The notes below the pieces were generated by a model. The model was given only the letters and a program-made list of their open reading frames with translations. It ran no database searches and was not told where the DNA came from. The translations under genes were made by a program, and so were the position numbers. From positions 480,001-544,000 of the forward strand of contig CAWVRN010000001.1 in NCBI GenBank assembly GCA_963932905.1: DNA of 64,000 bases, given 5' to 3'. Of this stretch, positions 1 to 64,000 are shown piece by piece (positions within the stretch are counted from its first letter, which is position 1; each line of letters opens with the position of its first letter). This DNA comes from an uncultured Bdellovibrio sp. GTDB taxonomy: Bacteria > Bdellovibrionota > Bdellovibrionia > Bdellovibrionales > Bdellovibrionaceae.

Positions 1-834
1 TTCTTTATCCACCGATTCTGTCGTTTTGTTTCCCGCGGTTGCCGATGTGGCACCGCCTCTCAGAGCCGGCCCCTGCTCGGGCTTCTTAGAACAGATATTG
101 CTGGCCATTTTTTGGTTCGAATTTTTAATTACATACGTAACATCTCGAATCTTGGCGGTGACGGTTTTAATTTTGGAATCCCGTATTATGCCTACGGGAA
201 CAGATTTTTTGTTCGCTTTTTCTAACGCTTCGGTAATGTCCGTCAGATTTTCCGTGCGAACGCCATTTACTTTTATAATGATGTCATCGAATTGCAACAC
301 GCCATTTTTTTCCTCGGTATCGATATCTTTTAGTTGCACTCCGGCCTTGAAGTCCTTTGTTATCGCGTGAACCATTTCACGACTAATTTGTTCAGTGTCG
401 GACATTCCATCGATAATGCTCATTTTTCCTTTACATTGAAAAACGATAGTGTGTCGTGGGTAAGTGGTAGTGACGGGAACAATGTTGTAATTGGTGTACG
501 TGGTTTTGTTATTAAGTCGGTAAGAATTGGAATACGCATTTAGCGTTGTAGACGAGGTACTTTCATCAACAGGCTGACTCATCAAAGCGAACTCTGATCT
601 TTTGGCGCAGTATTCAAGCGCACCCAGCTGAGAATATTCCATCGACGAAAAACTGCCCGTGAATTCATTTCCATTGAAAGAACTTAGATAAGCGCCTTTA
701 TTTTTTGTATCTTCGGTGATCGAGTTTCCATAGTAGCTGTCTTTCTCGCCATATTTCGTAGCGGTCATGCAAGAGATAGTTGAAATTGTTACTAAACTAA
801 TGAAAAGCCAATTATATAAATATGATTTCATCAT
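1..834 (-). CDS. Lipoprotein with C-terminal PDZ-like domain (3' end runs off the window)
   Basis: Read manually (absent from ORF track because truncated): MMKSYLYNWLFISLVTISTISC lipobox-like start; later GVLQFDDIIIKVNG...VPVGIIRDSKIKTV resembles PDZ; open to base 1. Confidence 0.65.
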   Translation of the reverse strand, partial: MMKSYLYNWLFISLVTISTISCMTATKYGEKDSYYGNSITEDTKNKGAYLSSFNGNEFTGSFSSMEYSQLGALEYCAKRSEFALMSQPVDESTSSTTLNAYSNSYRLNNKTTYTNYNIVPVTTTYPRHTIVFQCKGKMSIIDGMSDTEQISREMVHAITKDFKAGVQLKDIDTEEKNGVLQFDDIIIKVNGVRTENLTDITEALEKANKKSVPVGIIRDSKIKTVTAKIRDVTYVIKNSNQKMASNICSKKPEQGPALRGGATSATAGNKTTESVDKE

Positions 835-868
835 GGTTTATTCTTTAACACCCAGAAATCGATTAGGC

Positions 869-902
869 AAAAAAAATCCCGATTTTTTAGATCGGGATTT
901 TT
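869..902. terminator. Intrinsic terminator downstream of clpX
   Basis: AAAAATCCCGAT-loop-ATCGGGATTTTT hairpin flanked by A/T tracts. Confidence 0.8.
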
Positions 903-924
903 AGTTATTATTCTAATTAGATTC

Positions 925-2217
925 CTATGCGCTTTCGGCCGGATCGTTGGACTTAGCCTTCTTGATTTCTTCTTCTGTTTTGAAGACTAAACCTGGAGTA
1001 CCTTTTGACGTAATCACGGTGTCGTCGATCAAAACCTCTTTTAAGTTAGTTTTTGAAGGAACGTCGAACATGATGTCTAACATCGCCGTTTCAAGTACTG
1101 CTCTTAGACCACGCGCGCCTGTACGGCGTTTGATGGCTGTCTGAGCAATGGCTTTAAGCGCTTTGTCAGTGAATTTTAAATCAATGCCTTCATAAGTGAA
1201 TAGCTTTTGATATTGTTTCGTGATCGCGTTTTTTGGGCGAATCAAGATATCGATCAAAGCATCTTCAGATAATGGATCAAGGACTGCCATCACCGGCAGA
1301 CGACCAATGAATTCAGGAATCATACCGAAACGAACTAAATCGTCTGGTTCAACACTTTGTAGAATGTTGACGGATTCATCTTTTTCTTTACCTGTTTTGA
1401 TGTCAGCAGCAATACCCATTGTTCTGTTTGAAGTACGGCCTTCGATGATTTTTTCCAAACCTACGAATGCGCCACCGCAAATGAACAAGATATTAGAAGT
1501 ATCTACTTGGATAAATTCTTGTTGAGGATGTTTACGACCACCTTTTGGAGGCAAGTTCGCTACCGTTCCTTCTAAGATTTTTAATAATGCTTGCTGAACG
1601 CCTTCGCCCGATACGTCACGAGTGATGGAAGGATTCTCTGATTTTCTAGAGATTTTATCGATTTCATCGATATAGATAACGCCTTTTTGTGCGCGTTCTA
1701 CATCGTAATCAGCCGCTTGCAGTAAGTTTAATACTACGTTCTCGACGTCTTCACCGACATAACCGGCTTCAGTTAACGTTGTCGCATCCGCCATCGCGAA
1801 TGGAACATTCAAGATTTTGGCGATTGTTTGTGCCAGCAATGTTTTACCAGAACCCGTTGGTCCGATTAACATGATATTCGATTTTTGAAGTTCGATATCG
1901 TTGCTTTTCTTGTTAGTACTGATGTTATTAATACGTTTATAGTGATTGTGTACCGCAACTGACAAAGACTTCTTCGCTTGTTGTTGGCCGATAACGAAAT
2001 CATCTAAATGTGTTTTGATATCTAAAGGTTTTGGTACTTTGAAAACGCCTTTCGCAGACGTCTCGCGATCCTTTTCCTCGTCGATAATGTCATTACATAA
2101 ATCGATACATTCATCACAAATGTAAACACCGGGGCCGGCGATCAGTTTTTTAACTTCCTTTTGGCCTTTTCCGCAAAAACTACAGCGTAAACTGCCTTGA
2201 GCTGTTGAAGATGACAT
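925..2217 (-). CDS. clpX: ATP-dependent Clp protease ATP-binding subunit ClpX
   Basis: CSFCGK...ICDECIDLC zinc finger, Walker [28 protein letters not shown]. Confidence 0.98.
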
Positions 2218-2221
2218 TCGC

Positions 2222-2827
2222 TTATCCTTTGATTAATTTTCTTGGTTCTACAATGTGATCGACTAAACCAAATTCTTTTGCTTCTTGAGGGCTCATAAAA
2301 TTATCACGCTCCATCGCTGCGAAAAGTTTATCGTAAGTTTGAGTCGTATGAGTTTGATAAATTTTAGTAAGCTTTTCTTTTGTTTTCACTAATTCACGTG
2401 CATGAATTTCGATATCAGTTACCTGACCACCTAATCCGCCACCACCCAAGTGAGGTTGATGGATCATGATACGTGTATTTGGCAAAGAGTAACGTTTTCC
2501 TTTAGCGCCCGCTGTTAGTAGCAGGGAACCCATACTGGCCGCCATACCCATACAGTAAGTCGCCACATCGCACTTTACAAATTGCATAATATCGTAAAGA
2601 GCTAATCCGCTGGATACACTTCCACCCGGCGAATTGATGTATAAATGAATATCTTTTTCTGGATTATCCACTTCCAAAAACAACATCTGTGCGATGATTG
2701 CATTGGCAACATCATCAGTTACGGCTGATCCAAGGATGATGATGCGATCTTTAAGTAGGCGTGAGTAGATGTCATACGAGCGCTCGCCTTTAGAAGTTTG
2801 CTCGATAACGTAAGGAATTAGTGCCAC
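2222..2827 (-). CDS. clpP: Clp protease proteolytic subunit
   Basis: [33 protein letters not shown]; adjacent to clpX; GTG start. Confidence 0.98.
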
Positions 2828-2872
2828 TGTGGTTCTCCTGAAAATGAATTACGTGTTCGTTCTCTTGAATCT

Positions 2873-2899
2873 TTATCGGCGGCTTTTAGAAGTACTTTA
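2873..2899 (-). promoter_or_regulatory. Sigma28/FliA-type promoter upstream of clpP
   Basis: Minus strand reads TAAA-N15-GCCGATAA, an exact match to the sigma28 consensus. Confidence 0.7.
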
Positions 2900-2982
2900 T
2901 TTAAAAAGGCCTTGAAGAATCAATTAACTATGATACGACTAAAGGTCTAAATTCAACCAGCTTTGAACCACGGAGTCATAAC

Positions 2983-4500
2983 ATGACAATCGATTTAATT
3001 TCACAAGACCTTGATTCAGCCATCAGCTCAAAATCAAACACAGTTTTAGTTCTTTTCAGTAGTTTAGGTGACGATAAAGACAAAAAGCCAGTGTTGCATA
3101 ATAAATCTGTTGCGAAACATCTTGAGACAAATCTAGAAGAGAAATCCATTACGGGTAAGTCCGGCGAAACAGTCCTATTCCGAGAATTTGCTCACGCATC
3201 TTGTCGTCATTTGTTGGTTGTTGGTCTAGGTTCTACCAAAGAATTAACTCACGAATCATTCCGCCAAGTCGCAGCGTCTATTTACGATGCCGTAAAAGCC
3301 TCTAAAGCAGAAGAAGCCTTTATCGATTTCGAATCATTACCTGCGAAAATGAAAAACGAAGATAATATACAGGCTACTGTAGAGGGTTTGCTTCTAACTT
3401 CGTATGAATTTAACGAACTAAAATCTAAAAAAGATAAAAAGCCGGCCTCTGATATGCTTTTCCACATGGTTTTAAAAGAATCTAAAAATGCCGGTTATAA
3501 AAAAGCCTTCTCTGAAGGTTTAGCGTTGGCAGACACTGTTAATTTTGCTCGTTTCCTTGGTGATATGCCGGGTAATTTGATGACGCCGGATATCTTAGCA
3601 AAGAAGGCCGTCGAAGCGGCGAAAAGCGTAAAAGTAAAAGCCACTGTTTGGGATAAGGCGCGTATTAAGAAAGAAAAAATGGGCGGTTTACTGGGTGTTT
3701 CAATGGGTTCCGATCAGGAACCTCGTTTTATCGTTCTTGAATACAATGGTGCTGCTAAAACTAAAAAACCGGTTGTCTTCGTAGGTAAAGGTTTAACTTT
3801 TGACTGCGGTGGTATCAGCATTAAGCCATCAGCAGCGATGGAAGAAATGAAATACGATATGTGCGGCGGTGCTAACGTGATCGCAACCGTGCTTGCCGTA
3901 GCGAAATTGAAGTTAAAAGTAAATGTTATGGGTATCGTACCAGCGACTGAAAACATGCCTGGACCATCGGCGACTAAACCAGGTGATATCCACACAGCTC
4001 GTAATGGAAAAACATTTGAAGTGAACAATACAGATGCCGAAGGTCGCTTGATCCTAAGTGATGCTCTTGTGTACGCCTGTGAGCAAAAACCAGAAATCGT
4101 AATTGATGCTGCGACTTTGACGGGCGCGATGGTTGTGGCTTTGGGTAATACCCACACAGGTTACTTTACTCGTAATGAAAAATTGAAAAAAACAATCGAA
4201 GAAGCCGCTAAAGCTTCTGGTGAATGGGTATGGAACATGCCTTTAACTGATTTCCATGTGCAAGATATGAAAGGTACATACGCCGATCTATCAAACATCT
4301 CTGCAGGTAAAGGTGCGGGGTCTGCCACGGCAGCCGCGTTCTTGGAACAATTCGTTGAAGAGGGCATTCCATGGGCTCACTTCGATATCGCGGGTACTGG
4401 CTGGTCAGTAGGCAATCGTCTAAAATATTGCCCTAAAAAAGGCGCTAGTGGCGCTATGATCAGAACGTTCGTGGAGATTGCTAGAAGTTTTGAAAGATAG
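2983..4500 (+). CDS. pepA: Leucyl aminopeptidase (M17)
   Basis: VGKGLTFDCGG, MKYDMCG, NTDAEGRL, WAHFDIAG. Confidence 0.96.
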   Translation: MTIDLISQDLDSAISSKSNTVLVLFSSLGDDKDKKPVLHNKSVAKHLETNLEEKSITGKSGETVLFREFAHASCRHLLVVGLGSTKELTHESFRQVAASIYDAVKASKAEEAFIDFESLPAKMKNEDNIQATVEGLLLTSYEFNELKSKKDKKPASDMLFHMVLKESKNAGYKKAFSEGLALADTVNFARFLGDMPGNLMTPDILAKKAVEAAKSVKVKATVWDKARIKKEKMGGLLGVSMGSDQEPRFIVLEYNGAAKTKKPVVFVGKGLTFDCGGISIKPSAAMEEMKYDMCGGANVIATVLAVAKLKLKVNVMGIVPATENMPGPSATKPGDIHTARNGKTFEVNNTDAEGRLILSDALVYACEQKPEIVIDAATLTGAMVVALGNTHTGYFTRNEKLKKTIEEAAKASGEWVWNMPLTDFHVQDMKGTYADLSNISAGKGAGSATAAAFLEQFVEEGIPWAHFDIAGTGWSVGNRLKYCPKKGASGAMIRTFVEIARSFER

Positions 4501-6244
4501 TCTTTTATCTCAGCCTCTACGTTATTTTATATCTAAGAACAGAAAATCCTTTGGCATTGGATTGGCGCTTTTAATAGCCACCAATGCCTTAGACTCGGCC
4601 ACACCTTTAGTTCTAAAGATCGCCATTGATACTATCTCTGCTGGAAATTTTGAACCAACGGAACTTCTAAAAACTGCCGCTCTATTTTTTGCTGTCATGT
4701 TTATGCTGGCAGCGACTCGATTTGGTTGGCGTATATTCTGGAGCGACTATCATACATCGGCGGCGGACGAACTTCGCAATCGCGTTTTTAATCATTATTC
4801 GCAAATGGGCCCTAGATTCTACACGAAAAATTCAGTGGGCGAGATGATGAGTTTAATCACGAACGATGTGCAATTTTTTAGAAACGGAATTGGACCTGGT
4901 TTGTTAATTCTGATCGACGGCATCAGTTTAATCATTCTTATAGTTCCGTCGATGATTTATCTTAGTCCAAGTTGGACCGCAAAATGTTTGGTCTTTATCG
5001 CGATCGTTCCATTTTTCATTCATGCGATTACTAAACGCATTGGTGCTTTGTCGAAAGAACAGCAAGCGATGCTAGCGCGATTAACCAGTTTCACTCAGGA
5101 ATTAGTTTCCGGTGTTAAGATCGTGAAAATATTCTCGATGGAATCGCAGCGATCAGAGAAATACCAAGAACTCAGCAAAGAATATCTGGATAAATCAAAT
5201 CAGCTAAACCGCGTGGATTCATTCTTTAATCCTTTGATGCAGATGGCGGTCGCGACCGGAACCATTATTTTACTATATATCGGCGGCGGTGAAGTGATTT
5301 CGGGCGTAGTGACGCTAGGAAGTTTCGTCGCGTTTCAGCGTTATATTAATAAAATCATCTGGCCATTTTCGGCCTTAGGCTATGGATTATCTCAAATGCA
5401 AAAAGGCCGAAGTGCGTTTGAGCGGATCAAAGCTCTGTTAGAAGAGCCGGTAGAATTCCCGGATCTTTTCAATCAGGCGAAGACAGCGCATGTTGCGTCC
5501 GTCGATTCGATAGAATTAAGAAACGTAGGATTTAAATACGGCGAAGTTGACGTCCTTAAAAATATAAATTTAAAAATAAACAAAGGTCAGTTTATTGGGA
5601 TCACCGGCCCCGTCGGTGCGGGCAAATCAACACTTCTTCATTTGCTAGTCGACTACCTAGGAAACTATTCAGGCCAGATTTTACTTAACGGTAAAGATTA
5701 TAACCAGTACGCAAAGTCAGAAATCTGGAAATCAGTTAAGATGGTTCCACAAGAGCCGTTCCTGTTTAGCTCTACGATTCGTAATAACGTAATTTTATCT
5801 TCAGCTAGCAATGAACAGCAGTTAAATTCGATCATTTCGATGGTGGATTTCGACAAGGACATGAAGACACTAGAGCGCGGCTTAGAGACTTTCGTGGGCG
5901 AGAAAGGTGTTCAGCTGTCGGGCGGGCAAAAGCAGCGCCTGACATTGGCTCGCGGCGTGTACGCGAAACCTGATGTGATTTTGCTGGATGACACCCTAAG
6001 TGCCCTGGATACCAAGACGGAAGCTAATGTTCGTGATCATTTGTTTAGATCTAGTAAAGATCAAATCAGAGTGATCGTGGCTAACAAGGTTCAGTCGTTG
6101 ATGAACGCCGATCAAATCGTGGTTTTATCGGAGGGGCAAATTGAAGCCGTTGGGACGCATAAGGAACTACTAGAAAAATCCAAATTCTATCTAAATCAGT
6201 GGCGATTGCAGCAGATGAACGATGCGGGGAATACCCATGCATAG
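4478..6244 (+). CDS. ABC exporter, fused TMD-NBD (MdlA-like half of a heterodimer)
   Basis: Multiple TM helices, Walker A GPVGAGKS, LSGGQKQR, degenerate Walker B LLDD. Confidence 0.92.
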   Translation: MLEVLKDSLLSQPLRYFISKNRKSFGIGLALLIATNALDSATPLVLKIAIDTISAGNFEPTELLKTAALFFAVMFMLAATRFGWRIFWSDYHTSAADELRNRVFNHYSQMGPRFYTKNSVGEMMSLITNDVQFFRNGIGPGLLILIDGISLIILIVPSMIYLSPSWTAKCLVFIAIVPFFIHAITKRIGALSKEQQAMLARLTSFTQELVSGVKIVKIFSMESQRSEKYQELSKEYLDKSNQLNRVDSFFNPLMQMAVATGTIILLYIGGGEVISGVVTLGSFVAFQRYINKIIWPFSALGYGLSQMQKGRSAFERIKALLEEPVEFPDLFNQAKTAHVASVDSIELRNVGFKYGEVDVLKNINLKINKGQFIGITGPVGAGKSTLLHLLVDYLGNYSGQILLNGKDYNQYAKSEIWKSVKMVPQEPFLFSSTIRNNVILSSASNEQQLNSIISMVDFDKDMKTLERGLETFVGEKGVQLSGGQKQRLTLARGVYAKPDVILLDDTLSALDTKTEANVRDHLFRSSKDQIRVIVANKVQSLMNADQIVVLSEGQIEAVGTHKELLEKSKFYLNQWRLQQMNDAGNTHA

Positions 6245-8009
6245 TTTTTCTGAAGATAAAGAAACTACTCGGTTGAACTACAAACAGCTTTTCAAAAAGC
6301 TAAGTCCTTTCTTGGCGCGACGAAAAGGCAGTTTGGTATGGGTTACGTTTCTAGTGTTGGCAGCGGCGCTCAGTGGCCGTGCGATTCCATTTTTTATTGG
6401 CTACACAATTGATAATGCCATCGTTAAAAAAGATTGGGATTTGCTGCTTTATTGCACCATCGGTTATGCGGTTCTTGAAATTTTAAATTCCGTCTTTGAA
6501 TTCTTGCAAGTTTACGAATTTCAAAAACTAGGGAACAAGGTATTACTTGATATTCGATCGAAAATTCTATTTGTCGTACAGCGAATTCCGATGACTTATT
6601 TCAATAAGACTCCGGCAGGGCGAATCGTCACACGCGCAACAAATGATGTTTCACAAATTGGCGAAATATTCAGTGATGGCGTAGTTAAAGTATTTATTCA
6701 GCTTATCGTTTTGATTTCGATTGTTACTTCGATGATGTTGATATCGGTGAAACTAACAGTCATTTGTTTGATTTCGGCGCCACTATTTTTCTACTTGGGA
6801 ATTAGAATTACCAATAAAATCAAAGAAACTCTACGCGTTTCCAAGATCGCGACGTCGGCCTTGAATTCATTCATTGCTGAAAGCTTGAATGGCATGAAGA
6901 TCATTCAGATGTATCAATTGTCACGTTCAAAGATGGATCATTTTGAATTTCTATCCGGCGATTTGAAAAAGGTGTCGCTACAGTCGACTCGGAATTATGC
7001 GATGATGATGCCCATTTTGAATTTATTCAATGGTTTGATTCTAGCCAGCGCATTGTACTTTAGTGGGATTCTAGGTCAACAAGACGGAATTAAAGTCGGT
7101 CTTGTAATCACCTTCTTTCTGCATGCTTTAGATTTCGTTCATCCATTCCGTGATATTATCGAAAAGTATCAGTCGTTCCAAAACAGCTTAACCAGTGCTG
7201 AACGTGTGTTCACTTTGTTAGAAGAGCCTATCGAACCGGGTTATAGTTTGCCGCATGTTTCGCAGAAATTAGGAAACACAATTGAATTTAAAAACTTGAG
7301 TTTTAAATACCAAGATACGCAAACTACCGTTCTAAAAAATCTTTCGCTTACTATTAAAGATCGTCAGTCCGTAGGTGTGGTGGGAAGAACGGGTGCTGGG
7401 AAATCAACGTTGGTTCATTTATTGTTGAATTTGTACCCGCCGCCACCTAATGAATTATTCATTGGCGGGCACGCTATCGAAACGATCCCGCTGACTCAGC
7501 TACGTCACAAGATAAATTGCGTACAGCAAGATCTGTTTTTATTTAAGGGAACAATATTCGAGAATCTGACTTTAGGTTCCGCACGAATTCCAGAAGATCG
7601 CGTCTACCGAGTTGCTGCCGAAATTGGTTTGATGGATTACCTAGCGAAAACCCAGCGCACATTGGCTCACCCGGTAGAAGAATCGGGCGCTAATTTAAGT
7701 ACCGGTGAAAAGCAGTTGATTTCGTTTGCACGTATTTTGATTTTTGATCCCGAGATAGTGATTTTGGATGAAGCGACGTCAAATATAGATTCACAGATGG
7801 AACAATTGCTGCAAACGGCGTCTAAGAAACTAATTCAAAATCGCACATCGATTGTGATTGCCCATCGCCTATCTACTATATTTAGCTGTGATCGAATTCT
7901 GGTATTAGAAAATGGCCGTGTGATTGAAGACGGATCTCCTCAAGAACTAGCGGCCAGAGATTCTGAGTTTAAAAAAATGCTAAACGATCAATCTTATAAA
8001 AATTTGTAG
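6237..8009 (+). CDS. ABC exporter, fused TMD-NBD (MdlB-like half of a heterodimer)
   Basis: GRTGAGKS, LSTGEKQ, LDEATS, IAHRLST; start reassigned to ATG at 6237. Confidence 0.92.
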   Translation: MHSFSEDKETTRLNYKQLFKKLSPFLARRKGSLVWVTFLVLAAALSGRAIPFFIGYTIDNAIVKKDWDLLLYCTIGYAVLEILNSVFEFLQVYEFQKLGNKVLLDIRSKILFVVQRIPMTYFNKTPAGRIVTRATNDVSQIGEIFSDGVVKVFIQLIVLISIVTSMMLISVKLTVICLISAPLFFYLGIRITNKIKETLRVSKIATSALNSFIAESLNGMKIIQMYQLSRSKMDHFEFLSGDLKKVSLQSTRNYAMMMPILNLFNGLILASALYFSGILGQQDGIKVGLVITFFLHALDFVHPFRDIIEKYQSFQNSLTSAERVFTLLEEPIEPGYSLPHVSQKLGNTIEFKNLSFKYQDTQTTVLKNLSLTIKDRQSVGVVGRTGAGKSTLVHLLLNLYPPPPNELFIGGHAIETIPLTQLRHKINCVQQDLFLFKGTIFENLTLGSARIPEDRVYRVAAEIGLMDYLAKTQRTLAHPVEESGANLSTGEKQLISFARILIFDPEIVILDEATSNIDSQMEQLLQTASKKLIQNRTSIVIAHRLSTIFSCDRILVLENGRVIEDGSPQELAARDSEFKKMLNDQSYKNL

Positions 8010-9220
8010 AATCCCATACAGGCATTCTGAACAGATGTTGGTTTCGTCTTGAAAAAACTCGCCAAGGCTTCAAAAAATCTAGCTTTAATTTTTGGATCTA
8101 ATCCTCCGTCAGCATACGATTTTTTCAAAACGATGTGTAAGTAGCGACGAGACATGTTCGTCTCAAAGAATGATGAAGGAAATGGAAGTGATAAATTAAC
8201 GGTGTGCTGATTAGATAACGATGCTGGTCCCATGCGATTAGTACCGATAAATGGTGCATAGAATGTGTTTTTGTAAGCACCGCTACTGGTGAAAATACGC
8301 TTTCCCGCTGCGGGTAATTCACGTGCTTCCATGTAGAAACCAAAACCTGCGCCGCCGTAAACTTCTAATATTGGGGCAAAGGCACGCTTTAGTGATTCAA
8401 AATCAAAAAACAAATCAAGCATCCAAGCCGATTTATCGTCCACACGAACACGAGAAATACCAAATCCAAATGACGTTCCTAAATAGAATCCAAAATTAGG
8501 CGAAATCCATCTTTTTAACGGCGTTTTCGAAATCACAAAGTCGTAAATGATTTTTCCTAATGTGGCTCCAGCACCGGCAACCACATAAGAATTCATGCCA
8601 AACGTGTTACTGCGAACGAATTGCTCGCTTTTTTGGTAGAACACGCCATTCAGTGAATTAACAAGACCTTGTATCATTTTATATGGTGGCTTGACCTTAA
8701 ATCTCAAAAACATTTTTTCCATGCTGCCGGCAATTCCTGTTAGGAACGCGTGTTTTTTAGAAAGGAATGTTCTTAGTTCTGCTTCTGTTAGATTTTCAAG
8801 GCCCGAATTAATAGCTTCTACTGATTCTTTCGAGAACTGAAGTTTGTATTTTTTAAATTCGTTAATCAAGGCAAGGCGGCTTTTAGAACCACTGTCGTTG
8901 TCGTCTCTTTCAATAACGCCCCAGTTTACTTTGGGACCGAATGGGATAGTTAATGAAGTTAATTTTGTGCCTTTTTCGATATCAGGATTGGAGTTCGTTC
9001 TGATCATCTCCATCAGTTCGGCTTTTGAATATTTATCTAATAAACCGCCATCGAAATTTTTAGAATTGTAATTGAACATCAACTCTTCTTGTTGAGTTGA
9101 CGGAAGGGGTTGATCCGATTGAATCAAAAAATTTGCGAAACTGACAGGCTCGTCGGCGGCCAGGGCAAGTGACGCTGTAAATGAGAATCCAACAATAAGT
9201 AGTAAAAGTTTTTTCAGCAT
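7994..9220 (-). CDS. Secreted hypothetical protein
   Basis: 408-aa ORF with Sec signal (ALA|ADE); Gly/aromatic beta-strand-like C-terminal half. Confidence 0.7.
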   Translation of the reverse strand: MLKKLLLLIVGFSFTASLALAADEPVSFANFLIQSDQPLPSTQQEELMFNYNSKNFDGGLLDKYSKAELMEMIRTNSNPDIEKGTKLTSLTIPFGPKVNWGVIERDDNDSGSKSRLALINEFKKYKLQFSKESVEAINSGLENLTEAELRTFLSKKHAFLTGIAGSMEKMFLRFKVKPPYKMIQGLVNSLNGVFYQKSEQFVRSNTFGMNSYVVAGAGATLGKIIYDFVISKTPLKRWISPNFGFYLGTSFGFGISRVRVDDKSAWMLDLFFDFESLKRAFAPILEVYGGAGFGFYMEARELPAAGKRIFTSSGAYKNTFYAPFIGTNRMGPASLSNQHTVNLSLPFPSSFFETNMSRRYLHIVLKKSYADGGLDPKIKARFFEALASFFKTKPTSVQNACMGFYKFL

Positions 9221-9302
9221 AGTTTCCTGCGTCGTTAATATAACGAACTATGTAGAAAAGTGATGCTGTCTAAACTTTGAACATTACTTTTTACAATTTT
9301 TA

Positions 9303-10049
9303 CTAAATGAAGCGGTGGAAGTGCCACTGCTTTGATTTGGCAATTTCTTGCAATTGGTATTCTGATTTATAAAGGCGATCTTCCCGATTGGCGGCGCTAA
9401 CCGCAAGTCTTAAACGAGTCGAATACTCCAATAACTCAACGTCGCCTTCAGAATTTCCCACCGCTAAAAACGGAGGGTCTTTGTGCTTTTGCTTGTAGCC
9501 TTCGACTTTGCCCGCTCTATAAGTAATTACTCCATGTTTTTGATCGGTGACGATACCGTCTTTGACCAAAGTTTCCACACCGATAACATCGGTATTTTGC
9601 AGGCCCAAATAGCGAGCTCCCGGTTCAACGGCCCAGCTAATGGAAGCCGTGACAATTTTGATGGTTACGCCACTAGAACTAAGTAACTGGATCAGTTTTT
9701 TCTGATCATCAAAAACCGGAAATGGCTGAAGGCTTTTAAGTGCCTCATCTGACCATTTTCGAACTTGTTCCAACGTTTGGCCTTTGTAGATTTGAGCTAA
9801 CCATAAATAAGCGTCACGAGGATCTGAATTTTTCTTTTTCAGCTCTAGATAATGTTCCCAAGGGTTTGGCGGCAATTCCACTAGACGATTGTCTATCGTG
9901 TAATGAAACAGATTTTCCCCTAAATCAGTGTCCCACAAAGTGCCGTCGGCATCGAAAAGCGCTACTAGAGGCGATTGATTTTTCTTGAGTTCTGCCAGGG
10001 TTTCATTTAACTGTTTCCAAAAAGTTTCGGGATAAGATTTGTATTTCAT
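9303..10049 (-). CDS. HAD-IB family phosphatase (SerB-like)
   Basis: FDADGTLW motif I, IVTAS motif II, GK, GNSEGD motif IV; start reassigned to MKYKSY. Confidence 0.88.
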   Translation of the reverse strand: MKYKSYPETFWKQLNETLAELKKNQSPLVALFDADGTLWDTDLGENLFHYTIDNRLVELPPNPWEHYLELKKKNSDPRDAYLWLAQIYKGQTLEQVRKWSDEALKSLQPFPVFDDQKKLIQLLSSSGVTIKIVTASISWAVEPGARYLGLQNTDVIGVETLVKDGIVTDQKHGVITYRAGKVEGYKQKHKDPPFLAVGNSEGDVELLEYSTRLRLAVSAANREDRLYKSEYQLQEIAKSKQWHFHRFI

Positions 10050-10101
10050 TAATTGAAACCCTAGCTTAATATAAGTACACTGTCCATAGTAAGAGAGAAT
10101 C

Positions 10102-10575
10102 ATGAGTTTTTACTGCCGAGTATTGCAAAAAGAAGATATTGAAGAGCTACTTGATTTCGAAACCAAAAAACTGATCGAAATTGAACAGAATGAAATGGAA
10201 CGCGAGTTCATCAAGTGGAATTCCCGCTGGAGAAAAGAGTCTCTTGAGCATTATGCCCAACTAGGCTGGAGCTTTATAGCCCGTAATCCAGAAATCAAAT
10301 CTTCGTTTTCCACTGAAGGGCAATTGGTAGGGTATTTTACAGCCCAGCCACTGTTATTCTTAGACGGTCAAACTCAGTCTCTATGGGTAGAACATTTGTC
10401 TTATTCTGCGCTTCAGGCACGTGACGAATTAGTTGAAATCGCGTATCGGTTGTCACGGGATAAGCATTTTCAACGGGTCTATTTTTTAAACAACCAGGGC
10501 GTAGTTAATTCTGTGAATGCCTTCAAGCCAGAGTCTTGGAATCCACAGATGATGTACGTAAAGACAACAAAATGA
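10102..10575 (+). CDS. Hypothetical protein, possible GNAT fold
   Basis: 157-aa ORF with strand/helix pattern SFIAR...GQLVGYF...LWVEHL; ATGA-coupled to glpD. Confidence 0.55.
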   Translation: MSFYCRVLQKEDIEELLDFETKKLIEIEQNEMEREFIKWNSRWRKESLEHYAQLGWSFIARNPEIKSSFSTEGQLVGYFTAQPLLFLDGQTQSLWVEHLSYSALQARDELVEIAYRLSRDKHFQRVYFLNNQGVVNSVNAFKPESWNPQMMYVKTTK

Positions 10576-12167
10576 ATCCACTAGGCCGCGACCAACGAAA
10601 TCAAAATATTACTCGAATGAATCGCGAAATTTTTGATTTGCTAGTTATCGGTGGCGGTATCACAGGCGCGGGTGTAGCTCGTGATGCCAGTTCCAGAAAT
10701 ATGAAAGTCGCATTGGTTGAAGCCAGTGATTTCGCCTCAGGAACCTCGTCTCGTTCCAGTAAACTGATCCACGGCGGTATTCGCTATTTAGAAAATATGG
10801 AATTCAAATTGGTGTTTGAGGCGCTGTCAGAGCGTAGAACATTATTTGAAATAGCCCCGCATCTGGTTCATCCCATGCGTTTTATGATTCCGCTATTTAA
10901 AGATTCTCGGGTCACCTTTTTTAAAATGGGTCTCGGGATGTGGTTGTACGATATCCTTTCGTTATTCCAAGCTCCCGAAGTTCATAAAAAATTGGCAGCC
11001 AAAGAAACAATTTCGACTCAGTCCGAGCTGAAAGAAACTAATCTTGTCGGATCGTATATTTATTACGATGCTTATATGGATGATGACCGTTTGACGATTG
11101 AAACGATTCGATCCGCATCTAACTTTGGTGCCGCTATAGGGAATTATTTAAAAGTTCTAAGTATAACTAAATCGAAAGATCTTTATTTAGTCGATTTGGT
11201 CGACATGCTTGATCAAACTCAGATCCAAATTAAAACTAAGCAAATCGTTAGCTGTACGGGCCCTTGGACAGATATTTTCGGCAGCCAAATTGAAAAAGGC
11301 TGGAAGAAACGACTGCGCCCAACAAAAGGCATTCACTTAATTTTACATAGAAAAAAACTGCCTCTACATCAAGCCATTGTAATGGGAGCTGAAAAAAGTA
11401 ATCGTATTATTTTTGGTATTCCACGTGGCGATTATATTATTGTGGGAACTACGGACACCGATTTTTCTGCTGATCCTGCAACGGTGAATTCTGATAAGGT
11501 CGATGTGGAATACCTGTTACAGGTTTTAAAATCTTATTTTCCAAATTCAAATGTAACAGTCAGTGATATTTTGTCTTCTTACTCGGGCGTTCGTCCTTTG
11601 GTAAAAGATGATTCGGATACACCAAATACAACCAGCCGTGAACACTTGATCTTTAAAGATCCGATGGGCATCGTTCACGTTACTGGCGGCAAATACACGA
11701 CCTATCGTAAAATGGCACAAGATGCGGTTCAAACTTTGTTAAAAGAGTTACCTTATGAAAAACGAGTGGAGTTTAAACAATCACGCACTCTTGAACCAAT
11801 AAATGATTTAGTTTCAGAAGTAAGTTATCGCGAATTTATTTCGCAAGATAGATCTGGTGAGGAAAAGAAACTGGCAGAACGATATGGTCCGGAAGCTCTT
11901 GTGATTCTTCGTCCTCAAGGAAATTACAGTTTGTTGCAAAGGGAAGTAGTTTTTCACATTGAGAACACAATGTGCCTAAGCATCCCTGATTTCTATATTC
12001 GCCGATCAAATTTATTCTTATACTACCGCGATCACGGCCTAAGTAAATTCGAAGAAATTTCGCAGGTTTTCAAAGATAAACTTGGCTACACCGATAAACA
12101 AATTGGAAATGATCTTGATTCTCTGCACGCTACCATCAAAAAAGAAATGGGCTGGAAAAATACCTGA
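10572..12167 (+). CDS. glpD: FAD-dependent glycerol-3-phosphate dehydrogenase/oxidase
   Basis: IGGGITGAG, GTSSRSSKLIHGGIRYLE, GVRPL, GGKYTTYR. Confidence 0.95.
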   Translation: MNPLGRDQRNQNITRMNREIFDLLVIGGGITGAGVARDASSRNMKVALVEASDFASGTSSRSSKLIHGGIRYLENMEFKLVFEALSERRTLFEIAPHLVHPMRFMIPLFKDSRVTFFKMGLGMWLYDILSLFQAPEVHKKLAAKETISTQSELKETNLVGSYIYYDAYMDDDRLTIETIRSASNFGAAIGNYLKVLSITKSKDLYLVDLVDMLDQTQIQIKTKQIVSCTGPWTDIFGSQIEKGWKKRLRPTKGIHLILHRKKLPLHQAIVMGAEKSNRIIFGIPRGDYIIVGTTDTDFSADPATVNSDKVDVEYLLQVLKSYFPNSNVTVSDILSSYSGVRPLVKDDSDTPNTTSREHLIFKDPMGIVHVTGGKYTTYRKMAQDAVQTLLKELPYEKRVEFKQSRTLEPINDLVSEVSYREFISQDRSGEEKKLAERYGPEALVILRPQGNYSLLQREVVFHIENTMCLSIPDFYIRRSNLFLYYRDHGLSKFEEISQVFKDKLGYTDKQIGNDLDSLHATIKKEMGWKNT

Positions 12168-12186
12168 TCATCTTCGACGATAGTGT

Positions 12187-13542
12187 CTAAGCTATAAATG
12201 CTTTATGCAAACGCTTCAAAGCATCTTCAGCTGCAGAATCTTTCACTAAGAAACAGAAATTGTGTTTGCTGGCTCCAAGACAAATCATTCGTACGTTGAT
12301 GTCAGGAATGGATTCGAAAATCTTTTTCGCTAAACCCGAAGTGTGAATGATATTGTTACCGATTAAGGACACCAAAGATAAATTATCTTCAATGTGAACT
12401 TCAGCAATGGCTTCTAGCTTTTTGAAAAGCTCCTTGTTCTGTAACGTAACCTCATCAAGAGTCATCGAAACCGAAATTTCAGATGTAGTAATGGCATCAA
12501 CAGAAACTTTATGTTCATTGAAAATAGTAAATACTTGAAACAAGAAACCATGGGCCTGCAACATTTCTGGAGTTGAAAGTGTCACTAGTACTTGCTTGCG
12601 ACGTAGAGCCATCGCGCGAATCAGAGGCTGATTTTCAACTTCTTTGCGTACCCAAGTGCCCCCTTTGTTTGCGTCAAAACTTGAACCCACGAAAACCGGG
12701 ATATTCTTGCGTATCGCTGGAAGAAGGGTTGCTGGGTGCAGAACTTTAGCACCGAAGGTAGCTAGCTCGGACGCTTCTTTGAATGAAATTTCATCAATGA
12801 CTTTGGCTTCTTTAACAAGGCGGGGATCTGTCGTTAGAATTCCTGTCACGTCCGTCCAAATTTCACAGGTAGTGGCGTTGATACCTTCGGCCAATATGGC
12901 AGCTGAAAAATCACTGCCGCCGCGACCTAATGTCGTGGTGTGGCCTTCCATTGTCGATCCGATAAAGCCTTGAGTCACACCGACATCATTACCTTTAACT
13001 ACGGCTGAGAAAAATTCAGGACCGTGCTTGTTGATGTAGTCTTGATTCGGTTTTGCTTTCCCAAACATATCATCTGTCTTTAAAATTTCGCGGGCATCAT
13101 ACAAAATGGCCTTGCGGTTTTGGCCGGCCAGTTCATTAGTCATAGCCTGAGTGAATAGGACCGAAGACATACGCTCCCCTAGACTTTGCAACGCATCTAA
13201 TGCTTTAAGGGATAAATCTTTTAAGTAGAATACGCCCTTGATAATTGACTCTAGTTCCTGAAATAAATTGGTCAGTTTCGCATGTCCCGCGGAATCCAGT
13301 TTTAGATCCTGAGCAATCACCAAATGGCGTTTGCGGATGTCTTCAATCAAAGTCTCTAATTGTGGCCATTCATGATTTAAAGCCTTATTTCCCAAGGCAA
13401 TCAGGAGGTTCGTCGTGCCTGAAGTCGCTGAAACTACGACCAGATTGGCATTTTGGCTCAAGCTCACCTGAGCACTTCGCTTCATGCATTGGGCATCGCC
13501 CATTGAGGTTCCACCAAATTTAGATACTACGATAGTTTTCAT
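12187..13542 (-). CDS. lysC: Aspartokinase (lysine-sensitive AK-III-like)
   Basis: KFGGTSM, TLGRGGSDFSA, WTDVTG, FGAKVLHP, two ACT domains. Confidence 0.95.
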   Translation of the reverse strand: MKTIVVSKFGGTSMGDAQCMKRSAQVSLSQNANLVVVSATSGTTNLLIALGNKALNHEWPQLETLIEDIRKRHLVIAQDLKLDSAGHAKLTNLFQELESIIKGVFYLKDLSLKALDALQSLGERMSSVLFTQAMTNELAGQNRKAILYDAREILKTDDMFGKAKPNQDYINKHGPEFFSAVVKGNDVGVTQGFIGSTMEGHTTTLGRGGSDFSAAILAEGINATTCEIWTDVTGILTTDPRLVKEAKVIDEISFKEASELATFGAKVLHPATLLPAIRKNIPVFVGSSFDANKGGTWVRKEVENQPLIRAMALRRKQVLVTLSTPEMLQAHGFLFQVFTIFNEHKVSVDAITTSEISVSMTLDEVTLQNKELFKKLEAIAEVHIEDNLSLVSLIGNNIIHTSGLAKKIFESIPDINVRMICLGASKHNFCFLVKDSAAEDALKRLHKAFIA

Positions 13543-13757
13543 GAATTCTCCGCGTGAACGTTCTCGAAGAGACGCTTATAACGGAATTTTTTTAAGTCGT
13601 GTATTTCCGAGTCTAATGATGCTAAGCGTTTTTTTGGTCGAGTTGGGCTGATCAAATTGCATAAATATCTGCATTGACTCTTATTTTATCGAAACCTACA
13701 CTCTTTATATTACGTCAAAATATCGGTTTATTTCACCTTTTTGACTCTAACTTATAA

Positions 13758-14825
<1,068 letters not shown>

Positions 14826-14827
14826 TA

Positions 14828-15295
14828 ATGGAGAAGGTGGATCTTAAATTAAAAAACGATCCCTTTGACGTTAAATCGTTGGTCCGCCCTCTATCTTTGT
14901 TCTTTTTTTTTTCGTTGATGAACGAAACTAAATCGATTCATTACACGATCAAAACCATCGAAAAGTTGAAAAAATTAAAGCCTGGAACTGACATCGGTAA
15001 AATGATGATCAAAATTGCGTCCGATCTTTTAACTAAAAGTAACAACACTGAAGTGTACATTACAAAAAATGTGGGCGAGTTTTGGATTCTTCCAATGGAT
15101 TTAGAATTAGGTCCTTGGAAAGAATTCCATAAAAAAATTTCTAAGAAAGAATTGGTGTCATTGTTGTGGGGGCTTGTAATCAAAGTTCCCGAAGACGATA
15201 TCACAGACGCTTTAGGTATCAGTCAAGGAACTCATAGATATAGGATTTCAAGCGCACTGAAACAGTTAGGTTCGAACACATTTTTATTAAAATAG
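14828..15295 (+). CDS. Degenerate ECF-sigma-like protein (region-4 HTH)
   Basis: C-terminal EDDITDALGISQGTHRYRISSALKQL resembles sigma region 4.2. Confidence 0.45.
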   Translation: MEKVDLKLKNDPFDVKSLVRPLSLFFFFSLMNETKSIHYTIKTIEKLKKLKPGTDIGKMMIKIASDLLTKSNNTEVYITKNVGEFWILPMDLELGPWKEFHKKISKKELVSLLWGLVIKVPEDDITDALGISQGTHRYRISSALKQLGSNTFLLK

Positions 15296-15311
15296 TAAAC
15301 AGGGGCCGTAA

Positions 15312-16343
15312 GTGGAGTTTATAAAACTTAAAAAGAATAAAAGCCGAGAGATGAGTGACTTTGTCGCGAATCATCTTCTTTTTGAGTACGCCCGCAATAC
15401 ATTGGATTCGGAGAGAAAAAAATCGGTTGAGAAGGCGTTAGAATCGGCACCGGAATTACAAAATGAATTTATTAAATTAATTAATGGTATTCAGTATTGT
15501 GAAAAATTAAGTGAAACATTAATAAACGATGCCGCTGTTAAACAGATTGAACTTCAGTCGTCGCAAGTGAACTTTATTGTCAATCGTTTGCGTTGGCATC
15601 AATGGCCGCTGGGATTTAGATGGTTGGTTGAAGCTGGTGTCGTAGCCTTGCTTTTAGTGATTGTCCTGAATGTGCTTCCACTAAACAGACTTATTCATTT
15701 AAACGACGGTTCTGACAGTCAAACGATCGTGGCTGAAGTAAACCGTAAAAAGAAACCGGATTTAGGCGAAACTCCAGAAGCCAATGTTGAGAAACCGGAT
15801 TTCACGGATGAAGAAGTTAAGCAGCCAACGACAGTAGCCGCAAAAGATAAAACTCAGTCAGTCAAAACTAACGACCCTAAATTGGTAACACCATCGGTGG
15901 AAACGAAACCGGTCGCAGTCAAGCAACCAGAGCCACCGCCTGTTGCTATTCCAAAACCGATGACCCAACCAGTGGCCGCAGTGAGCTCTCCAGAGACAGA
16001 AAAACCGGCAAAATCTACGGGCTGGATTTATCGTGGACAGTTCCTAGTAACAAATGCTGAGGCCGTTTCGCCAAAAATTAAAGACAAAATTAAAGAACTC
16101 GGTGGACAAAAAGCCGGGGAAGTTGAAATTGGTTGGTTGAAAACGCCGAATGTATATTATTTCCATTTTACCGTTCCCGAGGCTAAGTTGGGCGAACTGG
16201 AAGCACTACTTAAAGATTACTCGACAGGAAAGATCGTAAAAGAAGCGCATCCCAGGGTAATGCCAGATGGAATTATTCGTATGCTTTTCACGGTTGAAGA
16301 GAAAGCGGCTGACGCCAAGGCTGCGGCCCCTGAAGACAAGTAA
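15312..16343 (+). CDS. Single-pass membrane protein, anti-sigma-like architecture
   Basis: N-terminal LLFEYARNTLDSERKKSVEKAL (ASD-like, no zinc ligands), one TM helix, Pro/Lys-rich linker, C-terminal domain. Confidence 0.5.
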   Translation: MEFIKLKKNKSREMSDFVANHLLFEYARNTLDSERKKSVEKALESAPELQNEFIKLINGIQYCEKLSETLINDAAVKQIELQSSQVNFIVNRLRWHQWPLGFRWLVEAGVVALLLVIVLNVLPLNRLIHLNDGSDSQTIVAEVNRKKKPDLGETPEANVEKPDFTDEEVKQPTTVAAKDKTQSVKTNDPKLVTPSVETKPVAVKQPEPPPVAIPKPMTQPVAAVSSPETEKPAKSTGWIYRGQFLVTNAEAVSPKIKDKIKELGGQKAGEVEIGWLKTPNVYYFHFTVPEAKLGELEALLKDYSTGKIVKEAHPRVMPDGIIRMLFTVEEKAADAKAAAPEDK

Positions 16344-16379
16344 CTAGAAAACAAATAACTATTTAAGGTTTTTCATCGG

Positions 16380-18320
16380 ATGAGAAAAATAGTTTTAAAG
16401 CGTAAAAAATCGAAACGCTCGATCAGAACCATTATTATTTCATGGTTTTTGTTGCTTTCATTATTACCTTTAATTTTCGTGGCTTATTATTCAACCGTAA
16501 AATACGAACAAGCGATCGATAAAGAATTATTACAACGACTTTCTGTCAATTCACGCGAAATCGAAGTTATCCTAGCTGACTTTAAGTCGGGTCTACAAGT
16601 TCGTCGTGATCGTTATCTAAAAGATCCTTATTTGATTTACAACCTTTCTATAAGCGATCGTCAAACTCTGAACCAGCTTGGCTCTGAATATATTATGCAG
16701 GAGTTTTCTTCAGAACTTATTTTTTTCAATCGCGAAGCTCGACAGGTAGCGAAAGTGATTAAAAACGACAAGAATGAAGTTATCTCGGTTTCTAGCCGCG
16801 ACGAAGCCACGTTCTTGTCGGACAAATATATTTCTGTTTTAAAAACTAGCAAAGATATACCAATCCTTGAATATGATAGGGATCGAATTTTACTGACGCT
16901 GTTGTCGCGTGTAAATAATCAAAGTAAAAAAACAATCGGATATATTCAGCAAAAAATTTATCTAGATAGTGCATTCATTTCACGTCTAAAAAATAGATTG
17001 AAATTGGAATTTGTTCTAGGCAAAGAAGACAGCACAATCATTTTGGCCAGTTTCAAAGCCGCTCAAGCATCGAACATTTTTAGCCGTATTCAATCGGTTG
17101 CTTATTCTAAAGATCCCATTGTTGAAGTTCCCATTAAAAATACTCCCTATGGTTTCTACGTTTCGTTTATGGAATGGGGACATTCACGATTTCTATTGTC
17201 ATTAGGGGTTTCAAAATCAGATTCGCGTGAGGTTCTAAAAAATATCAATTTGGCTTATTTCAGCGTCGTTGGTGTCGTTATCATATTTCTAATTATTACC
17301 GTTATTATTACTAGTAAATGGATTTTGGCGCCGTTAAATAACCTGGTGGATGCACTTCATTCATTTGAAACTCAGGAACAAGCTGTCACCATTCCCGTAA
17401 AAAATGATACAGAAATTGGTTTGCTGACCGAAAGTTTCAATCAGATGAGTATCAACATCTCGCAAGCTAGGAATGATCTAAAGAAAAAGGTGCAGGAATT
17501 AGAAGCCGCCAATCGTGAGCTGAAGGAAACTCAAAAAAAGCTTGTTCATTCAGCCAAGATGATTTCCCTCGGCGAGCTTGTGGCGGGTGTAGCCCATGAA
17601 TTGAATAATCCCATCAGTTTCATTTACAGTAATATGAGTTATTTGCGCGACTATTCATCAAAATTAATTGACCTGGTTCGCTTGGCCAGCGCGGAACCGG
17701 CCGCTTTGGAAAAGAAAAAATCCGAAGTCGAATTTGACTATATTGTGAAAGATTTACCGAAGTTAATTTCGTCTTGTGAAGAAGGTGCTCGACGGACTCG
17801 TGATATCGTTCTTGGCCTAAGAAATTTTTCTCGGATTGACGAATCTCAAATTAAGGAAGTGGATATCCGCGAAACAATCGACACTACATTAAATTTACTT
17901 CAGGGCGAGATAAAAAATCGTATTGAAATTAAAAAAGACTATGAGCCGATTCCGATGATTAAATGTTTTGCGAGTCAGTTAAGCCAAGTTTTTGTAAATT
18001 TGCTTTCGAATGCTATTCAAGCCATTTCCGGAAATGGTACCATTTGGATTCACGTCAATTTAATAAAAGGTAAAGAAAATTGGGTACAGATATCGATCCA
18101 AGATAGTGGTAGCGGTATTTCATCAGAGAACTTAGATAAGATTTTTGATCCTTTCTTCACGACTAAAGGTGTGGGGCAAGGTACTGGTTTGGGCTTAAGT
18201 ATTACTTATGGAATTATTCAAAAGCACGGTGGTGATATTCAAGTTAAATCACAGCTAGATGTCGGTACAGAGTTTATTATACAGCTTCCGATAGAGCCTA
18301 AACTCAGTAAACAGTCCTAA
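16380..18320 (+). CDS. HAMP-domain sensor histidine kinase (NtrB-like)
   Basis: Two TM helices, [15 protein letters not shown]-box, [25 protein letters not shown]. Confidence 0.95.
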
Positions 18321-18341
18321 GTCCTAAATTTATATATGTAC

Positions 18342-18368
18342 TTAATTTTTCAATAGGGTAACCGATCT
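18342..18368 (+). promoter_or_regulatory. Possible sigma28-type promoter upstream of motA-like gene
   Basis: TTAA-N15-ACCGATCT. Confidence 0.4.
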
Positions 18369-18375
18369 TCTATGT

Positions 18376-19332
18376 ATGAATTTATCGTCGCTACTTGGCA
18401 CGGCCATCATTAGTTTCGTTTTGTTTTTCGGCGTCCTAAAAGGGTCGAAGAATCCTGAAATATTTTTGAATGCCCACGCGTTAATGTTGGTGCTGGGTGG
18501 TACACTGGGCGTAACACTGCTTGCATTTCCCTTTAGAAAATTGAAAGAGATGCTAGATTTCCTGATCTACGGCCTATTCTTCAAAAAGAAAACTGAAGAT
18601 TTATTTGTTGTGGCTGACTTAATTCGGATTGCCGAAGAATACCGAAAGGACCCACATGGATTTATCAATAACTATTCTGTGGCGAATCCGTTTCTAAAGG
18701 AAGCTCTTAAGTTATTATCTAAAAATGCACTTTCTTATGAAGATTTACTATTGATCGTTAAAAACCGTCGTGATTCGTTCAAAAAACGCTACCAAGAAGA
18801 TCATAAAATGTTGCTGTCTATTTCCAAATTCCCGCCGGGATTGGGACTACTTGGTGCTTCGTCCGGTATGATCGAGATGATGATTGGTCTAAATTCCTCA
18901 GGTATGGATGGTATCGGTAATGCTATGGCCGTCGCGCTCGTTGCTACGTTCTGGGGTATCGCGATTGCGAACTTTGTATTTTTGCCACTTGCCGACTATG
19001 CCGCTCGAGTTGCGTCGGAAGATTTTTTCACTCGTAGCTTAGTTGTTCATGGTATTTCACTTATCAAGCAGGGGATGGCTCCGAAAATTATTGCAGAAAC
19101 GCTGATCAGTCAGTTACCTATCAGAGATCAAGTATATTTAAGAAATATTTTCTTTAAATCGGCGGTGGTTGGATCAGGTTTGGCAAGCTATACGGCTCCG
19201 CCAAGTTCAGGTACTGGTGCTAAATCAGAAATTTCTGTAATCACACCGATGGCGCCGACTATTGGTGGCAAAAAAACAGATCAGGACAAAACAAACGTAT
19301 TAGAGTTTCCAAAAACTGGCTCCGAGGAATAG
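18376..19332 (+). CDS. motA: MotA/PomA-family ion-channel subunit
   Basis: ALMLVLGGT, FPPGLGLLGA, MAVALVATFWGI, NFVFLPLA. Confidence 0.85.
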   Translation: MNLSSLLGTAIISFVLFFGVLKGSKNPEIFLNAHALMLVLGGTLGVTLLAFPFRKLKEMLDFLIYGLFFKKKTEDLFVVADLIRIAEEYRKDPHGFINNYSVANPFLKEALKLLSKNALSYEDLLLIVKNRRDSFKKRYQEDHKMLLSISKFPPGLGLLGASSGMIEMMIGLNSSGMDGIGNAMAVALVATFWGIAIANFVFLPLADYAARVASEDFFTRSLVVHGISLIKQGMAPKIIAETLISQLPIRDQVYLRNIFFKSAVVGSGLASYTAPPSSGTGAKSEISVITPMAPTIGGKKTDQDKTNVLEFPKTGSEE

Positions 19333-19335
19333 TTT

Positions 19336-20484
19336 ATGTCGGAACCGCGTAAGGACGAAGATTTTTACTCAGACAACGAACATGAGGAAAATCATATCGA
19401 TGAAAAATGGCTAATTAGTTATTCCGATATGATGACGCTGCTGTTTGGTTTCTTCGTTATGATGTACGTACTTTCTACGTCCAACAAAGCAAAAATGGAA
19501 GAAGCTCTTCAGCAAATTTCCAAAGAAGGTTTTAATACCGAAAAAGTAGTACAAAAAGCAGATGATCCTAAGCCTGTAACTACCAATATGGAAAAAACGG
19601 CTCCAGCGGCCGATGACATTCTTATTGAACTTAAGAAAAAAGAAGAAAAAAAGAAAAAGGAAATGGAAGACAGCCTGATTCAAGCCAAGGCAGAAGTTGC
19701 GAAAAACGAAGAAGAACTAAAGCAAGCATTAGAAAAAATCAAAAAATTAGAAGAAAGCCAAGCGACTGTTTCAATCGATAAAACAGATCAAGAAAAGAAA
19801 TTAAAAGAATACGAAGAAAAAATGAAGTTGCTAGAGAAAGCGGCTTTAGAAAAAGACGAAGAGTTGAAAAAAATTGCAATTGAGAAAGACGAAGAAATCA
19901 AACGACTTTCAGCGGCAAGCAGTGCCCAACAAAAGGATGCTAGTAAAGCCAAAGATGATGCTGACTTGTTAAAAAAATTGAAAAAGAACCTGATCGAATT
20001 AGAGAGTAATTTAAAATTAGCTGATGTGAAATCAAAAGAGTTGGCTAAAGAAAACGCAATGCTTAAGCAAAAAATTGATGATACGCCAAAAATTAAGGAC
20101 GATGATCATTTTATGATGGTTTTCGTTCGCTGGGAAACAGAGAAGCATGATATCGATATGATTATCGAGGATCCCAAGGGTAACATATTTAACTATAAAA
20201 AAAGAACCTTAGCAAACGTGCCAGGCGAGTTTGTCGTTGATAGTACACAAGGTCCAGGAGTTGAATCTTGGGTAACAAATAAAACTATCGAAGGCACATA
20301 CAAAGTTACGTTTAAATTCTATAACCAGTACGGTAATAAAAAAGATGCTGTAATTAAACCTTCAATTTTTAACAATTTAAAGGTAGAAAAATTACCAGAT
20401 ATAACGCTTAATTTTTCACAGAAGAAAGAAAAAACAGTACTGATTAAAGTTGCGAAAGATGGCCAGTTTACGGTAGTTCAATGA
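19336..20484 (+). CDS. MotB-like protein: MotB TM/plug, long coiled coil, YfaP/DUF2135-like C-terminal domain instead of OmpA
   Basis: WLISYSDMMTLLFGFFVMMY with the conserved Asp; K/E-rich coiled coil; VRWETEKHDIDMIIEDPKG...DSTQGPGVE...GTYKV. Confidence 0.75.
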   Translation: MSEPRKDEDFYSDNEHEENHIDEKWLISYSDMMTLLFGFFVMMYVLSTSNKAKMEEALQQISKEGFNTEKVVQKADDPKPVTTNMEKTAPAADDILIELKKKEEKKKKEMEDSLIQAKAEVAKNEEELKQALEKIKKLEESQATVSIDKTDQEKKLKEYEEKMKLLEKAALEKDEELKKIAIEKDEEIKRLSAASSAQQKDASKAKDDADLLKKLKKNLIELESNLKLADVKSKELAKENAMLKQKIDDTPKIKDDDHFMMVFVRWETEKHDIDMIIEDPKGNIFNYKKRTLANVPGEFVVDSTQGPGVESWVTNKTIEGTYKVTFKFYNQYGNKKDAVIKPSIFNNLKVEKLPDITLNFSQKKEKTVLIKVAKDGQFTVVQ

Positions 20485-21788
20485 TTTCTAAAATCCACCA
20501 CATCTTCCTGATTCTATTTCTACTTCCAGCATTTTGTTATGCGGGCGTTGAAGTGTTTGAAAAAAAAGGAACTGGTGATGACTGGGTCAAATCCACATTT
20601 CCAAATAAAATATCGTTGACGTTTATGCCAATCGCTTCAAAACCGGGACGACGATTAACTTATAAAGGGACTATTACTTTTCCTAAAGATTTGGCTTCGG
20701 CTGAACAAGGCAGTGAAACTACGTCGGTTACCGTTGAAAGAAATGTACTTTATGTTCAGGTTTTATCTTTCGAAGAAAGAATCAAAATTAAATATGCTGA
20801 CAAATCAGAAACAGAAATTAAATTGGTTACGACCGAACCTCGGTTTCGATTATATAGCGAAAAATGTAAAGAATTGCTGATCAATGTTCGCGTTGCACCT
20901 GTTGTGAAAACCGCAGTTATTCCACCATTTGCAATGGGCATCAGCTGCGACAAATATGAAGATAAACTCATCATGGTAGTGTCCATACCCGCGGACATCG
21001 AACCCGGTGAAGGTTCACTGGTCGAGGGTGGCGGCAAAGGTGAATCGTGGAAGTTTTATGAATTGCCTTCGACAGCACGTGATGATGGTGTCATCGGCGG
21101 GATTAAGTACAGGGTTAAGAACGTTGACGTGGCACTGTCGCTGCAAAATTTTCGACTAAAGAAAAAAGAAGAAGAGACAAAAAAAGAATTGGTCAGCAAA
21201 GATCCAAGTTATTTTCAAGATATGCATTTTGGAATCGGAACTAAGAGCTTGGCGTTCACAGCGGGTGAAATTAGTTCATCGACAAGTGGAATTTCGCTGG
21301 AAGCTGGAATTTTATCAAAGCCAATTTGGAAACAGTTTCAACTCGGTGTCTCTTATACAACCGCTTTAGTTTCCAATGACGAAAATAGTATTTCGTTCTC
21401 TGATTTTTCTGGAATCTTAGGCTATTCAATTCCATTTAAAAAATCTAAACTCATGCCATTTGGTTTTGCGAAGCTTGTTGATTTCTTACATAAATCTACG
21501 CAAACGCGATTGCAAGCGACTTTGGCCGGTGTTGGAGTTGATTATAGGTATGAACTTGCACGTGGTCAGATTTCACTCAATTTAGAGATGGGCATTTTTG
21601 CTGCTAAAGGAATATCATCACAGATGCGCTACGAGCTAGGCTACCAGTACTATATAAAAGAAAAATCGAAATTGGGTTTAGGTATTTATTACGATAATCA
21701 AGATTTCAAAGCCGTCAACACAGCAGGTGAAGGGCGTACTTTTAAAGAGGGAAATATCTTGTTGAAAGTCGTTCTGAACAGCCTCTAG
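20481..21788 (+). CDS. Secreted protein with probable C-terminal outer-membrane beta-barrel
   Basis: Signal peptide; alternating amphipathic strands (GVGVDYRY, YELGYQYY, LGIYYD); ATGA-coupled to motB-like gene. Confidence 0.6.
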   Translation: MISKIHHIFLILFLLPAFCYAGVEVFEKKGTGDDWVKSTFPNKISLTFMPIASKPGRRLTYKGTITFPKDLASAEQGSETTSVTVERNVLYVQVLSFEERIKIKYADKSETEIKLVTTEPRFRLYSEKCKELLINVRVAPVVKTAVIPPFAMGISCDKYEDKLIMVVSIPADIEPGEGSLVEGGGKGESWKFYELPSTARDDGVIGGIKYRVKNVDVALSLQNFRLKKKEEETKKELVSKDPSYFQDMHFGIGTKSLAFTAGEISSSTSGISLEAGILSKPIWKQFQLGVSYTTALVSNDENSISFSDFSGILGYSIPFKKSKLMPFGFAKLVDFLHKSTQTRLQATLAGVGVDYRYELARGQISLNLEMGIFAAKGISSQMRYELGYQYYIKEKSKLGLGIYYDNQDFKAVNTAGEGRTFKEGNILLKVVLNSL

Positions 21789-21886
21789 CTTTATATTTGC
21801 AACTACAAGTCTCAAATTGAGAATGCCTTATTGCATTTAAGAAAATTTTAAAGTCGTCGAAAAGTTTATGGTAGACTAGAGGTGAG

Positions 21887-22516
21887 ATGAAGACTCAAAA
21901 GCCGAAGAAAAACGACAATTTTGCTGCCTACTTACTAGGTTTGTTTTTCCTAGCTTCGTCGGCGTTGTTCGGCGTATTTGTAATTTCTGACGACCATGGT
22001 ACTGTCGCAGGACAAACAGAAGGCCAGAGTGATTTTTCGTCGACTCGCAATATCACTGAACTTGATAAGGTAAATGATCATCTGAAGAGTGTTGCTGATA
22101 AAATGGAATATGAACGTTTGAAAACATTGGTTGCTAATTTGAAGGCTAGTCGCGATACGGGACCGTCGACTCCCATTGTTCAGAACAACGATGATCAGCC
22201 CATTGTTGAATTAGAGAATGATTTACGTGAAAAGCAAATGGCTCAACAATTAGGTCGAACGAATGAAATAAAACGCCCCGCCACTGATCCGCGATCATTG
22301 GTGTACAATTCGGTAATTGAAGATCGTCAGTTGGCTAAAGCCAAAGAGGAAGAACGTATACGCCAAGCTAAGGAATTCGTGGCAAAAGCCCGTAAAGAAG
22401 GTTGGATAGTTAATTTAGATTCAGACTTTAAAATCAAATCTTATCGTCACGTAGATGATATGCCGGACCAGAATCCTGAAAAGGATTATCGTGGTTTCCC
22501 GGTCGTTCCCAAGTAA
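21887..22516 (+). CDS. Membrane-anchored hypothetical protein
   Basis: N-terminal TM helix, helical remainder, GAGG RBS. Confidence 0.7.
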   Translation: MKTQKPKKNDNFAAYLLGLFFLASSALFGVFVISDDHGTVAGQTEGQSDFSSTRNITELDKVNDHLKSVADKMEYERLKTLVANLKASRDTGPSTPIVQNNDDQPIVELENDLREKQMAQQLGRTNEIKRPATDPRSLVYNSVIEDRQLAKAKEEERIRQAKEFVAKARKEGWIVNLDSDFKIKSYRHVDDMPDQNPEKDYRGFPVVPK

Positions 22517-22677
22517 TCCAAGACTTAAATCTGACGTTTTGAAACACTTAATTTTGATTTAAATCAAATGTTGCTTATTTGCACCTATTCTTGCCGTTTT
22601 TCTTAGTCGTTGAGTCATCCAGCCCCAGTTGTCTTCATAAAATAAAAAGCATAGAATTTCGTACATAGGAGCAAAAT

Positions 22678-23271
22678 ATGAAAATGAGTATTCTATTTTT
22701 ATTAGCGCTATCATTATTTATCACAAATTGTGGACCTAAGGCGTTCGTAAAAGGTCAGTACGATGATGTTCAAAGAGAAAATCTACTGAACGATCAATGG
22801 TCCGAAACTGACATGCAAAATGCAGTGAAAGATTTAGTTGCTAGTTTAGTTAGTCATCCCTCAATCGCAAATGCGAAAACACCCCCAGTGGTGATGGTGA
22901 CTCAGCTACAAAATAAAACAAGCGAGCACATTGATACGCAAAGTATTATGGATATGTTCCGGGTCGAGTTAATGAATTCAGGCAAAGTAGAATTTATCGA
23001 TAAAGAAGCTCGTCAAGATATCAAAGATGAATATGACTACCAAAATTCTGGCGTAGTTTCTGAGGAATCTAAAAAGGGACCTGGCGGCCAAATCGGTGCT
23101 GATTTTATTGTTAATGGTCGTATGGATTCGATCGTTCAAGAAGTAGGCAAAGATAAAACTGTTTATTACAAAATGACGATGAATTTGACGAACCTAAAAA
23201 CATCTAAAATGGTTTGGTCAAACTACAAACAAATGAGAAAACAATTTAAAAAGAAATCTGTTGGTTTATAA
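22678..23271 (+). CDS. lpoB: Penicillin-binding protein activator LpoB-family lipoprotein
   Basis: Lipobox ITNC; WSETD, QNKTSEHIDT, GADF, YYKMTMNL. Confidence 0.8.
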   Translation: MKMSILFLLALSLFITNCGPKAFVKGQYDDVQRENLLNDQWSETDMQNAVKDLVASLVSHPSIANAKTPPVVMVTQLQNKTSEHIDTQSIMDMFRVELMNSGKVEFIDKEARQDIKDEYDYQNSGVVSEESKKGPGGQIGADFIVNGRMDSIVQEVGKDKTVYYKMTMNLTNLKTSKMVWSNYKQMRKQFKKKSVGL

Positions 23272-23302
23272 TTAACAGCTGTTCTAACCGGCAAGCAACT
23301 AT

Positions 23303-24559
23303 ATGAAAAAAATCAAATTCACTTTGAAATCTTCAGCAATAGTTGCTTGCTTGCTATTTACTGCTTGCGCTACTTATCAAAGTAAAGTTTTTAAAAGTCG
23401 ACAACTAGTAGAATCTGGCCAAGTTTCTGAAGCCACCCAACAATTAAAAATATTAGCGGATCAAGAAAGTGACGATCAATTGATTTACACTTTAGATTAT
23501 GCGACTTTGCTGCAGTACTCGGGTGATCTTAAACAAAGTAATAATTATTTTTTCAATGCTTTGAAACTAATAGATAAGTTTGATTATCAGTCTATAAGTC
23601 GCGTGACTGGGTCGTTGTTATTTAACGAAGAAATGGTTCAGTACAAGGGTGATACATTCGAAAAAATCTTCGTAAATGCCTATCTAGCATTGAATTTCTT
23701 GGAACTGAATGATTTGGATGCGGCACTAGTGGAAACTCGTAGAATTAACGAAAAATATCAAAAATATCGTCAGGAAGAAAAAAAGAATTTCGAAATGAAT
23801 TCTTTTGCCACTTACTTGTCAGCCATGATTTGGGAAGCCGATGGAAAATATGATGATGCGTACATCGCCTACAAAGACGCGTATAAAATTGATAGAAATA
23901 TTGGTTTGATTGATGATGATTTAATTCGTACGGCGAAAAAATCGCAGCGAATGGATGACTATAGAAAACTAAAAATGGACTTCCCAAATGTAAAAGAAGA
24001 TCCAAGTTGGTATGATAAATCGATGGGTGAAGTGATAGTGATTTTCCAAAACGGTTGGGGGGCAAGGAAAGATTTTAATCCCCATAGCCCTCGATTTCCG
24101 ATTTTAAGATCGGTTCCCGCGGAAAGTCGAAACGCCAGAATCAGTTTGGATCCAGTCGATAAAACAGGATCGCACTATCTAGGACAAACCGAATTCATAT
24201 ACAGCGTCGATGAAGCGGCGATCAAAACATTACTAGAAGACCAAGGTTCCCTTGCGGCGCGAAGAATAGGCGGAATCGTGGCGAAAGAAGTCGCTGCCGA
24301 TCAGATTCGGCAAAAAAACGAACTCCTAGGTTTCGTAGCGGCCGTTGCCATGCACGCCTCTGATAGAGCGGATCTAAGGCAATGGTCGTTTTTACCAAAA
24401 GAATTCCAAATGGTAAGAATCCGCGTAAAACCGGGTAAATACAAAGTCAGACTGACCACGCAAAATCGTTACAGCGAAACTGCTGGTAACAGCATTCTAG
24501 AGAAAGAAATCGATATCCGCGCAGGAAAAACTCGCTTCATAAATTGGCGTCAATTCTAA
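23303..24559 (+). CDS. COG3014-like TPR lipoprotein
   Basis: Lipobox TAC; YKGDTFE, ALVETRR, RADLRQWSFLP; adjacent to lpoB. Confidence 0.7.
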   Translation: MKKIKFTLKSSAIVACLLFTACATYQSKVFKSRQLVESGQVSEATQQLKILADQESDDQLIYTLDYATLLQYSGDLKQSNNYFFNALKLIDKFDYQSISRVTGSLLFNEEMVQYKGDTFEKIFVNAYLALNFLELNDLDAALVETRRINEKYQKYRQEEKKNFEMNSFATYLSAMIWEADGKYDDAYIAYKDAYKIDRNIGLIDDDLIRTAKKSQRMDDYRKLKMDFPNVKEDPSWYDKSMGEVIVIFQNGWGARKDFNPHSPRFPILRSVPAESRNARISLDPVDKTGSHYLGQTEFIYSVDEAAIKTLLEDQGSLAARRIGGIVAKEVAADQIRQKNELLGFVAAVAMHASDRADLRQWSFLPKEFQMVRIRVKPGKYKVRLTTQNRYSETAGNSILEKEIDIRAGKTRFINWRQF

Positions 24560-24688
24560 TTGGTCAAAATCTGCGTTCTTTTACAATCACCATAAATTAG
24601 TTTAGGGTGATTCCATTTTAATTCATTAATCAGGACTTTTTTCCAATATTTAGTATCAAAGTCTAATCCAGAAAACTTGAACCCAGAC

Positions 24689-24715
24689 TTAACTATCTGC
24701 TTAATCAGCCGAACT
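24689..24715 (+). promoter_or_regulatory. Possible sigma28-type promoter
   Basis: TTAA-N15-GCCGAACT. Confidence 0.5.
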
Positions 24716-24753
24716 AATAGCGTATTAGTTTAATTTTTATTTTTGGAGGCCCA

Positions 24754-25986
24754 ATGAATAGCAGCACTAGTTGGCAGCAATGCAAACGAATCATCGCGAT
24801 ACTGATGACAATCACGTTGATCGCTGGTTGCGGAAAAGAAGCGGAAGACGATACCAGCTCGAGCTCTTCTACTTCATCAGGGAATAATCCTACTTTGGGA
24901 GTAGTGCAAGACGACGCTTTTTATGTACGAGTTTTTGACGAAGAGAAGTTTCCTTACTACATGAGTAAGCTGGGCGATTTCAATACGAAATGCGCAATTG
25001 CCTCCGGGTCATCAGCGCAAAATTTGGATTGCGTACTTGATATGAACGAATTAGATCTTTACTTCCATGGTGTTTCGTTTCAGTACAACGTTCCAAGTGG
25101 CATGTGCAGTTACTTTTCGCGATCCACGTACTGGTATTATAACTACGAGGTTGGCTATGGACCTAGTACCTTTGTTCGCAATGAAACTAAAGATGCCAGT
25201 GGTAATTTAGTAAGTAGCTCTTGTGTTATCGACGGTGTAACTCAAGCCGGCTGTTCCAATTCTGAGTCTTCTTATGGAACTGATGGTCCTTCCTGTATTT
25301 ATAACTATACAGCATCTGGTGGTCCAAATTGCTGTATGGGTAGCTACACCAAAACTGTTAACACAACGACTCCGTCAGGCACCACATCGACTTCAGAAGT
25401 TTTAGGTTGGGGTGGTAATTACGCTGGGTGTATTGGTGGCGCCGGTAAAACAAATTGGACTGAACTTGACAAAGTGGGTAAGCCGGTCGGTGTAATTGAA
25501 TATACCCCGTCAACAGGTCTCAACCAAAAATACGATGTCACCGGACCTCAGTTTAAATCGAATACTGGTTTAAACATTCCAATCGCAAATTTTTACACCG
25601 CAAGCAAACACACCCATGGTGCCTATGTCGGCTCTACGACATCGTCCTATCCATATATTGTCGACCCCATCGATGATAGGAGTGGAAGTCCTTTACCATC
25701 AGGTAACCCAGCCTACACGTGGACTTGTTATGACAGAAATCTAGAGATAGTTAATCGAATTCGGGTTTATATTCGTGAATGGAATACCAATAAAGAATTT
25801 GTTAAATACGGAACTACCAGCGGAGCCTCAGGAGATCCAGACATTTCGGGCTTTGAGGGAACCGAATGTGATTATACAAGTTCAATGGGTGGCCGATGTA
25901 ATGACAGGACTGACTTAGACGATAATACTTTTACTAACTACAATTCAACCACGAAACCTTTGTTATTTCCTAACGAAGAATACTAA
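24754..25986 (+). CDS. Cys/Ser/Thr/Gly-rich lipoprotein of unknown function
   Basis: Lipobox IAGC, Ser-rich linker, many cysteines, GGAGG RBS. Confidence 0.75.
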   Translation: MNSSTSWQQCKRIIAILMTITLIAGCGKEAEDDTSSSSSTSSGNNPTLGVVQDDAFYVRVFDEEKFPYYMSKLGDFNTKCAIASGSSAQNLDCVLDMNELDLYFHGVSFQYNVPSGMCSYFSRSTYWYYNYEVGYGPSTFVRNETKDASGNLVSSSCVIDGVTQAGCSNSESSYGTDGPSCIYNYTASGGPNCCMGSYTKTVNTTTPSGTTSTSEVLGWGGNYAGCIGGAGKTNWTELDKVGKPVGVIEYTPSTGLNQKYDVTGPQFKSNTGLNIPIANFYTASKHTHGAYVGSTTSSYPYIVDPIDDRSGSPLPSGNPAYTWTCYDRNLEIVNRIRVYIREWNTNKEFVKYGTTSGASGDPDISGFEGTECDYTSSMGGRCNDRTDLDDNTFTNYNSTTKPLLFPNEEY

Positions 25987-25990
25987 TTCA

Positions 25991-26020
25991 TAGAATTCTC
26001 TTCGTCCGAAGAGAATTCTA
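25991..26020. terminator. Hairpin between convergent genes
   Basis: TAGAATTCTCTTCG-TC-CGAAGAGAATTCTA 14-bp inverted repeat. Confidence 0.7.
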
Positions 26021-26866
26021 TTTCGTAACTCCGCTACTCATGCTGATTTCCATATAGAAATCTCCCGCTTCCGATTTGAATGGCAGTATAATCGAACCCT
26101 GATCGTTCAAGTGTGAAACCGACAAATCTTTTGCGCGAACAATGGCGGGAATGGCTTTCTCGAAAGAATGGCCATTTTCATTCAAGACTCTCTTCGCATG
26201 ACCGAAAATCATATTCAGGATTTCGCCGGCGCCATCTTCTAGATCCTTAGTGATTTCTTTGTAATCTTCGCTCAGCATTTTCGACATGATAAAGAGAAAT
26301 ACTTTTGAGGGAAAACAGATCGAGATATTTCCATTGAAGGCTTTGCTTGTGATCCCAATGACTCCTAAAATATCGATCGATGGTAATTTAGTATCTTTGG
26401 TTTTTAATAGTGGTTTATCGATTGTTACCGTCACCTGGCACTGAACATCTAGAGTTTTGATCGCACCTTCGATAAAGGGATTGATGAACGAGACATCGAG
26501 TTTAGATCCGCCACCTCCGGCTTTGGGCGCAGAACCCGCTCTCTGAGGAACTTCCGAGATGGACTCAACCAGTTTTAAAACATTATCCATTCCTTCAGAC
26601 TTAATCAGAGTCGTCGTGGCTTTTAATCCGGTTAGTACATACATTTGAAATTTTGGTTTTTTTTGCGAGAGGGCGAGTTGGGTAAGAACTTTAAAACCCT
26701 TGTAACTGACATGTTGATCGTCAGTATTTAATACGATCGCCTCTAATTTTTCATTTTTTTCCATTTCGCTTTTAACGTCAGCGGCTATGGATTCCGCAAA
26801 TTCTTGCGTTATTTCTTCTACCATGTCGTAAACGATCGACTTTTCATCCTTGTTCTTTGTAAACAT
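26018..26866 (-). CDS. cheX: CheX-family phosphatase with N-terminal STAS-like domain
   Basis: FINPFIEG, DILGVIGITS, DGAGEILNMIFG (ExxN), IPAIV. Confidence 0.8.
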   Translation of the reverse strand: MFTKNKDEKSIVYDMVEEITQEFAESIAADVKSEMEKNEKLEAIVLNTDDQHVSYKGFKVLTQLALSQKKPKFQMYVLTGLKATTTLIKSEGMDNVLKLVESISEVPQRAGSAPKAGGGGSKLDVSFINPFIEGAIKTLDVQCQVTVTIDKPLLKTKDTKLPSIDILGVIGITSKAFNGNISICFPSKVFLFIMSKMLSEDYKEITKDLEDGAGEILNMIFGHAKRVLNENGHSFEKAIPAIVRAKDLSVSHLNDQGSIILPFKSEAGDFYMEISMSSGVTK

Positions 26867-27003
26867 AGATTCGCTCCATCAACATCAACTTTGTGTGCCT
26901 GCAGTGATAAGCTTTTCATGTTGTAGAATAGAATCAATTGAGAAATTAAAGGCTAGCCTTAGAGTGGGCAGAGTTTTTGACTAACTCCTCAAGAAATCTG
27001 GAC

Positions 27004-27030
27004 AAAAAAAAGGACCCAGAGGGTCCTTTT
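27004..27030 (-). terminator. Intrinsic terminator of the PhaR-like gene
   Basis: AAAAAAAAGGACCC-AGA-GGGTCCTTTT; U8 tract on minus strand. Confidence 0.8.
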
Positions 27031-27082
27031 ATCGAAAACTTAAGTTTCATCTACCAGCCTAGTATTGAGCCAGGCTGCTTGG

Positions 27083-27132
27083 TTGCATTCTAGCTTAGCT
27101 AGGCTGACTAATTTGCATTCTAGCTTAGCTAG
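27083..27132. repeat. Two exact 20-bp direct repeats, 30-bp period
   Basis: TTGCATTCTAGCTTAGCTAG at 27083-27102 and 27113-27132. Confidence 0.9.
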
Positions 27133-27724
27133 AATGTGGAAGCTGATTTAAGTTAGGATTGTGGGTTGGTAAATTGGGAGTTTCTTCTTCTTGTGAAGCA
27201 CCTGATAGAACTGTCGCTTTTTCAGCTGCGATTTTTACAGTTGTATCTGGATTGTAGCGTGTCGCTGCGTTCACAATTCTGTTTTCTAGATTGTTTTTGA
27301 TCTCTTCAGTAGCCAACTTTTCGATTAATTGTTGGTTCTGAGCTTGTTTCGTCATGTAATCTTGAGGAAACGCGCCTAGTTTTGCTAGGTAGCTAGAGAT
27401 GCTGCCGTTTGCATTTTGGATAATTTCGCGAAGTGTGAAAAGTGGAGCATATTGAGCTGACTTTTTCTCTGCTTCGAAAATGATCTGAGTTAACGTTGCG
27501 GCTGTGATGTCGTTTTTAGATTTGTTATCAATAACCATCACTTCTTCATTTGTGCGGATCATTTTAGCGATATCATCTAAAGTAACATAACAACTTTGTT
27601 GTGTGTCGTATAACTTACGATTTTGGTATCTTTTGATGATCTTAACTTTTGAGTTTGGTTTAGATAACCCTAAAGTTGATGTAGTGCTCATTGGAGCCTG
27701 GGTAGAATCGTTTTGACTGATCAT
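27125..27724 (-). CDS. PhaR-like protein with PHB-accumulation regulator N-terminal DNA-binding domain
   Basis: IIKRYQNRKLYDTQQSCYVTLDDI...VIDNKSKNDITAATLTQII. Confidence 0.85.
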   Translation of the reverse strand: MISQNDSTQAPMSTTSTLGLSKPNSKVKIIKRYQNRKLYDTQQSCYVTLDDIAKMIRTNEEVMVIDNKSKNDITAATLTQIIFEAEKKSAQYAPLFTLREIIQNANGSISSYLAKLGAFPQDYMTKQAQNQQLIEKLATEEIKNNLENRIVNAATRYNPDTTVKIAAEKATVLSGASQEEETPNLPTHNPNLNQLPHSS

Positions 27725-27932
27725 TTTGCCTCCCTTGGAAAAACCCCTTCAAATCAAATTGATAGGTAGGTTCGTATGACAAGGCGCAAACTAGCCGTGC
27801 CGCATAGGGCTGTCAAGCAATGTTGAAAAAAAAGTCACATATGCGCCGCAGAAATCTTTAATTAAGACCGGTTTTAAAGGGTTTTAGGTTAGAAAACTCG
27901 ATCTTTTTTTAAATTATTTTAGTTCTGGGGCT

Positions 27933-27959
27933 TAAGTCTTACAGACGTTCATCCGAAAT
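27933..27959 (+). promoter_or_regulatory. Possible sigma28-type promoter
   Basis: TAAG-N15-TCCGAAAT. Confidence 0.45.
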
Positions 27960-27993
27960 AGAGAGTGTCGCCTAACTATTATCGGAGTGTTTA

Positions 27994-28419
27994 GTGAAAA
28001 CCAATGAAAATCAACAGCTTACAGGTTGGGATCTGGTAACATTGTTATCTTTGATCGTGTTAACTCTGGTTAGTTACGGCAGTTATTCAAGACATATTTT
28101 CAGTTCAGAAAATATTTCATCGGATCAAATCAAAGCCGAGATTTTGGCCTATCAAGCGGCCCAGATTTTTCTGTTAAGAAATGTCGAGAAAAAGACCTCA
28201 CAGTCCAGAAACATCGCCTCGGAAAGTAGCTCTTCGGTCGTAACGTTGGGTGAAGACGCTAGTGGCAAGCCATATAAATTTCAAGTTGTTCAGGACGGTA
28301 GGGATAACTACCGCGTGCTTTTATCCAACGAAACCGAGTCCGCCAATGACGGTTTGAAATCAGACGTCGAGATAAAAATCGACCTGTCAAAATCCCCGGA
28401 AATTGAGCCAGCGACCTAG
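27994..28419 (+). CDS. Small membrane-anchored protein, weakly pilin-like N-terminus
   Basis: GWDLVTLLSLIVLTLV hydrophobic helix; GGAG RBS; GTG start. Confidence 0.55.
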   Translation: MKTNENQQLTGWDLVTLLSLIVLTLVSYGSYSRHIFSSENISSDQIKAEILAYQAAQIFLLRNVEKKTSQSRNIASESSSSVVTLGEDASGKPYKFQVVQDGRDNYRVLLSNETESANDGLKSDVEIKIDLSKSPEIEPAT

Positions 28420-28441
28420 GTCCATTTTTTCCCATTTTATT

Positions 28442-28468
28442 CAAGCAATGTCTCACCAGCGCCGAAGT
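28442..28468 (+). promoter_or_regulatory. Possible sigma28-type promoter
   Basis: CAAG-N15-GCCGAAGT. Confidence 0.5.
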
Positions 28469-28486
28469 GTCTCATAGAGGTGCTAC

Positions 28487-30322
28487 ATGTTTAAGCGAAT
28501 ACTAGAGACAACAATTCTAAGCTTAGCAATTTTGATCTCTAGCTGTGCACATAAGGGAAGTTCATCGGATGGTTCCTACTACAAAGAGTCTTCTTATCGT
28601 GATGGTAATACGGCTCCCAAACAGTTTACACCGCCAGCGTTGTTAACAGAATCAGATAAAATGGATCCATTCTATGTGCGAACTCAAGCGGATTATCATT
28701 ACTCATTAGGTGAAGCGTACTCTTTGGAAGGTCAAACTCAGAAGGCGGTTGAGTCATTTCAGACCGTGTTAGTTTACGATGCGAATTCATCCAGTGTGAG
28801 AACGCGTTTAGCGAAAGAGTATCTGAAACTTGGACAAATCAACAAATCGATCGAGCAAGTTAAATTTGTCATAGAAAAAAACGGTGATAACAAAGATGCA
28901 CGATTATTATTGGCTGGTTTGTACACTACAATTCGTTCCTACCCACAAGCGATTGAACAATACGAATTTGTTTTAAATAAATACCCTGACTACTACGAAG
29001 CTAATATTTACTTAGCGGCAGTGTATTCGGAAACTCAGCAGTACGAAAAATCAGTGAAATTGTTTGAAAAAGTATTGGTTTTACCAGACTACGCAAACAA
29101 GCACCTGATTCACTATTACATTGGTAGAATCCGCGAGGAAGAAAATGCAGAGAAGAATTTTAAATTAGCGGAACAAAGCTATAAAAAATCAATGGAATTG
29201 AAACCAGAATTCGTGGACGCCGTGATAGCACTGGGTGCTTTGTATAAAAACCAAAAGCAAGATGCCAAAGCGATGGCTTTATATCAATCATTCCAAAAGA
29301 CTAAAGGGCCTAATGTTAAAATTGCAGAAATATTGTCACAAATGTACATCGAGCAACAAAAATTCGATGAAGCGTTTGAACAATTAGAAGTGTTAGAAGC
29401 GCAAACGGACGATCCGTTGGCAATCAAAGTAAGAATGGCACTTATCCTGATCGAAAAGAAAATGTTCGATCGAGCGATTGGGAAATTGGAAGAGATTCTA
29501 AGAATTGCGCCAGAGTCTGATAAAATTCGTTTCTACTTAGCGGCGGTTTACGAAGAAACTAAGAAAGATGAAATGGCGGTTAACCATTATCTGAAAATTC
29601 AACCTTCAAGTCCTTTCTATGGCGAATCAATGGTTCACGCTGGCTATTTATTAAAAAATATAGGTCAGCTGGATAAAGCCGTAACCGTATTGGCCAAAGC
29701 CTACGAAAATAAAAAGGACTATCCACAAATCTATGCGATGTATGCCTCGTTGTTGGATGAAGCTAAGGACTATAAAAAAGCACTTGAAGTTTTAGGTGTT
29801 GGTTTAGAGAAATACCCAGACAATGCTCAATTACATTTTTACTATGGAACTATTTATGATCGTACGGGTGATAAAGAAAAAGTTATCGCAAATATGCAGA
29901 AGGTGATCGAACTAGATCCAAATCATTCGCAAGGTTTGAATTATTTAGCATTCACTTGGGCAGAAATGGATAAAAATATGGACGAAGCGGAAAAATTAGC
30001 TCGCAGGGCGGTTACGCTGGATCCAGAAGATGGTTACATATTAGATACGCTAGGATGGATTCTGTTCAAGCGTGGTAACAAAAAAGAAGCGTTGAAGTTT
30101 CTTGAAGCCGCTAGCAAATTTCAACCAACTGTGGGAATTATTGCGGAACATTTAGGTGATATTTACCGTGATCTTTCAATGGTTGAAAAAGCTAAATCGA
30201 TGTATAAAAAGGCATTTGATTTAGAAATCGATAAAAAGAAAGCCAAAGAATTGGAGCAGAAAATTCTAGCGATCGAAAATCAAGCCGTTCCAGAGCGTAC
30301 TCCGGCCAGTATAGGGAAATAG
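28487..30322 (+). CDS. TPR-repeat lipoprotein
   Basis: Lipobox ISSC; many TPRs; LNYLAFTWAE...YILDTLGW...IAEHLGD. Confidence 0.9.
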   Translation: MFKRILETTILSLAILISSCAHKGSSSDGSYYKESSYRDGNTAPKQFTPPALLTESDKMDPFYVRTQADYHYSLGEAYSLEGQTQKAVESFQTVLVYDANSSSVRTRLAKEYLKLGQINKSIEQVKFVIEKNGDNKDARLLLAGLYTTIRSYPQAIEQYEFVLNKYPDYYEANIYLAAVYSETQQYEKSVKLFEKVLVLPDYANKHLIHYYIGRIREEENAEKNFKLAEQSYKKSMELKPEFVDAVIALGALYKNQKQDAKAMALYQSFQKTKGPNVKIAEILSQMYIEQQKFDEAFEQLEVLEAQTDDPLAIKVRMALILIEKKMFDRAIGKLEEILRIAPESDKIRFYLAAVYEETKKDEMAVNHYLKIQPSSPFYGESMVHAGYLLKNIGQLDKAVTVLAKAYENKKDYPQIYAMYASLLDEAKDYKKALEVLGVGLEKYPDNAQLHFYYGTIYDRTGDKEKVIANMQKVIELDPNHSQGLNYLAFTWAEMDKNMDEAEKLARRAVTLDPEDGYILDTLGWILFKRGNKKEALKFLEAASKFQPTVGIIAEHLGDIYRDLSMVEKAKSMYKKAFDLEIDKKKAKELEQKILAIENQAVPERTPASIGK

Positions 30323-30434
30323 TCCCCGCTGCCGTTCAGTTTCAAAAATAACGAAACAATTTGTCTTATATATTAAGGATAGGTTGTTTCTTTTTTCTTG
30401 TTAAGATCGCAGATTGCTGAGTATTCTTTGAGCC

Positions 30435-31070
30435 ATGATGAAATGGTTTTCAATATTGATTCTAGTGTTGCCTCTATTAAATATTAGCTGTGCAATGAAA
30501 ATGAAAAAAGACGGTTCTGATTCTTTAGGCGGTGATGAGCTTAAAGGAACGCCGATGAGTTGGGAAACCAAAGCCGCAATTCGGGACATTCGAAAAAACA
30601 AAACCAATCAAGTAACTATCGATATGGTTGCGATTAAAAATCAAAAATTGCGGTTGGAAGCTTCAGCTACATTGGGTTATCAAGTTGGTTCATTAGTTAT
30701 GAGTCCAAATGAATTTATCGCGGTGATTTATCCGCATAAGAAAATTTTTAAGGGCCCACTGAATGAACGCAGTTTGGCCAAGACATTTAATATTCCAATT
30801 CCGCCAACGGCTTTGTATGCTATTGCTTATGACGAGCCCATTCGTGGTTGGAAATGCCAGTTTGATGCGAACAAAGTTGTCAGTTTATGTGACGGCGGAG
30901 TTTCTAAAGTGGAATGGTTGAACAGGAAAGAAGGCTCCAAGCTGATTAAAATTTCGTCGGCGACAATTGAAATAACGTGGTTTTTCAAAGCGCCAGAGCC
31001 TAAAGAGTTAACTCCGGAATTATTTGTGGCTGAATTACCTAACGGTTATCAAGTTCAAGAACTTAAATAG
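30435..31070 (+). CDS. LolB-like lipoprotein
   Basis: Lipobox ISC, LRLEASATLG, FNIPIPPTAL; follows the TPR gene as in the usual TPR-lolB synteny. Confidence 0.5.
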   Translation: MMKWFSILILVLPLLNISCAMKMKKDGSDSLGGDELKGTPMSWETKAAIRDIRKNKTNQVTIDMVAIKNQKLRLEASATLGYQVGSLVMSPNEFIAVIYPHKKIFKGPLNERSLAKTFNIPIPPTALYAIAYDEPIRGWKCQFDANKVVSLCDGGVSKVEWLNRKEGSKLIKISSATIEITWFFKAPEPKELTPELFVAELPNGYQVQELK

Positions 31071-31074
31071 TTTT

Positions 31075-31422
31075 CTAAGTTCGTTTTCTTTTCTTAAGAA
31101 AATTAAATAGAAATTTCAGAGTGGGCCAAAACACGATTGCCACCAACGCCCAGCCTGCAGTAACTCCAATTGAGGCTCCCGGCGTTCCTCCTAAATAAGC
31201 AATGCCCATCCCAATCACTGGCATTGGGAAAACGAACATAAAAAACAAGCTCAAAGCCGCCAATATTCCACATTGTATGTAGGGAATTGTCGCGGGGGTT
31301 GTTTTACGCCACCATTGAAATGCAAAGATGAGTGGAATCAGCATTCCGATAATCAATGTCGATATAAACTGAGCCGAAAAGACAGCTGCTGGAGTCCAAG
31401 TCATCATTATACTCTCGACCAT
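31075..31422 (-). CDS. Small membrane protein
   Basis: About three hydrophobic helices, basic C-terminus. Confidence 0.6.
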   Translation of the reverse strand: MVESIMMTWTPAAVFSAQFISTLIIGMLIPLIFAFQWWRKTTPATIPYIQCGILAALSLFFMFVFPMPVIGMGIAYLGGTPGASIGVTAGWALVAIVFWPTLKFLFNFLKKRKRT

Positions 31423-31672
31423 ATCGTTATTAGTTGTAAGCTAAATCGCATATGTTCATTCTAAAAACGATTTCAGTTACATAAGTCAAAGTTATACAAA
31501 AGATAAAAATCTCATTTAGACTCGACCAAGGGTTGGCTAAAATCAAATAATTGTGAAATTTCATTTATCAATTACTAACCTAAATCAAGTTTGGCATAAT
31601 CTAAGTATAGAACCACTAGCAGCCATTTATCGAATGGTTGCCTGTTGTTCATTTGAATCCAGGGAGTGATTT

Positions 31673-33748
31673 ATGAGCGACAATATCAATTTTAGTTCCA
31701 TAGTTCAAAATTGGAAAAATACAAGCCAGACATCAAAGATGCATTGGTCAGGGACTCTGGACGAATACCTGAAAATGGTAAAACAAAATCCGAAAATTAC
31801 TCGCAACGCCTTTCAACGTATGTACGACATGATCGTCGAATCGGGCAGCGAAAAATATATTGATTTCAAAAAAGAAGTTGTTCGCTATAAATTCTTCGAC
31901 GATGCAGCTAACAACGGTAAAGATGCCGTCTTTGGATTAGATATCATGTTGATGAAACTAGTGAACGTGCTTAAAGCCGCAGCGCTAGGTTACGGAACGG
32001 AAAAGCGCGTCATCCTTCTTCATGGCCCGGTGGGATCTGCAAAATCAACAGTGTGCCGTATGCTGAAAAAAGGTTTAGAGGCCTACTCTAAAACTGATAA
32101 AGGTGCTCTTTACACATTTGAATGGATTGACGAAAAAGAAGAACTAGATGGTTTGCTAGGTAAAGGCGTTCGTGCGTTTCCGAGTCCAATGCATGAAGAG
32201 CCATTGTTATTGATCCCTGAAGAAATGCGCGCTCAATTGTGTGATGAAATTAATCGCGGACAAGATGGCGAATACCGCATGAAGATTGAAGGTGAGTTGT
32301 CACCGCCATCACGTTTCATTTTCAAAAGTCTAATGGATAGATACCAAGGCGATATCATGAAAGTATTCTCGCACGTTCGCGTACGCAGAATGTTCCTTTC
32401 AGAAGCGGATCGTATCGGTATAGGTACATTCCAGCCGAAAGATGAAAAGAATCAAGATTCAACTGAATTAACTGGCGATATCAACTACCGTAAAATTGCT
32501 GAATACGGATCTGATTCTGACCCGCGCGCGTTCAACTTTGACGGCGAATTCAATGTGGCGAATCGTGGGATGATCGAATTCGTCGAGGTTCTAAAACTTG
32601 ACGTAGCTTTCTTGTATGACCTATTAGGTGCTTCGCAAGAGCATCGCGTGAAGCCTAAGAAGTTTGCTCAGACGTACATTGATGAGGTGATCATTGGTCA
32701 CACGAATGAACCCGAGTATCGCCGTTTGCAAGATAACGAATTCATGGAAGCACTTCGTGATAGAACAGTGAAGATCGATATTCCGTATATTACTCGCTGG
32801 AAAGAAGAAATTAATATCTATAAAAAAGATTTTAATTCTCAGCGCCTAAGAGGAATTTCGATTGCGCCACATACTATTGAAATGGCCGCAATGTGGGCAA
32901 TTCTAACTCGTTTAGAAAAGCCGAAGAAAGCTAACTTAACTCGTTTGCAGAAATTGAAACTATATAATGGTAAAACCCTTCCTAATTACACGGAAGATAA
33001 CGTTAAAGAATTGCGCAAAGAAACGGTTCGCGAAGGTTTAGAGGGTATTTCACCTCGTTACATTCAAGATAAGTTATCAAACGCAATCGTAAATGCTCAA
33101 CAGAACAACAAGGGTTCCGTGAATCCGTTCATGGTGCTGATTGAACTAGAGAATGGTTTAAAAAATCACTCTTTGATTTCAAATGAAGAGTTGAAGTCGG
33201 ATTATCGTGAATTAATTGGTGTTGTTAAGCAAGAATACGAAGAAATTATTAAAGGCGAAGTTCAACGTGCGATCAGTGCGGATGAAAGTGCCCTTCAACG
33301 ACTATGCGCTAACTACATCGATAACGTAAAAGCGTTCACTCAAAAAGAACGTGTACGCAATCAGTTCACGGGCATGGATGAAGAGGCCGACGAGCGTTTA
33401 ATGAGATCTATCGAAGAAAAAATCGAAATTCCTGAATCTCGCAAAGACGATTTCCGTCGCGAGATCATGAATTACATCGGGGCCCTGTCACTTGAAGGCA
33501 AGAAGTTCAATTACAAAATGAATGAACGTCTTCATAAAGCTTTAGAACTGAAATTATTTGAAGATCAAAAAGATAGTATCAAGTTAACAAGCTTAGTGAG
33601 CTCGGTCGTTGATAAAGATACACAAGAAAAAATTGAAATTGTTAAATCTCGTCTAATCAAGGATTTTGGTTACGATGAAATCTCGGCGACAGATGTGTTA
33701 CATTACGTAGCAAGTATCTTTGCACGAGGAGACGTAAAGAATAAGTAG
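31673..33748 (+). CDS. prkA: PrkA/YeaG AAA+ serine kinase
   Basis: [40 protein letters not shown]. Confidence 0.95.
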
Positions 33749-33753
33749 GAAAC

Positions 33754-34848
33754 ATGTCAATTAAAGAAGATCATTCACGGTTTCGAGATATAGTTAAAGG
33801 TAAAGTTAAAGAGAACTTTAAGAAATATGTCTCGCAAGGTGAAATGATAGGGAAGCGAGAAGATGAATTCGTAAAGATTCCGCTGCCGTCTATTGACATT
33901 CCTAATTTCCGTTACGGCGCCAAACAACAGGGTGGCGTTGGTCAAGGTGAAGGTCAACAAGGTGAAGACGTCGGCGATCCTGGTCAGGGTCAGGGCGCTG
34001 CCGGCGATAAACCGGGTGAACATTTAGTCGAAGTCGAATTGTCCCTAGATGAATTAGCAGAAATCCTTGGCGAGAAATTGCAATTACCCAGGATCGAACC
34101 CAAGGGTAATAAAAACATCGACACAGTTAAGACTAAATACAACGGTCTTGCGCCAGTCGGACCCGAAGGTCTTCGTCAGTTTAAAAACACTTACAAGCAA
34201 GCGTTGAAGCGTATGATTTCAAGCGGTTACTACGATCCGAAAGATCCTAAGATCGTTCCGATTCGTCGTGATTTTAGATATAAAACTTTCAAGAAGATCG
34301 TTCAGCCTCAAACTAAAGCCGTTGTCATTTATATGATGGACGTTTCGGGTTCGATGGGTGACGAGCAAAAAGAAATCGTTCGCTTGGAAAGTTTTTGGAT
34401 CAACACGTGGCTCAAAAAACATTACAAGGGCCTTGAAACCCGCTTCATTATTCACGATGCGGCCGCCAAGGAAGTGGACGAGAATACTTTTTTTAGAACC
34501 AGTGAATCGGGTGGTACGTTAATTAGCTCGGCTTATAAGTTGGCGCAGCAGATTATCGAGGAAGATTATCCACCAAATGAATGGAACATTTATCCATTTC
34601 ATTTCAGTGACGGCGATAACTGGAGTGGTGAAGATACGCGATTGTGCATAAAACTAATCCGTGAATTTTTCATCCCGAACACAAACGTGTTTTGCTACGG
34701 CCAGGTAGAAAGTAAATATGGATCTGGTCAATTTTTAAAAGATTTACAGAAAGAATTTCCGGAAAGTGAACAGGTGCTTCTAAGTCAGATCGAAAACAGA
34801 GATAAGATTTTAGATTCAATTAAGGACTTTTTAGGAAAAGGAAAATAG
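33754..34848 (+). CDS. yeaH: YeaH/YhbH (DUF444) vWA protein
   Basis: Gly-rich linker, [25 protein letters not shown]. Confidence 0.92.
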
Positions 34849-36360
34849 ATGGCTAACTTAACTCCCGAATTAGAAGCAGAAAGAAAGAAAATTTGCCAGA
34901 TCGCTAAAGACGCGGGCCTGGACTGCTTTGAAACTATTTTTGAATTGATCACCTATGATCAAATCAATCAGTTCGCAGCTTTCGGAGGTTTTCCCGTAAG
35001 ATATCCACACTGGAAGTTCGGGATGGAGTACGAGCACCTTTCAAAAAGTTACGAATACGGTTTATCTAAAATATACGAAATGGTTATCAACACCGATCCC
35101 TGTTATGCCTATCTAATGGAAGGCAATATGATGATGGATCAAAAATTGGTGATGGCACACGTTTACGGCCATTGCGATTTTTTTAAAAACAATGTTTGGT
35201 TTGGGAAAACAAATCGCAAAATGATGGACCAAATGGCGAACCATGCGACGCGCATTCGTCGTTACATAGATCGTTATGGTTTAGATCGCGTAGAAGAATT
35301 TATCGACACATGCTTAAGCTTAGAAAATTTAATCGATCGCTACAGCCCATACCAAGAGAAAAGCACAAAAGTAGAAGCTCCGGTGGAGGATGAAGGCCGC
35401 AATGTTGAGCCAGGTATGTTGCGCGTAAATCGTCCGTATATGCGCGATTTTATCAATCCACCTGAGTTCGTAAAAGAACAAAAAAAGAAACATGAAGAAC
35501 AAGAACGTATGAAGCGCTCTAAATTTCCGGCTGAGCCAGAGAAAGATGTCCTGACGTTTTTGCTTAATTACGCTCCGCTAGAAGATTGGCAGCAAGATAT
35601 TTTAAGTATCATTCGCGATGAAGCTTATTATTTCTCGCCGCAAGGTATGACTAAAACAATGAACGAAGGTTGGGCATCCTACTGGCATTCTAAATTGATG
35701 ACGGAAAAAATTCTGCACGATTCAGAAATTATCGACTTTGCAGACCATCACTCGGGCACAATGGCGATGGCGCCGAATGGGTACAATCCCTACAAGGTGG
35801 GTATTGAATTATTCCGCGATATCGAAGATCGCTGGAACAAGGGTCAATTTGGTCGCGAGTGGGATCAATGTGATGACGTGAAAGAACGTAAACATTGGGA
35901 TAAAAAGTTAGGCCTGGGTCGTCAAAAAATATTCGAAGTCAGAAAATTTTATAATGACGTAACGTTTATCGATGAATTCCTTACAGAAGATTTTTGCGTG
36001 CGAAACAAGCTATTCGTGTACAAGTTCAATAAGCGCACAAATAAATTTGAAGTCGACACTCGAGATTTTAAAGCCATTAAAGCAAAACTTCTGTTCCACA
36101 TGACTAATTTCGGGCAACCGATTATTAGAATTGAAGACGCGAATTTCGAAAATCGAGGCGAATTACTTTTAACTCACCTACACGAAGGCATTGATTTACA
36201 ACCGGATTTTATGAACGAGACTCTTAAAAACGTTCAAAAAATTTGGAGCCGACCGGTGAATTTGGTCACAGCGATGGAAGGCGAAGGTTTCCTTTACCGC
36301 TATGATGGAAAAGAGCTTCAGACCCATAAAATTCAGCCATTGCCTCAGCAGAAAGCTTAG
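34849..36360 (+). CDS. spoVR: SpoVR/YcgB family protein
   Basis: RYPHWKFG, KIYEMVIN, AHVYGHCDFFKN, MNEGWASYWH, NPYKVG. Confidence 0.94.
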   Translation: MANLTPELEAERKKICQIAKDAGLDCFETIFELITYDQINQFAAFGGFPVRYPHWKFGMEYEHLSKSYEYGLSKIYEMVINTDPCYAYLMEGNMMMDQKLVMAHVYGHCDFFKNNVWFGKTNRKMMDQMANHATRIRRYIDRYGLDRVEEFIDTCLSLENLIDRYSPYQEKSTKVEAPVEDEGRNVEPGMLRVNRPYMRDFINPPEFVKEQKKKHEEQERMKRSKFPAEPEKDVLTFLLNYAPLEDWQQDILSIIRDEAYYFSPQGMTKTMNEGWASYWHSKLMTEKILHDSEIIDFADHHSGTMAMAPNGYNPYKVGIELFRDIEDRWNKGQFGREWDQCDDVKERKHWDKKLGLGRQKIFEVRKFYNDVTFIDEFLTEDFCVRNKLFVYKFNKRTNKFEVDTRDFKAIKAKLLFHMTNFGQPIIRIEDANFENRGELLLTHLHEGIDLQPDFMNETLKNVQKIWSRPVNLVTAMEGEGFLYRYDGKELQTHKIQPLPQQKA

Positions 36361-36377
36361 TCTAGTCTTTGAGGTCT

Positions 36378-36740
36378 ATGTCCAATACGCGCACAGTCTA
36401 TTCCACTGACCCTAAAGACAAGGTTAATTGCCCAGAATGTAAAAGAAACTTTACAGACTGCAAGTGCATGAAGCAAGATTTGGTAGATACGTCCAAGATC
36501 ACGGTCGTTCTTCGTTTAGAGAAGAACGGACGAGGTGGAAAAACAGTGACAATCATAGAAAAATTACCAAGAAACGAGACGTATTTGAAGGAGCTATGCC
36601 GGGAAATCAAGGCCAAATGCGCTTCTGGCGGGACTCACAGGCTGACGACGGATCAGGCGGTAATAGAGATACAGGGAGATAAACTGGAGATAGTTAAAAA
36701 AATTTTGACGCAAAAGTTGATTAAATTTAAGGGCTTTTAA
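36378..36740 (+). CDS. yciH: SUI1/YciH translation initiation factor-like protein
   Basis: VYSTD, RLEKNGRGGKTVT, KCASGGT, IEIQGD; ATG at 36378 after GAGG. Confidence 0.9.
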   Translation: MSNTRTVYSTDPKDKVNCPECKRNFTDCKCMKQDLVDTSKITVVLRLEKNGRGGKTVTIIEKLPRNETYLKELCREIKAKCASGGTHRLTTDQAVIEIQGDKLEIVKKILTQKLIKFKGF

Positions 36741-36819
36741 TGTAAAGTAAGCCAAAATTATTCCTTGTATAATTAAAGCTTTTGTATTTAAACACAGAGA
36801 TAAACCTTAGGTAAACCAA

Positions 36820-37500
36820 ATGACTTTAAAGAAAAAAGTATTGATAGTGGACGATTACGAAGAAAGCTGCGCGCTTTTGAGTGAGATTCTCGAAGAGAGT
36901 TACGAGTGCTTAGCAACTCAAGAGAGTTCAAAAACATTCGAGCTTCTTGAAACGTTCAAGCCAAACTTAGTAATCCTTGATTATAAAATGCCGGGACTTT
37001 TAGGTGTTGATGTATGTGCGCAAATTCGCGCCAAAGAAGACACAAAATATATTCCTGTTGTATTCGTTTCTGGTGCCGCGACAGTGGAAGAAAAAATTCG
37101 CGCGTTTGAAATGGGTGCAGACGATTTCGTTTCTAAGCCATTTCATGTGAAAGAATTATTATTGCGCGTGAAACGTTTAGTAGATCGTGAAAATGAAGCG
37201 GTCAGCGAATTGGCAGCTTCAAATTTGAAAATGAATTTACTTTCACGTCGAGTTTATCTTGATGGTGTTGAAGTTCAATTAACTCCTAAGCAATTCGATA
37301 TCTTAAAGCTTCTTGTGGGCGCGAAAAACAATCTGGTATCTCGCGAGAAGTTTCTGGAAGAGATCTGGGGTGATACCGAAGTCACATCTCGAAACGTAGA
37401 TAGTCAGATCAATTATCTAAAACGTAAAATTGAAACCTTTAAAGGTAAAATATCAGCGGTACCAAGTCTTGGTTACCGACTGGATGTTCAAGAGGGCTAA
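36820..37500 (+). CDS. OmpR-family response regulator
   Basis: IVDD, LDYKMPG, GADDFVSKPF, winged helix LTPKQF...SRNVDSQI...GYRL. Confidence 0.93.
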   Translation: MTLKKKVLIVDDYEESCALLSEILEESYECLATQESSKTFELLETFKPNLVILDYKMPGLLGVDVCAQIRAKEDTKYIPVVFVSGAATVEEKIRAFEMGADDFVSKPFHVKELLLRVKRLVDRENEAVSELAASNLKMNLLSRRVYLDGVEVQLTPKQFDILKLLVGAKNNLVSREKFLEEIWGDTEVTSRNVDSQINYLKRKIETFKGKISAVPSLGYRLDVQEG

Positions 37501-37510
37501 TCGGCCATTT

Positions 37511-37537
37511 GACGGAGGGCCTCGGGGCCCTCTTCGT
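37511..37537. terminator. GC-rich hairpin between convergent genes
   Basis: GAGGGCC-TCGG-GGCCCTC. Confidence 0.6.
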
Positions 37538-37556
37538 TGTTTCTTATCGAAATACT

Positions 37557-38270
37557 TTATCTATAAGGTCTGGGAAGAAAACTAAATAAGGCGTTTAGCA
37601 CGGGGTGAGTCCATCCGACAAAACCTACTATAAATACGAGCGCAATGAAGCCTAAGGGAATTCCGATCAGGATAAAGGCTTTAGCTATGCCGTGATTTGA
37701 GGGCGGTTTGGGCCAGTCGGGTCGTATAAAACCCAGCGTGATTTTGCCGGTAGGGGTGAGTTCCAAATTCCAAAAGAAACCGGCGCAAACATAGATAATG
37801 CCCGATAAAATCATATTCCCGTACCAGCGTGGGTTGTAAACACCGTCGCGTAGGATGAGGTAGCCGTCGTAAAACCAACTAAACGAAAAAAATGAAAATA
37901 CGATCGCTAAATAGATATTAAGAATAGTCTCTTTGCCTCGTAGTGTACGCAGGATGATCCCGATAGCGAGCGGTCCAACTAAAAATGTGAAGAGGGACAT
38001 TCCAAATCCTGAAATAATGTCCCAGCTTTCATCATCCGTCCAATAACCCGCTAATGAAACAAACAAGCCAGATAGGACAAATGTGACAAGCTTCCATTTT
38101 AAAAAAAGAAAATCAAAATACCCGGCCCACTGCTGCTGTAATTTTTTTCGATTGCGTACGTAGAGGGCAATACCCACGATCAACACGCAGATCCAATTTA
38201 TTAGATAGTTTCTCATGGTTGGATGGGTCAGGGGAATCCCGAGTTCTTCAGGTAAGTGTTTAATCAGCAT
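37557..38270 (-). CDS. Multi-pass membrane protein of unknown function
   Basis: About six TM helices; overlaps tadA stop. Confidence 0.75.
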   Translation of the reverse strand: MLIKHLPEELGIPLTHPTMRNYLINWICVLIVGIALYVRNRKKLQQQWAGYFDFLFLKWKLVTFVLSGLFVSLAGYWTDDESWDIISGFGMSLFTFLVGPLAIGIILRTLRGKETILNIYLAIVFSFFSFSWFYDGYLILRDGVYNPRWYGNMILSGIIYVCAGFFWNLELTPTGKITLGFIRPDWPKPPSNHGIAKAFILIGIPLGFIALVFIVGFVGWTHPVLNALFSFLPRPYR

Positions 38271-38781
38271 CGCTAACTTTCCTTTTATTTTTATTGCGTA
38301 CGCGAAGTTCTTTGAAAAATGTTTTTAATAACACCGAGCTTTCATCCTTTAGTAGTCCCGTGCGCCACTTGGGTTGATGGTTGAGTCGCTTATCATCAAA
38401 AACTTGATAGAGGCTGCAGCAGGCACCGGCTTTTGGGTCTTCAGTGGCAATGTATACGTTATGCAGCCGTGCTTGAATGATCGCTCCTGAACACATGAGG
38501 CAGGGCTCAAGCGTAATGTAAAGGTCACAATCCGTGAGTCTCCACGTTTTTAATTTTAAAGCGGCCTTTTGAATAACGATAAGCTCGGCATGCAAGATAG
38601 GGTTGTTCTTGGATTCCTTTAAGTTGTAACCACGAGCGACCACTTTATCATCTTTTACGATGATGGCGCCGACAGGCACTTCGCCTTTAATTTTGGCTTT
38701 ATGGGCTTCTTTAAGGGCCAAGCCCATCCAATACGATGGGTCTTTGGCTCCTGAGGGTCGGGTTTTTAGGGTTTTGGGCAT
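38260..38781 (-). CDS. tadA: tRNA adenosine(34) deaminase
   Basis: GEVPVGA, HAE, TLEPCLMC, DPKAGA, LNH. Confidence 0.93.
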   Translation of the reverse strand: MPKTLKTRPSGAKDPSYWMGLALKEAHKAKIKGEVPVGAIIVKDDKVVARGYNLKESKNNPILHAELIVIQKAALKLKTWRLTDCDLYITLEPCLMCSGAIIQARLHNVYIATEDPKAGACCSLYQVFDDKRLNHQPKWRTGLLKDESSVLLKTFFKELRVRNKNKRKVSDAD

Positions 38782-38903
38782 CGGTGCTCCTAGAAATATT
38801 GCATAGCATTAAAATCATATAAGTCAAAGTGTTTGCTAAAGGAAAGGGCTTTTGCTATTCCTCACGGTTTACTTACATGCATTTGAGAGGACGGTGATTT
38901 TTA

Positions 38904-39098
38904 ATGCCATTTGTTAAACTTAGAGACGGTGAAAACTTTGAATCTGCTTTCAGAAAATTCAAAAAATCTTGTGAAAAAGCGGGTATCCTTTCAGAAGTAA
39001 AAAAACGCGAACATTTCGAAAAACCTAGCGTACGTTTGAAAAAGAAGTCTTTAGCTGCTCGTAAAAGAGCTCTTAAAAAAGCTAAAATGAGAGACTAG
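38904..39098 (+). CDS. rpsU: 30S ribosomal protein S21
   Basis: [10 protein letters not shown]...KREHFEKPS. Confidence 0.96.
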
Positions 39099-39125
39099 TC
39101 ATCAGACTAAATAAACCAAAATAAT

Positions 39126-39160
39126 GGGACAGCTAAGTTGAAAAACTTGGCTGTTTCTAT
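39126..39160 (+). terminator. Hairpin/attenuator after rpsU
   Basis: ACAGCTAAGTT-GAA-AAACTTGGCTGT-like stem followed by T-rich tract. Confidence 0.55.
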
Positions 39161-39202
39161 TTTAATGATCCAAACAAAACGTTATATCCCAGGGGTTCCT
39201 AA

Positions 39203-39652
39203 ATGGAAATTCGTGAAAAGTTAATGTCCGACATGAAAGACGCGATGAGAGCCAAAGACTCTGTAAAACTAGAAGCCATCCGTTTTTTGCAATCAGCAAT
39301 CAAATACAAAGAAGTTGAAGTTCGTCCCAATGCTATAACAGCCGACGACGTACTTGGCGTAATTAAAAAATTAGTAAAACAAAGAAAAGAATCTATCGAG
39401 CAGTTCAAGGCAGCCTCTCGCCAAGATCTAGTCGACAAAGAAACTCTAGAATTGAAAGTTTTAGAAGCGTATTTGCCGGCGCAAATGACCGCCGATCAAA
39501 TTGCCGCTATCGTAACTGAAGTTATTGCCAAAACAGGCGCTAAATCCATTAAAGAAATGGGCATGGTGATGAAAGAAGTTATGGCCAAAACCGCTGGAGC
39601 CGCGGATAACAAGACCGTGAGCGAAATTATTAAACAAAAGCTATCTGTTTAG
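39203..39652 (+). CDS. yqeY: GatB/YqeY domain protein
   Basis: DMKDAMRAKD, KQRKESIEQF, YLPAQM, MGMVMK. Confidence 0.93.
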   Translation: MEIREKLMSDMKDAMRAKDSVKLEAIRFLQSAIKYKEVEVRPNAITADDVLGVIKKLVKQRKESIEQFKAASRQDLVDKETLELKVLEAYLPAQMTADQIAAIVTEVIAKTGAKSIKEMGMVMKEVMAKTAGAADNKTVSEIIKQKLSV

Positions 39653-39724
39653 ATAGCTTTTGCTGTTCTTTTTGGGCAAATGCCTTAATCTATTAGTACA
39701 CACTTAAGACAGAGACAGGCGACG

Positions 39725-41707
39725 ATGAAGTTTTCTCAGGAATTTATTGATCAAGTTCAAGACGCTAATAATCTCGTCGATATTATTTCTCAATACACGC
39801 AGTTAAAACAGTCGGGATCGGGCTTGATGGGTCGCTGTCCCTTTCCAGATCACAAGGAAAAAACACCCAGCTTTTCTGTGTCGGAAGCCAAACAGGTTTA
39901 TCACTGTTTTGGCTGTCAAAAGAGCGGAAATATTTTTACATTTTTAAATCAATATCAAGGTATGTCGTTCCCGCAATCGATGGAATACCTAGCCGATCGC
40001 GCCGGTATAGCCCTTCCGAAAGAGACTCAGGATTTTGACGACAAGAATGCTATTCGCAAAAAAGAAATTTTAAAATTAAACAAAACCGCACTGAATTTTT
40101 TCAATAAAAATTTAGAGACGGCAGGAAAAGATCACCCTGTTCGTCAGTACATGAATAAACGTGGACTGACAGATGACATTATCAAAATGTTCCGCCTAGG
40201 TTGGTCGCTTCCAGAATGGGAAACTCTGGCAAATCATCTAAAATCATCAGGGCATTCTTTGGATTTGGCTGAAGAGGCGCGTTTAGTGAAACGTAAATCT
40301 AAAGAATCGGGATTCTATGATATCTTCCGTGAACGTTTGATATTCCCTATCACAAACTCGATGGGCGACGTTTTGGCATTTGGTGGTCGTATCCTGGCTC
40401 AGGGCGAGCCTAAATATTTGAACTCGCCCGAAACTCAGGTTTTTCAAAAAGGGAAAATATTTTACGGCTTAGAACAAACGGCCCGTTATATTCGATCTCA
40501 AGATCAGATCATAATAGTCGAGGGCTACATGGATCTGATTTCCCTGTTTCAGAGTGGCATTCGCAATGCTGTGGCTACGATGGGGACGGCACTGACCTCG
40601 GATCATGGGCGTGTTATCAAGCGTCTGACTCGTAATGTAGTTGTACTATTTGACGGGGATCGTGCGGGTAAAGAAGCCGCAGAACGCAGCCTGTCGCTGC
40701 TTTTAGAGCAAGACCTATATCCCCGAGGTTTGATCCTGCCGGACAACATGGACCCGGATGACTTTGTCAAAAGCCGAGGCGTCGGCGAGTTGAACCAGTT
40801 AATTGACCGTTCGCCTGACCTAATGAATCTAATATTTATGGAATGGTTAGTGGGATTTGGCGGAGAGCCAAGCGAGAAAATCCAGATCGCAAACAAGCTA
40901 AAGAAGGTTTTGGACGTTATCCCAGATCCTCAGTATCGAAAGCTTTATGTTGAACAGCTGGCTCCCATGATGGGAGTTGATAAAAATTGGTTGCGTGAAA
41001 CCGTGTTAGCGAAGCCGTCTTCAGGGACTGCTCATCCACATCAGCAACCAATTCAAGCGCCTATTAGGCAAATCAAGCAGGAACCAAAGGTAACGTCAAA
41101 TTCGGTGCCAAATGTTTCGAATGATCAAGTGAACTTCCCAGTGAAATCCGCTTCGAAAGTAGAGAAGCATTTGCTTTCGTTAGTTATCAAATCTCGTGCC
41201 AATTTAGACTATTTTTTGGATCAGAATTTGGGTCAATACCTAGTGAATATCCCTATGAAAAATCTTTTCAAATTCATCGATCAACACTATAGACAAAACC
41301 CTGAAAAGTTTGATAGGTTGACTAGTCTGTTAATAACTCAAATCGATGAACCGAACATTTTGTTTTTTAAGACCCCACAAGAAATTTGGAAGGGACAAAA
41401 AAAACAAACTGAAAAAGTCGACAAAGGTGACACAGATTGGGAATCGGTAGACGCGAATGATGGCAGCATCAACGAAGCAGAATCCGATTCAGCGAGTGAG
41501 TTCGACGAACAAAAAAAATTAGAGCTAGAAGCTAAATTTTTTAAGGACGCCGTCAAGCGAGTCAAAGAGGACTTTTTGAAAGAGAGATTGAAAACGATCT
41601 CCCACGAGCTAAAGGTGAGCGCAACACCAGAGAAACTCGAAGAGATGATGGCGATTCAAAAATCGCTTAAAGATCTCAAGGACAGTAAGGAAACCGCGCA
41701 GAGCTAG
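39725..41707 (+). CDS. dnaG: DNA primase
   Basis: [13 protein letters not shown]...CFGC zinc domain, [21 protein letters not shown]. Confidence 0.97.
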
Positions 41708-41721
41708 AAACAGGGGAACGA

Positions 41722-43551
41722 GTGAAGTCAAACATACCCAATAAATCGAAAGAGCCAGTAAAAGTCCTTTCTCAAGCCGAACAAGAAGTAATCATCAAAG
41801 AAGAAATTCAGCGATTTTTAAAAATAGCTAAAGAGAAAAAAGCTCTTACGATCGAAGAGATCAACGAGATCCTTCCTCCAGAAATTTTATTACCAGTAGT
41901 TATCGATCAATTTATGCATGCTTTGGAAGCTCAAGGCGTAGTGATCACGGATCACTCTGAAATGGCAGCTAAAGAAGAAGGTGATTCTCCGTTCTTGTCA
42001 GATATCGACAAAGAGGAAGAAGAAGACGAAGACGCTGAAGAAAAAGCAGAAACTGAAGACGTTAAAGGTAATGACCCAGTTCGTTTATACCTACGCAAAA
42101 TGGGAAGTGTTTCATTATTAACTCGCGAGGGTGAAGTTGAAATCGCTAGACGTATCGAGAAAGGGGAACGTGAAATCGTTCGTGCGATCTTGATGTCACC
42201 ATTAGGAACTTGGGAAATTATCAACTTAGGTAAGCGCCTTGACGAAGGCCGTATCAAAGTTAAATCGATCTTCCGTGGTTTGGAAGACGAAGATACTCAA
42301 TACGATGAAAAAGAATACATCGACAAGATTCATGAATTAATCGGAACGGTAACAGTTTACCAAAACGACACTCGTGCATTCTTTGAAGTTTTAAGACAAG
42401 AAAATACACCCAACGACAAACGAAATGCGACGATGTCGGAACTTCGTGTGTTGAACGAAAAATTGATGCAAAATTTTGAATCCATCAATTTCAATCGTAA
42501 AACAATCAATCGTATTGTGATCAAATTCAAAAACTTAGTGAATCGCGTTTCTACATTAAGAAAACGTATCAAAGACGGCGTAGAAAGAACAATGTCTAAA
42601 GATATCAACTCTCTTGTTGAGCGTTTGAAAGTGATTGAAGGAAACGAAAAAGAATTAACGAAAATGACTAAAGACACGGGTCTAAGCTACCACCGCTTTA
42701 GATCTTACGTTGTTCAAGCTCAGGAAGCTGATGCTCGTTTAAAACGTCTAGATTCTGAAACGGAAATGACTTTCCGTTGGATTCAAGAAACGTACACCGC
42801 TATCTGGAAAGGTGAGCGCGAGGCTGATGCAGCGAAGTCTGAACTTGTAGAAGCGAATTTACGTCTCGTAGTGTCTATTGCTAAGAAATACACAAACCGT
42901 GGGTTGCAATTCCTAGATCTAATTCAGGAAGGTAACATCGGTTTGATGAAAGCCGTTGATAAGTTCGAGTATCGTCGTGGTTACAAATTTTCGACTTACG
43001 CGACTTGGTGGATTCGACAGGCGATCACGCGCGCTATCGCGGATCAGGCCCGTACAATTCGTATTCCAGTACATATGATTGAAACTATTAATAAACTTGT
43101 TCGTACATCTCGCTATTTGATCCAAGAATTAGGTCGTGAGCCATTGCCAGAGGAAATCGCAGAAAAAATGGATATGCCTGTGGATAAAGTACGCAAAGTT
43201 CTTAAAATTGCTAAAGAGCCAATCAGCTTAGAAACACCAGTGGGTGAAGAAGAAGATTCGCACTTGGGCGACTTTATCGAAGACAAAAAGGTTATTAATC
43301 CAGCAGAAGCGATTGTGAATTTGAACTTGGCGGAACAAACTCGTCGTGTTCTATCCACGTTAACAGCGCGTGAAGAGAAAGTGTTACGTATGCGTTTCGG
43401 TATCGGTGAAGAGTCGGATCACACTTTGGAAGAAGTGGGCCAAGATTTCAACGTAACTCGTGAGCGTATTCGTCAGATTGAAGCCAAGGCACTTCGCAAG
43501 CTTCGTCACCCAAGCCGCTCTAACAAGCTTAAAGCTTTCGTTGACGGATAA
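41722..43551 (+). CDS. rpoD: Primary sigma factor sigma70
   Basis: [52 protein letters not shown]. Confidence 0.98.
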
Positions 43552-43574
43552 ATTAGTATCTTTTAAATTTTAAT

Positions 43575-43601
43575 AGAACCTATCGCCAACTGGTAGGTTC
43601 T
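43575..43601 (+). terminator. Hairpin after rpoD
   Basis: AGAACCTATC...GGTAGGTTCT stem. Confidence 0.5.
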
Positions 43602-43615
43602 TGAATTCCCAAGGC

Positions 43616-43692
43616 GGGGGTGTAGCTTAGTTGGTTAAAGCAATCGGCTCATAACCGATGGATCCGGGGTTCAAGTCCCTGCGCCCCTACCA
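43616..43692 (+). tRNA. tRNA with CAT anticodon, most likely tRNA-Ile2 (lysidine type); elongator Met not excluded
   Basis: Cloverleaf: acceptor GGGGGTG/CGCCCCT, anticodon arm ATCGG-CTCATAA-CCGAT, T-loop TTCAAGT, ACCA end; lacks initiator features; position after rpoD recalls ileX. Confidence 0.92.
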
Positions 43693-45491
43693 ATTTTATC
43701 GTTACCTGAACTTCTGATCGAGGAGTTCTGGTTTTCTCCAGCAGCACATTTTAAATTCTCACCCGCAGCTTCGGCTGCCGAATCAGGGACCGTACCTGAG
43801 GATATCGCACGTCTTCTTTCATTCGCATTGGGAGCTGGGCGTTTTCGACGACCAAATGAAATAATGTTAGACTTATCATTTGAGTTTTCGCCTTGTGGCT
43901 CCACTTTAAGAGAAAAATCCCGATCTTCAGAGTTCGTCCAGAACGTAATTAAAAGCTCTGTTTGGGTCACAACGATCTCTTTTATAGTTCGTCGTAATAG
44001 TCGCTTACGCATGGCTGGCGTCGCCTTAGCCCAGCCCTGCATGCACCACCGGATTTGATTTTCTACGAATAGGGTTTGCTCTTTAAAGGCAAATGGGTCA
44101 CTGGCTTTTGGATCAAGGGTTGATAAGTATTTCTCAAGGTCTTGCTTTTGTTTCGCAAGACGATTGAGTTCATCACTCGCCAGTTTCAGAGCATCTTCGC
44201 TTAATTGCATTCTAGATTGGTTTGTCCAAATCGAGGTAATGCGATTTTGAATGTCCTTAAGCTCTTTTTGTGTTCGATCAAATTCCGCAGCGCCGCCCTT
44301 TGTGTTTGCATCGGATTGTGATTTTAGAGTTTTTTCTAGATCATCAAAATATCCCTGAGTCATTAAAGCCGATCGCAATTCAGAAATCACTTTTTCTTCC
44401 AGTTCGTCCGCATTCAAGCGTGGTCTTACGACTTTTAAATCTTTTGGACGACGCGAATAATGATAATATCTATGAATGGTTCCGCTACTTCCATGACCGG
44501 CTTGGCCGACAAGTGGTATTCCTGTAATTCCACAAGTCAGTATGCTCGTCAGAAGAAAAATGCGTTTTTCAGTTTTGGACATTCGTGTGCGTTCTCTCAG
44601 TGAAGCTTCTTCAAGTAAACTTTGAGCATCGAAAAATATCTTTTCATCTAAAATCGCAGGCCATGCGGCAGGAACAATTTGATATTTTTGCCAAGGCTTC
44701 AAGTGGGACGGGTCTTCATCCTTATAGACTTTATTTACTTCTCGTTTTCCGATGTACGCGATGTTTTCAATCAATGAACCTAAGCTTTGATAATTCCAAA
44801 TTGAATTTTGATTTTCTTTTTGTTTTGTGGAAGTTCGCTTAGGTCTAATTCCTAATTCGTTAAGCTTCGCTACCGCTTTCGCACGCGAGCCTTCATCCAA
44901 AAATATTTGAAATATTTTTTGAACGATTTGAACTTCGCTTTCATTTACCACAAGCAAACCTTTTTTGTCGGGATGTTTATCGTAACCCATCGGAGCTGGG
45001 CCACCATTCACAAGACCGCGTAGTGCCCGTGAATGGCAATTCACTGCCACACGTTCACTTGTTTGCTCTCTTTCAAACTGACCTAAAATAATAATGATAT
45101 ACACAAGCATGCGCCCAATCGGGGTGCTTGTATCAAACTGTTCTTTCATCGAAAGGTAACTTGCATGATGCTTTTCTAGTTCGTTAATAAGAGAGCAGAA
45201 ATCCATCAAATTGCGTGAAAGTCGGGTTAAATCACTGACTAGAATTAAATTTATTTTCCCTTTGCGAACGTCAGACATTAGTTTTTGGTAAACAGGTCGA
45301 TTCGTCGTTCCGGCGGATACGCCCTCTTCAACGTAAAACTCGACGATATTTCCCCAGTCAGCTTGTTGACGATTTTTATACTGCACAAACTCATTGATTC
45401 TATATTTTTGCGAATCTAGCGATCCCTCAAAAACATTTACCTGATCTTCCGTTGATACTCTTATGTAGGCCCCAATCTTAAGCGACTTCAT
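43671..45491 (-). CDS. Large serine recombinase (integrase)
   Basis: YIRVSTEDQ catalytic Ser, DLTRLSRN, FEREQTSER, recombinase domain (YIGK, WPAILD), degenerate zinc ribbon, coiled coil. Confidence 0.95.
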   Translation of the reverse strand: MKSLKIGAYIRVSTEDQVNVFEGSLDSQKYRINEFVQYKNRQQADWGNIVEFYVEEGVSAGTTNRPVYQKLMSDVRKGKINLILVSDLTRLSRNLMDFCSLINELEKHHASYLSMKEQFDTSTPIGRMLVYIIIILGQFEREQTSERVAVNCHSRALRGLVNGGPAPMGYDKHPDKKGLLVVNESEVQIVQKIFQIFLDEGSRAKAVAKLNELGIRPKRTSTKQKENQNSIWNYQSLGSLIENIAYIGKREVNKVYKDEDPSHLKPWQKYQIVPAAWPAILDEKIFFDAQSLLEEASLRERTRMSKTEKRIFLLTSILTCGITGIPLVGQAGHGSSGTIHRYYHYSRRPKDLKVVRPRLNADELEEKVISELRSALMTQGYFDDLEKTLKSQSDANTKGGAAEFDRTQKELKDIQNRITSIWTNQSRMQLSEDALKLASDELNRLAKQKQDLEKYLSTLDPKASDPFAFKEQTLFVENQIRWCMQGWAKATPAMRKRLLRRTIKEIVVTQTELLITFWTNSEDRDFSLKVEPQGENSNDKSNIISFGRRKRPAPNANERRRAISSGTVPDSAAEAAGENLKCAAGENQNSSIRSSGNDKIGRGAGT

Positions 45492-45684
45492 CTAAAATCT
45501 CCTCTCGGATAACGGGACGACCTTTTCTCTGGCCAAGTAAAATAAGCTGACAGATAATTTCTTTCGCCTGGCTCATGCGAAGTTTTCCTTCCGGAGTTCT
45601 GTCATTTTCGAATCTTACTCTCACAATTAAATCCTTTGCCTTTGAAAAAGTGTCATCCGTTGTTGTTACAACTTTCAGACTCAC
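45478..45684 (-). CDS. Small protein coupled to the integrase; possible directionality factor
   Basis: 68-aa ORF overlapping both neighbours; role inferred from position only. Confidence 0.55.
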   Translation of the reverse strand: MSLKVVTTTDDTFSKAKDLIVRVRFENDRTPEGKLRMSQAKEIICQLILLGQRKGRPVIREEILDEVA

Positions 45685-45935
45685 TTAGAGCCTTTTCGTT
45701 TGGGTTTACTGAGCTCTGCACAATGATCTTTTAATTCTGTCAGCAGCTCTGATCTTTTTTTCTCGGGCCACTGATCTAAAATTCTCATGATCGATTGAAT
45801 CAATACGCTTGGCGTTCTAAAACCGCTTTCATAGTGATTCACTGGCAAGTAACTCGATAACCCAAATACTTCGGCAAGTTGCTTTTGCGTAAGCCCCATT
45901 TTTTCTCGTATTTCACGAAATTCTTTAGGCTTCAT
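45681..45935 (-). CDS. XRE-family helix-turn-helix regulator
   Basis: IREKMGLTQKQLAEVFG...VNHYESGFRTP. Confidence 0.9.
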   Translation of the reverse strand: MKPKEFREIREKMGLTQKQLAEVFGLSSYLPVNHYESGFRTPSVLIQSIMRILDQWPEKKRSELLTELKDHCAELSKPKRKGSK

Positions 45936-46354
45936 GCCGATTCCTTACTTTCTTCAACATTATCTATGATAATGTTTTGATTCAAGCTCTTTTTAGCTTT
46001 TTTCGCAGTTGGCTGTGGACCTGCGTCTAAAAATTCTTGCAGTAATAGTTCACGAATTGAATCTGGGATAACGCCAGTTTCTTTAATACGCTTCATTTTC
46101 ACCTCCATCGCCGTTATAGGATCAAAAAACAATACCCTCATATCATGGATTTCTTTCTCAGTGCAGCTAGAAACGAAACGCATAATGATATGTGACGCTA
46201 AATCTTGCTTCGTCGCTCGACCCGCATCAAATTTTTCGTCAATTCTATTTAACACCTCAACCAATGCTCTATCAGCTTCTTTAGAAATCGCAATTTTCGC
46301 CATATTTTCTTCATTTTTATTTTTTGTCTTTAGTTCCTTTTCTTCTTTATTCAT
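45932..46354 (-). CDS. Hypothetical protein, possible ribbon-helix-helix relaxosome accessory factor
   Basis: KIAISKEADRAL...TKQDLASHII strand-helix-helix pattern; GGAGG RBS before ATG 46354. Confidence 0.55.
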   Translation of the reverse strand: MNKEEKELKTKNKNEENMAKIAISKEADRALVEVLNRIDEKFDAGRATKQDLASHIIMRFVSSCTEKEIHDMRVLFFDPITAMEVKMKRIKETGVIPDSIRELLLQEFLDAGPQPTAKKAKKSLNQNIIIDNVEESKESA

Positions 46355-46390
46355 AATTACACCTCCTATTTTTAATATTTTTTTTGTATT

Positions 46391-46494
46391 ACCCACCCAG
46401 TCTCGTCCCCCGGTTCCTGTCCACCTCCAATCAACTCGTTGGGTGGGGGTGGACAGGAAAAATCGTAGATTTAGGGGGACGAGACTGGGTGGGT
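46391..46494. repeat. Nested inverted repeats; oriT or structured-RNA candidate
   Basis: Perfect 21-bp IR (46391-46411 / 46474-46494) enclosing a 16-bp IR with one T-G pair (46414-46429 / 46444-46459) and a 5-bp hairpin AAATC-GTA-GATTT. Confidence 0.9.
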
Positions 46495-46525
46495 CGCATT
46501 TGTTTGATTTTGCTTTGTATTTTCA

Positions 46526-47341
46526 TCAGGCTGCTTCCTGCTTTTTTGTATTTTTTAAAGAGACGGCAGTCTCTTTATCGTCTCGGGAAAACCTGAGCGG
46601 CTTGATTTCAAACTTCGTTAAAATCGTTAGCAAATTTTTAAACGTCATTTCTTGATCGTTAAAGCGTATATTTGTATTTAACCTCTCAGGATCAAATTCA
46701 GTTATATTAAATAGACCTGGGACTCGTTTTTTATCCGCAAACGCTCTACCGCTAAATGACTGCCTAACAACGGCCTCGGCTGAATCAGAGTCACAGGCAA
46801 ACAACATAACACTCACTTTTGAATATCCCAGATAAGCCAATGCAATCTTAGCATAACGTGACCGTGATTTTGTGGTGCGCTCAATTTCTAGTGAACATCG
46901 AACAGAACCGCCGGCGCTTGATCTTAAATCAAAAACCACATCGGGAATTTTTGGAACTTGCTCGCCACCTAAAATCGAAAATGCATCAACTGGATTTCGC
47001 ATAAGCTCATCTTCAAGCCAATACCTTGAAATTAGGTTTCGATTTTTGAGGGCCAAAATTATTCGAGCGGCGATGGCATCGTGTTCAATATAAATTGATT
47101 GCCGCGCCGGTCTTGCTGCATCACCAGAAACATTTCGGCCTTTAGGTGTTAGGATTAAAACTTTGTCACTCGCATTTGAACGACGGAAATGGCCGCATTC
47201 AACGAGCGAATTCCAATACCTAAATTTGTGAGCACGGCTCATTGGGCACATAAACTCAAAAAACAAGTCTTGTGTTAAAAAGCCCCACCGTGCGGCAAAT
47301 TCACGTGCCTCTGACACAATATCATTTCGCCAATGCCTCAT
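46526..47341 (-). CDS. Replication-relaxation (MOB_C-like, PD-(D/E)XK) relaxase
   Basis: wHTH-like N-terminus (LTPKG), EHD, KIPDVVF, LEIERTTKSRSRY; directly downstream of the coupling protein. Confidence 0.78.
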   Translation of the reverse strand: MRHWRNDIVSEAREFAARWGFLTQDLFFEFMCPMSRAHKFRYWNSLVECGHFRRSNASDKVLILTPKGRNVSGDAARPARQSIYIEHDAIAARIILALKNRNLISRYWLEDELMRNPVDAFSILGGEQVPKIPDVVFDLRSSAGGSVRCSLEIERTTKSRSRYAKIALAYLGYSKVSVMLFACDSDSAEAVVRQSFSGRAFADKKRVPGLFNITEFDPERLNTNIRFNDQEMTFKNLLTILTKFEIKPLRFSRDDKETAVSLKNTKKQEAA

Positions 47342-47631
47342 GGGGCCACCTTTTCTTGACCCGCGATAGGGACAAGAACAAAATTTCCGAGTTCAATTTG
47401 GCCATCAACTAAACCGGCCTCGCGCCATTCTAAAATATAATTGGAACTCAATTTATCTTTTAGGCTATCAGGAATTTTAAAGTCTGATCCAATATTCACC
47501 TGACGGATTCTAACTTGGCAGCTTGTTGTACCGACTAAAACGGTCCTTGCTCCTTCAGGGTTTCCGCACTTTGGTTTGCTGGCACATGATGCCAATAGAC
47601 TCAATGAGATACACAAAATAAGTTTACTCAT
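47338..47631 (-). CDS. Small lipoprotein (VirB7/TraV-like position and size)
   Basis: Lipobox LASC, 97 aa, ATGA-coupled on both sides. Confidence 0.6.
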   Translation of the reverse strand: MSKLILCISLSLLASCASKPKCGNPEGARTVLVGTTSCQVRIRQVNIGSDFKIPDSLKDKLSSNYILEWREAGLVDGQIELGNFVLVPIAGQEKVAP

Positions 47632-49283
47632 GAAGCCTTCCTATTTTGTTCAGTCAAAATATGGCTCATGACGTTTTCTGGAGTATTCTGCGCTATCACC
47701 AGCGCTTCTTTATCCGTCTCGATTTTTTTGGCTATGCTTACCGGTTCTGATTTTTTTATTTTCGGAATAACTGGTTTATCCAAATCAAAGGATTTTTTAA
47801 ACTTTAGCCGAATTGGTAGACTTCCTTTTTCGTGCGGTAGAATTAGAACAGCTTCACCGATACCCATTGTTTGTTTAAAGATGTTAGGATGAAACTTGAA
47901 TTCTTCAACATCACGCACCGATCCATCACCAGTCTTTTCTGAACCAAAAAGACTTTGCTTTTGCCGTTCGGTAACTTTTGATCCTTCGCAGGTGCCAATG
48001 ACTTCTGAAAAATAGCTAGCCGACTCCGGCTCATTGGTTCGCATGAATACCTTTAAGTTGGAATTGGTCAGTATGGTATTCATGACGCCATCACCAAGGG
48101 CCTTCAAATCACCAAGGGCTTGATGGGCAAACACAATTCCGACATTGGCACTTCGCGATTTATTTAAAAGTGTTACAAACCCCGGCGTTAGGTACTCCGT
48201 AAAATCATCCAGATAAACTGAAAAGAATTTCTGGCCTTGGTATTTCCCAAGATGCCTTGAGCCCACAGCGCTTTGTAAACACTGAAGAATCATTTTCCCG
48301 GTGGCTTTACCAAGTGTTGGAATCTTTAGGGCCGGAAGTTGGCAGTATACGATTTCGCCGTTTTCAAGCGCCTGCTCAAGATTAATATCCGAGTTTTCGC
48401 TATTAAAAATACCAGCTGACTCACCAACAGTAAAACTTTGCAGCTGCGCAACTAAGCCGCTTGTTCTTTGTTCGCGCTCTTCGCGTGTTAGCTTTAGGAA
48501 ATCTTTAGACCAGGATTGCAATCTTTCGTTTTTCGACTCTGCTGCTAGCTCTGATAATACCTTTTCATTCTTAAGACACTCAATGACCCGGTACGGAGTC
48601 GCTTTGATTTTCGACGCTTCTAAAATCATTAGACAATGCAGAAAAGCATCGTACTGAATGCTTTTAAAGTATTCGTTTTCAAAATTTAAGGCGTTAAATA
48701 CGCGCTCGGCGACTTCTAAGACCGATCCACCAGATAGGGGATTGAATGTGTGACTGATGCCTACATTACAAATTGATAAAATCCGAATATCCTGTTCGCG
48801 GTCGTGTTTTTTTGCATAAGCGTAGAGTTTATCCAATAGATTTGAATCTGATTTACCATCTATCATCAAGAGTCCTCGGCCCTTTTTGATATCATCAATT
48901 GCCCAAGGCAGAATTACAGACTCTGTTTTGCCTGCGTTAGTTGTGCCGACAACTTGGGTATGCATTCGTCTAAAGGTTTGCTTTATAAAAACAGATTTAC
49001 CTTTATCTGAAATCCCAGCATAAACGGCGTCTTCATTTTCCTTTGGTTTAATGACATCATTTTCGATATCTCTTTCTTCAAAAAGCGAAAGCCATTTTTT
49101 CTTTAGCTTAATGAAAGCAATTAGAATTACTGCTGTAATCAATAAGGCAATAGCTATGCGCCACTTAAAATAAAACATTACGATCTGGAATTTGTATTTT
49201 AGCCAAAGAACAAAAATCCCGAGCGTAACAACCAGTATTAAAAATCCTCTATCTGTCATGTCTGATCGATTATTTTCACTCAT
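47628..49283 (-). CDS. virD4: Type IV coupling protein (VirD4/TraD family)
   Basis: Two N-terminal TMs, Walker A GTTNAGKT, IDGK, YLDDF, KSRSA...AHQ. Confidence 0.9.
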   Translation of the reverse strand: MSENNRSDMTDRGFLILVVTLGIFVLWLKYKFQIVMFYFKWRIAIALLITAVILIAFIKLKKKWLSLFEERDIENDVIKPKENEDAVYAGISDKGKSVFIKQTFRRMHTQVVGTTNAGKTESVILPWAIDDIKKGRGLLMIDGKSDSNLLDKLYAYAKKHDREQDIRILSICNVGISHTFNPLSGGSVLEVAERVFNALNFENEYFKSIQYDAFLHCLMILEASKIKATPYRVIECLKNEKVLSELAAESKNERLQSWSKDFLKLTREEREQRTSGLVAQLQSFTVGESAGIFNSENSDINLEQALENGEIVYCQLPALKIPTLGKATGKMILQCLQSAVGSRHLGKYQGQKFFSVYLDDFTEYLTPGFVTLLNKSRSANVGIVFAHQALGDLKALGDGVMNTILTNSNLKVFMRTNEPESASYFSEVIGTCEGSKVTERQKQSLFGSEKTGDGSVRDVEEFKFHPNIFKQTMGIGEAVLILPHEKGSLPIRLKFKKSFDLDKPVIPKIKKSEPVSIAKKIETDKEALVIAQNTPENVMSHILTEQNRKAS

Positions 49284-50229
49284 ATTCATCACCTCCATCT
49301 TGTAGTTTTAAAGAACCACTTAAAACAGCGTCACATTCAGTGCCTGTTTTAAGTTCGATCCATTCACGTTCTGCTTTTAATTTTTCGCCGTAAGACTGCG
49401 CGCGGGCTTGAGCCGTTGCAGCGACCGCTCCAAGGAGTCCGTTTTCAATGCCGCCCTTGGATCGCCCAAGAACATCTGTTTCCATTGAGCCTTGAGCAAG
49501 ACCGCCAACAAAGGTCGTAATAATTTGACCGGCCGTATTCTTGACTCCATCTGAAAAGACTCGACCGATGACACCTGGCTGACCGTCTTTACTTAAAGCA
49601 CTGCCCGCGATCTTTCGAATTTTTCCACTGGGCAAAGATATCTGACTAAACCTAATCTGCGCTCGATCTGTGCCTTTTTGAAAGCTGGCCTCACCATAAA
49701 AACGAGTTCCCGCTGATAAACGCAATCCCGACTCAGTGACTGAATCTAGAATTAGCTCGGCTAACACGGGTACTGATTCCTGCGAAACAATAACGTTATC
49801 AATTAATCGAAGCGGGAGTCTTTCACCAGCGCGAAGTTGAGTTTTAGCATTCTGACCACTTCCAACGATCATCGATGTATTGTAGTTCACTTCATTTCCA
49901 CCACGCGGAACCGAAAACGAATTGACCGGAGGCCCCCATAAATTTTGAGCTGAACTTGCTTGTGTGGATCTATCTGACGGAGAACTTGAGTCTTCGTTGG
50001 TCTTTGCTTTTTCAATTTTTTCTGTAAACTCAACAGGAACCTCTGTCGGTAAGATAAAAACAACAGAAATAAATAAAACTAAGCCGATGACTGCCATATT
50101 CCGAAAGGCCTTGAAATTAAGATCCTTTTTCTGACTGACTTCATTTTCTTTAATAAAAATTGATTTTATTTTTAAAAAGAAATTTTTTATCCCGCTAAAG
50201 ATATTTTTTATTTTAGATATTACTTCCAT
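49276..50229 (-). CDS. virB10: VirB10/TrbI-like core-complex protein
   Basis: TM helix, linker, LSAGTRFYG, RAQIRF, DGQPGVIG, IELKTGT. Confidence 0.8.
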   Translation of the reverse strand: MEVISKIKNIFSGIKNFFLKIKSIFIKENEVSQKKDLNFKAFRNMAVIGLVLFISVVFILPTEVPVEFTEKIEKAKTNEDSSSPSDRSTQASSAQNLWGPPVNSFSVPRGGNEVNYNTSMIVGSGQNAKTQLRAGERLPLRLIDNVIVSQESVPVLAELILDSVTESGLRLSAGTRFYGEASFQKGTDRAQIRFSQISLPSGKIRKIAGSALSKDGQPGVIGRVFSDGVKNTAGQIITTFVGGLAQGSMETDVLGRSKGGIENGLLGAVAATAQARAQSYGEKLKAEREWIELKTGTECDAVLSGSLKLQDGGDEYE

Positions 50230-50930
50230 AACGCAACCTCGGAAATAGATATTGAATTCGTTTTTGAACCTTTCAATTCGACGCGAATGGGTTTTCCTTT
50301 AACCAGATCAGATCGTGCAATGGATACACCGATTTTAAGAGGTTTATCCATTGTTAATTTTGTACTTGATAAAAAAAGGCTATTAACAGTTTTTGAATTG
50401 TCACCTTGAAATACCCATACGTCTTCTGGTTTAATTGTCACAAACTCGTTTGGTTTTAGTTTCAGCGACAAATCAAGTAGAACAAAGTCATATTGAGAAA
50501 TACCAATTCGTTCAATTACTAAAATCAAACCGTTTGCATCGCTTGATTTTCCCGATTTCTGCCATCGTACTTGTGAATTTGCACCATCTCTGAATGACGA
50601 CAGAATATATACAATATAGTCAGCCGAATCCTGGGTAAGAGTTTGGAGCCGAATATTGTATCGCTTTTTATCGGCCACCAGATATAAATTGGTTTTGGCA
50701 CTTCCTCTAAGGGGCTTTATCGTCACAGCCTTATCAAGATATTCAATCTTGAATGCCGATTGATCACCAATGATTGCCGACTGAATGGTTTCCGGAAGCT
50801 GAATGATGGTTGCAATCCCAAGAGCCGTTCTCACTGTTAATATTTGATCGTCACTGTAAACAACTTTTCTTATGTGCGCCGACACACAAAGTGAAAAAAC
50901 AGAAACTATGATAAATATAGAATACCTCAT
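50220..50930 (-). CDS. virB9: VirB9/TrbG-like protein
   Basis: Signal peptide, TALGIATIIQLPETI...IGD...IKP...TNLYL...RY. Confidence 0.8.
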   Translation of the reverse strand: MRYSIFIIVSVFSLCVSAHIRKVVYSDDQILTVRTALGIATIIQLPETIQSAIIGDQSAFKIEYLDKAVTIKPLRGSAKTNLYLVADKKRYNIRLQTLTQDSADYIVYILSSFRDGANSQVRWQKSGKSSDANGLILVIERIGISQYDFVLLDLSLKLKPNEFVTIKPEDVWVFQGDNSKTVNSLFLSSTKLTMDKPLKIGVSIARSDLVKGKPIRVELKGSKTNSISISEVALWK

Positions 50931-51523
50931 CGCGCAGCCTCTTCAGTTTCTTTTGATATATAAACGCCCCAAGGATTCACGATGGTGCGATCATCCGTGC
51001 CGAAGTGAAAAATGAGTTTCATTTCGGTTGCGGCTTTCAGATTATCAAACTCTGTAATACGATCAGCAAGAACCGTGACCTTTTTTTCTTTTAGATCAAC
51101 AGTAATATTCTTTGGATAAACTCGCTGTTTCACTTTCTTTTCGCGAACAAATTTTTGCACTTCGAGCATTGATTTTTCAAAGGCTTGAACCAATGACGGA
51201 ACGACAAAAAACTTTGCTTTACCGAGGGATTCATTAATTGTTTTTTCATCCCAAGAGTATCGATAACTGACATATTCCTTAACCGCAGATTCGATTTGAA
51301 GATCTGTGATTTTTGTTTCAACTTTTGCAACGGCGCCTGTGCTATCTAAAGCGATAACAAGCGGTCCTTGCTTCACAAGATAGAGCACAAGCAAAACTTG
51401 CAGGAACGTAATGGCAAGAAGGCCCCCGCAAAGATACTTAATATTAAAGTTTTCTGTGGCAAACTGCTGCATGGCTTTTGGGTAGAAACTCGTTTGTAGC
51501 GTGATTTTTTTATTTGTATTCAT
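50927..51523 (-). CDS. virB8: VirB8/TrbF-like protein
   Basis: Single TM, PLVIALD, C-terminal NPWGVYI. Confidence 0.72.
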   Translation of the reverse strand: MNTNKKITLQTSFYPKAMQQFATENFNIKYLCGGLLAITFLQVLLVLYLVKQGPLVIALDSTGAVAKVETKITDLQIESAVKEYVSYRYSWDEKTINESLGKAKFFVVPSLVQAFEKSMLEVQKFVREKKVKQRVYPKNITVDLKEKKVTVLADRITEFDNLKAATEMKLIFHFGTDDRTIVNPWGVYISKETEEAAR

Positions 51524-51537
51524 AATGACACCTCCTT

Positions 51538-52413
51538 CTAAGACCCTTTGGGTCTAAATGTTGATTGAATGTTTTGAAATTTCTGACTTGCATAAGATCT
51601 TGTATTTGAAATCATTTCGCGTGATACCTGATGAACAGTGGCAATTCGGGTCGGCAATGCCACGGCAGCTAGTGCCGCAGTAGTTCCAATTGTTTGCGCG
51701 GTAGCCTGAACACCTTCGCCGATGAGGGATCGCACAATCATTGGAGTAAAAAGCATTGCAATAGCAATGACAAAGTTCATCACGATCAAAGTTAAATATG
51801 ATCCATCAGTTTGATAGATGTTTCCAAATGAGAGTGATGTGAGCATTGCCGACATAATCGCCCATATCACCTTCCATAGCGCCACTTCTATTAAGCCCTT
51901 ATAAAGATTTGCTGTAATCCCTGCTGTTTTTGGAAAGACATAGCAGAGAATCATGAGCGGCGCGCAGACCGACAAAAGCACCCAATAAAAATAATAAAGC
52001 GCAACTGTGATGTAGCGTGCGAGCAGCAAAAGCAAAAAGCTTCCAAAGCTGAGTATGGCCATAAAAAGATCATCAAATTTCAGAAGCAACACGTTTTTTG
52101 CGACCGCATAGCTTCTGGATTTTTCTTCTGCCATTCGCATGAAGGTTTCAATTCCAGACATATTGTCAATTTTAAGAGCGAGCCCGTCACAAATATCTAG
52201 AATCAAATTTGAAACTTCTGGAAATGAAGCCAGCAGCAAAGCCGCAACGAACGATCTTTTTATAATGTCTGGATAATTTGAATCACCAGATTTTAAATAC
52301 CCAAACACTACTGAAAATAAAACAGCCACCGGCAGCATGATATAAAATAAATTACTCAGGCCGTGATGAAGGTCTTTAACTAGTGATCCTAAAACTTCTA
52401 GATTTGGAGTCAT
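51538..52413 (-). CDS. virB6: VirB6/TrbL-like polytopic membrane protein
   Basis: Five to six TMs with APLMIL motif, in canonical operon position. Confidence 0.72.
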   Translation of the reverse strand: MTPNLEVLGSLVKDLHHGLSNLFYIMLPVAVLFSVVFGYLKSGDSNYPDIIKRSFVAALLLASFPEVSNLILDICDGLALKIDNMSGIETFMRMAEEKSRSYAVAKNVLLLKFDDLFMAILSFGSFLLLLLARYITVALYYFYWVLLSVCAPLMILCYVFPKTAGITANLYKGLIEVALWKVIWAIMSAMLTSLSFGNIYQTDGSYLTLIVMNFVIAIAMLFTPMIVRSLIGEGVQATAQTIGTTAALAAVALPTRIATVHQVSREMISNTRSYASQKFQNIQSTFRPKGS

Positions 52414-53111
52414 TGGCCACCTCCGATTCTTGGCAGCCTTGTGTCCTTCGGAAGGCTGCCAAAGCCTCGGGATAGCCCCTGATAGTTTTCTTGGAAGTTT
52501 TGGGTCGCAAGTTTCTCTTTTCTAGTATCATAGGCCATATTTTGAGCCATGATTTTTAGCATTTGAGATTGCGTCCGCAGTAGCTGAGTCGAAACACCGA
52601 TCAAAACCGCGAGTGCCTGATTCTGAAGTTTCCCGGCCCCTTGGGGACTAACCACTTGCGCATGAAACAAAATTTTATCTCGTTCGACATCAACTTGGTC
52701 GGCGTAGTCGTACAAATTTCTGTTCATTGAAATGACTTCAGCAACGCTTTGATCTTGCGATCGCATAAGGTCTTCATCCATGCCGCTTGGAACAACTCCA
52801 TACACCGATTGAAGAGCCCTTAGAACGGCATCAGCATTATTCAAATTACCATAGACCCCAGGGTTAAAATTGGGATTAATAATTCGAATCAAGTCAATGC
52901 CGCTCCTGACTCCCGCGTTTATGTCGCGCATGAGATCTAAAGTGTCCTTTCCGTTTTCAAGGACGTTTTTTAAAGTAATGACGGTCTGAATGGCCTGAGC
53001 TAAGATTTGAGTCAGCACCACAACATCACCTCCGAAGAGGTCCGCTTTCGCGGATCTTGGGCCAATAAAAATTATCGCTGCAATTATCATCGCAGAAAAT
53101 TTATTTTTCAT
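52410..53111 (-). CDS. VirB5/TrbJ-like protein
   Basis: Signal peptide, helical Gln-rich body, lies between VirB4 and VirB6. Confidence 0.6.
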   Translation of the reverse strand: MKNKFSAMIIAAIIFIGPRSAKADLFGGDVVVLTQILAQAIQTVITLKNVLENGKDTLDLMRDINAGVRSGIDLIRIINPNFNPGVYGNLNNADAVLRALQSVYGVVPSGMDEDLMRSQDQSVAEVISMNRNLYDYADQVDVERDKILFHAQVVSPQGAGKLQNQALAVLIGVSTQLLRTQSQMLKIMAQNMAYDTRKEKLATQNFQENYQGLSRGFGSLPKDTRLPRIGGGQ

Positions 53112-55579
53112 GACGCGACCGATTTTGAGAAATTTTGGTAGGCCACTCCAAATGGCGCAAGTTCGCTAGCTTTTATTAAGGCATCTTCTAACGATAATCC
53201 ATCCGACTTTAGCGATTCTAGAAACTGATTGTCGCGGGCATCTGATGTAGAAACCCAATATTCCAATGGTGATGGCTCGATACGAATAACTTGCCTTGAT
53301 TCACCCTCCATCAAAAAGCCTTCACTAAATTGACCTTTGCGCTGCTCAAGACTTTGTATCAATCGCAGTTCCTGGGAATTTAATTTTAAAGCGTCGCGCA
53401 GAACAGCGGTGTCGCCCTTTTGAAGCATGACAAGTTTTGTAGCTGTATTATTTAAAATCGCTGGTCCCATTCCGCTTGCAATAATCTCTTCCACGCCTTG
53501 GGTAATAAAAGTGATTCCGCTGCCAGTTTTCCTAAAGGTACGGGCTGCATATTCCATAAAGGAACTGGCCGCAGGACTCTTCAATAGGTCCCATGCCTCA
53601 TCGAGCAAGACTCGTTTTGGAATGGTCCGCTCGGCTTCCACTTGTTCCAAAATAAAATTAGTCAGAATCAAAATCATCACAGATTGTAAATCTGGATATT
53701 GCGATAGCCCCTTTAAATCAAAGGCAACGATTGGTCTATCCGCTTCAATTTTGCCAGCACCATCCAGCAACTTTCCATAAGGCGTTTTGCCGGTCCAAGG
53801 AAAAAGCATTTTACCAATGCGCTTCAAAGATTCGTCGTTATGGCTAAGACAATACTTAGACAAATCGGAAAGTTTTGGTGACCGCGCTTGATTTTCACCA
53901 CGAACTGAATCAAATACTGCTGTAAGTGCTGCTTCTAACTGGACACGGTCAAATCTGGATAATTTCTCGCCGCTATCAACGACCATTTGCTCAATCACAC
54001 TAACAAGACTTTTAATGCGCTCGCCAGTTGGCGGAGCTGATGGGTCGCGAAGTTCAAATGGGTTAATGATATATTCGCCGGTGAGATTAATTTCAAAATA
54101 CTGACCGCCCAGAACTCGAGTCATTTTTTTGTAAGAGCCGCCGATGTCGATAATATACACCCTAGTGCCACGGGCTATTTGCTGAAGCATTAAAAAATTG
54201 TTGGCAAAACTTTTTCCAGATCCGCTTGAACCTGTAACTAAAGCGTTAAAATTACTAAGCCTGGCCGAATAGGAATTCATTGAATATAAAGTCCCTAGTC
54301 TTGTTTTTAAGAGGCATACTGGTTTTTCATCACCAGTGGCCGCGCCAAAGAGTGGGAAAAAATCGACCAGATTGTTTGTTTTCAACTTTTTAGATCTTAC
54401 CAAATTCACCGGTGCCAGCGGCAAATCTGATTTAAATACTTTCCATGCGCCCACGGTCTCTTGAATTCCTTCAGATCCACTGAGCGTTTTAAATTTAGCT
54501 AAGACTTCTTTTGTGTGAAGATTAAGCTTTCGAGCACCGGCTGCTGAATTTTCTTCGCGAATAACAATCATAAGTTGGGCTTGAAAAATTCTTTGCCCAG
54601 TTTCAATAATCTCACGAATCAAATCAGTCGTTTGCGATAGGCGCGATTCACTTTCTAAATCTGAAACCCTATTTCCACTGTTTGCTGATAGGGAGTGTGC
54701 CATTCGCCGCTTTTGGTCAAGCCCCTTCATTTCCTTTGATTGGTCGGGGACGTTGAATGACAAAAATAGTTCATACTTAAAAGGTAAAGCCAAAAAGCCA
54801 CTCATCATTCCCGCAAATGTCATTTCCGGAAGTGTCTTAAGCGTTAGAACTCTAGTTTTTTGACTATCAAGAGTAAAGTCTTCTTGATCCAGCACCAAAT
54901 CCCCAAAAACAAGTTGTTCTCGCGGTGAATTTCCCTCTATTGCAATACTATTGCAATTTACTTTTGGCGCACCAATTGAGGAAGACCGTTTAGGGTTCAG
55001 ATAGCGGTACAATAAATTAATAAAATCATCTTTAGTCAATTCAGACGCTAAAAAACCAAGTGATGAAAGAGATCCTTTTGCGCCCTCTAGGGACTGCGAC
55101 AAGGTTTGCAGCTGATCTTCGTATCCTTTTTCAAATTCAACTGAGAACTTTTTTGTTTGCCCTAATGAAAATGAATTTGGTTTTTGCCTCTGGCTGGTCT
55201 TTATAAAAAAGAATAATCTTGGCCTAAATAATTCTCCATCTTCAGTTTGTTTTAATAAAACATTCGATCTCTTTTGATCGAGCGCGCAAAGAAACTTATT
55301 CTCTGTCGTTAATAGATCGACATGCCTTTTAATGACGCCGCCAACATCAGAATCATTGACCACCATAAACTGAGCTGTAACACCTTCTGGTAAGGAGTTA
55401 GCAAATGAACGCAGTCCGAATGCAAGTTGATTGATACGAGCTTCATCGAAGCACTCAATATCTAACGGCAATAACTCTAATCCTGACGAAAGCGATCCAT
55501 CGCAAAGAATCGCATGTGATACAGGTTTTGATTCAATTTCCCAAAACGGCAGTTGTTCGCATAATGATGCCTGGTTCAT
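53108..55579 (-). CDS. virB4: VirB4/TraC conjugative ATPase
   Basis: Walker A GSSGSGKS, IIDIGGSY, INPF, LLDEAW, RTFRKTG, ITQ. Confidence 0.93.
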   Translation of the reverse strand: MNQASLCEQLPFWEIESKPVSHAILCDGSLSSGLELLPLDIECFDEARINQLAFGLRSFANSLPEGVTAQFMVVNDSDVGGVIKRHVDLLTTENKFLCALDQKRSNVLLKQTEDGELFRPRLFFFIKTSQRQKPNSFSLGQTKKFSVEFEKGYEDQLQTLSQSLEGAKGSLSSLGFLASELTKDDFINLLYRYLNPKRSSSIGAPKVNCNSIAIEGNSPREQLVFGDLVLDQEDFTLDSQKTRVLTLKTLPEMTFAGMMSGFLALPFKYELFLSFNVPDQSKEMKGLDQKRRMAHSLSANSGNRVSDLESESRLSQTTDLIREIIETGQRIFQAQLMIVIREENSAAGARKLNLHTKEVLAKFKTLSGSEGIQETVGAWKVFKSDLPLAPVNLVRSKKLKTNNLVDFFPLFGAATGDEKPVCLLKTRLGTLYSMNSYSARLSNFNALVTGSSGSGKSFANNFLMLQQIARGTRVYIIDIGGSYKKMTRVLGGQYFEINLTGEYIINPFELRDPSAPPTGERIKSLVSVIEQMVVDSGEKLSRFDRVQLEAALTAVFDSVRGENQARSPKLSDLSKYCLSHNDESLKRIGKMLFPWTGKTPYGKLLDGAGKIEADRPIVAFDLKGLSQYPDLQSVMILILTNFILEQVEAERTIPKRVLLDEAWDLLKSPAASSFMEYAARTFRKTGSGITFITQGVEEIIASGMGPAILNNTATKLVMLQKGDTAVLRDALKLNSQELRLIQSLEQRKGQFSEGFLMEGESRQVIRIEPSPLEYWVSTSDARDNQFLESLKSDGLSLEDALIKASELAPFGVAYQNFSKSVAS

Positions 55580-55899
55580 AATTCACCCCCTTTGTTAAAT
55601 TTTCGATATTGAAAATCTTGTGAGTTGGCCGAGAAAACAGTTGGCGAGATAAGATGCTCAAAATAATGTTGCAGAAACTGATCAGGTTTTCCTTTCTTAA
55701 AGAAAAACAAAATCAAAAAGAGTCCAAGACTTGTTCCAAAAACCATTGGAATCTTCATCGAGGTCGATCCAAAAATTAAATTTTGAACTGACAAATTTAA
55801 AAGCAAGATCAATACGTCTGACAGCTCCAGACCCAAAATTTTATTTTTTGTTTCTAGTGTTCTTGGGACCGATGAGGTCAATAGATTAAAATCACTCAT
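55576..55899 (-). CDS. VirB3-like membrane protein
   Basis: KILGLELSD, two TMs, between pilin and VirB4. Confidence 0.65.
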   Translation of the reverse strand: MSDFNLLTSSVPRTLETKNKILGLELSDVLILLLNLSVQNLIFGSTSMKIPMVFGTSLGLFLILFFFKKGKPDQFLQHYFEHLISPTVFSANSQDFQYRKFNKGGEL

Positions 55900-56183
55900 T
55901 AGCGCACCGTCTGCGATATAAAATCAACAATCGCCTGTGCGCCAAAACCGATGATACTACCAAGAATCGCATACCACATATGCGTCTTGGCTTTTTCATT
56001 GCCGCTCATCAAACTAAAAGCCGCCCATGCAATTCCAATAATAGAAAGTGTCGGTAAAATAACTCGGGTCAATTTCGTCTGAATTCCCATTAATGAAGAC
56101 TCAACACTTGCAAGTCCAAGCTCTGGAACGATCAATAATGCTGCCGTCAGCATAAAAATAAATAAATATGATTTTCTGTTCAT
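55899..56183 (-). CDS. virB2: VirB2/TrbC-like pilin
   Basis: Leader ending PELGLA followed by two hydrophobic helices (ILGSIIGFGAQAIV); GGAGG RBS. Confidence 0.8.
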   Translation of the reverse strand: MNRKSYLFIFMLTAALLIVPELGLASVESSLMGIQTKLTRVILPTLSIIGIAWAAFSLMSGNEKAKTHMWYAILGSIIGFGAQAIVDFISQTVR

Positions 56184-56208
56184 AAATGTACCTCCTGTGT
56201 TAGTTGTT

Positions 56209-56622
56209 TTAAGATGCAAGGCTGTCCTCCAGTCCCTCTGATTTTTCCGGAAACAAGCAAAGGAAAATATTTTCTGGGATTAGCTGAATTCGTAGCGCAA
56301 TAAAACTTCCAGCTAGTTTTCCTTCACCGATTCGATACCAGCTTGATTTCATTTCGCCTGTCGGTAATTGGTATTCTTCAAGACTGAGGACAACGTACTT
56401 GGTATCATCATTGTCATCAGGCAGTATGAAATATTGAGTATTTGGGTGTGTGAATAGTTTAAGGCGAAATTTTTTAGATCCTGCTTTTAAATACGCTACG
56501 CCAACGCTTTCACCTTCAATGACTTCACCTGATGAAGTCATTTCCCCAGTATAAACGCCATATTTTTCTGATTTACGAATAGGGATCACATTACTAAATG
56601 AAAAATCGCTAGATTTATTCAT
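56209..56622 (-). CDS. Hypothetical beta-rich protein, DUF736-like
   Basis: Two related units VGVAYLK...FRLKL and WYRIGEG...IALRI. Confidence 0.5.
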   Translation of the reverse strand: MNKSSDFSFSNVIPIRKSEKYGVYTGEMTSSGEVIEGESVGVAYLKAGSKKFRLKLFTHPNTQYFILPDDNDDTKYVVLSLEEYQLPTGEMKSSWYRIGEGKLAGSFIALRIQLIPENIFLCLFPEKSEGLEDSLAS

Positions 56623-56870
56623 GCTGAAAACCTTTCCATTTCAAACATTTCAACGACATCCTCCGTCCAGCCACATTCTGAGCAGGTTAGATAGCCGTTT
56701 TGAAAATCGGTAAGACCAGAACATTCTGGACAGCATTCACCATCATCAGGAGCACCAGATTTTTTAAAGTTAAGGTAACGTCGCTTTAACGTCGGACTTG
56801 GTTTGCGACGCTCAATAAGTTCTCGTTCTGTGCGATAGATATCGCGCTTATCTTTTAAAGTTCTAGACAT
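56619..56870 (-). CDS. Small zinc-ribbon protein
   Basis: CPEC...CSEC; basic N-terminus; GGAGG RBS. Confidence 0.7.
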   Translation of the reverse strand: MSRTLKDKRDIYRTERELIERRKPSPTLKRRYLNFKKSGAPDDGECCPECSGLTDFQNGYLTCSECGWTEDVVEMFEMERFSA

Positions 56871-57079
56871 TAGAAATTCCTCCATTGGTTTTCTTCATGG
56901 GTTTTGCGAAATGGCTTTGACTCTAGTCGCTCCCAATCGCGTACGGTTAAATCAGCAGCTGAAAACGATTTTTTTAATCTTTCCCAAAAACTGATAGGTT
57001 CGGCTTTCTCAAGCGTAACAAGCGACAGATTCAATTCCGGCTGAGCTTGGCTACTTTTAAATTTTTCTCTTGCATTCAT
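56870..57079 (-). CDS. Small hypothetical protein, first gene of the transfer operon
   Basis: AGGAGGT RBS, TAATG coupling to the next gene. Confidence 0.65.
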   Translation of the reverse strand: MNAREKFKSSQAQPELNLSLVTLEKAEPISFWERLKKSFSAADLTVRDWERLESKPFRKTHEENQWRNF

Positions 57080-57246
57080 AGATGCACCTCCTTGGTAATT
57101 TGTTAGTGAGTTCGTTCAACTGCGAACGACCTTTCACCTTTATAAATTGCAAGTTGGAGACATCTCGGGCGTGGCACGACCGAATTGGGAGCAAGTGATT
57201 GATTTGAAAATGAATTTTGGAATTTTTGTAAGTGAACGAATTCATG

Positions 57247-57340
57247 CAAGGGTGGCGAATGGTCGCCACCCTTGGTTTTCAAGAAGTATTGAATTTTTAA
57301 TGTGTTAGCTTAAAAAACAAAGACTGGCGGGGTTCCGCCA
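57247..57340. promoter_or_regulatory. Two TGGCG-N6-CGCCA palindromes upstream of the transfer operon (putative activator sites)
   Basis: Copies at 57253-57268 (within 12-bp IR 57247-57274) and 57325-57340. Confidence 0.55.
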
Positions 57341-57394
57341 TGGTGGAACTTAAAATTTGCCAGTTAGTAGGAATAACGTTGAATTTGATTTTAG

Positions 57395-58951
57395 TTAGCG
57401 AACAACTATAGGGATTTCAGCGATCTGGCTTTTTGGAATTAAATAGACTCCGTATTGAATGCAGGACGCACGAACGTCATCATTGTCGAAGTGGCCAGTC
57501 ACAAGGCACCTGATCGCGGCCTCAGGCATATCCTGAAGCCATTTAAGACCGGTGTCTCCGTCTCCCAAGTCGTAATCAAAAAGTAAAGTGCAATTGTCGG
57601 GTTCACTATCGATTTCGTGCTTGATAGGTAATAGCTCGTTGCCATGGCTCATGAACTTAGTTTGCTTTAGTAACTGGGTATCATCGAACTTCAATTGCCA
57701 TAAAGCGCGCCCGGACTCTTGGTCATCAAGTACATATATTTTTGAGTCAGAATTAAATTTAAGTCGTGGCAAATACCATTTCGCTCGGTCATTGACTGGT
57801 AGTCGTATTGTCAGAGTCGATCCTAAACCGAGGCTTGAATTAACTTCAATTGAACCACCCCACGCTGATAAGAATTCTTTCGCATGCCAAAGGCCGACAC
57901 CAGTCCCATTTTTTTTGCCAAACGAAAAATCTTTATCGAAAATATTTGGTTGAATTTCTTTTGCAATCCCGCATCCAGTATCTGCAACAATAATTTCAAC
58001 TTCAGCTCCCAAATCTCTGCACCTGATATTGATTCGGCCAGCATTGTTCATTGCCTCTATTGAATTTGTAACTAAGTTTCCTAAAATGGATCGCATCTCA
58101 ACAGGAATATGAGTAGCCAAAGTCGATAAAATCATATCATCGATTTCAAAATGAAAATCAATTCCCTTTGGTACATATAAATCGAGCTCCCGTCGGGCCT
58201 GAACGAGAGTTCCATAAATGTCAGTTTTAGTTTGATCTGAAAGTTCCTCAGTTTTCGTATCGTCAAGTTTGGCAACTAAATCTTTTATTTGATTTATTGT
58301 AACCTGAAGCAAATCTTTATCTTTTGCCACACTAGACGGCAAGCGACCAGGAATTCGCATCAAAGCGGCCAGCGGAGTTCGTAAGTTATGTCGAACCTGG
58401 TGCGCTAGTTCGCTTTTAGCGACCTTTTTTTGTAGTTCGAGATCCCGATGAAACTGCTCGACCAATCGTTTTCTCATAAATCTGGTTTGGGGAATAGAAA
58501 CCAGATTTAAAATTAACCAAATGAAAAATGCATAAGAAACAAATCTAAATCGTGAATACTCATAGATAATTGTATCGGCTGGTCCATCACTTAGTTCGTT
58601 TGAAATTGTAGTTGAATATTCATCTGATGAAAACGCTTTCCAAAAAGTCTTTTTGCCTTCAAGTTCTGCGCTTGGTGGCAAAATGAATGAGCGATCAGGT
58701 ACCGTAGATTTGTACCTGATACTTATAAATTTCGAAAGTCTTGCTTCTTGCAGAATCAAAGAGGTTTCTCGAAAATCACCAACTTTAACGAAACGAGACA
58801 ACAGCTTAGTATTATCCTCAGCGACTGATTGAATATACAACGTATTAGAAATCAATGCCAACCCGAAAAAAATCAATAGGACCAAAGCAGACACAACAAT
58901 TTGCCGATTTTCAAAATCTTTAATTCTAGTCTCGGGAGTCATCGCAGTCAT
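57395..58951 (-). CDS. Membrane histidine kinase with C-terminal atypical receiver-like domain
   Basis: Two TMs, QVRHNLRTP H-box, NLVTNS, DTGCG, GTGVGL; then VLDD...FDYDLG...LVTG. Confidence 0.9.
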   Translation of the reverse strand: MTAMTPETRIKDFENRQIVVSALVLLIFFGLALISNTLYIQSVAEDNTKLLSRFVKVGDFRETSLILQEARLSKFISIRYKSTVPDRSFILPPSAELEGKKTFWKAFSSDEYSTTISNELSDGPADTIIYEYSRFRFVSYAFFIWLILNLVSIPQTRFMRKRLVEQFHRDLELQKKVAKSELAHQVRHNLRTPLAALMRIPGRLPSSVAKDKDLLQVTINQIKDLVAKLDDTKTEELSDQTKTDIYGTLVQARRELDLYVPKGIDFHFEIDDMILSTLATHIPVEMRSILGNLVTNSIEAMNNAGRINIRCRDLGAEVEIIVADTGCGIAKEIQPNIFDKDFSFGKKNGTGVGLWHAKEFLSAWGGSIEVNSSLGLGSTLTIRLPVNDRAKWYLPRLKFNSDSKIYVLDDQESGRALWQLKFDDTQLLKQTKFMSHGNELLPIKHEIDSEPDNCTLLFDYDLGDGDTGLKWLQDMPEAAIRCLVTGHFDNDDVRASCIQYGVYLIPKSQIAEIPIVVR

Positions 58952-59757
58952 TGATCACCGCTTATTTTTGAGACTTTGTACTTTGATATTTTTAGCGGAG
59001 CAGATTTCAAAATTGGGATATCAAAATAGTTTAATTCTACTGATACAAGATCCGGTAAAAAAGATTTGTGCAATTCATCTACTGAGATAGTGCCGAGCAA
59101 AGGGCTGATTTTTGATATGAATTCTCTAGAAATCTGCCATGGCACGCTTGAAACGGATTCATTAGGTCCATTTTTATTTTTTAACCAACAAAAACTCGGA
59201 ATCGACTCTAAAAATGATCGTCGCTGCGAAGTTTCCATTGATTCTGACAGTGCAAAGCCAAAAGATATTCTCTCGGCATCTGAAATCTGACAAACCAAAC
59301 CAAATAGGCTATTTGGCGTTGCCATTTGAAAAAAACGGACTTCACAGTCTTTATTCATATCTAAAAAGCTATTGGGCGAAAGAATTTTAGATTTTACTTC
59401 ACGAAGTGGTATCTCATTCTCTAGATGCTCATTTAAATAAAATCTTTCTAAGGCTTCAAATTTTGCGTGAGATTCAGGGCAATGACTTCCGCCAGAAACC
59501 GCTAGTCCGATGGAATCAACACTTTTTGAGACACAAATGATTCTCTCAATACATTCAGCCACTGATTTTTCAAAGGCAATTTCACGATTATCGTCAACGC
59601 CGCAACCCTCGATTTCAATTCCTTGCCAGGTAATCTTTGTGGAAAAATCAAATAATCCGGGTACAAGTTCGCCTGAACCTTTAAATTCTGTAAAGGTAGG
59701 TGCAAGCACGGATCGATTTAGATAAAGCCATGTGGCTAACGGAGTTTTATGCGCCAT
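58948..59757 (-). CDS. Minimal YcaO-like protein
   Basis: Three YcaO-type motifs in order: GCG...AFEKSVAECIER; SIGLA...HAKFEALER; GFA...RRSFLES. Confidence 0.65.
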   Translation of the reverse strand: MAHKTPLATWLYLNRSVLAPTFTEFKGSGELVPGLFDFSTKITWQGIEIEGCGVDDNREIAFEKSVAECIERIICVSKSVDSIGLAVSGGSHCPESHAKFEALERFYLNEHLENEIPLREVKSKILSPNSFLDMNKDCEVRFFQMATPNSLFGLVCQISDAERISFGFALSESMETSQRRSFLESIPSFCWLKNKNGPNESVSSVPWQISREFISKISPLLGTISVDELHKSFLPDLVSVELNYFDIPILKSAPLKISKYKVSKISGDQ

Positions 59758-61274
59758 AATTGATTATTTGCATAGAGTTCAGATAATTCGATCTTCCATG
59801 GCTTTCTTACTAACGCTGCATAAGGCAGAGCCATCAATGGTACAACGGTTGGCCTAGTAAGAGCATCAAAATGCAGCTCCTTAAGTTTTTTGATTCGTTT
59901 TTCTTTGTCATCGGTAGCCATATAATGGGCTAGCCATTGCGCGCGATCATGTTTATTCAGACCCAGCACACCAGAATTGAGTGAATATGAAATAAGTCCT
60001 ATGTCTTCCATAAAGCCAGTATCAGTGAATCCAATAAAAGCGTGCGGAGTGTCTTCAGGTTGAAGATCATTTTTGAAATCAGGAATATACCCAATCAAAC
60101 TCGCATCCACTTGTGGTAAAAGTTCTTTGATAGGAGTTGCCCATTCCTCGAGAGTGCCTCGGCGGATAATTCCAAGTTGAATTTTTTGATTCGGTTCTGT
60201 TGTTTCGTTGTCTAATTCCATTTTAAAGCGATTTTGTTGCTCGGCATTTAGCCCACCCTCACTTAGGTTTGGAAAAAATTCAGACCGTTGCTCAACACCA
60301 GCAACTCCATTATATATTTTATTGAATGCGATTTGCATCTTTTTACCGATATAGCGTCGTTCTGCTGAACTAAATTCTTTTTCGCCTTTTTGGGTAAAAA
60401 CTAAGACAAGCGTTCTAATTTTCATCGTCACTAGAAGGTCAGTATCTGAATTTTTTTGTGCAAAATTAATTACGTCCTCTGGCTTGGATGCATCTATTGT
60501 CGTAAGGTGATCTACAATCCCATTTGTAAAAGCAGCTAAACTATTAGTTCCAGATTTAAGATCCGTTGGAATAAAAAAGATTTTATTTGCAACATCGTCT
60601 GTTGCAAAATAATGATTTGGATTTTTTAGTAATTGAATTTTTCCATTTCCGTCGTCGCTATCAACTGAATAGGGGCCACTAGTTTCGCTATAATTTATGA
60701 TTTTAAGCGATATAGGATCAGCACTTGATTTTGGAATGATCGCAAAATCAATCGCCCCGAGCATTGGTAACAAAAATGATTTTTTACCTTTCGCATTTAG
60801 GAAAACTGAATTGCCCTCTTGTCTGATCCCAGGACATTCTTCTTCGGTAGATTTAATCACAATTCCTGGGCAGACTATATCTCGAAAATTTCCATGTGTG
60901 TTACCCGAAAGGACTAAAAGCCGTTTAAGAGAAAAAACAACATCAGTAGCGGTAATACTTTTTCCTGAAATAGTTTTAAGACTGTCTCTAATAGTGAGTT
61001 TAAGTTCGTCACCAATCCATTCGACCTTTTCTGCTACGCCCGGCTCGACAGAGCCACTTGCTGAGATTTCAACAAGTGGCGAGTAAACATTTTCCAAAAA
61101 TATATATTCATAATCAAAATTTATATTAGTTGGCTCGTAGGCTGTTGACTTGAGTCGCACTGGAAATGCGACTCTTAGAGTTTTATTTTGTTGTTGTACT
61201 TTCATAGAAACAGCTCCTCCGAGCATCAGTAAAATAGATAGGACAATAATAGTTTTTATTTTATTTATTGTCAT
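59736..61274 (-). CDS. Orphan family-5 (Opp/Dpp-like) solute-binding protein
   Basis: ENVYSPLV, PGVAE, GKSITATDVVFSLKR, SGPY...LLKNP; N-terminal hydrophobic anchor; start reassigned to MTINK. Confidence 0.85.
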   Translation of the reverse strand: MTINKIKTIIVLSILLMLGGAVSMKVQQQNKTLRVAFPVRLKSTAYEPTNINFDYEYIFLENVYSPLVEISASGSVEPGVAEKVEWIGDELKLTIRDSLKTISGKSITATDVVFSLKRLLVLSGNTHGNFRDIVCPGIVIKSTEEECPGIRQEGNSVFLNAKGKKSFLLPMLGAIDFAIIPKSSADPISLKIINYSETSGPYSVDSDDGNGKIQLLKNPNHYFATDDVANKIFFIPTDLKSGTNSLAAFTNGIVDHLTTIDASKPEDVINFAQKNSDTDLLVTMKIRTLVLVFTQKGEKEFSSAERRYIGKKMQIAFNKIYNGVAGVEQRSEFFPNLSEGGLNAEQQNRFKMELDNETTEPNQKIQLGIIRRGTLEEWATPIKELLPQVDASLIGYIPDFKNDLQPEDTPHAFIGFTDTGFMEDIGLISYSLNSGVLGLNKHDRAQWLAHYMATDDKEKRIKKLKELHFDALTRPTVVPLMALPYAALVRKPWKIELSELYANNQLWRIKLR

Positions 61275-61281
61275 AAAAATT

Positions 61282-61587
61282 TTACTTAGTTTTAGCTTCA
61301 GACGCAGACGCAGCCCCAGGACCACCGCCAAAGCAAACTGTAGTTGGATGCACACCACCCCTTTGAATTTGACCCTCAGCTTCAAGTAAACTCAAAATAT
61401 CTTGATCAAAACTGACACACTGGTTTTCTGAAACACTCAGTGTTTTCGTTTCACCAAGTAGCTTAATCGCCCATGCGATTTGAGTAAGCTGAAGTGGAGT
61501 GAGTTTTTTTGCCTGGGCTTCATCAGCAAAGCTAGATGAGCCGATTCCCAACATTCCTGCAATCATGATTAATAACGTTTTTTTCAT
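61282..61587 (-). CDS. Small Sec-secreted protein; candidate signal/RiPP precursor
   Basis: MKK-hydrophobic-SFA|DE signal; two Cys; C-terminal HPTTVCFGGGPGAASASEAKTK; ATGA overlap with the regulator. Confidence 0.7.
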   Translation of the reverse strand: MKKTLLIMIAGMLGIGSSSFADEAQAKKLTPLQLTQIAWAIKLLGETKTLSVSENQCVSFDQDILSLLEAEGQIQRGGVHPTTVCFGGGPGAASASEAKTK

Positions 61588-62975
61588 TCTTTTTCCCCCT
61601 GTAAAAGTTCACGTTTAAGTTCAATTCCATATTTTTTCATTTTTTCTCTGACAGTACTGCGACTGATATTCAGCAATCGTGAAGCTGCTGAAATCGATCC
61701 ACTTTCTTCGATAGCTTTTAAAACTATATTTTTCTCATCTGCCATCTGTGTGAATTTTAAGGTTTCCAAATCCACTTTTTTTCTTGAAACTAAATTTGGA
61801 TCTTTTCGATCTTTAAGTAATTCAATTTCAAGATGCGGCCCATTTGAAAGGTTTGTCAAAAATCGAATACCGTGTTCAAGTTCCCTAACATTGCCCGGCC
61901 AACTGAGTTTTTTAAGTTGATCAACAGATGATTCGAGCAGAATTAGTTCTCGGCCTTGTTCTAAGTTGGCTATTTTTAAAAAATGCTGCGCCAATATAGG
62001 AATATCTTCTGGGCGCTCGCGCAATGGTTTGATGTGAATTGGAAGCACGTTAAGCCTAAAGAACAAGTCTTCACGAAAAAGATTTCGCTCAATTAGATTT
62101 TCTAATGGTGCATTTGTCGCGGCAACAAGTCGAAAATCAACTTTTTTTGTTTCGTTAGAGCCTACAGGCATTATCGTTTTTTCTTGCAACACCCGAAGCA
62201 AACTTGCTTGCAAATGTTTTGGTAATTCACCGATCTCATCAAGAAATAGTGTCCCACCATTGGCGGCCTCAAAATATCCAGTTCGATCTTTCGCAGCACC
62301 AGTAAACGATCCTTTTTCATGGCCAAAGAGTTCACTCTCAAAGACACCGGCTGAAATGCTAGCAAGATTGACTGGGATGAATGGTTTATTTGCTCTTGAA
62401 GAGGCACTATGAATAGCTCTGGCAACTTTTTCTTTTCCGGTGCCCATTTCACCACGAATTAGAACTGTGTCATTAGATGGGCCAAATTTTAGAATAAGAC
62501 GTGCAACCTCAGCCATAGCCTCGGATACTCCAATCATGCCAATTGATTCAATCAGCTTTTGATTGTCACTGTGACTAGAAATTGAAACAGGTTTCGTGCG
62601 TTTTTCAACTTCACGGCAAGCTCTGTGCAAAATACTTAACAATTTCGCCTCGCCTATATCCTTTTCAATAAAAAATACGGCACCAGACTCTAACGAGTCA
62701 TTGTGCGCATCCACAGAGTCATCACCTGAGAGTCCAAGTACGGTAAGATTTGGATTATGTTCTTTTAATTTTTTAATTGTTTCTGGCCCTTTGACGTCGG
62801 GCATATGGTAGTCAATTAACGCAAGTGAAAATGGGATTAGTTTTTGCCTAACAATGGCAATGGCTTCATCGCCGCTTGAAACAGACTTCACGAAAAAGCC
62901 TTCGTCTTCAAGAAAAGAACCCATGGCTTTTCTAAAAACTGCATCGTCATCGACCAAAAGGATATTGTGCTTCAT
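61584..62975 (-). CDS. NtrC-family sigma54-dependent response regulator
   Basis: Receiver (LVDDD, IDYHMP), Walker A GEMGTGKE, ESELFGHEKGSFTGA, FLDEIG, WPGNVREL, Fis-type HTH. Confidence 0.95.
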   Translation of the reverse strand: MKHNILLVDDDAVFRKAMGSFLEDEGFFVKSVSSGDEAIAIVRQKLIPFSLALIDYHMPDVKGPETIKKLKEHNPNLTVLGLSGDDSVDAHNDSLESGAVFFIEKDIGEAKLLSILHRACREVEKRTKPVSISSHSDNQKLIESIGMIGVSEAMAEVARLILKFGPSNDTVLIRGEMGTGKEKVARAIHSASSRANKPFIPVNLASISAGVFESELFGHEKGSFTGAAKDRTGYFEAANGGTLFLDEIGELPKHLQASLLRVLQEKTIMPVGSNETKKVDFRLVAATNAPLENLIERNLFREDLFFRLNVLPIHIKPLRERPEDIPILAQHFLKIANLEQGRELILLESSVDQLKKLSWPGNVRELEHGIRFLTNLSNGPHLEIELLKDRKDPNLVSRKKVDLETLKFTQMADEKNIVLKAIEESGSISAASRLLNISRSTVREKMKKYGIELKRELLQGEKE

Positions 62976-63013
62976 TCCGGCGCCCCCTCCGTAAATTCAC
63001 ATAAAACTACTAT

Positions 63014-63029
63014 TACAAATACGGTGCCC
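63014..63029 (-). promoter_or_regulatory. Near-consensus sigma54 promoter
   Basis: GGGCAC-N5-TTGTA with correct spacing, but GT in place of the conserved -12 GC. Confidence 0.4.
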
Positions 63030-63171
63030 AAACATTTTACAGATAATTAAGCATTAGACTTAATGTGATTGATCTGAATTTACGGAAGGCCAAAAATTGG
63101 GTAAAAAAATTGAAGAAAGTTCATGGTCAATATGCACCTGGTGTTGTTGAAACAAATTTTCCAATTACAGT

Positions 63172-63464
63172 TTATCCTAACAATATCTCTAAATCATAAA
63201 CGGCGTAGTAGGTTGTACCGTTATCGAAAGAAACAATTCTTTCATTCTCTTCTTCAGTTGTAGCATGCTCAGACATCGCTATTTGCCAAGAAATAGGATT
63301 ATTTGTTTTAAGTAATTCAACCGTATCAAATTTGCACCAAGCAACTTTGGTAGTTTCGGAATAACATTCCCGAACCATATCGGAAAAAGATTCTTCTAAA
63401 TCGACGAATACTAATTCAGTTTCAAGAATATGTTTGATTATCCATTCTATTCAAAATTTTTCAT
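63172..63464 (-). pseudogene. Probably frameshifted hypothetical gene
   Basis: The 68-aa ORF frame stays open upstream to IEWIIKHILETEL; an ATG at 63464 (MKNFE*) joins it with a 1-nt shift. Confidence 0.35.
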
Positions 63465-63611
63465 TGCTGTGATTTTCAGAGACGTCTTTATTATTTTAAT
63501 ATGATGATGAGAATTATGTATTTGGTTCAGAAAATGAACCATTTTTCTAAATATTCAATTCATAAACTGATCTAACATTTTTCGATAGTGTTGATTTAAA
63601 GAGATTATCAA

Positions 63612-64000
63612 TCATAAACTTTCTTCGTCACTAACTTTTAGTTCTAGCCCCGAAATCAAAACATCAAATGTTGACTTAGTATCATCACCGTCGATACTCA
63701 GCCAGATTGCGATTGCTTCAATTGGTTTCTGAAATTGAAAATCATAGGCAAATGGACCCGAATGTTTTACTTCAGCAAAAAATTCTTCATGAAATAAGTC
63801 TGATGCGGGATGTGTTCTGATTTTACCGACCTGCTGAGTGTTCTGCGTGACATTAAAAAAGTGAACGGAGTCAATACCAATTCCATCTTCAACTTGTTCA
63901 TACAGATTCTTAACCCATTGAGCAGCAATCATTTTTTTGAAACCTGAAAGTTTCTTTTCGCCCGGAATTACAAACCCCAACCTTAAAGGATAATCGTCAA
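63612..64000 (-). CDS. 3' part of a hypothetical protein, weakly DUF3047-like (5' end off window)
   Basis: Frame open to the edge: DDYPLRLGFV...AIWLSIDGDDT. Confidence 0.55.
   Translation of the reverse strand, partial: DDYPLRLGFVIPGEKKLSGFKKMIAAQWVKNLYEQVEDGIGIDSVHFFNVTQNTQQVGKIRTHPASDLFHEEFFAEVKHSGPFAYDFQFQKPIEAIAIWLSIDGDDTKSTFDVLISGLELKVSDEESL

Follow-up and report, generated by a model that had tools for sequence, protein, structure and literature searches.

Why should a two-component system be encoded together with a small secreted protein, a solute-binding protein (SBP) and a YcaO, immediately in front of genes for conjugation? The question is raised by a five-gene cassette at 57395-62975 on the minus strand of a 64,000-nucleotide stretch of DNA (the window) from an uncultured Bdellovibrio sp. 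An earlier sequence-only reading had proposed a signalling circuit in which a YcaO-modified, secreted precursor is captured by the SBP and sensed by the kinase, with the regulator then driving its own operon and/or the transfer genes. That interpretation is partly supported. Synteny, the identity of the YcaO, a locally orphan SBP, a promoter for the cassette's own operon and a palindrome link speak for it; modules without a YcaO, small proteins without a C-terminal Cys, the dispersed gene pairs of one genus, the lack of a sigma54 promoter match at the T4SS operon, the modest number of cassettes with VirB4 and an Opp-type permease elsewhere in the genome weaken it. The answer we favour, tentatively and as something short of an even bet, is that the cassette forms a sensory operon, conserved in Bdellovibrionota, which activates itself and would here be wired to T4SS genes, with steps that include modification of the small protein by the YcaO.

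All five open reading frames are present where that reading had placed them, co-oriented on the minus strand and tightly packed. In gene order they encode an NtrC-type response regulator or sigma54 enhancer-binding protein (463 aa; 61584..62975; identified through Pfam); a small secreted protein (101 aa; 61282..61587), defined by an alignment of homologues; an orphan family-5 SBP with a signal peptide (59736..61274; Pfam SBP_bac_5); a minimal YcaO-fold protein (269 aa; 58948..59757), cytoplasmic, without a signal peptide and assigned by fold and profile; and a hybrid sensor histidine kinase (57395..58951), assigned by Pfam HATPase_c and a receiver alignment. Taken in the same order, the first two genes overlap by 4 nt, a 7-nt spacer separates the second from the third, the SBP and YcaO genes overlap by 22 nt, and the YcaO and kinase genes, which are translationally coupled, by 4 nt. 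The SBP gene starts at an ATG at 61274, its listed open reading frame extending to a TTG at 61385. Sec-type signal peptides are found on two of the products, the small protein and the divergent, peptide-type SBP. T4SS genes follow on the same strand, so the cassette does lie directly upstream of the conjugation operon and points the same way. As far as the element lies within the window, it has neither an ABC permease nor an ATPase gene, and the nearest ABC importer, 6-9 kb past the window, has its own family-1/8 SBP. Locally, the SBP is an orphan; the genome has one OppC_N-type permease gene elsewhere (C3:152105, the single Opp-type match). Within the cassette there is no Hpt, immunity, exporter, protease or dehydrogenase gene.

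A lack of synteny in other genomes would have counted against the sequence-only reading, but the five genes prove syntenic far beyond this genome. Of 15 related contigs, 12 carry the same five genes in the same order and the remaining 3 are cut by the contig start; this genome has four copies of the arrangement. Of 44 loci with a YcaO-family open reading frame, 42 have the SBP gene immediately before it, 41 the kinase gene immediately after it and 29 the regulator gene upstream, and SBP-YcaO-kinase adjacency extends to over 40 loci in the phylum Bdellovibrionota; since kin are not independent, these counts overstate the support. Among 401 genomes of the phylum, the YcaO family is present in 42, the SBP orthogroup in 47 and both in 37. 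No permease gene adjoins the SBP gene at the loci inspected by tblastn or open reading frame listing. The cassette is a real module, more than chance. A literature search found no published description of such a five-gene system, in keeping with the earlier remark that the combination is not a described one. It would be an undescribed sensing cassette of predatory Bdellovibrio-like bacteria, often beside DNA-transfer genes. Each of the five genes is covered in part, at 90-99% identity, by metatranscriptome contigs from two studies, which is weak evidence of expression.

The most surprising member is the YcaO. The 269-aa protein matches no Pfam family, even at E<=10, and none of the genome's four YcaO copies matches Pfam PF02624; among distant family members, 46 of 58 pass Pfam's own YcaO cut-off. 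Fold and family profile nevertheless uphold the label "mini-YcaO". With the AF2 model (pLDDT 88.9), the top 11 Foldseek matches were all YcaOs, with E down to 5e-8. VIA-align superposed model residues 1-269 on chain residues 18-370 of 6ci7 (Z 17.0, rmsd 3.4 Å, 239 residues); solved YcaOs overall gave Z 14-17 over 229-255 aligned residues, and the best non-YcaO match gave Z 7.7. The family profile of the protein reached known YcaOs at 6e-11 to 5e-3, including MJ1094 (6e-11) and McbD (3e-8). All of 87 YcaO-family sequences have E68, E71, E101, E104 and R105, and the ExxER/ExxER/R-x3-E acidic ATP/Mg motifs are retained. Judged by model and sequence, the predicted protein is confirmed as a minimal YcaO. 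Known YcaOs (the archaeal thioamide-forming 6ci7/6peu, McbD, LynD/TruD and E. coli YcaO) have the same fold across the whole domain and the acidic motifs in common with it, but the smallest solved one is ~100 residues longer. The cassette subtype differs, too, in having neither the C-terminal Pro-rich tail nor a PF02624 match, and in sitting in a two-component operon, not a biosynthetic cluster; no E1-like, TfuA, RRE or dehydrogenase partner was found for it. Relatives of ~320 aa keep the Pro-rich motif. The window YcaO has a Cys where at least 90% of close homologues have Arg.

On either side of the YcaO gene stand the genes for the putative receptor and sensor. The SBP scores 39.2 bits against Pfam SBP_bac_5 (cut-off 32.4), its sole PDB sequence match is Borrelia OppAIV (E 1.3e-4), and its Cys pair is kept in 40-41 of 46 sequences. 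The kinase has two TM helices, a ~100-aa periplasmic domain, an H188 box, a HATPase domain and a C-terminal receiver. Pfam reports HATPase_c (2.1e-21), a weak HisKA and no receiver; "hybrid" is nonetheless the right word, given a DD-D-T-K receiver signature in the last 124 residues, invariant in 13/13 sequences, and an hhalign match between the kinase C-terminus and the regulator's receiver (86.9% probability, E 4e-6). Such a kinase would call for a phosphorelay, yet the cassette offers no Hpt gene for one. H188, the N, G1 and G2 boxes and periplasmic R61, L67 and F75 are kept in at least 85% of 44 kinases, and the receiver domain holds a nearly invariant Cys.

The small protein, ~75 aa when mature, consists after its signal peptide of a small helical/hairpin domain and a PTTVC85FGGGPG... 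tail. It has no Pfam family, even at E<=10. Its 42 homologues are all 79-101 aa and share P-T-T-[IV]-C-[VF]-G, with C85 invariant; the folded part is conserved besides the tail, which is disordered from 87 to 101 in the AF2 model (pLDDT 60.6). An equivalent small open reading frame lies upstream of the SBP gene in 36 of 39 scorable loci. A Cys falls within the last 24 residues in 33 of these 36; the three small proteins that adjoin a YcaO and have no C-terminal Cys are at loci L066, L078 and L081. The position of the Cys tracks YcaO subtype: it is the last residue but one beside several PHPxG-tailed YcaOs, and a Gly-rich tail comes after it beside the short ones. Two other arrangements are instructive. 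The complete, one-contig genome G156 has a small protein (ending WICF), an SBP and a kinase in a row and no YcaO-family match, so the signal, receptor and kinase part can exist without a YcaO. In the genus g130, small-protein/SBP gene pairs stay adjacent though dispersed, and the YcaO gene remains with the regulator and kinase genes, not with the pairs.

What switches the operon on? The regulator has Pfam Response_reg (1.2e-21), Sigma54_activat (1.5e-65) and HTH_8 (2.3e-9) domains, its sequence reads directly as containing a GSFTGA loop, and rpoN is present in the genome. A sigma54-type -24/-12 promoter, GGCACCGTATTTGT (63015..63028, minus strand), lies 39 nt upstream of the regulator ATG. Of 27 scorable cassettes, 21 have the strict motif, GGCA[CT]-N5-TTG[CT], at this position, and the 4.55-Mb genome contains just 90 copies of it, both strands counted; PWM self-scores range from 15.6 to 26.6, whereas the 99th percentile of the background is 10.0. 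Since the first gene behind this conserved promoter encodes a sigma54 activator, expression of the operon should be self-reinforcing. The promoter implies autoregulation, and the earlier suggestion that the regulator drives its own operon fits.

The companion suggestion, that it drives the transfer genes, fared less evenly. The T4SS operon starts (53108..57079, minus strand) with three small open reading frames (69, 88 and 137 aa, the 88-aa one a zinc ribbon) and genes for a TrbC/VirB2 pilin, TraL/VirB3 and TraC/VirB4. Upstream are two palindromes 72 nt apart: TGGCGGGGTTCCGCCA (57325..57340), which is also a minus-strand terminator-like hairpin with a T tract past the kinase gene, and TGGCGAATGGTCGCCA (57253..57268), which a TTGC[AT] element present in 8/8 loci follows ~110 nt downstream. 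TGGCGG-N4-CCGCCA has 10 matches genome-wide, 5 of them within the two cassette/T4SS control regions. A pair precedes the T4SS operon in 10 loci, and a single copy lies 183-185 nt upstream of the cassette sigma54 promoter in 11, some with no T4SS nearby. This rare palindrome, common to both upstream regions, supports the suggestion, the cassette side of the link coming from relatives: the window's own cassette promoter has no upstream copy. None was found at this genome's T4SS operons that lack a cassette. Against the suggestion, no sigma54 promoter was found by PWM upstream of the T4SS operon (nor a consensus sigma70 promoter), and VirB4 is in the fetched stretch for only 13 of 44 cassettes. 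In 7 of the 15 related contigs the cassette is likewise followed by these first T4SS genes; on contig C22 of this genome the set is divergent from the cassette. What remains of the element within the window (43671..53111, minus strand) comprises VirB6/8/9/10-like genes, a coupling protein, three unknown open reading frames and a large serine recombinase, which adjoins chromosomal rpoD. No relaxase was identified in this part, only a faint MobC-like match (46526-47341, E 0.008), and we call the element ICE-like.

How might these parts work together? The signal would be either the small protein itself or a peptide freed from its C-terminus, and the SBP would be the receptor, since their genes stay adjacent even when parted from the other three. 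Ligand-bound SBP would switch the kinase, which would control the activator, and the activator would bind TGGCGG-N4-CCGCCA sites in front of both its own promoter and the T4SS operon. With sites at both, we propose, signal accumulation would be coupled to transfer-gene expression. Before Sec export, the minimal YcaO would use ATP to modify the Cys-bearing C-terminal tail, most simply to a thiazoline, and so tune the signal or give it specificity. This last step is the weakest: the Cys motif persists in modules without a YcaO, and the Cys is missing at some loci that have one. A Sec-signal, Cys-modified precursor would have a precedent, by analogy, in bufferins, which PMC12452194 describes as MNIO-modified ribosomal peptides whose Sec signal peptide, in place of a leader, is "highly unusual" for bacterial RiPPs. 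Their precursor is likewise Cys-bearing and modified by a cytoplasmic enzyme before export, as proposed here; there, however, MNIO works with a DUF2063 partner, and bufferins bind copper instead of signalling and have no SBP, kinase or activator (PMC12452194).

The same periplasmic circuit could operate with a YcaO that leaves the small protein alone and assists the kinase, the regulator or the pre-export SBP in the cytoplasm, either as an ATP-dependent modifier or as a nucleotide-sensing partner that gates kinase output. We think this rather unlikely, though the 4-nt overlap of YcaO and kinase genes, the kinase gene's place after the YcaO gene in 41/44 loci, the regulator-YcaO-kinase unit of g130 with its pairs elsewhere, the persistence of the Cys motif without a YcaO and the Cys of the kinase receiver all favour it. 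So do solved YcaOs, which include whole-protein modifiers; the best structural matches, 6ci7 and 6peu, are archaeal and have, we take it, McrA as their substrate. Yet no YcaO is known in a two-component system and the literature search found no paper on one, the SBP gene is linked to the YcaO gene as tightly as the kinase gene (42/44 loci; 22-nt overlap), and the near-universal Cys/Ser/Thr/Gly-rich tail of the small protein resembles a YcaO substrate. A fused YcaO-kinase was not found either, which is weak evidence. On another reading, which we think unlikely, the SBP would sense an external, non-self ligand such as prey-derived or environmental peptides, the small protein would act on the SBP or kinase in the periplasm, as an adaptor or inhibitor like ZraP/CpxP, and the position beside the T4SS would mean environmental gating of transfer, not cell-cell signalling. 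Regulator and kinase do score best against AtoC/ZraR and AtoS/ZraS-type models, far below cut-offs; the small protein is conserved in its folded part and not in the tail alone; 31/44 cassettes have no VirB4 in the fetched stretch; and the hosts are predatory, judged by the names of related records. Positive autoregulation that includes the secreted protein is, by contrast, the layout of an autoinducer circuit, and several diverged cassettes per genome (four here) resemble pherotype-like families; nor does this reading leave the YcaO anything to do.

YcaO products are mostly bioactive peptides, and the YcaO-modified, exported product might primarily be an antimicrobial, metal-binding or predation factor, sensed by the SBP-kinase-activator arm so that it induces its own production, as in lantibiotic producers. 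The autoregulated operon would suit this, as would the Sec-exported, Cys-modified, copper-binding bufferins of PMC12452194. We consider it very unlikely: the cassette has none of the immunity, exporter, protease or dehydrogenase genes, conservation of the small protein lies in a ~60-aa body and a single Cys, not in a Cys/Ser/Thr-rich core, and the palindrome ties the cassette to T4SS operons. Least probable of all, in our estimation, is that the SBP is no co-sensor but delivers peptide to the chromosomal Opp-type permease, like PrgZ/TraC, the imported peptide then acting inside the cell, perhaps with the YcaO as its target or intermediary. ABC importers are the usual partners of family-5 SBPs, the YcaO is a cytoplasmic protein and the genome does have its one OppC_N-type gene, but four cassette SBPs face that single match, and the SBP gene keeps company with YcaO and kinase genes, with no permease gene beside the loci inspected.

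The sensory operon we favour has relatives in spirit. Staphylococcal agr (AgrB-D-C-A) is likewise one autoinduced operon with a Cys-bearing signal precursor, a modifying enzyme, a kinase and a response regulator. The cassette shares no homology with AgrB or AgrD, however, belongs to a diderm, exports through a Sec signal peptide, would sense through a periplasmic SBP and has a sigma54 activator as its regulator. In enterococcal pheromone plasmids (with the OppA-like SBPs PrgZ/TraC) and ICEBs1 Rap-Phr, a mobile element likewise encodes a family-5 peptide SBP or a peptide signal that gates conjugation; there the peptide is imported via Opp and acts on cytoplasmic regulators, whereas the cassette SBP has no adjacent permease, adjoins a kinase and adds a YcaO. 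The SBP-dependent kinases LuxP-LuxQ, TorT-TorS and ChvE-VirA involve other SBP families and ligands, and none has a co-encoded secreted small protein or YcaO. They do share an orphan periplasmic SBP encoded with a (hybrid) kinase, and in Agrobacterium the output of ChvE-VirA is the virB T4SS operon.

Five genes lie together on the minus strand between 57395 and 62975, all in one orientation and packed as tightly as the sequence-only reading had described. In gene order they encode a regulator of 463 aa (61584-62975), a small protein of 101 aa (61282-61587), a binding protein (SBP; 59736-61274 from its ATG, the listed frame opening at a TTG at 61385), a YcaO-fold protein of 269 aa (58948-59757) and a kinase of 518 aa (57395-58951). 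Regulator and small gene overlap by 4 nt, 7 nt separate the small gene from the SBP gene, and the next two junctions are overlaps of 22 nt and 4 nt. Only 315 nt separate the 3' end of this cassette from three small ORFs and the genes for a TrbC/VirB2 pilin, TraL/VirB3 and TraC/VirB4, which places the cassette directly upstream of, and co-directional with, a conjugation operon, again as proposed.

The element that surrounds the cassette begins near 43.6 kb, and its right end lies beyond the window. It also carries VirB6/8/9/10-like genes, a coupling protein and, abutting the chromosomal rpoD, a large serine recombinase. The element is ICE-like in its T4SS set, its coupling protein and its recombinase beside rpoD; no relaxase was recognised on the part of it that falls in the window. 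The sole lead to one is an ORF of 271 aa (46526-47341), flanked by coupling protein and recombinase, with a faint MobC replication-relaxation match (E 0.008, far under the cut-off). PADLOC found no sign of a defence system, its sole match being the AAA+ domain of the regulator. Past the window (locus L075, G000:C1:544001-564000, in the coordinates of that locus) the cargo begins with a radical SAM/DUF3641 protein and a SAM methyltransferase, accompanied by a MIP channel and a PNP-family phosphorylase (1643-5204); next come an ABC importer (5909-9261, or 6-9 kb past the window) with its own binding protein of family 1/8 and, farther on, rhodanese/ArsR, DsrE and one cysteine desulfurase-like gene. 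This cargo may handle organo-arsenic compounds or sulfur.

The protein at the centre of the cassette is a minimal YcaO. Its AF2 model has a pLDDT of 88.9, and the top Foldseek matches are all YcaO proteins. VIA-align superimposes 239 of its 269 residues on the M. kandleri enzyme with a Z of 17.0 and an rmsd of 3.4 Å, an alignment that runs over the whole domain (model residues 1-269 to chain residues 18-370); the best unrelated match reaches Z 7.7. The protein has no PF02624 match at E<=10; a search of the whole genome gave none either, and neither Pfam nor NCBIfam yielded a family for it or for the small protein. Its 40 close homologues, from Bdellovibrio or Bdellovibrionaceae where named, carry no Pfam domain. 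When the profile was restricted to close homologues it retrieved no solved relative. An exhaustive search, in turn, gave 195 clusters at 50% identity, all of about 255-340 aa. Among the distant clusters tested against Pfam YcaO, 54 of 58 matched at E<=0.1 and 46 of 58 above the Pfam cut-off, and a family profile of 87 members found the solved YcaOs MJ1094 (6e-11), McbD (3e-8) and TruD (3e-5). Homology is thus transitive, running through distant members and a profile that match PF02624 or solved YcaOs while the window protein itself does not. On fold and family profile together, the description of a mini-YcaO was right.

E68, E71, E101, E104 and R105 are invariant across the 87 sequences and E184 is conserved in at least 90% of them; in the family profile, the second and third acidic motifs line up with their counterparts in MJ1094 and McbD. 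We take these ExxER/ExxER/R-x3-E positions to be the YcaO ATP/Mg2+ site. YcaO cyclodehydratases require a Pro-rich C-terminal motif. The window enzyme ends in KVSKISGDQ and has no such motif; relatives of ~315-340 aa end in PHP[LI]G. It is ~100 residues shorter than canonical YcaOs and, unlike the systems that form azolines or thioamides, neither the cassette nor the element encodes a partner (E1-like, Ocin-ThiF or RRE) by Pfam. TfuA is absent from the genome. The window copy is also unusual among its own kin: Cys52 (codon 52, 59602-59604) replaces the Arg of a GRG motif that 90% or more of the 34 close homologues have. No family member fused to a kinase or an SBP was found, a negative that the tool itself rates as weak evidence; the one fused form found is a nitroreductase-YcaO protein (E 4e-6). 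At 269 aa this is the smallest YcaO domain seen in our analysis, it is partner-less, and it is flanked by a binding protein on one side and a kinase on the other. The cassette is a compact setting in which to ask what a YcaO stripped to its core is capable of.

How widely is this arrangement found? When each species was represented by a single genome, a scan brought up 15 contigs, all from Bdellovibrionota-type MAGs bar one labelled Chlamydiae, with identical five-gene order in 12 and the remaining three cut by the start of the contig. The exception (L001, CALBHK010000007.1, an uncultured Chlamydiae MAG by its label) encodes a cassette and T4SS proteins that share 65-95% identity with those of the window; the contig has probably been mis-binned and comes from a member of the Bdellovibrionota or a mobile element. 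The window's own genome holds four cassettes. Besides that of the window, on contig C1, there is one on contig C22, in a second ICE-like element (14481-34283); its proteins are 44-71% identical, and it faces its T4SS operon divergently. Two more diverged cassettes, near-identical to each other, occupy the starts of contigs C30 (497-6227) and C56 (507-5517), where the assembly ends after the kinase genes; these encode a 292-aa YcaO ending in EFVG and a small protein ending in SSICGKQK.

Comparison of gene lists from 401 sampled genomes of the phylum placed the YcaO family in 42, the SBP orthogroup in 47 and both in 37. We also fetched 20 loci around distant YcaO-family members (~25% identity) and 11 around SBPs from genomes that lacked a YcaO by the first profile. 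The pooled set has 44 loci with a YcaO-family ORF, and its tally was corrected by hand against the per-locus results. The SBP gene lies directly upstream of the YcaO gene in 42 of the 44 (L053 and L056 are the exceptions) and the kinase gene directly downstream in 41 (all but L060, L081 and L083), so SBP-YcaO-kinase is the core. A sigma54 regulator stands upstream in 29 of 44 loci, with three unscorable, and a VirB4 gene falls inside the fetched stretch in 13 of 44. The genes do co-occur in homologous loci, and the module is phylum-wide (more than 40 loci; 42 of the 401 genomes); its link to a T4SS is frequent, not obligatory. Near-identical DNA occurs in metagenomes from groundwater, freshwater, wastewater and activated sludge. 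Metatranscriptome contigs from three runs of two studies contain parts of all five genes and the start of the T4SS operon at 90-99% identity, two of them bridging the junction between the small gene and the SBP gene. These contigs speak for presence in RNA libraries only.

The small protein has 42 homologues of 79-101 aa, each with a Sec-type signal peptide, a conserved body, a P-T-T-[IV]-C-[VF]-G motif and then a variable tail of Gly, Ala and Ser. Its AF2 model (pLDDT 60.6, disordered tail) is too uncertain for a fold search. In the distant loci the ORF at this position encodes 54-177 aa. It retains the signal peptide and an L-x3-G-[IV] motif, and its C-terminal residue or one close to it is a Cys, with endings such as GTICF, GSICW, TICL, SRCY and SSICGKQK. 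Overall, 36 of 39 scorable loci have the small ORF, and in 33 of those 36 a Cys lies within the last 24 residues; three YcaO-bearing loci have small proteins with Thr/Gly-rich tails and no C-terminal Cys. The SBP gene intervenes between this candidate RiPP precursor and the YcaO gene, and the precursor bears a Sec signal instead of a leader.

The binding protein is a remote member of family 5. It scores 39.2 bits against SBP_bac_5, weak but above the Pfam cut-off of 32.4, and its sole PDB sequence match is OppAIV (1.3e-4). That it is an orphan was part of the sequence-only reading, and no ABC permease or ATPase accompanies it in the window part of the element or stands beside the SBP in the related loci inspected. 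One Opp-type permease is encoded elsewhere in the genome, so import mediated by the SBP is still conceivable. Nothing supports a disulfide that would join the small protein to the SBP: the SBP has one conserved pair of Cys and no conserved odd one. The kinase has two membrane segments flanking a periplasmic domain of ~100 aa (residues ~38-135, with R61, L67 and F75 conserved), a phospho-accepting H188, conserved N, G1 and G2 boxes and a Pfam HATPase_c core. Its C-terminus gives no match to the Pfam Response_reg model, though the DD-D-T-K residues of a receiver are invariant in 13 of 13 sequences and hhalign pairs it with the receiver of the regulator at a probability of 86.9%. It is a hybrid kinase, as originally named. 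No Hpt gene is present in the cassette.

At the other end of the operon the regulator combines a receiver, a sigma54-interaction domain and a Fis-type HTH (Pfam), the GSFTGA loop is there in its sequence, and the genome has rpoN. A -24/-12 motif, GGCAC-N5-TTG[TC], lies at 63015-63028, about 40 nt upstream of the regulator start, and recurs at the equivalent place in 21 of 27 scorable cassettes, distant ones included; the strict pattern occurs 90 times in the 4.55-Mb genome. All of this bears out the assignment as an NtrC-type sigma54 regulator. With an activator as the first gene of an operon behind a sigma54 motif, the plain reading is that the operon would be positively autoregulated.

A palindrome, TGGCGG-N4-CCGCCA, adds to this picture. 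In 11 loci, some of them without nearby T4SS genes, it precedes the sigma54 promoter by 183-185 nt, a position with the geometry of an activator site, which we predict it to be. Ten loci also have two copies of it, 54-72 nt apart, in front of the T4SS operon, among them the window (57253-57268 and 57325-57340) and the divergent copy on C22, where three palindromes occupy the 700-nt control region shared by the cassette and the T4SS operon. Genome-wide it has 10 matches, five of them in the control regions of the window and C22, and none at the T4SS operons of the same genome that lack a cassette. The copy at 57325 doubles as a terminator-like hairpin 3' of the kinase gene. Upstream of the window's own cassette (63030-63260) no palindrome was found, even with three mismatches. 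Together with Cys52 in place of Arg, this suggests that the window cassette is possibly a weakened or rewired copy. Between palindrome and promoter (~63121-63139 in the window), GGTGCA-N3-TGACCATG is conserved in nearly all close loci and could be the site for a second regulator or a DNA-bending protein.

Does the regulator drive its own operon, the transfer genes or both? The conserved sigma54 motif speaks for the first and the predicted palindrome sites before the T4SS genes for the second, but no sigma54 promoter emerged upstream of the T4SS operon. A PWM built from the cassette promoters gave best scores of 0.3-6.2 there, within background, and a loose pattern was uninformative (40 matches against 42.6 expected). 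The minus strand at 57080-57394 has no sigma70 consensus site either. The operon leader (57080-57200) is conserved in eight of eight aligned loci. It has a CACTT[AG] box, a TTGC[AT] that does not vary and stands some 55 nt ahead of the start codon, and a short inverted repeat; its ribosome site is a perfect AAGGAGGTGCAT.

The best-supported reading is that the operon is a self-amplifying sensor of a periplasmic signal, in which the small protein and SBP act through the hybrid kinase on the sigma54 activator, and that the predicted activator sites of this sensor also precede the linked T4SS operons. The sequence-only reading went further, with the precursor modified by the YcaO, exported by Sec, captured by the SBP and sensed by the kinase. 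Its underlying observation is confirmed; the interpretation is partly supported. The whole chain, including modification of the Cys tail by the minimal YcaO before Sec export, is in our view the most likely account but unproven, and we give it slightly less than an even chance. Bufferins (PMC12452194) are the only printed precedent we found for modification of a Cys tail before Sec export.

Much depends on whether the YcaO and the small protein belong together. The position of the Cys tracks the subtype of YcaO. With several PHPxG-tailed enzymes it is the last residue but one; with the ~290-aa EFVG type another 3-4 residues come after it, and with the short type a Gly-rich tail does. Being clades, these groups do not count as independent evidence. 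On the other side stands G156, a genome in one contig and 99% complete, which with its relative G301 has small protein, SBP and kinase with nothing between SBP and kinase. The small protein there is of 177 aa and ends in WICF or VVCF, and a broad profile finds no YcaO-family match anywhere in G156; the C-terminal Cys motif persists all the same. The three YcaO-bearing loci whose small proteins have no C-terminal Cys also speak against an obligatory link, and no fusion was found that would indicate a partner of the YcaO. In the genus g130 the operon is reduced to regulator, YcaO and kinase, and each genome has four pairs of small ORF and SBP elsewhere, which makes small protein and SBP the tightest pair. 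The YcaO might then work on or with the kinase or the regulator, the main rival, which we consider improbable, perhaps one chance in a few; it would make the YcaO a new kind of accessory to two-component signalling. If, as we prefer, the enzyme modifies the Cys tail, a full pheromone circuit of the RiPP type in a diderm can be drawn. The partner-less YcaO would install a backbone modification at the C-terminal Cys, most simply a thiazoline; the protein-sized precursor would leave via Sec; the dedicated orphan SBP and the hybrid kinase would read the product; the sigma54 activator would amplify the circuit and switch on conjugative transfer; and the several diverged cassettes of a genome would be separate pherotypes for different mobile elements. 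That all these steps hold jointly is rather doubtful, if a little less so than the action on kinase or regulator.

Each kind of component is already known, be it binding-protein-assisted two-component sensing, peptide-controlled conjugation or YcaO chemistry. Their combination appears to be undescribed: as the sequence-only reading suspected for diderms, full-text searches outside the subscription journals brought up no description of a YcaO linked to two-component systems, SBPs or conjugation. Peptide control of conjugation is textbook knowledge for Gram-positive plasmids and ICEs, and we know of no established case of ribosomal-peptide control in diderm bacteria. YcaO enzymes are familiar as members of natural-product clusters and as modifiers of archaeal McrA; to our knowledge they have not been seen in signal-transduction operons. 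As a way in which predatory bacteria might control gene transfer between cells by signalling to one another, the cassette is a candidate that can be tested.

Some smaller observations deserve mention. An Atlas look-up gave the same YcaO assignment, with a hint of short YcaO clusters in other phyla. In a genome with no match to the YcaO profile (G250), the locus L085 on contig C14 has a 119-aa ORF (7833-8192) upstream of an SBP gene. Two YcaO-like 'A..E..ER' motifs are visible in it by eye, and it could be a fragment or else a relative that is smaller still. Finally, the chromosomal part of the window carries an ordinary three-gene PrkA/DUF444/SpoVR operon at 31673-36360.

Follow-up and report, generated by a model that had tools for sequence, protein, structure and literature searches.

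Gene Content of the Locus

The window analyzed here, a stretch of 64,000 nucleotides from the genome of an uncultured Bdellovibrio sp. (assembly GCA_963932905.1, contig CAWVRN010000001.1, positions 480,001 to 544,000), carries a tightly overlapped operon of five genes in the order sigma-54 regulator, putative exported Cys-containing precursor, family-5 solute-binding protein (SBP), YcaO and kinase (Table 1). The start of the YcaO gene, referred to here as the mini-YcaO, overlaps the stop of the SBP gene by 22 nt, and its own stop and the start of the kinase gene share 4 nt. The mini-YcaO has neither a signal peptide nor a transmembrane segment and is thus predicted to be cytoplasmic. A conserved N-terminal MAHK was considered as a functional motif and set aside, since the 22-nt overlap with the conserved SBP end (33 of 34 loci) probably explains it. 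In related strains, parts of the five genes, the YcaO among them, are represented on contigs of four metatranscriptome runs, although contigs cannot show transcription.

Table 1. Features of the cassette and its surroundings, by position in the window
Feature	Position	Strand	Details
Sigma-54-type -24/-12 motif	63015..63028	-	GGCAC-N5-TTGT; starts 53 nt before the regulator ATG
Sigma-54-dependent response regulator	61584..62975	-	463 aa; receiver, AAA+ with GSFTGA, Fis HTH
Putative precursor	61282..61587	-	101 aa
Family-5 SBP	59736..61274	-	512 aa; N-terminal hydrophobic segment; PF00496 E 4.9e-10
Tail-less mini-YcaO	58948..59757	-	269 aa; ATG start
Membrane histidine kinase	57395..58951	-	518 aa; two hydrophobic segments, HisKA/HATPase, C-terminal receiver-like region (by eye)
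Conjugative T4SS genes of ICE	47628..57079	-	VirD4, TrbI, CagX, VirB8, TrbL, VirB4, VirB2
Large serine recombinase	43671-45491	-	overlaps tRNA(CAT)
tRNA(CAT)	43616-43692	+	

The T4SS genes lie directly downstream of the cassette, which is carried on an ICE. The region holding the tRNA(CAT) and the serine recombinase (43616..45491) is likely the insertion end of this element; a second attachment site was looked for and none was found. ICE genes were present near 27 of 108 loci, within the flanking DNA covered.

The mini-YcaO had been described from the sequence alone as a stand-alone protein with no E1-like, TfuA, RRE or flavin dehydrogenase partner in the window. With regard to such helpers this was confirmed by family searches of the whole genome (completeness 98.6%), in which TfuA and PqqD/RRE gave no matches (the TfuA control search being positive in Methanosarcina), the three ThiF matches were all on other contigs and none of the four nitroreductase matches was in the window. 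With regard to context the description did not hold, as the gene belongs to a conserved five-gene operon with a precursor-like exported protein.

Identification of the Mini-YcaO as a Member of the YcaO Superfamily

Searches of Pfam and NCBIfam with the mini-YcaO alone gave no match, and the Pfam YcaO profile (PF02624) found nothing in the whole genome, missing all four copies. The AlphaFold2 model (pLDDT 89, pTM 0.87), by comparison with known structures, retrieved archaeal YcaO chains at ranks 1–11 in Foldseek, the best of which was 6ci7_A (MkYcaO; E 3.1e-8). Compared with 48,161 chains, the model matched five YcaOs at Z 14.5–16.4, with the next chain at Z 7.5; the VIA match to 6ci7_A had a Z of 16.4 and an rmsd of 3.8 over 241 aligned residues. 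The fold is common to MkYcaO (6ci7), MjYcaO (6pe3), LynD (4v1t), McbD (6gos) and E. coli YcaO (4q84) over 229–252 aligned residues. An Atlas search also gave a TM of 0.85 to a YcaO-like cluster of 321 aa. Among the compact clusters of the Atlas (295–339 aa), the commonest recorded phylum was Verrucomicrobiota or Pseudomonadota.

A homologue search with the mini-YcaO returned 40 relatives, and an exhaustive search 195 representatives at E<=0.001. Of the 150 representatives listed, 132 with a length of 240–345 aa were aligned with the mini-YcaO to give a family alignment of 133 sequences. PF02624 was matched at E<=0.1 by 105 of these (best 9e-18), so that the Pfam check suggested earlier failed for the protein alone and succeeded at the level of the family. 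When the 133-sequence profile was run against the PDB, seven YcaO structures were found among the eight matches listed, namely MjYcaO (7e-13), McbD (3e-10), TruD, MkYcaO, MusD, E. coli YcaO and LynD; a narrow profile of the close family retrieved no YcaO from the PDB, the broad profile alone succeeding. By fold, profile and conserved residues, the mini-YcaO is a true member of the YcaO superfamily, heavily shrunken. The stripped-down YcaO core proposed by the sequence-only reading is thereby borne out.

Conserved Motifs and Catalytic Residues

YcaO motifs are defined by Mg/ATP-binding glutamates and arginines on three helices. Three Glu-containing motifs had been noted in YcaO order and are indeed present, as A61-x2-K64-x3-E68CIE71R72, S82IG84-x16-E101ALE104R105 and G167...R180-x3-E184, and the two ExxER motifs and the third Glu are arranged and spaced as elsewhere in the superfamily. 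The gap between ECIER and SIGLA, estimated at about ten residues, is exactly nine when counted from R72 to S82 and 9–11 in all 133 family members. As read from profile alignments, the equivalent spacer in solved YcaOs has 62 (MkYcaO), 67 (MjYcaO), 86 (McbD) and 101 (TruD) residues, and it has 84–92 in the four long YcaOs compared from this phylum. The whole chain has 269 residues, whereas other superfamily members compared have at least 365.

All 133 aligned sequences share E68, E71, G84, E101 and E104 at a mean column identity of 23%, and the motif match is for this reason beyond chance. Within the clade of 28 proteins to which the mini-YcaO belongs (see below), E68, E71, R72, E101, E104, R105 and E184 are kept by every member, and all five glutamates are thus retained, as the sequence-only reading required of the homologues. 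In the profile alignment Thr148, Glu167, Glu261 and Gln264 of McbD correspond to S82, E101, E184 and P187. Position 82 is Ser in 27 clade members and Thr in one; the Gln264 position is Pro in 24, Ala in three and Arg in one, and Gln in all four long YcaOs. The Asn of the SNG motif is absent from the mini-YcaO, and McbD has Cys there. The mini-YcaO has Cys at position 52, a putative ATP contact that is Arg in 66 of 67 tail-less relatives. The C-terminus (...KVSKISGDQ) contains no PxP, as had been claimed, and this tail is also absent across the 28-member clade.

According to the accessible text of PMC6395948, processing by McbD is nearly abolished by E167A and strongly reduced by T148A and Q264A, and McbD without its C-terminal Pro396 still yields a product with four modifications, all of them thiazoles. 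The latter result would fit Cys-only chemistry without a tail, even though the PxP tail of YcaOs is tied to azoline formation in the accessible parts of PMC7136475 and a daptide preprint. Taken with the purifying selection described below, the retained catalytic Glu and Ser residues favor an enzyme; the loss of the tail and of the Gln264 equivalent and the R52C change of this allele would be compatible with a non-catalytic role.

Family, Tail Classes, and Selection

Classified by their tails, the 133 family members comprise 67 tail-less proteins (<300 aa), 18 with an EFVG stub, 45 with a PHP tail (304–342 aa) and three others. A PxP tail occurs in 45 of the 133, all of them longer proteins. 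Since these tail-bearing relatives already have the short spacer, the insertion was lost before the tail. A quick ML tree (IQ-TREE, SH-aLRT) was built from 100 locus proteins, with seven partial or short-contig loci and proteins <255 aa left out. It placed the mini-YcaO within a tail-less clade (n = 28, SH-aLRT 97) and the EFVG group separately (SH-aLRT 83), with four long YcaOs outside and weak deep branches. This placement, together with the PHP tail on relatives of ~320 aa, suggests that tail loss is, most simply, derived and that the chain was shortened at least twice. The mini-YcaO is not a one-off; compact YcaOs form a large family, and its clade is the most reduced among them. At E<=0.001 the broad profile matched 173 of 401 genomes of the phylum, the weakest matches including ordinary long YcaOs.

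Nei-Gojobori dN/dS values for the YcaO were 0.12–0.32 in all 11 pairs for which a value was obtained (0.24 against locus L110); the sole PHP-type pair gave none. A pseudogene is ruled out by the open frame and by dN/dS well below 1. The YcaO was usually the least constrained large gene of the cassette, with a dN/dS about twice that of the SBP.

Conservation of the Cassette and Its Promoter Motif

The cassette order is kept in 15 of 15 GTDB loci as far as the contigs extend, and the genome itself has four cassettes (C1, C22, C30, and C56) with three different cores. A wider set of 107 distinct loci was hand-picked from the top and middle of the match list, after removal of five duplicates and one without a match; these loci are related to one another and some are cut by contig ends. 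Within this set both the SBP and the kinase adjoin the YcaO in 87 loci, 57 of which have the regulator too, and none of the three is found in ten, four of which are long YcaOs. Some of the tailed members have an alternative order of YcaO, peptide, SBP, kinase and regulator. Apart from ICE genes, no family was widely recurrent among 620 neighboring ORFs, and there was no recurrent protease, dehydrogenase, E1, permease or metal-handling family. The cassette has no ABC permease gene.

The pattern GG[CT][AG][CT]-N5-TTG[CT], the last base of which was relaxed after the site in the window was known, was found in the 150 nt preceding the regulator at 24 of 38 loci, or at 21 of 35 once duplicates are removed, compared with 0.18 expected from shuffles. 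The genome also encodes RpoN. A direct action of sigma-54 on the transfer genes was considered and is not supported, as the 300 nt ahead of the first transfer-operon ORF contained the motif in none of ten loci; any control of these genes may be indirect.

The Putative Precursor

The 101-aa protein has a Sec-type signal peptide at approximately residues 1–21 (by eye), a helix-hairpin-helix region with Cys57, a core with the sequence HPTTVC85F and a Gly/Ala-rich C-terminal extension. In 81 of 88 loci the SBP is preceded by a small ORF with a basic-hydrophobic N-terminus, as judged by an ad hoc rule rather than SignalP. The cores are hypervariable across loci. The core Cys (Cys85 here) is shared by at least 90% of the 38 precursors aligned, and Leu68 is also conserved. 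Precursors found beside tail-less-clade or EFVG enzymes have a mature-region Cys in 34 of 34 cases, whereas eight of the 44 linked to PHP enzymes have none, a contrast that involves only two lineages.

All 28 precursors of the tail-less clade have a second Cys, with 4–28 residues following the core Cys. Among the 50 EFVG and PHP precursors, at least two Cys occur in 17, and in 15 the last Cys is followed by at most one residue. As the 28 belong to one clade, and hence to one event, the association of tail loss with a two-Cys precursor counts as a single coincidence and carries no statistical weight. Residues 83–85 are paired as a strand in the precursor model, and the two Cys might be joined in a disulfide rather than one of them being used for a heterocycle. 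Likeness of the precursor to an RRE or winged helix was unsupported, the fold search giving a best Z of only 2.7 on a model of pLDDT 70, and an ESM Atlas search gave no usable match. The predicted complex of the YcaO with the precursor (23–101) and ATP/Mg scored 0.66, compared with 0.72 for an unrelated-partner control.

Comparison with Known Systems

In agr and comQXPA the precursor, maturase, kinase and regulator are encoded in one autoregulated operon. In LuxP-LuxQ-LuxO a binding-protein-assisted kinase feeds a sigma-54 activator, and TorT-TorS is also comparable. The four roles of agr and com would be co-encoded here too, those of precursor and maturase being putative, and the likeness is one of logic. 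The present system differs from these in its diderm host and in the YcaO maturase, Sec export and family-5 SBP receptor proposed for it.

The systems of the azoline cyclodehydratases of LAPs and cyanobactins (McbD, LynD, TruD) resemble this cassette in encoding a small protein whose Cys/Ser/Thr core adjoins a conserved leader-like region. Here, however, the PxP tail, the E1/RRE partner, a dehydrogenase and a dedicated exporter are all missing, a signal peptide is present on the precursor and a receptor module is linked; of the residues characteristic of canonical azoline YcaOs, the equivalent of Ser/Thr148 is present and that of Gln264 is not. The TfuA-YcaO thioamide synthetases have an adjacent tfuA, unlike the mini-YcaO, in whose genome none was found. 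The mini-YcaO accordingly falls within the superfamily and outside both of these classes.

The bottromycin pair acts, as the mini-YcaO would, without a fused or TfuA partner (PMC7136475), and the bottromycin enzymes and MusD indicate that YcaOs can make amidines or hydrolyze (PMC7136475; PMC10885120), in the parts of these sources available. The bottromycin pair, an actinobacterial set (PMC8442711) and MusD come from a different phylum and context, with no SBP-kinase-sigma-54 operon in their accessible descriptions, and AmiD, as described in the available text of PMC8442711, has a proline-rich tail, unlike the mini-YcaO. Bufferins are also folded Cys-containing RiPP precursors with Sec signal peptides, but in the accessible part of the bufferin preprint they are metallophores carrying thiooxazoles made by MNIO enzymes and regulated by SigF/NrsF, in place of the SBP-kinase pair seen here. 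The MNIO enzyme and DUF2063 partner that mark bufferins are absent from the five cassette genes.

Proposed Function and Alternatives

The YcaO fold, conserved metal/ATP-site residues, selection, operon structure and promoter motif were observed, and the substrate, reaction, ligand and autoinduction are inferred. We give roughly even chances to a reading in which the mini-YcaO is an active cytoplasmic enzyme and, by cyclodehydration of the core Cys, turns the co-encoded exported precursor into an autoinducing peptide signal. It would recognize the folded helix-hairpin-helix region of the precursor by itself, with no E1 or RRE to help, and would use ATP to O-phosphorylate the backbone carbonyl preceding Cys85, upon which a thiazoline would close. 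The precursor would then be exported via Sec, and the modified peptide captured by the family-5 SBP, which would stimulate the kinase. The kinase in turn would phosphorylate the sigma-54 activator, driving the operon's own sigma-54 promoter in an autoinducing loop of quorum type, and the several cassettes of a genome, having different cores, may serve as separate channels. There is precedent for recognition of a folded substrate by a YcaO without an RRE (PMC13063428, accessible text) and for Sec-exported folded RiPP precursors (bufferin preprint, likewise in part). For the tail-less clade and for this copy, this reading is weakened by the additional Cys, by the absence of the Gln and of the tail and by the R52C change, and, with no recurrent protease among the 620 neighboring ORFs, it does not account for the release of a short peptide.

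The same lack of a protease agrees with an active enzyme that performs another chemistry on the same precursor, either MusD-like ATP-dependent backbone hydrolysis of the C-terminal extension or formation of an amidine or thioamide, with a disulfide formed after export. We consider this unlikely. MusD hydrolyzes a C-terminal sequence with ATP (PMC10885120, available text), and the tail loss of the clade, one event, coincides with the residues that follow the core Cys in all of its precursors, 15 of the 50 EFVG and PHP precursors having at most one. Against this, the feature conserved across all tail classes is the core Cys and there is no conserved cleavage motif. The absence of TfuA speaks against a thioamide, yet E. 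coli YcaO can install a thioamide in vitro when given sulfide, Mg and ATP (PMC13063428, in the text accessible).

It is quite unlikely that the clade protein has given up catalysis and, still binding nucleotide, serves the precursor as a scaffold or chaperone or else modulates the kinase, the signal being the disulfide-bonded exported protein itself. The cumulative losses of insertion, tail, Gln264 equivalent and, in this allele, Arg52 would agree with such a role, as would the constraint on the YcaO, weaker than that on the SBP and regulator, and the second Cys of all 28 clade precursors. The whole clade nevertheless retains the five glutamates, the Ser/Thr and the arginine of each ExxER motif, the nine-residue spacer is shared with PHP-tailed relatives and is hence no sign of decay, and McbD likewise lacks the SNG Asn.

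A modified protein that reports on metal or stress in the manner of bufferins, with its loaded state read by the SBP and kinase, or modification of another cassette protein, in either case without a cell-density signal, is improbable: the best NCBIfam match of the SBP is NikA-type (E 3e-4, far below the cut-off), bufferins are Sec-exported Cys-modified metallophores (bufferin preprint, accessible part) and E. coli YcaO modifies a folded protein (PMC13063428, accessible text), but four cassettes with three cores in one genome and hypervariable cores suit identity signals better than a single metal ligand, and no metal-handling family recurs beside the cassette.

Significance

No description of the compact-YcaO family or of the cassette was found in the accessible full-text literature, as covered by titles and the beginnings of abstracts, with most subscription papers lying outside it; supplements of YcaO similarity networks, such as that of PMC13063428, may list family members. 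The enzyme superfamily is known, and the signaling operon around the mini-YcaO is apparently undescribed. The broadest form of our proposal, which we hold with slightly less than even confidence, is that a widespread and undescribed class of YcaO-made peptide pheromones exists in predatory Bdellovibrionota. In this class a near-minimal core of ~265 aa, invisible to Pfam, would edit a Sec-exported folded precursor whose product is read by the SBP, kinase and sigma-54 activator in an autoinducing, ICE-borne system with several channels per genome, and the tail-less clade would have shed its catalytic tail along with a remodeling of the precursor to two cysteines and possibly a change of reaction.

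If active, the mini-YcaO is a YcaO core from which about a quarter or more of the chain has been removed. The natural series of PHP tail, EFVG stub and no tail, with the cognate substrates encoded next door, would then offer a direct test of the roles of the insertion and the PxP tail. RiPP mining based on Pfam is blind to the mini-YcaO, as the undetected copies in this genome illustrate. If the pheromone proposal is true, it would provide a peptide-signaling system for Bdellovibrionota, of which no report was found in the literature searched, and would carry YcaO chemistry beyond antibiotics and protein thioamides into signaling.

Further cassettes and precursor variants

Beyond the cassette of the window, the genome (G000) carries three others, on contigs C22, C30 and C56. 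Those on C30 and C56 encode YcaOs of 292 aa of the EFVG-stub type, accompanied by single-Cys precursors, and the C22 cassette is divergent in orientation from the ICE transfer genes. Among the relatives, the helix-hairpin unit of the precursor was found tandemly duplicated at loci L052, L059 and L064, and also at L060, with one Cys on each copy.

Coordinates of the cassettes and associated features
Feature	Sequence	Position
Further cassette	G000, C22	14478-20027
Further cassette	G000, C30	497-6227
Further cassette	G000, C56	507-5517
Genes adjoining the C30 cassette	G000, C30	7583-11982
Upstream gene set	window	63172-64000
Upstream gene set	C1	543612-549204
Serine recombinase region	window	43616-45491
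Element upstream of transfer operon	window	57080-57210
Short ORF 5' of YcaO	L090	4565-4969
Short ORF 5' of YcaO	L091	4566-4979

Unusual loci and possible cargo genes

Locus L001, assigned to the Chlamydiae by its record title, has a cassette and T4SS genes close to those of the Bdellovibrionaceae locus L002, with YcaO, kinase and SBP sharing 89-96% identity; its label may reflect either mis-binning or ICE transfer. At L049 and L053 the order is regulator-YcaO-kinase with no SBP between them, that of L049 lying further along on the opposite strand. The compact YcaOs of L090 and L091 occur without SBP or kinase, each preceded by an ORF of 134-137 aa in which, by eye, an RRE/PqqD-type domain seems to be joined to a core rich in Thr and Ser.

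Adjoining the C30 cassette are a putative reverse transcriptase ORF (by eye), a 134-aa neighbor and a pair of ORFs whose C-terminal segments resemble each other, an arrangement suggestive of a putative diversity-generating retroelement. Upstream genes of the window's contig, judged by eye to encode a glycosyltransferase-like pair, nucleoside phosphorylase, aquaporin-like channel, methyltransferase and radical SAM protein, suggest an arsenic-related cargo cluster.

Integrative elements

A conserved element 5' of the first transfer-operon ORF, present in most of 10 loci, contains TTGC...TATA-like boxes and an inverted repeat, and is a candidate sigma-70 promoter or operator. The window's large serine recombinase gene ends inside tRNA(CAT), just after rpoD. 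The genome contains numerous related recombinases, together with several VirB4 genes, and therefore harbors several ICEs.
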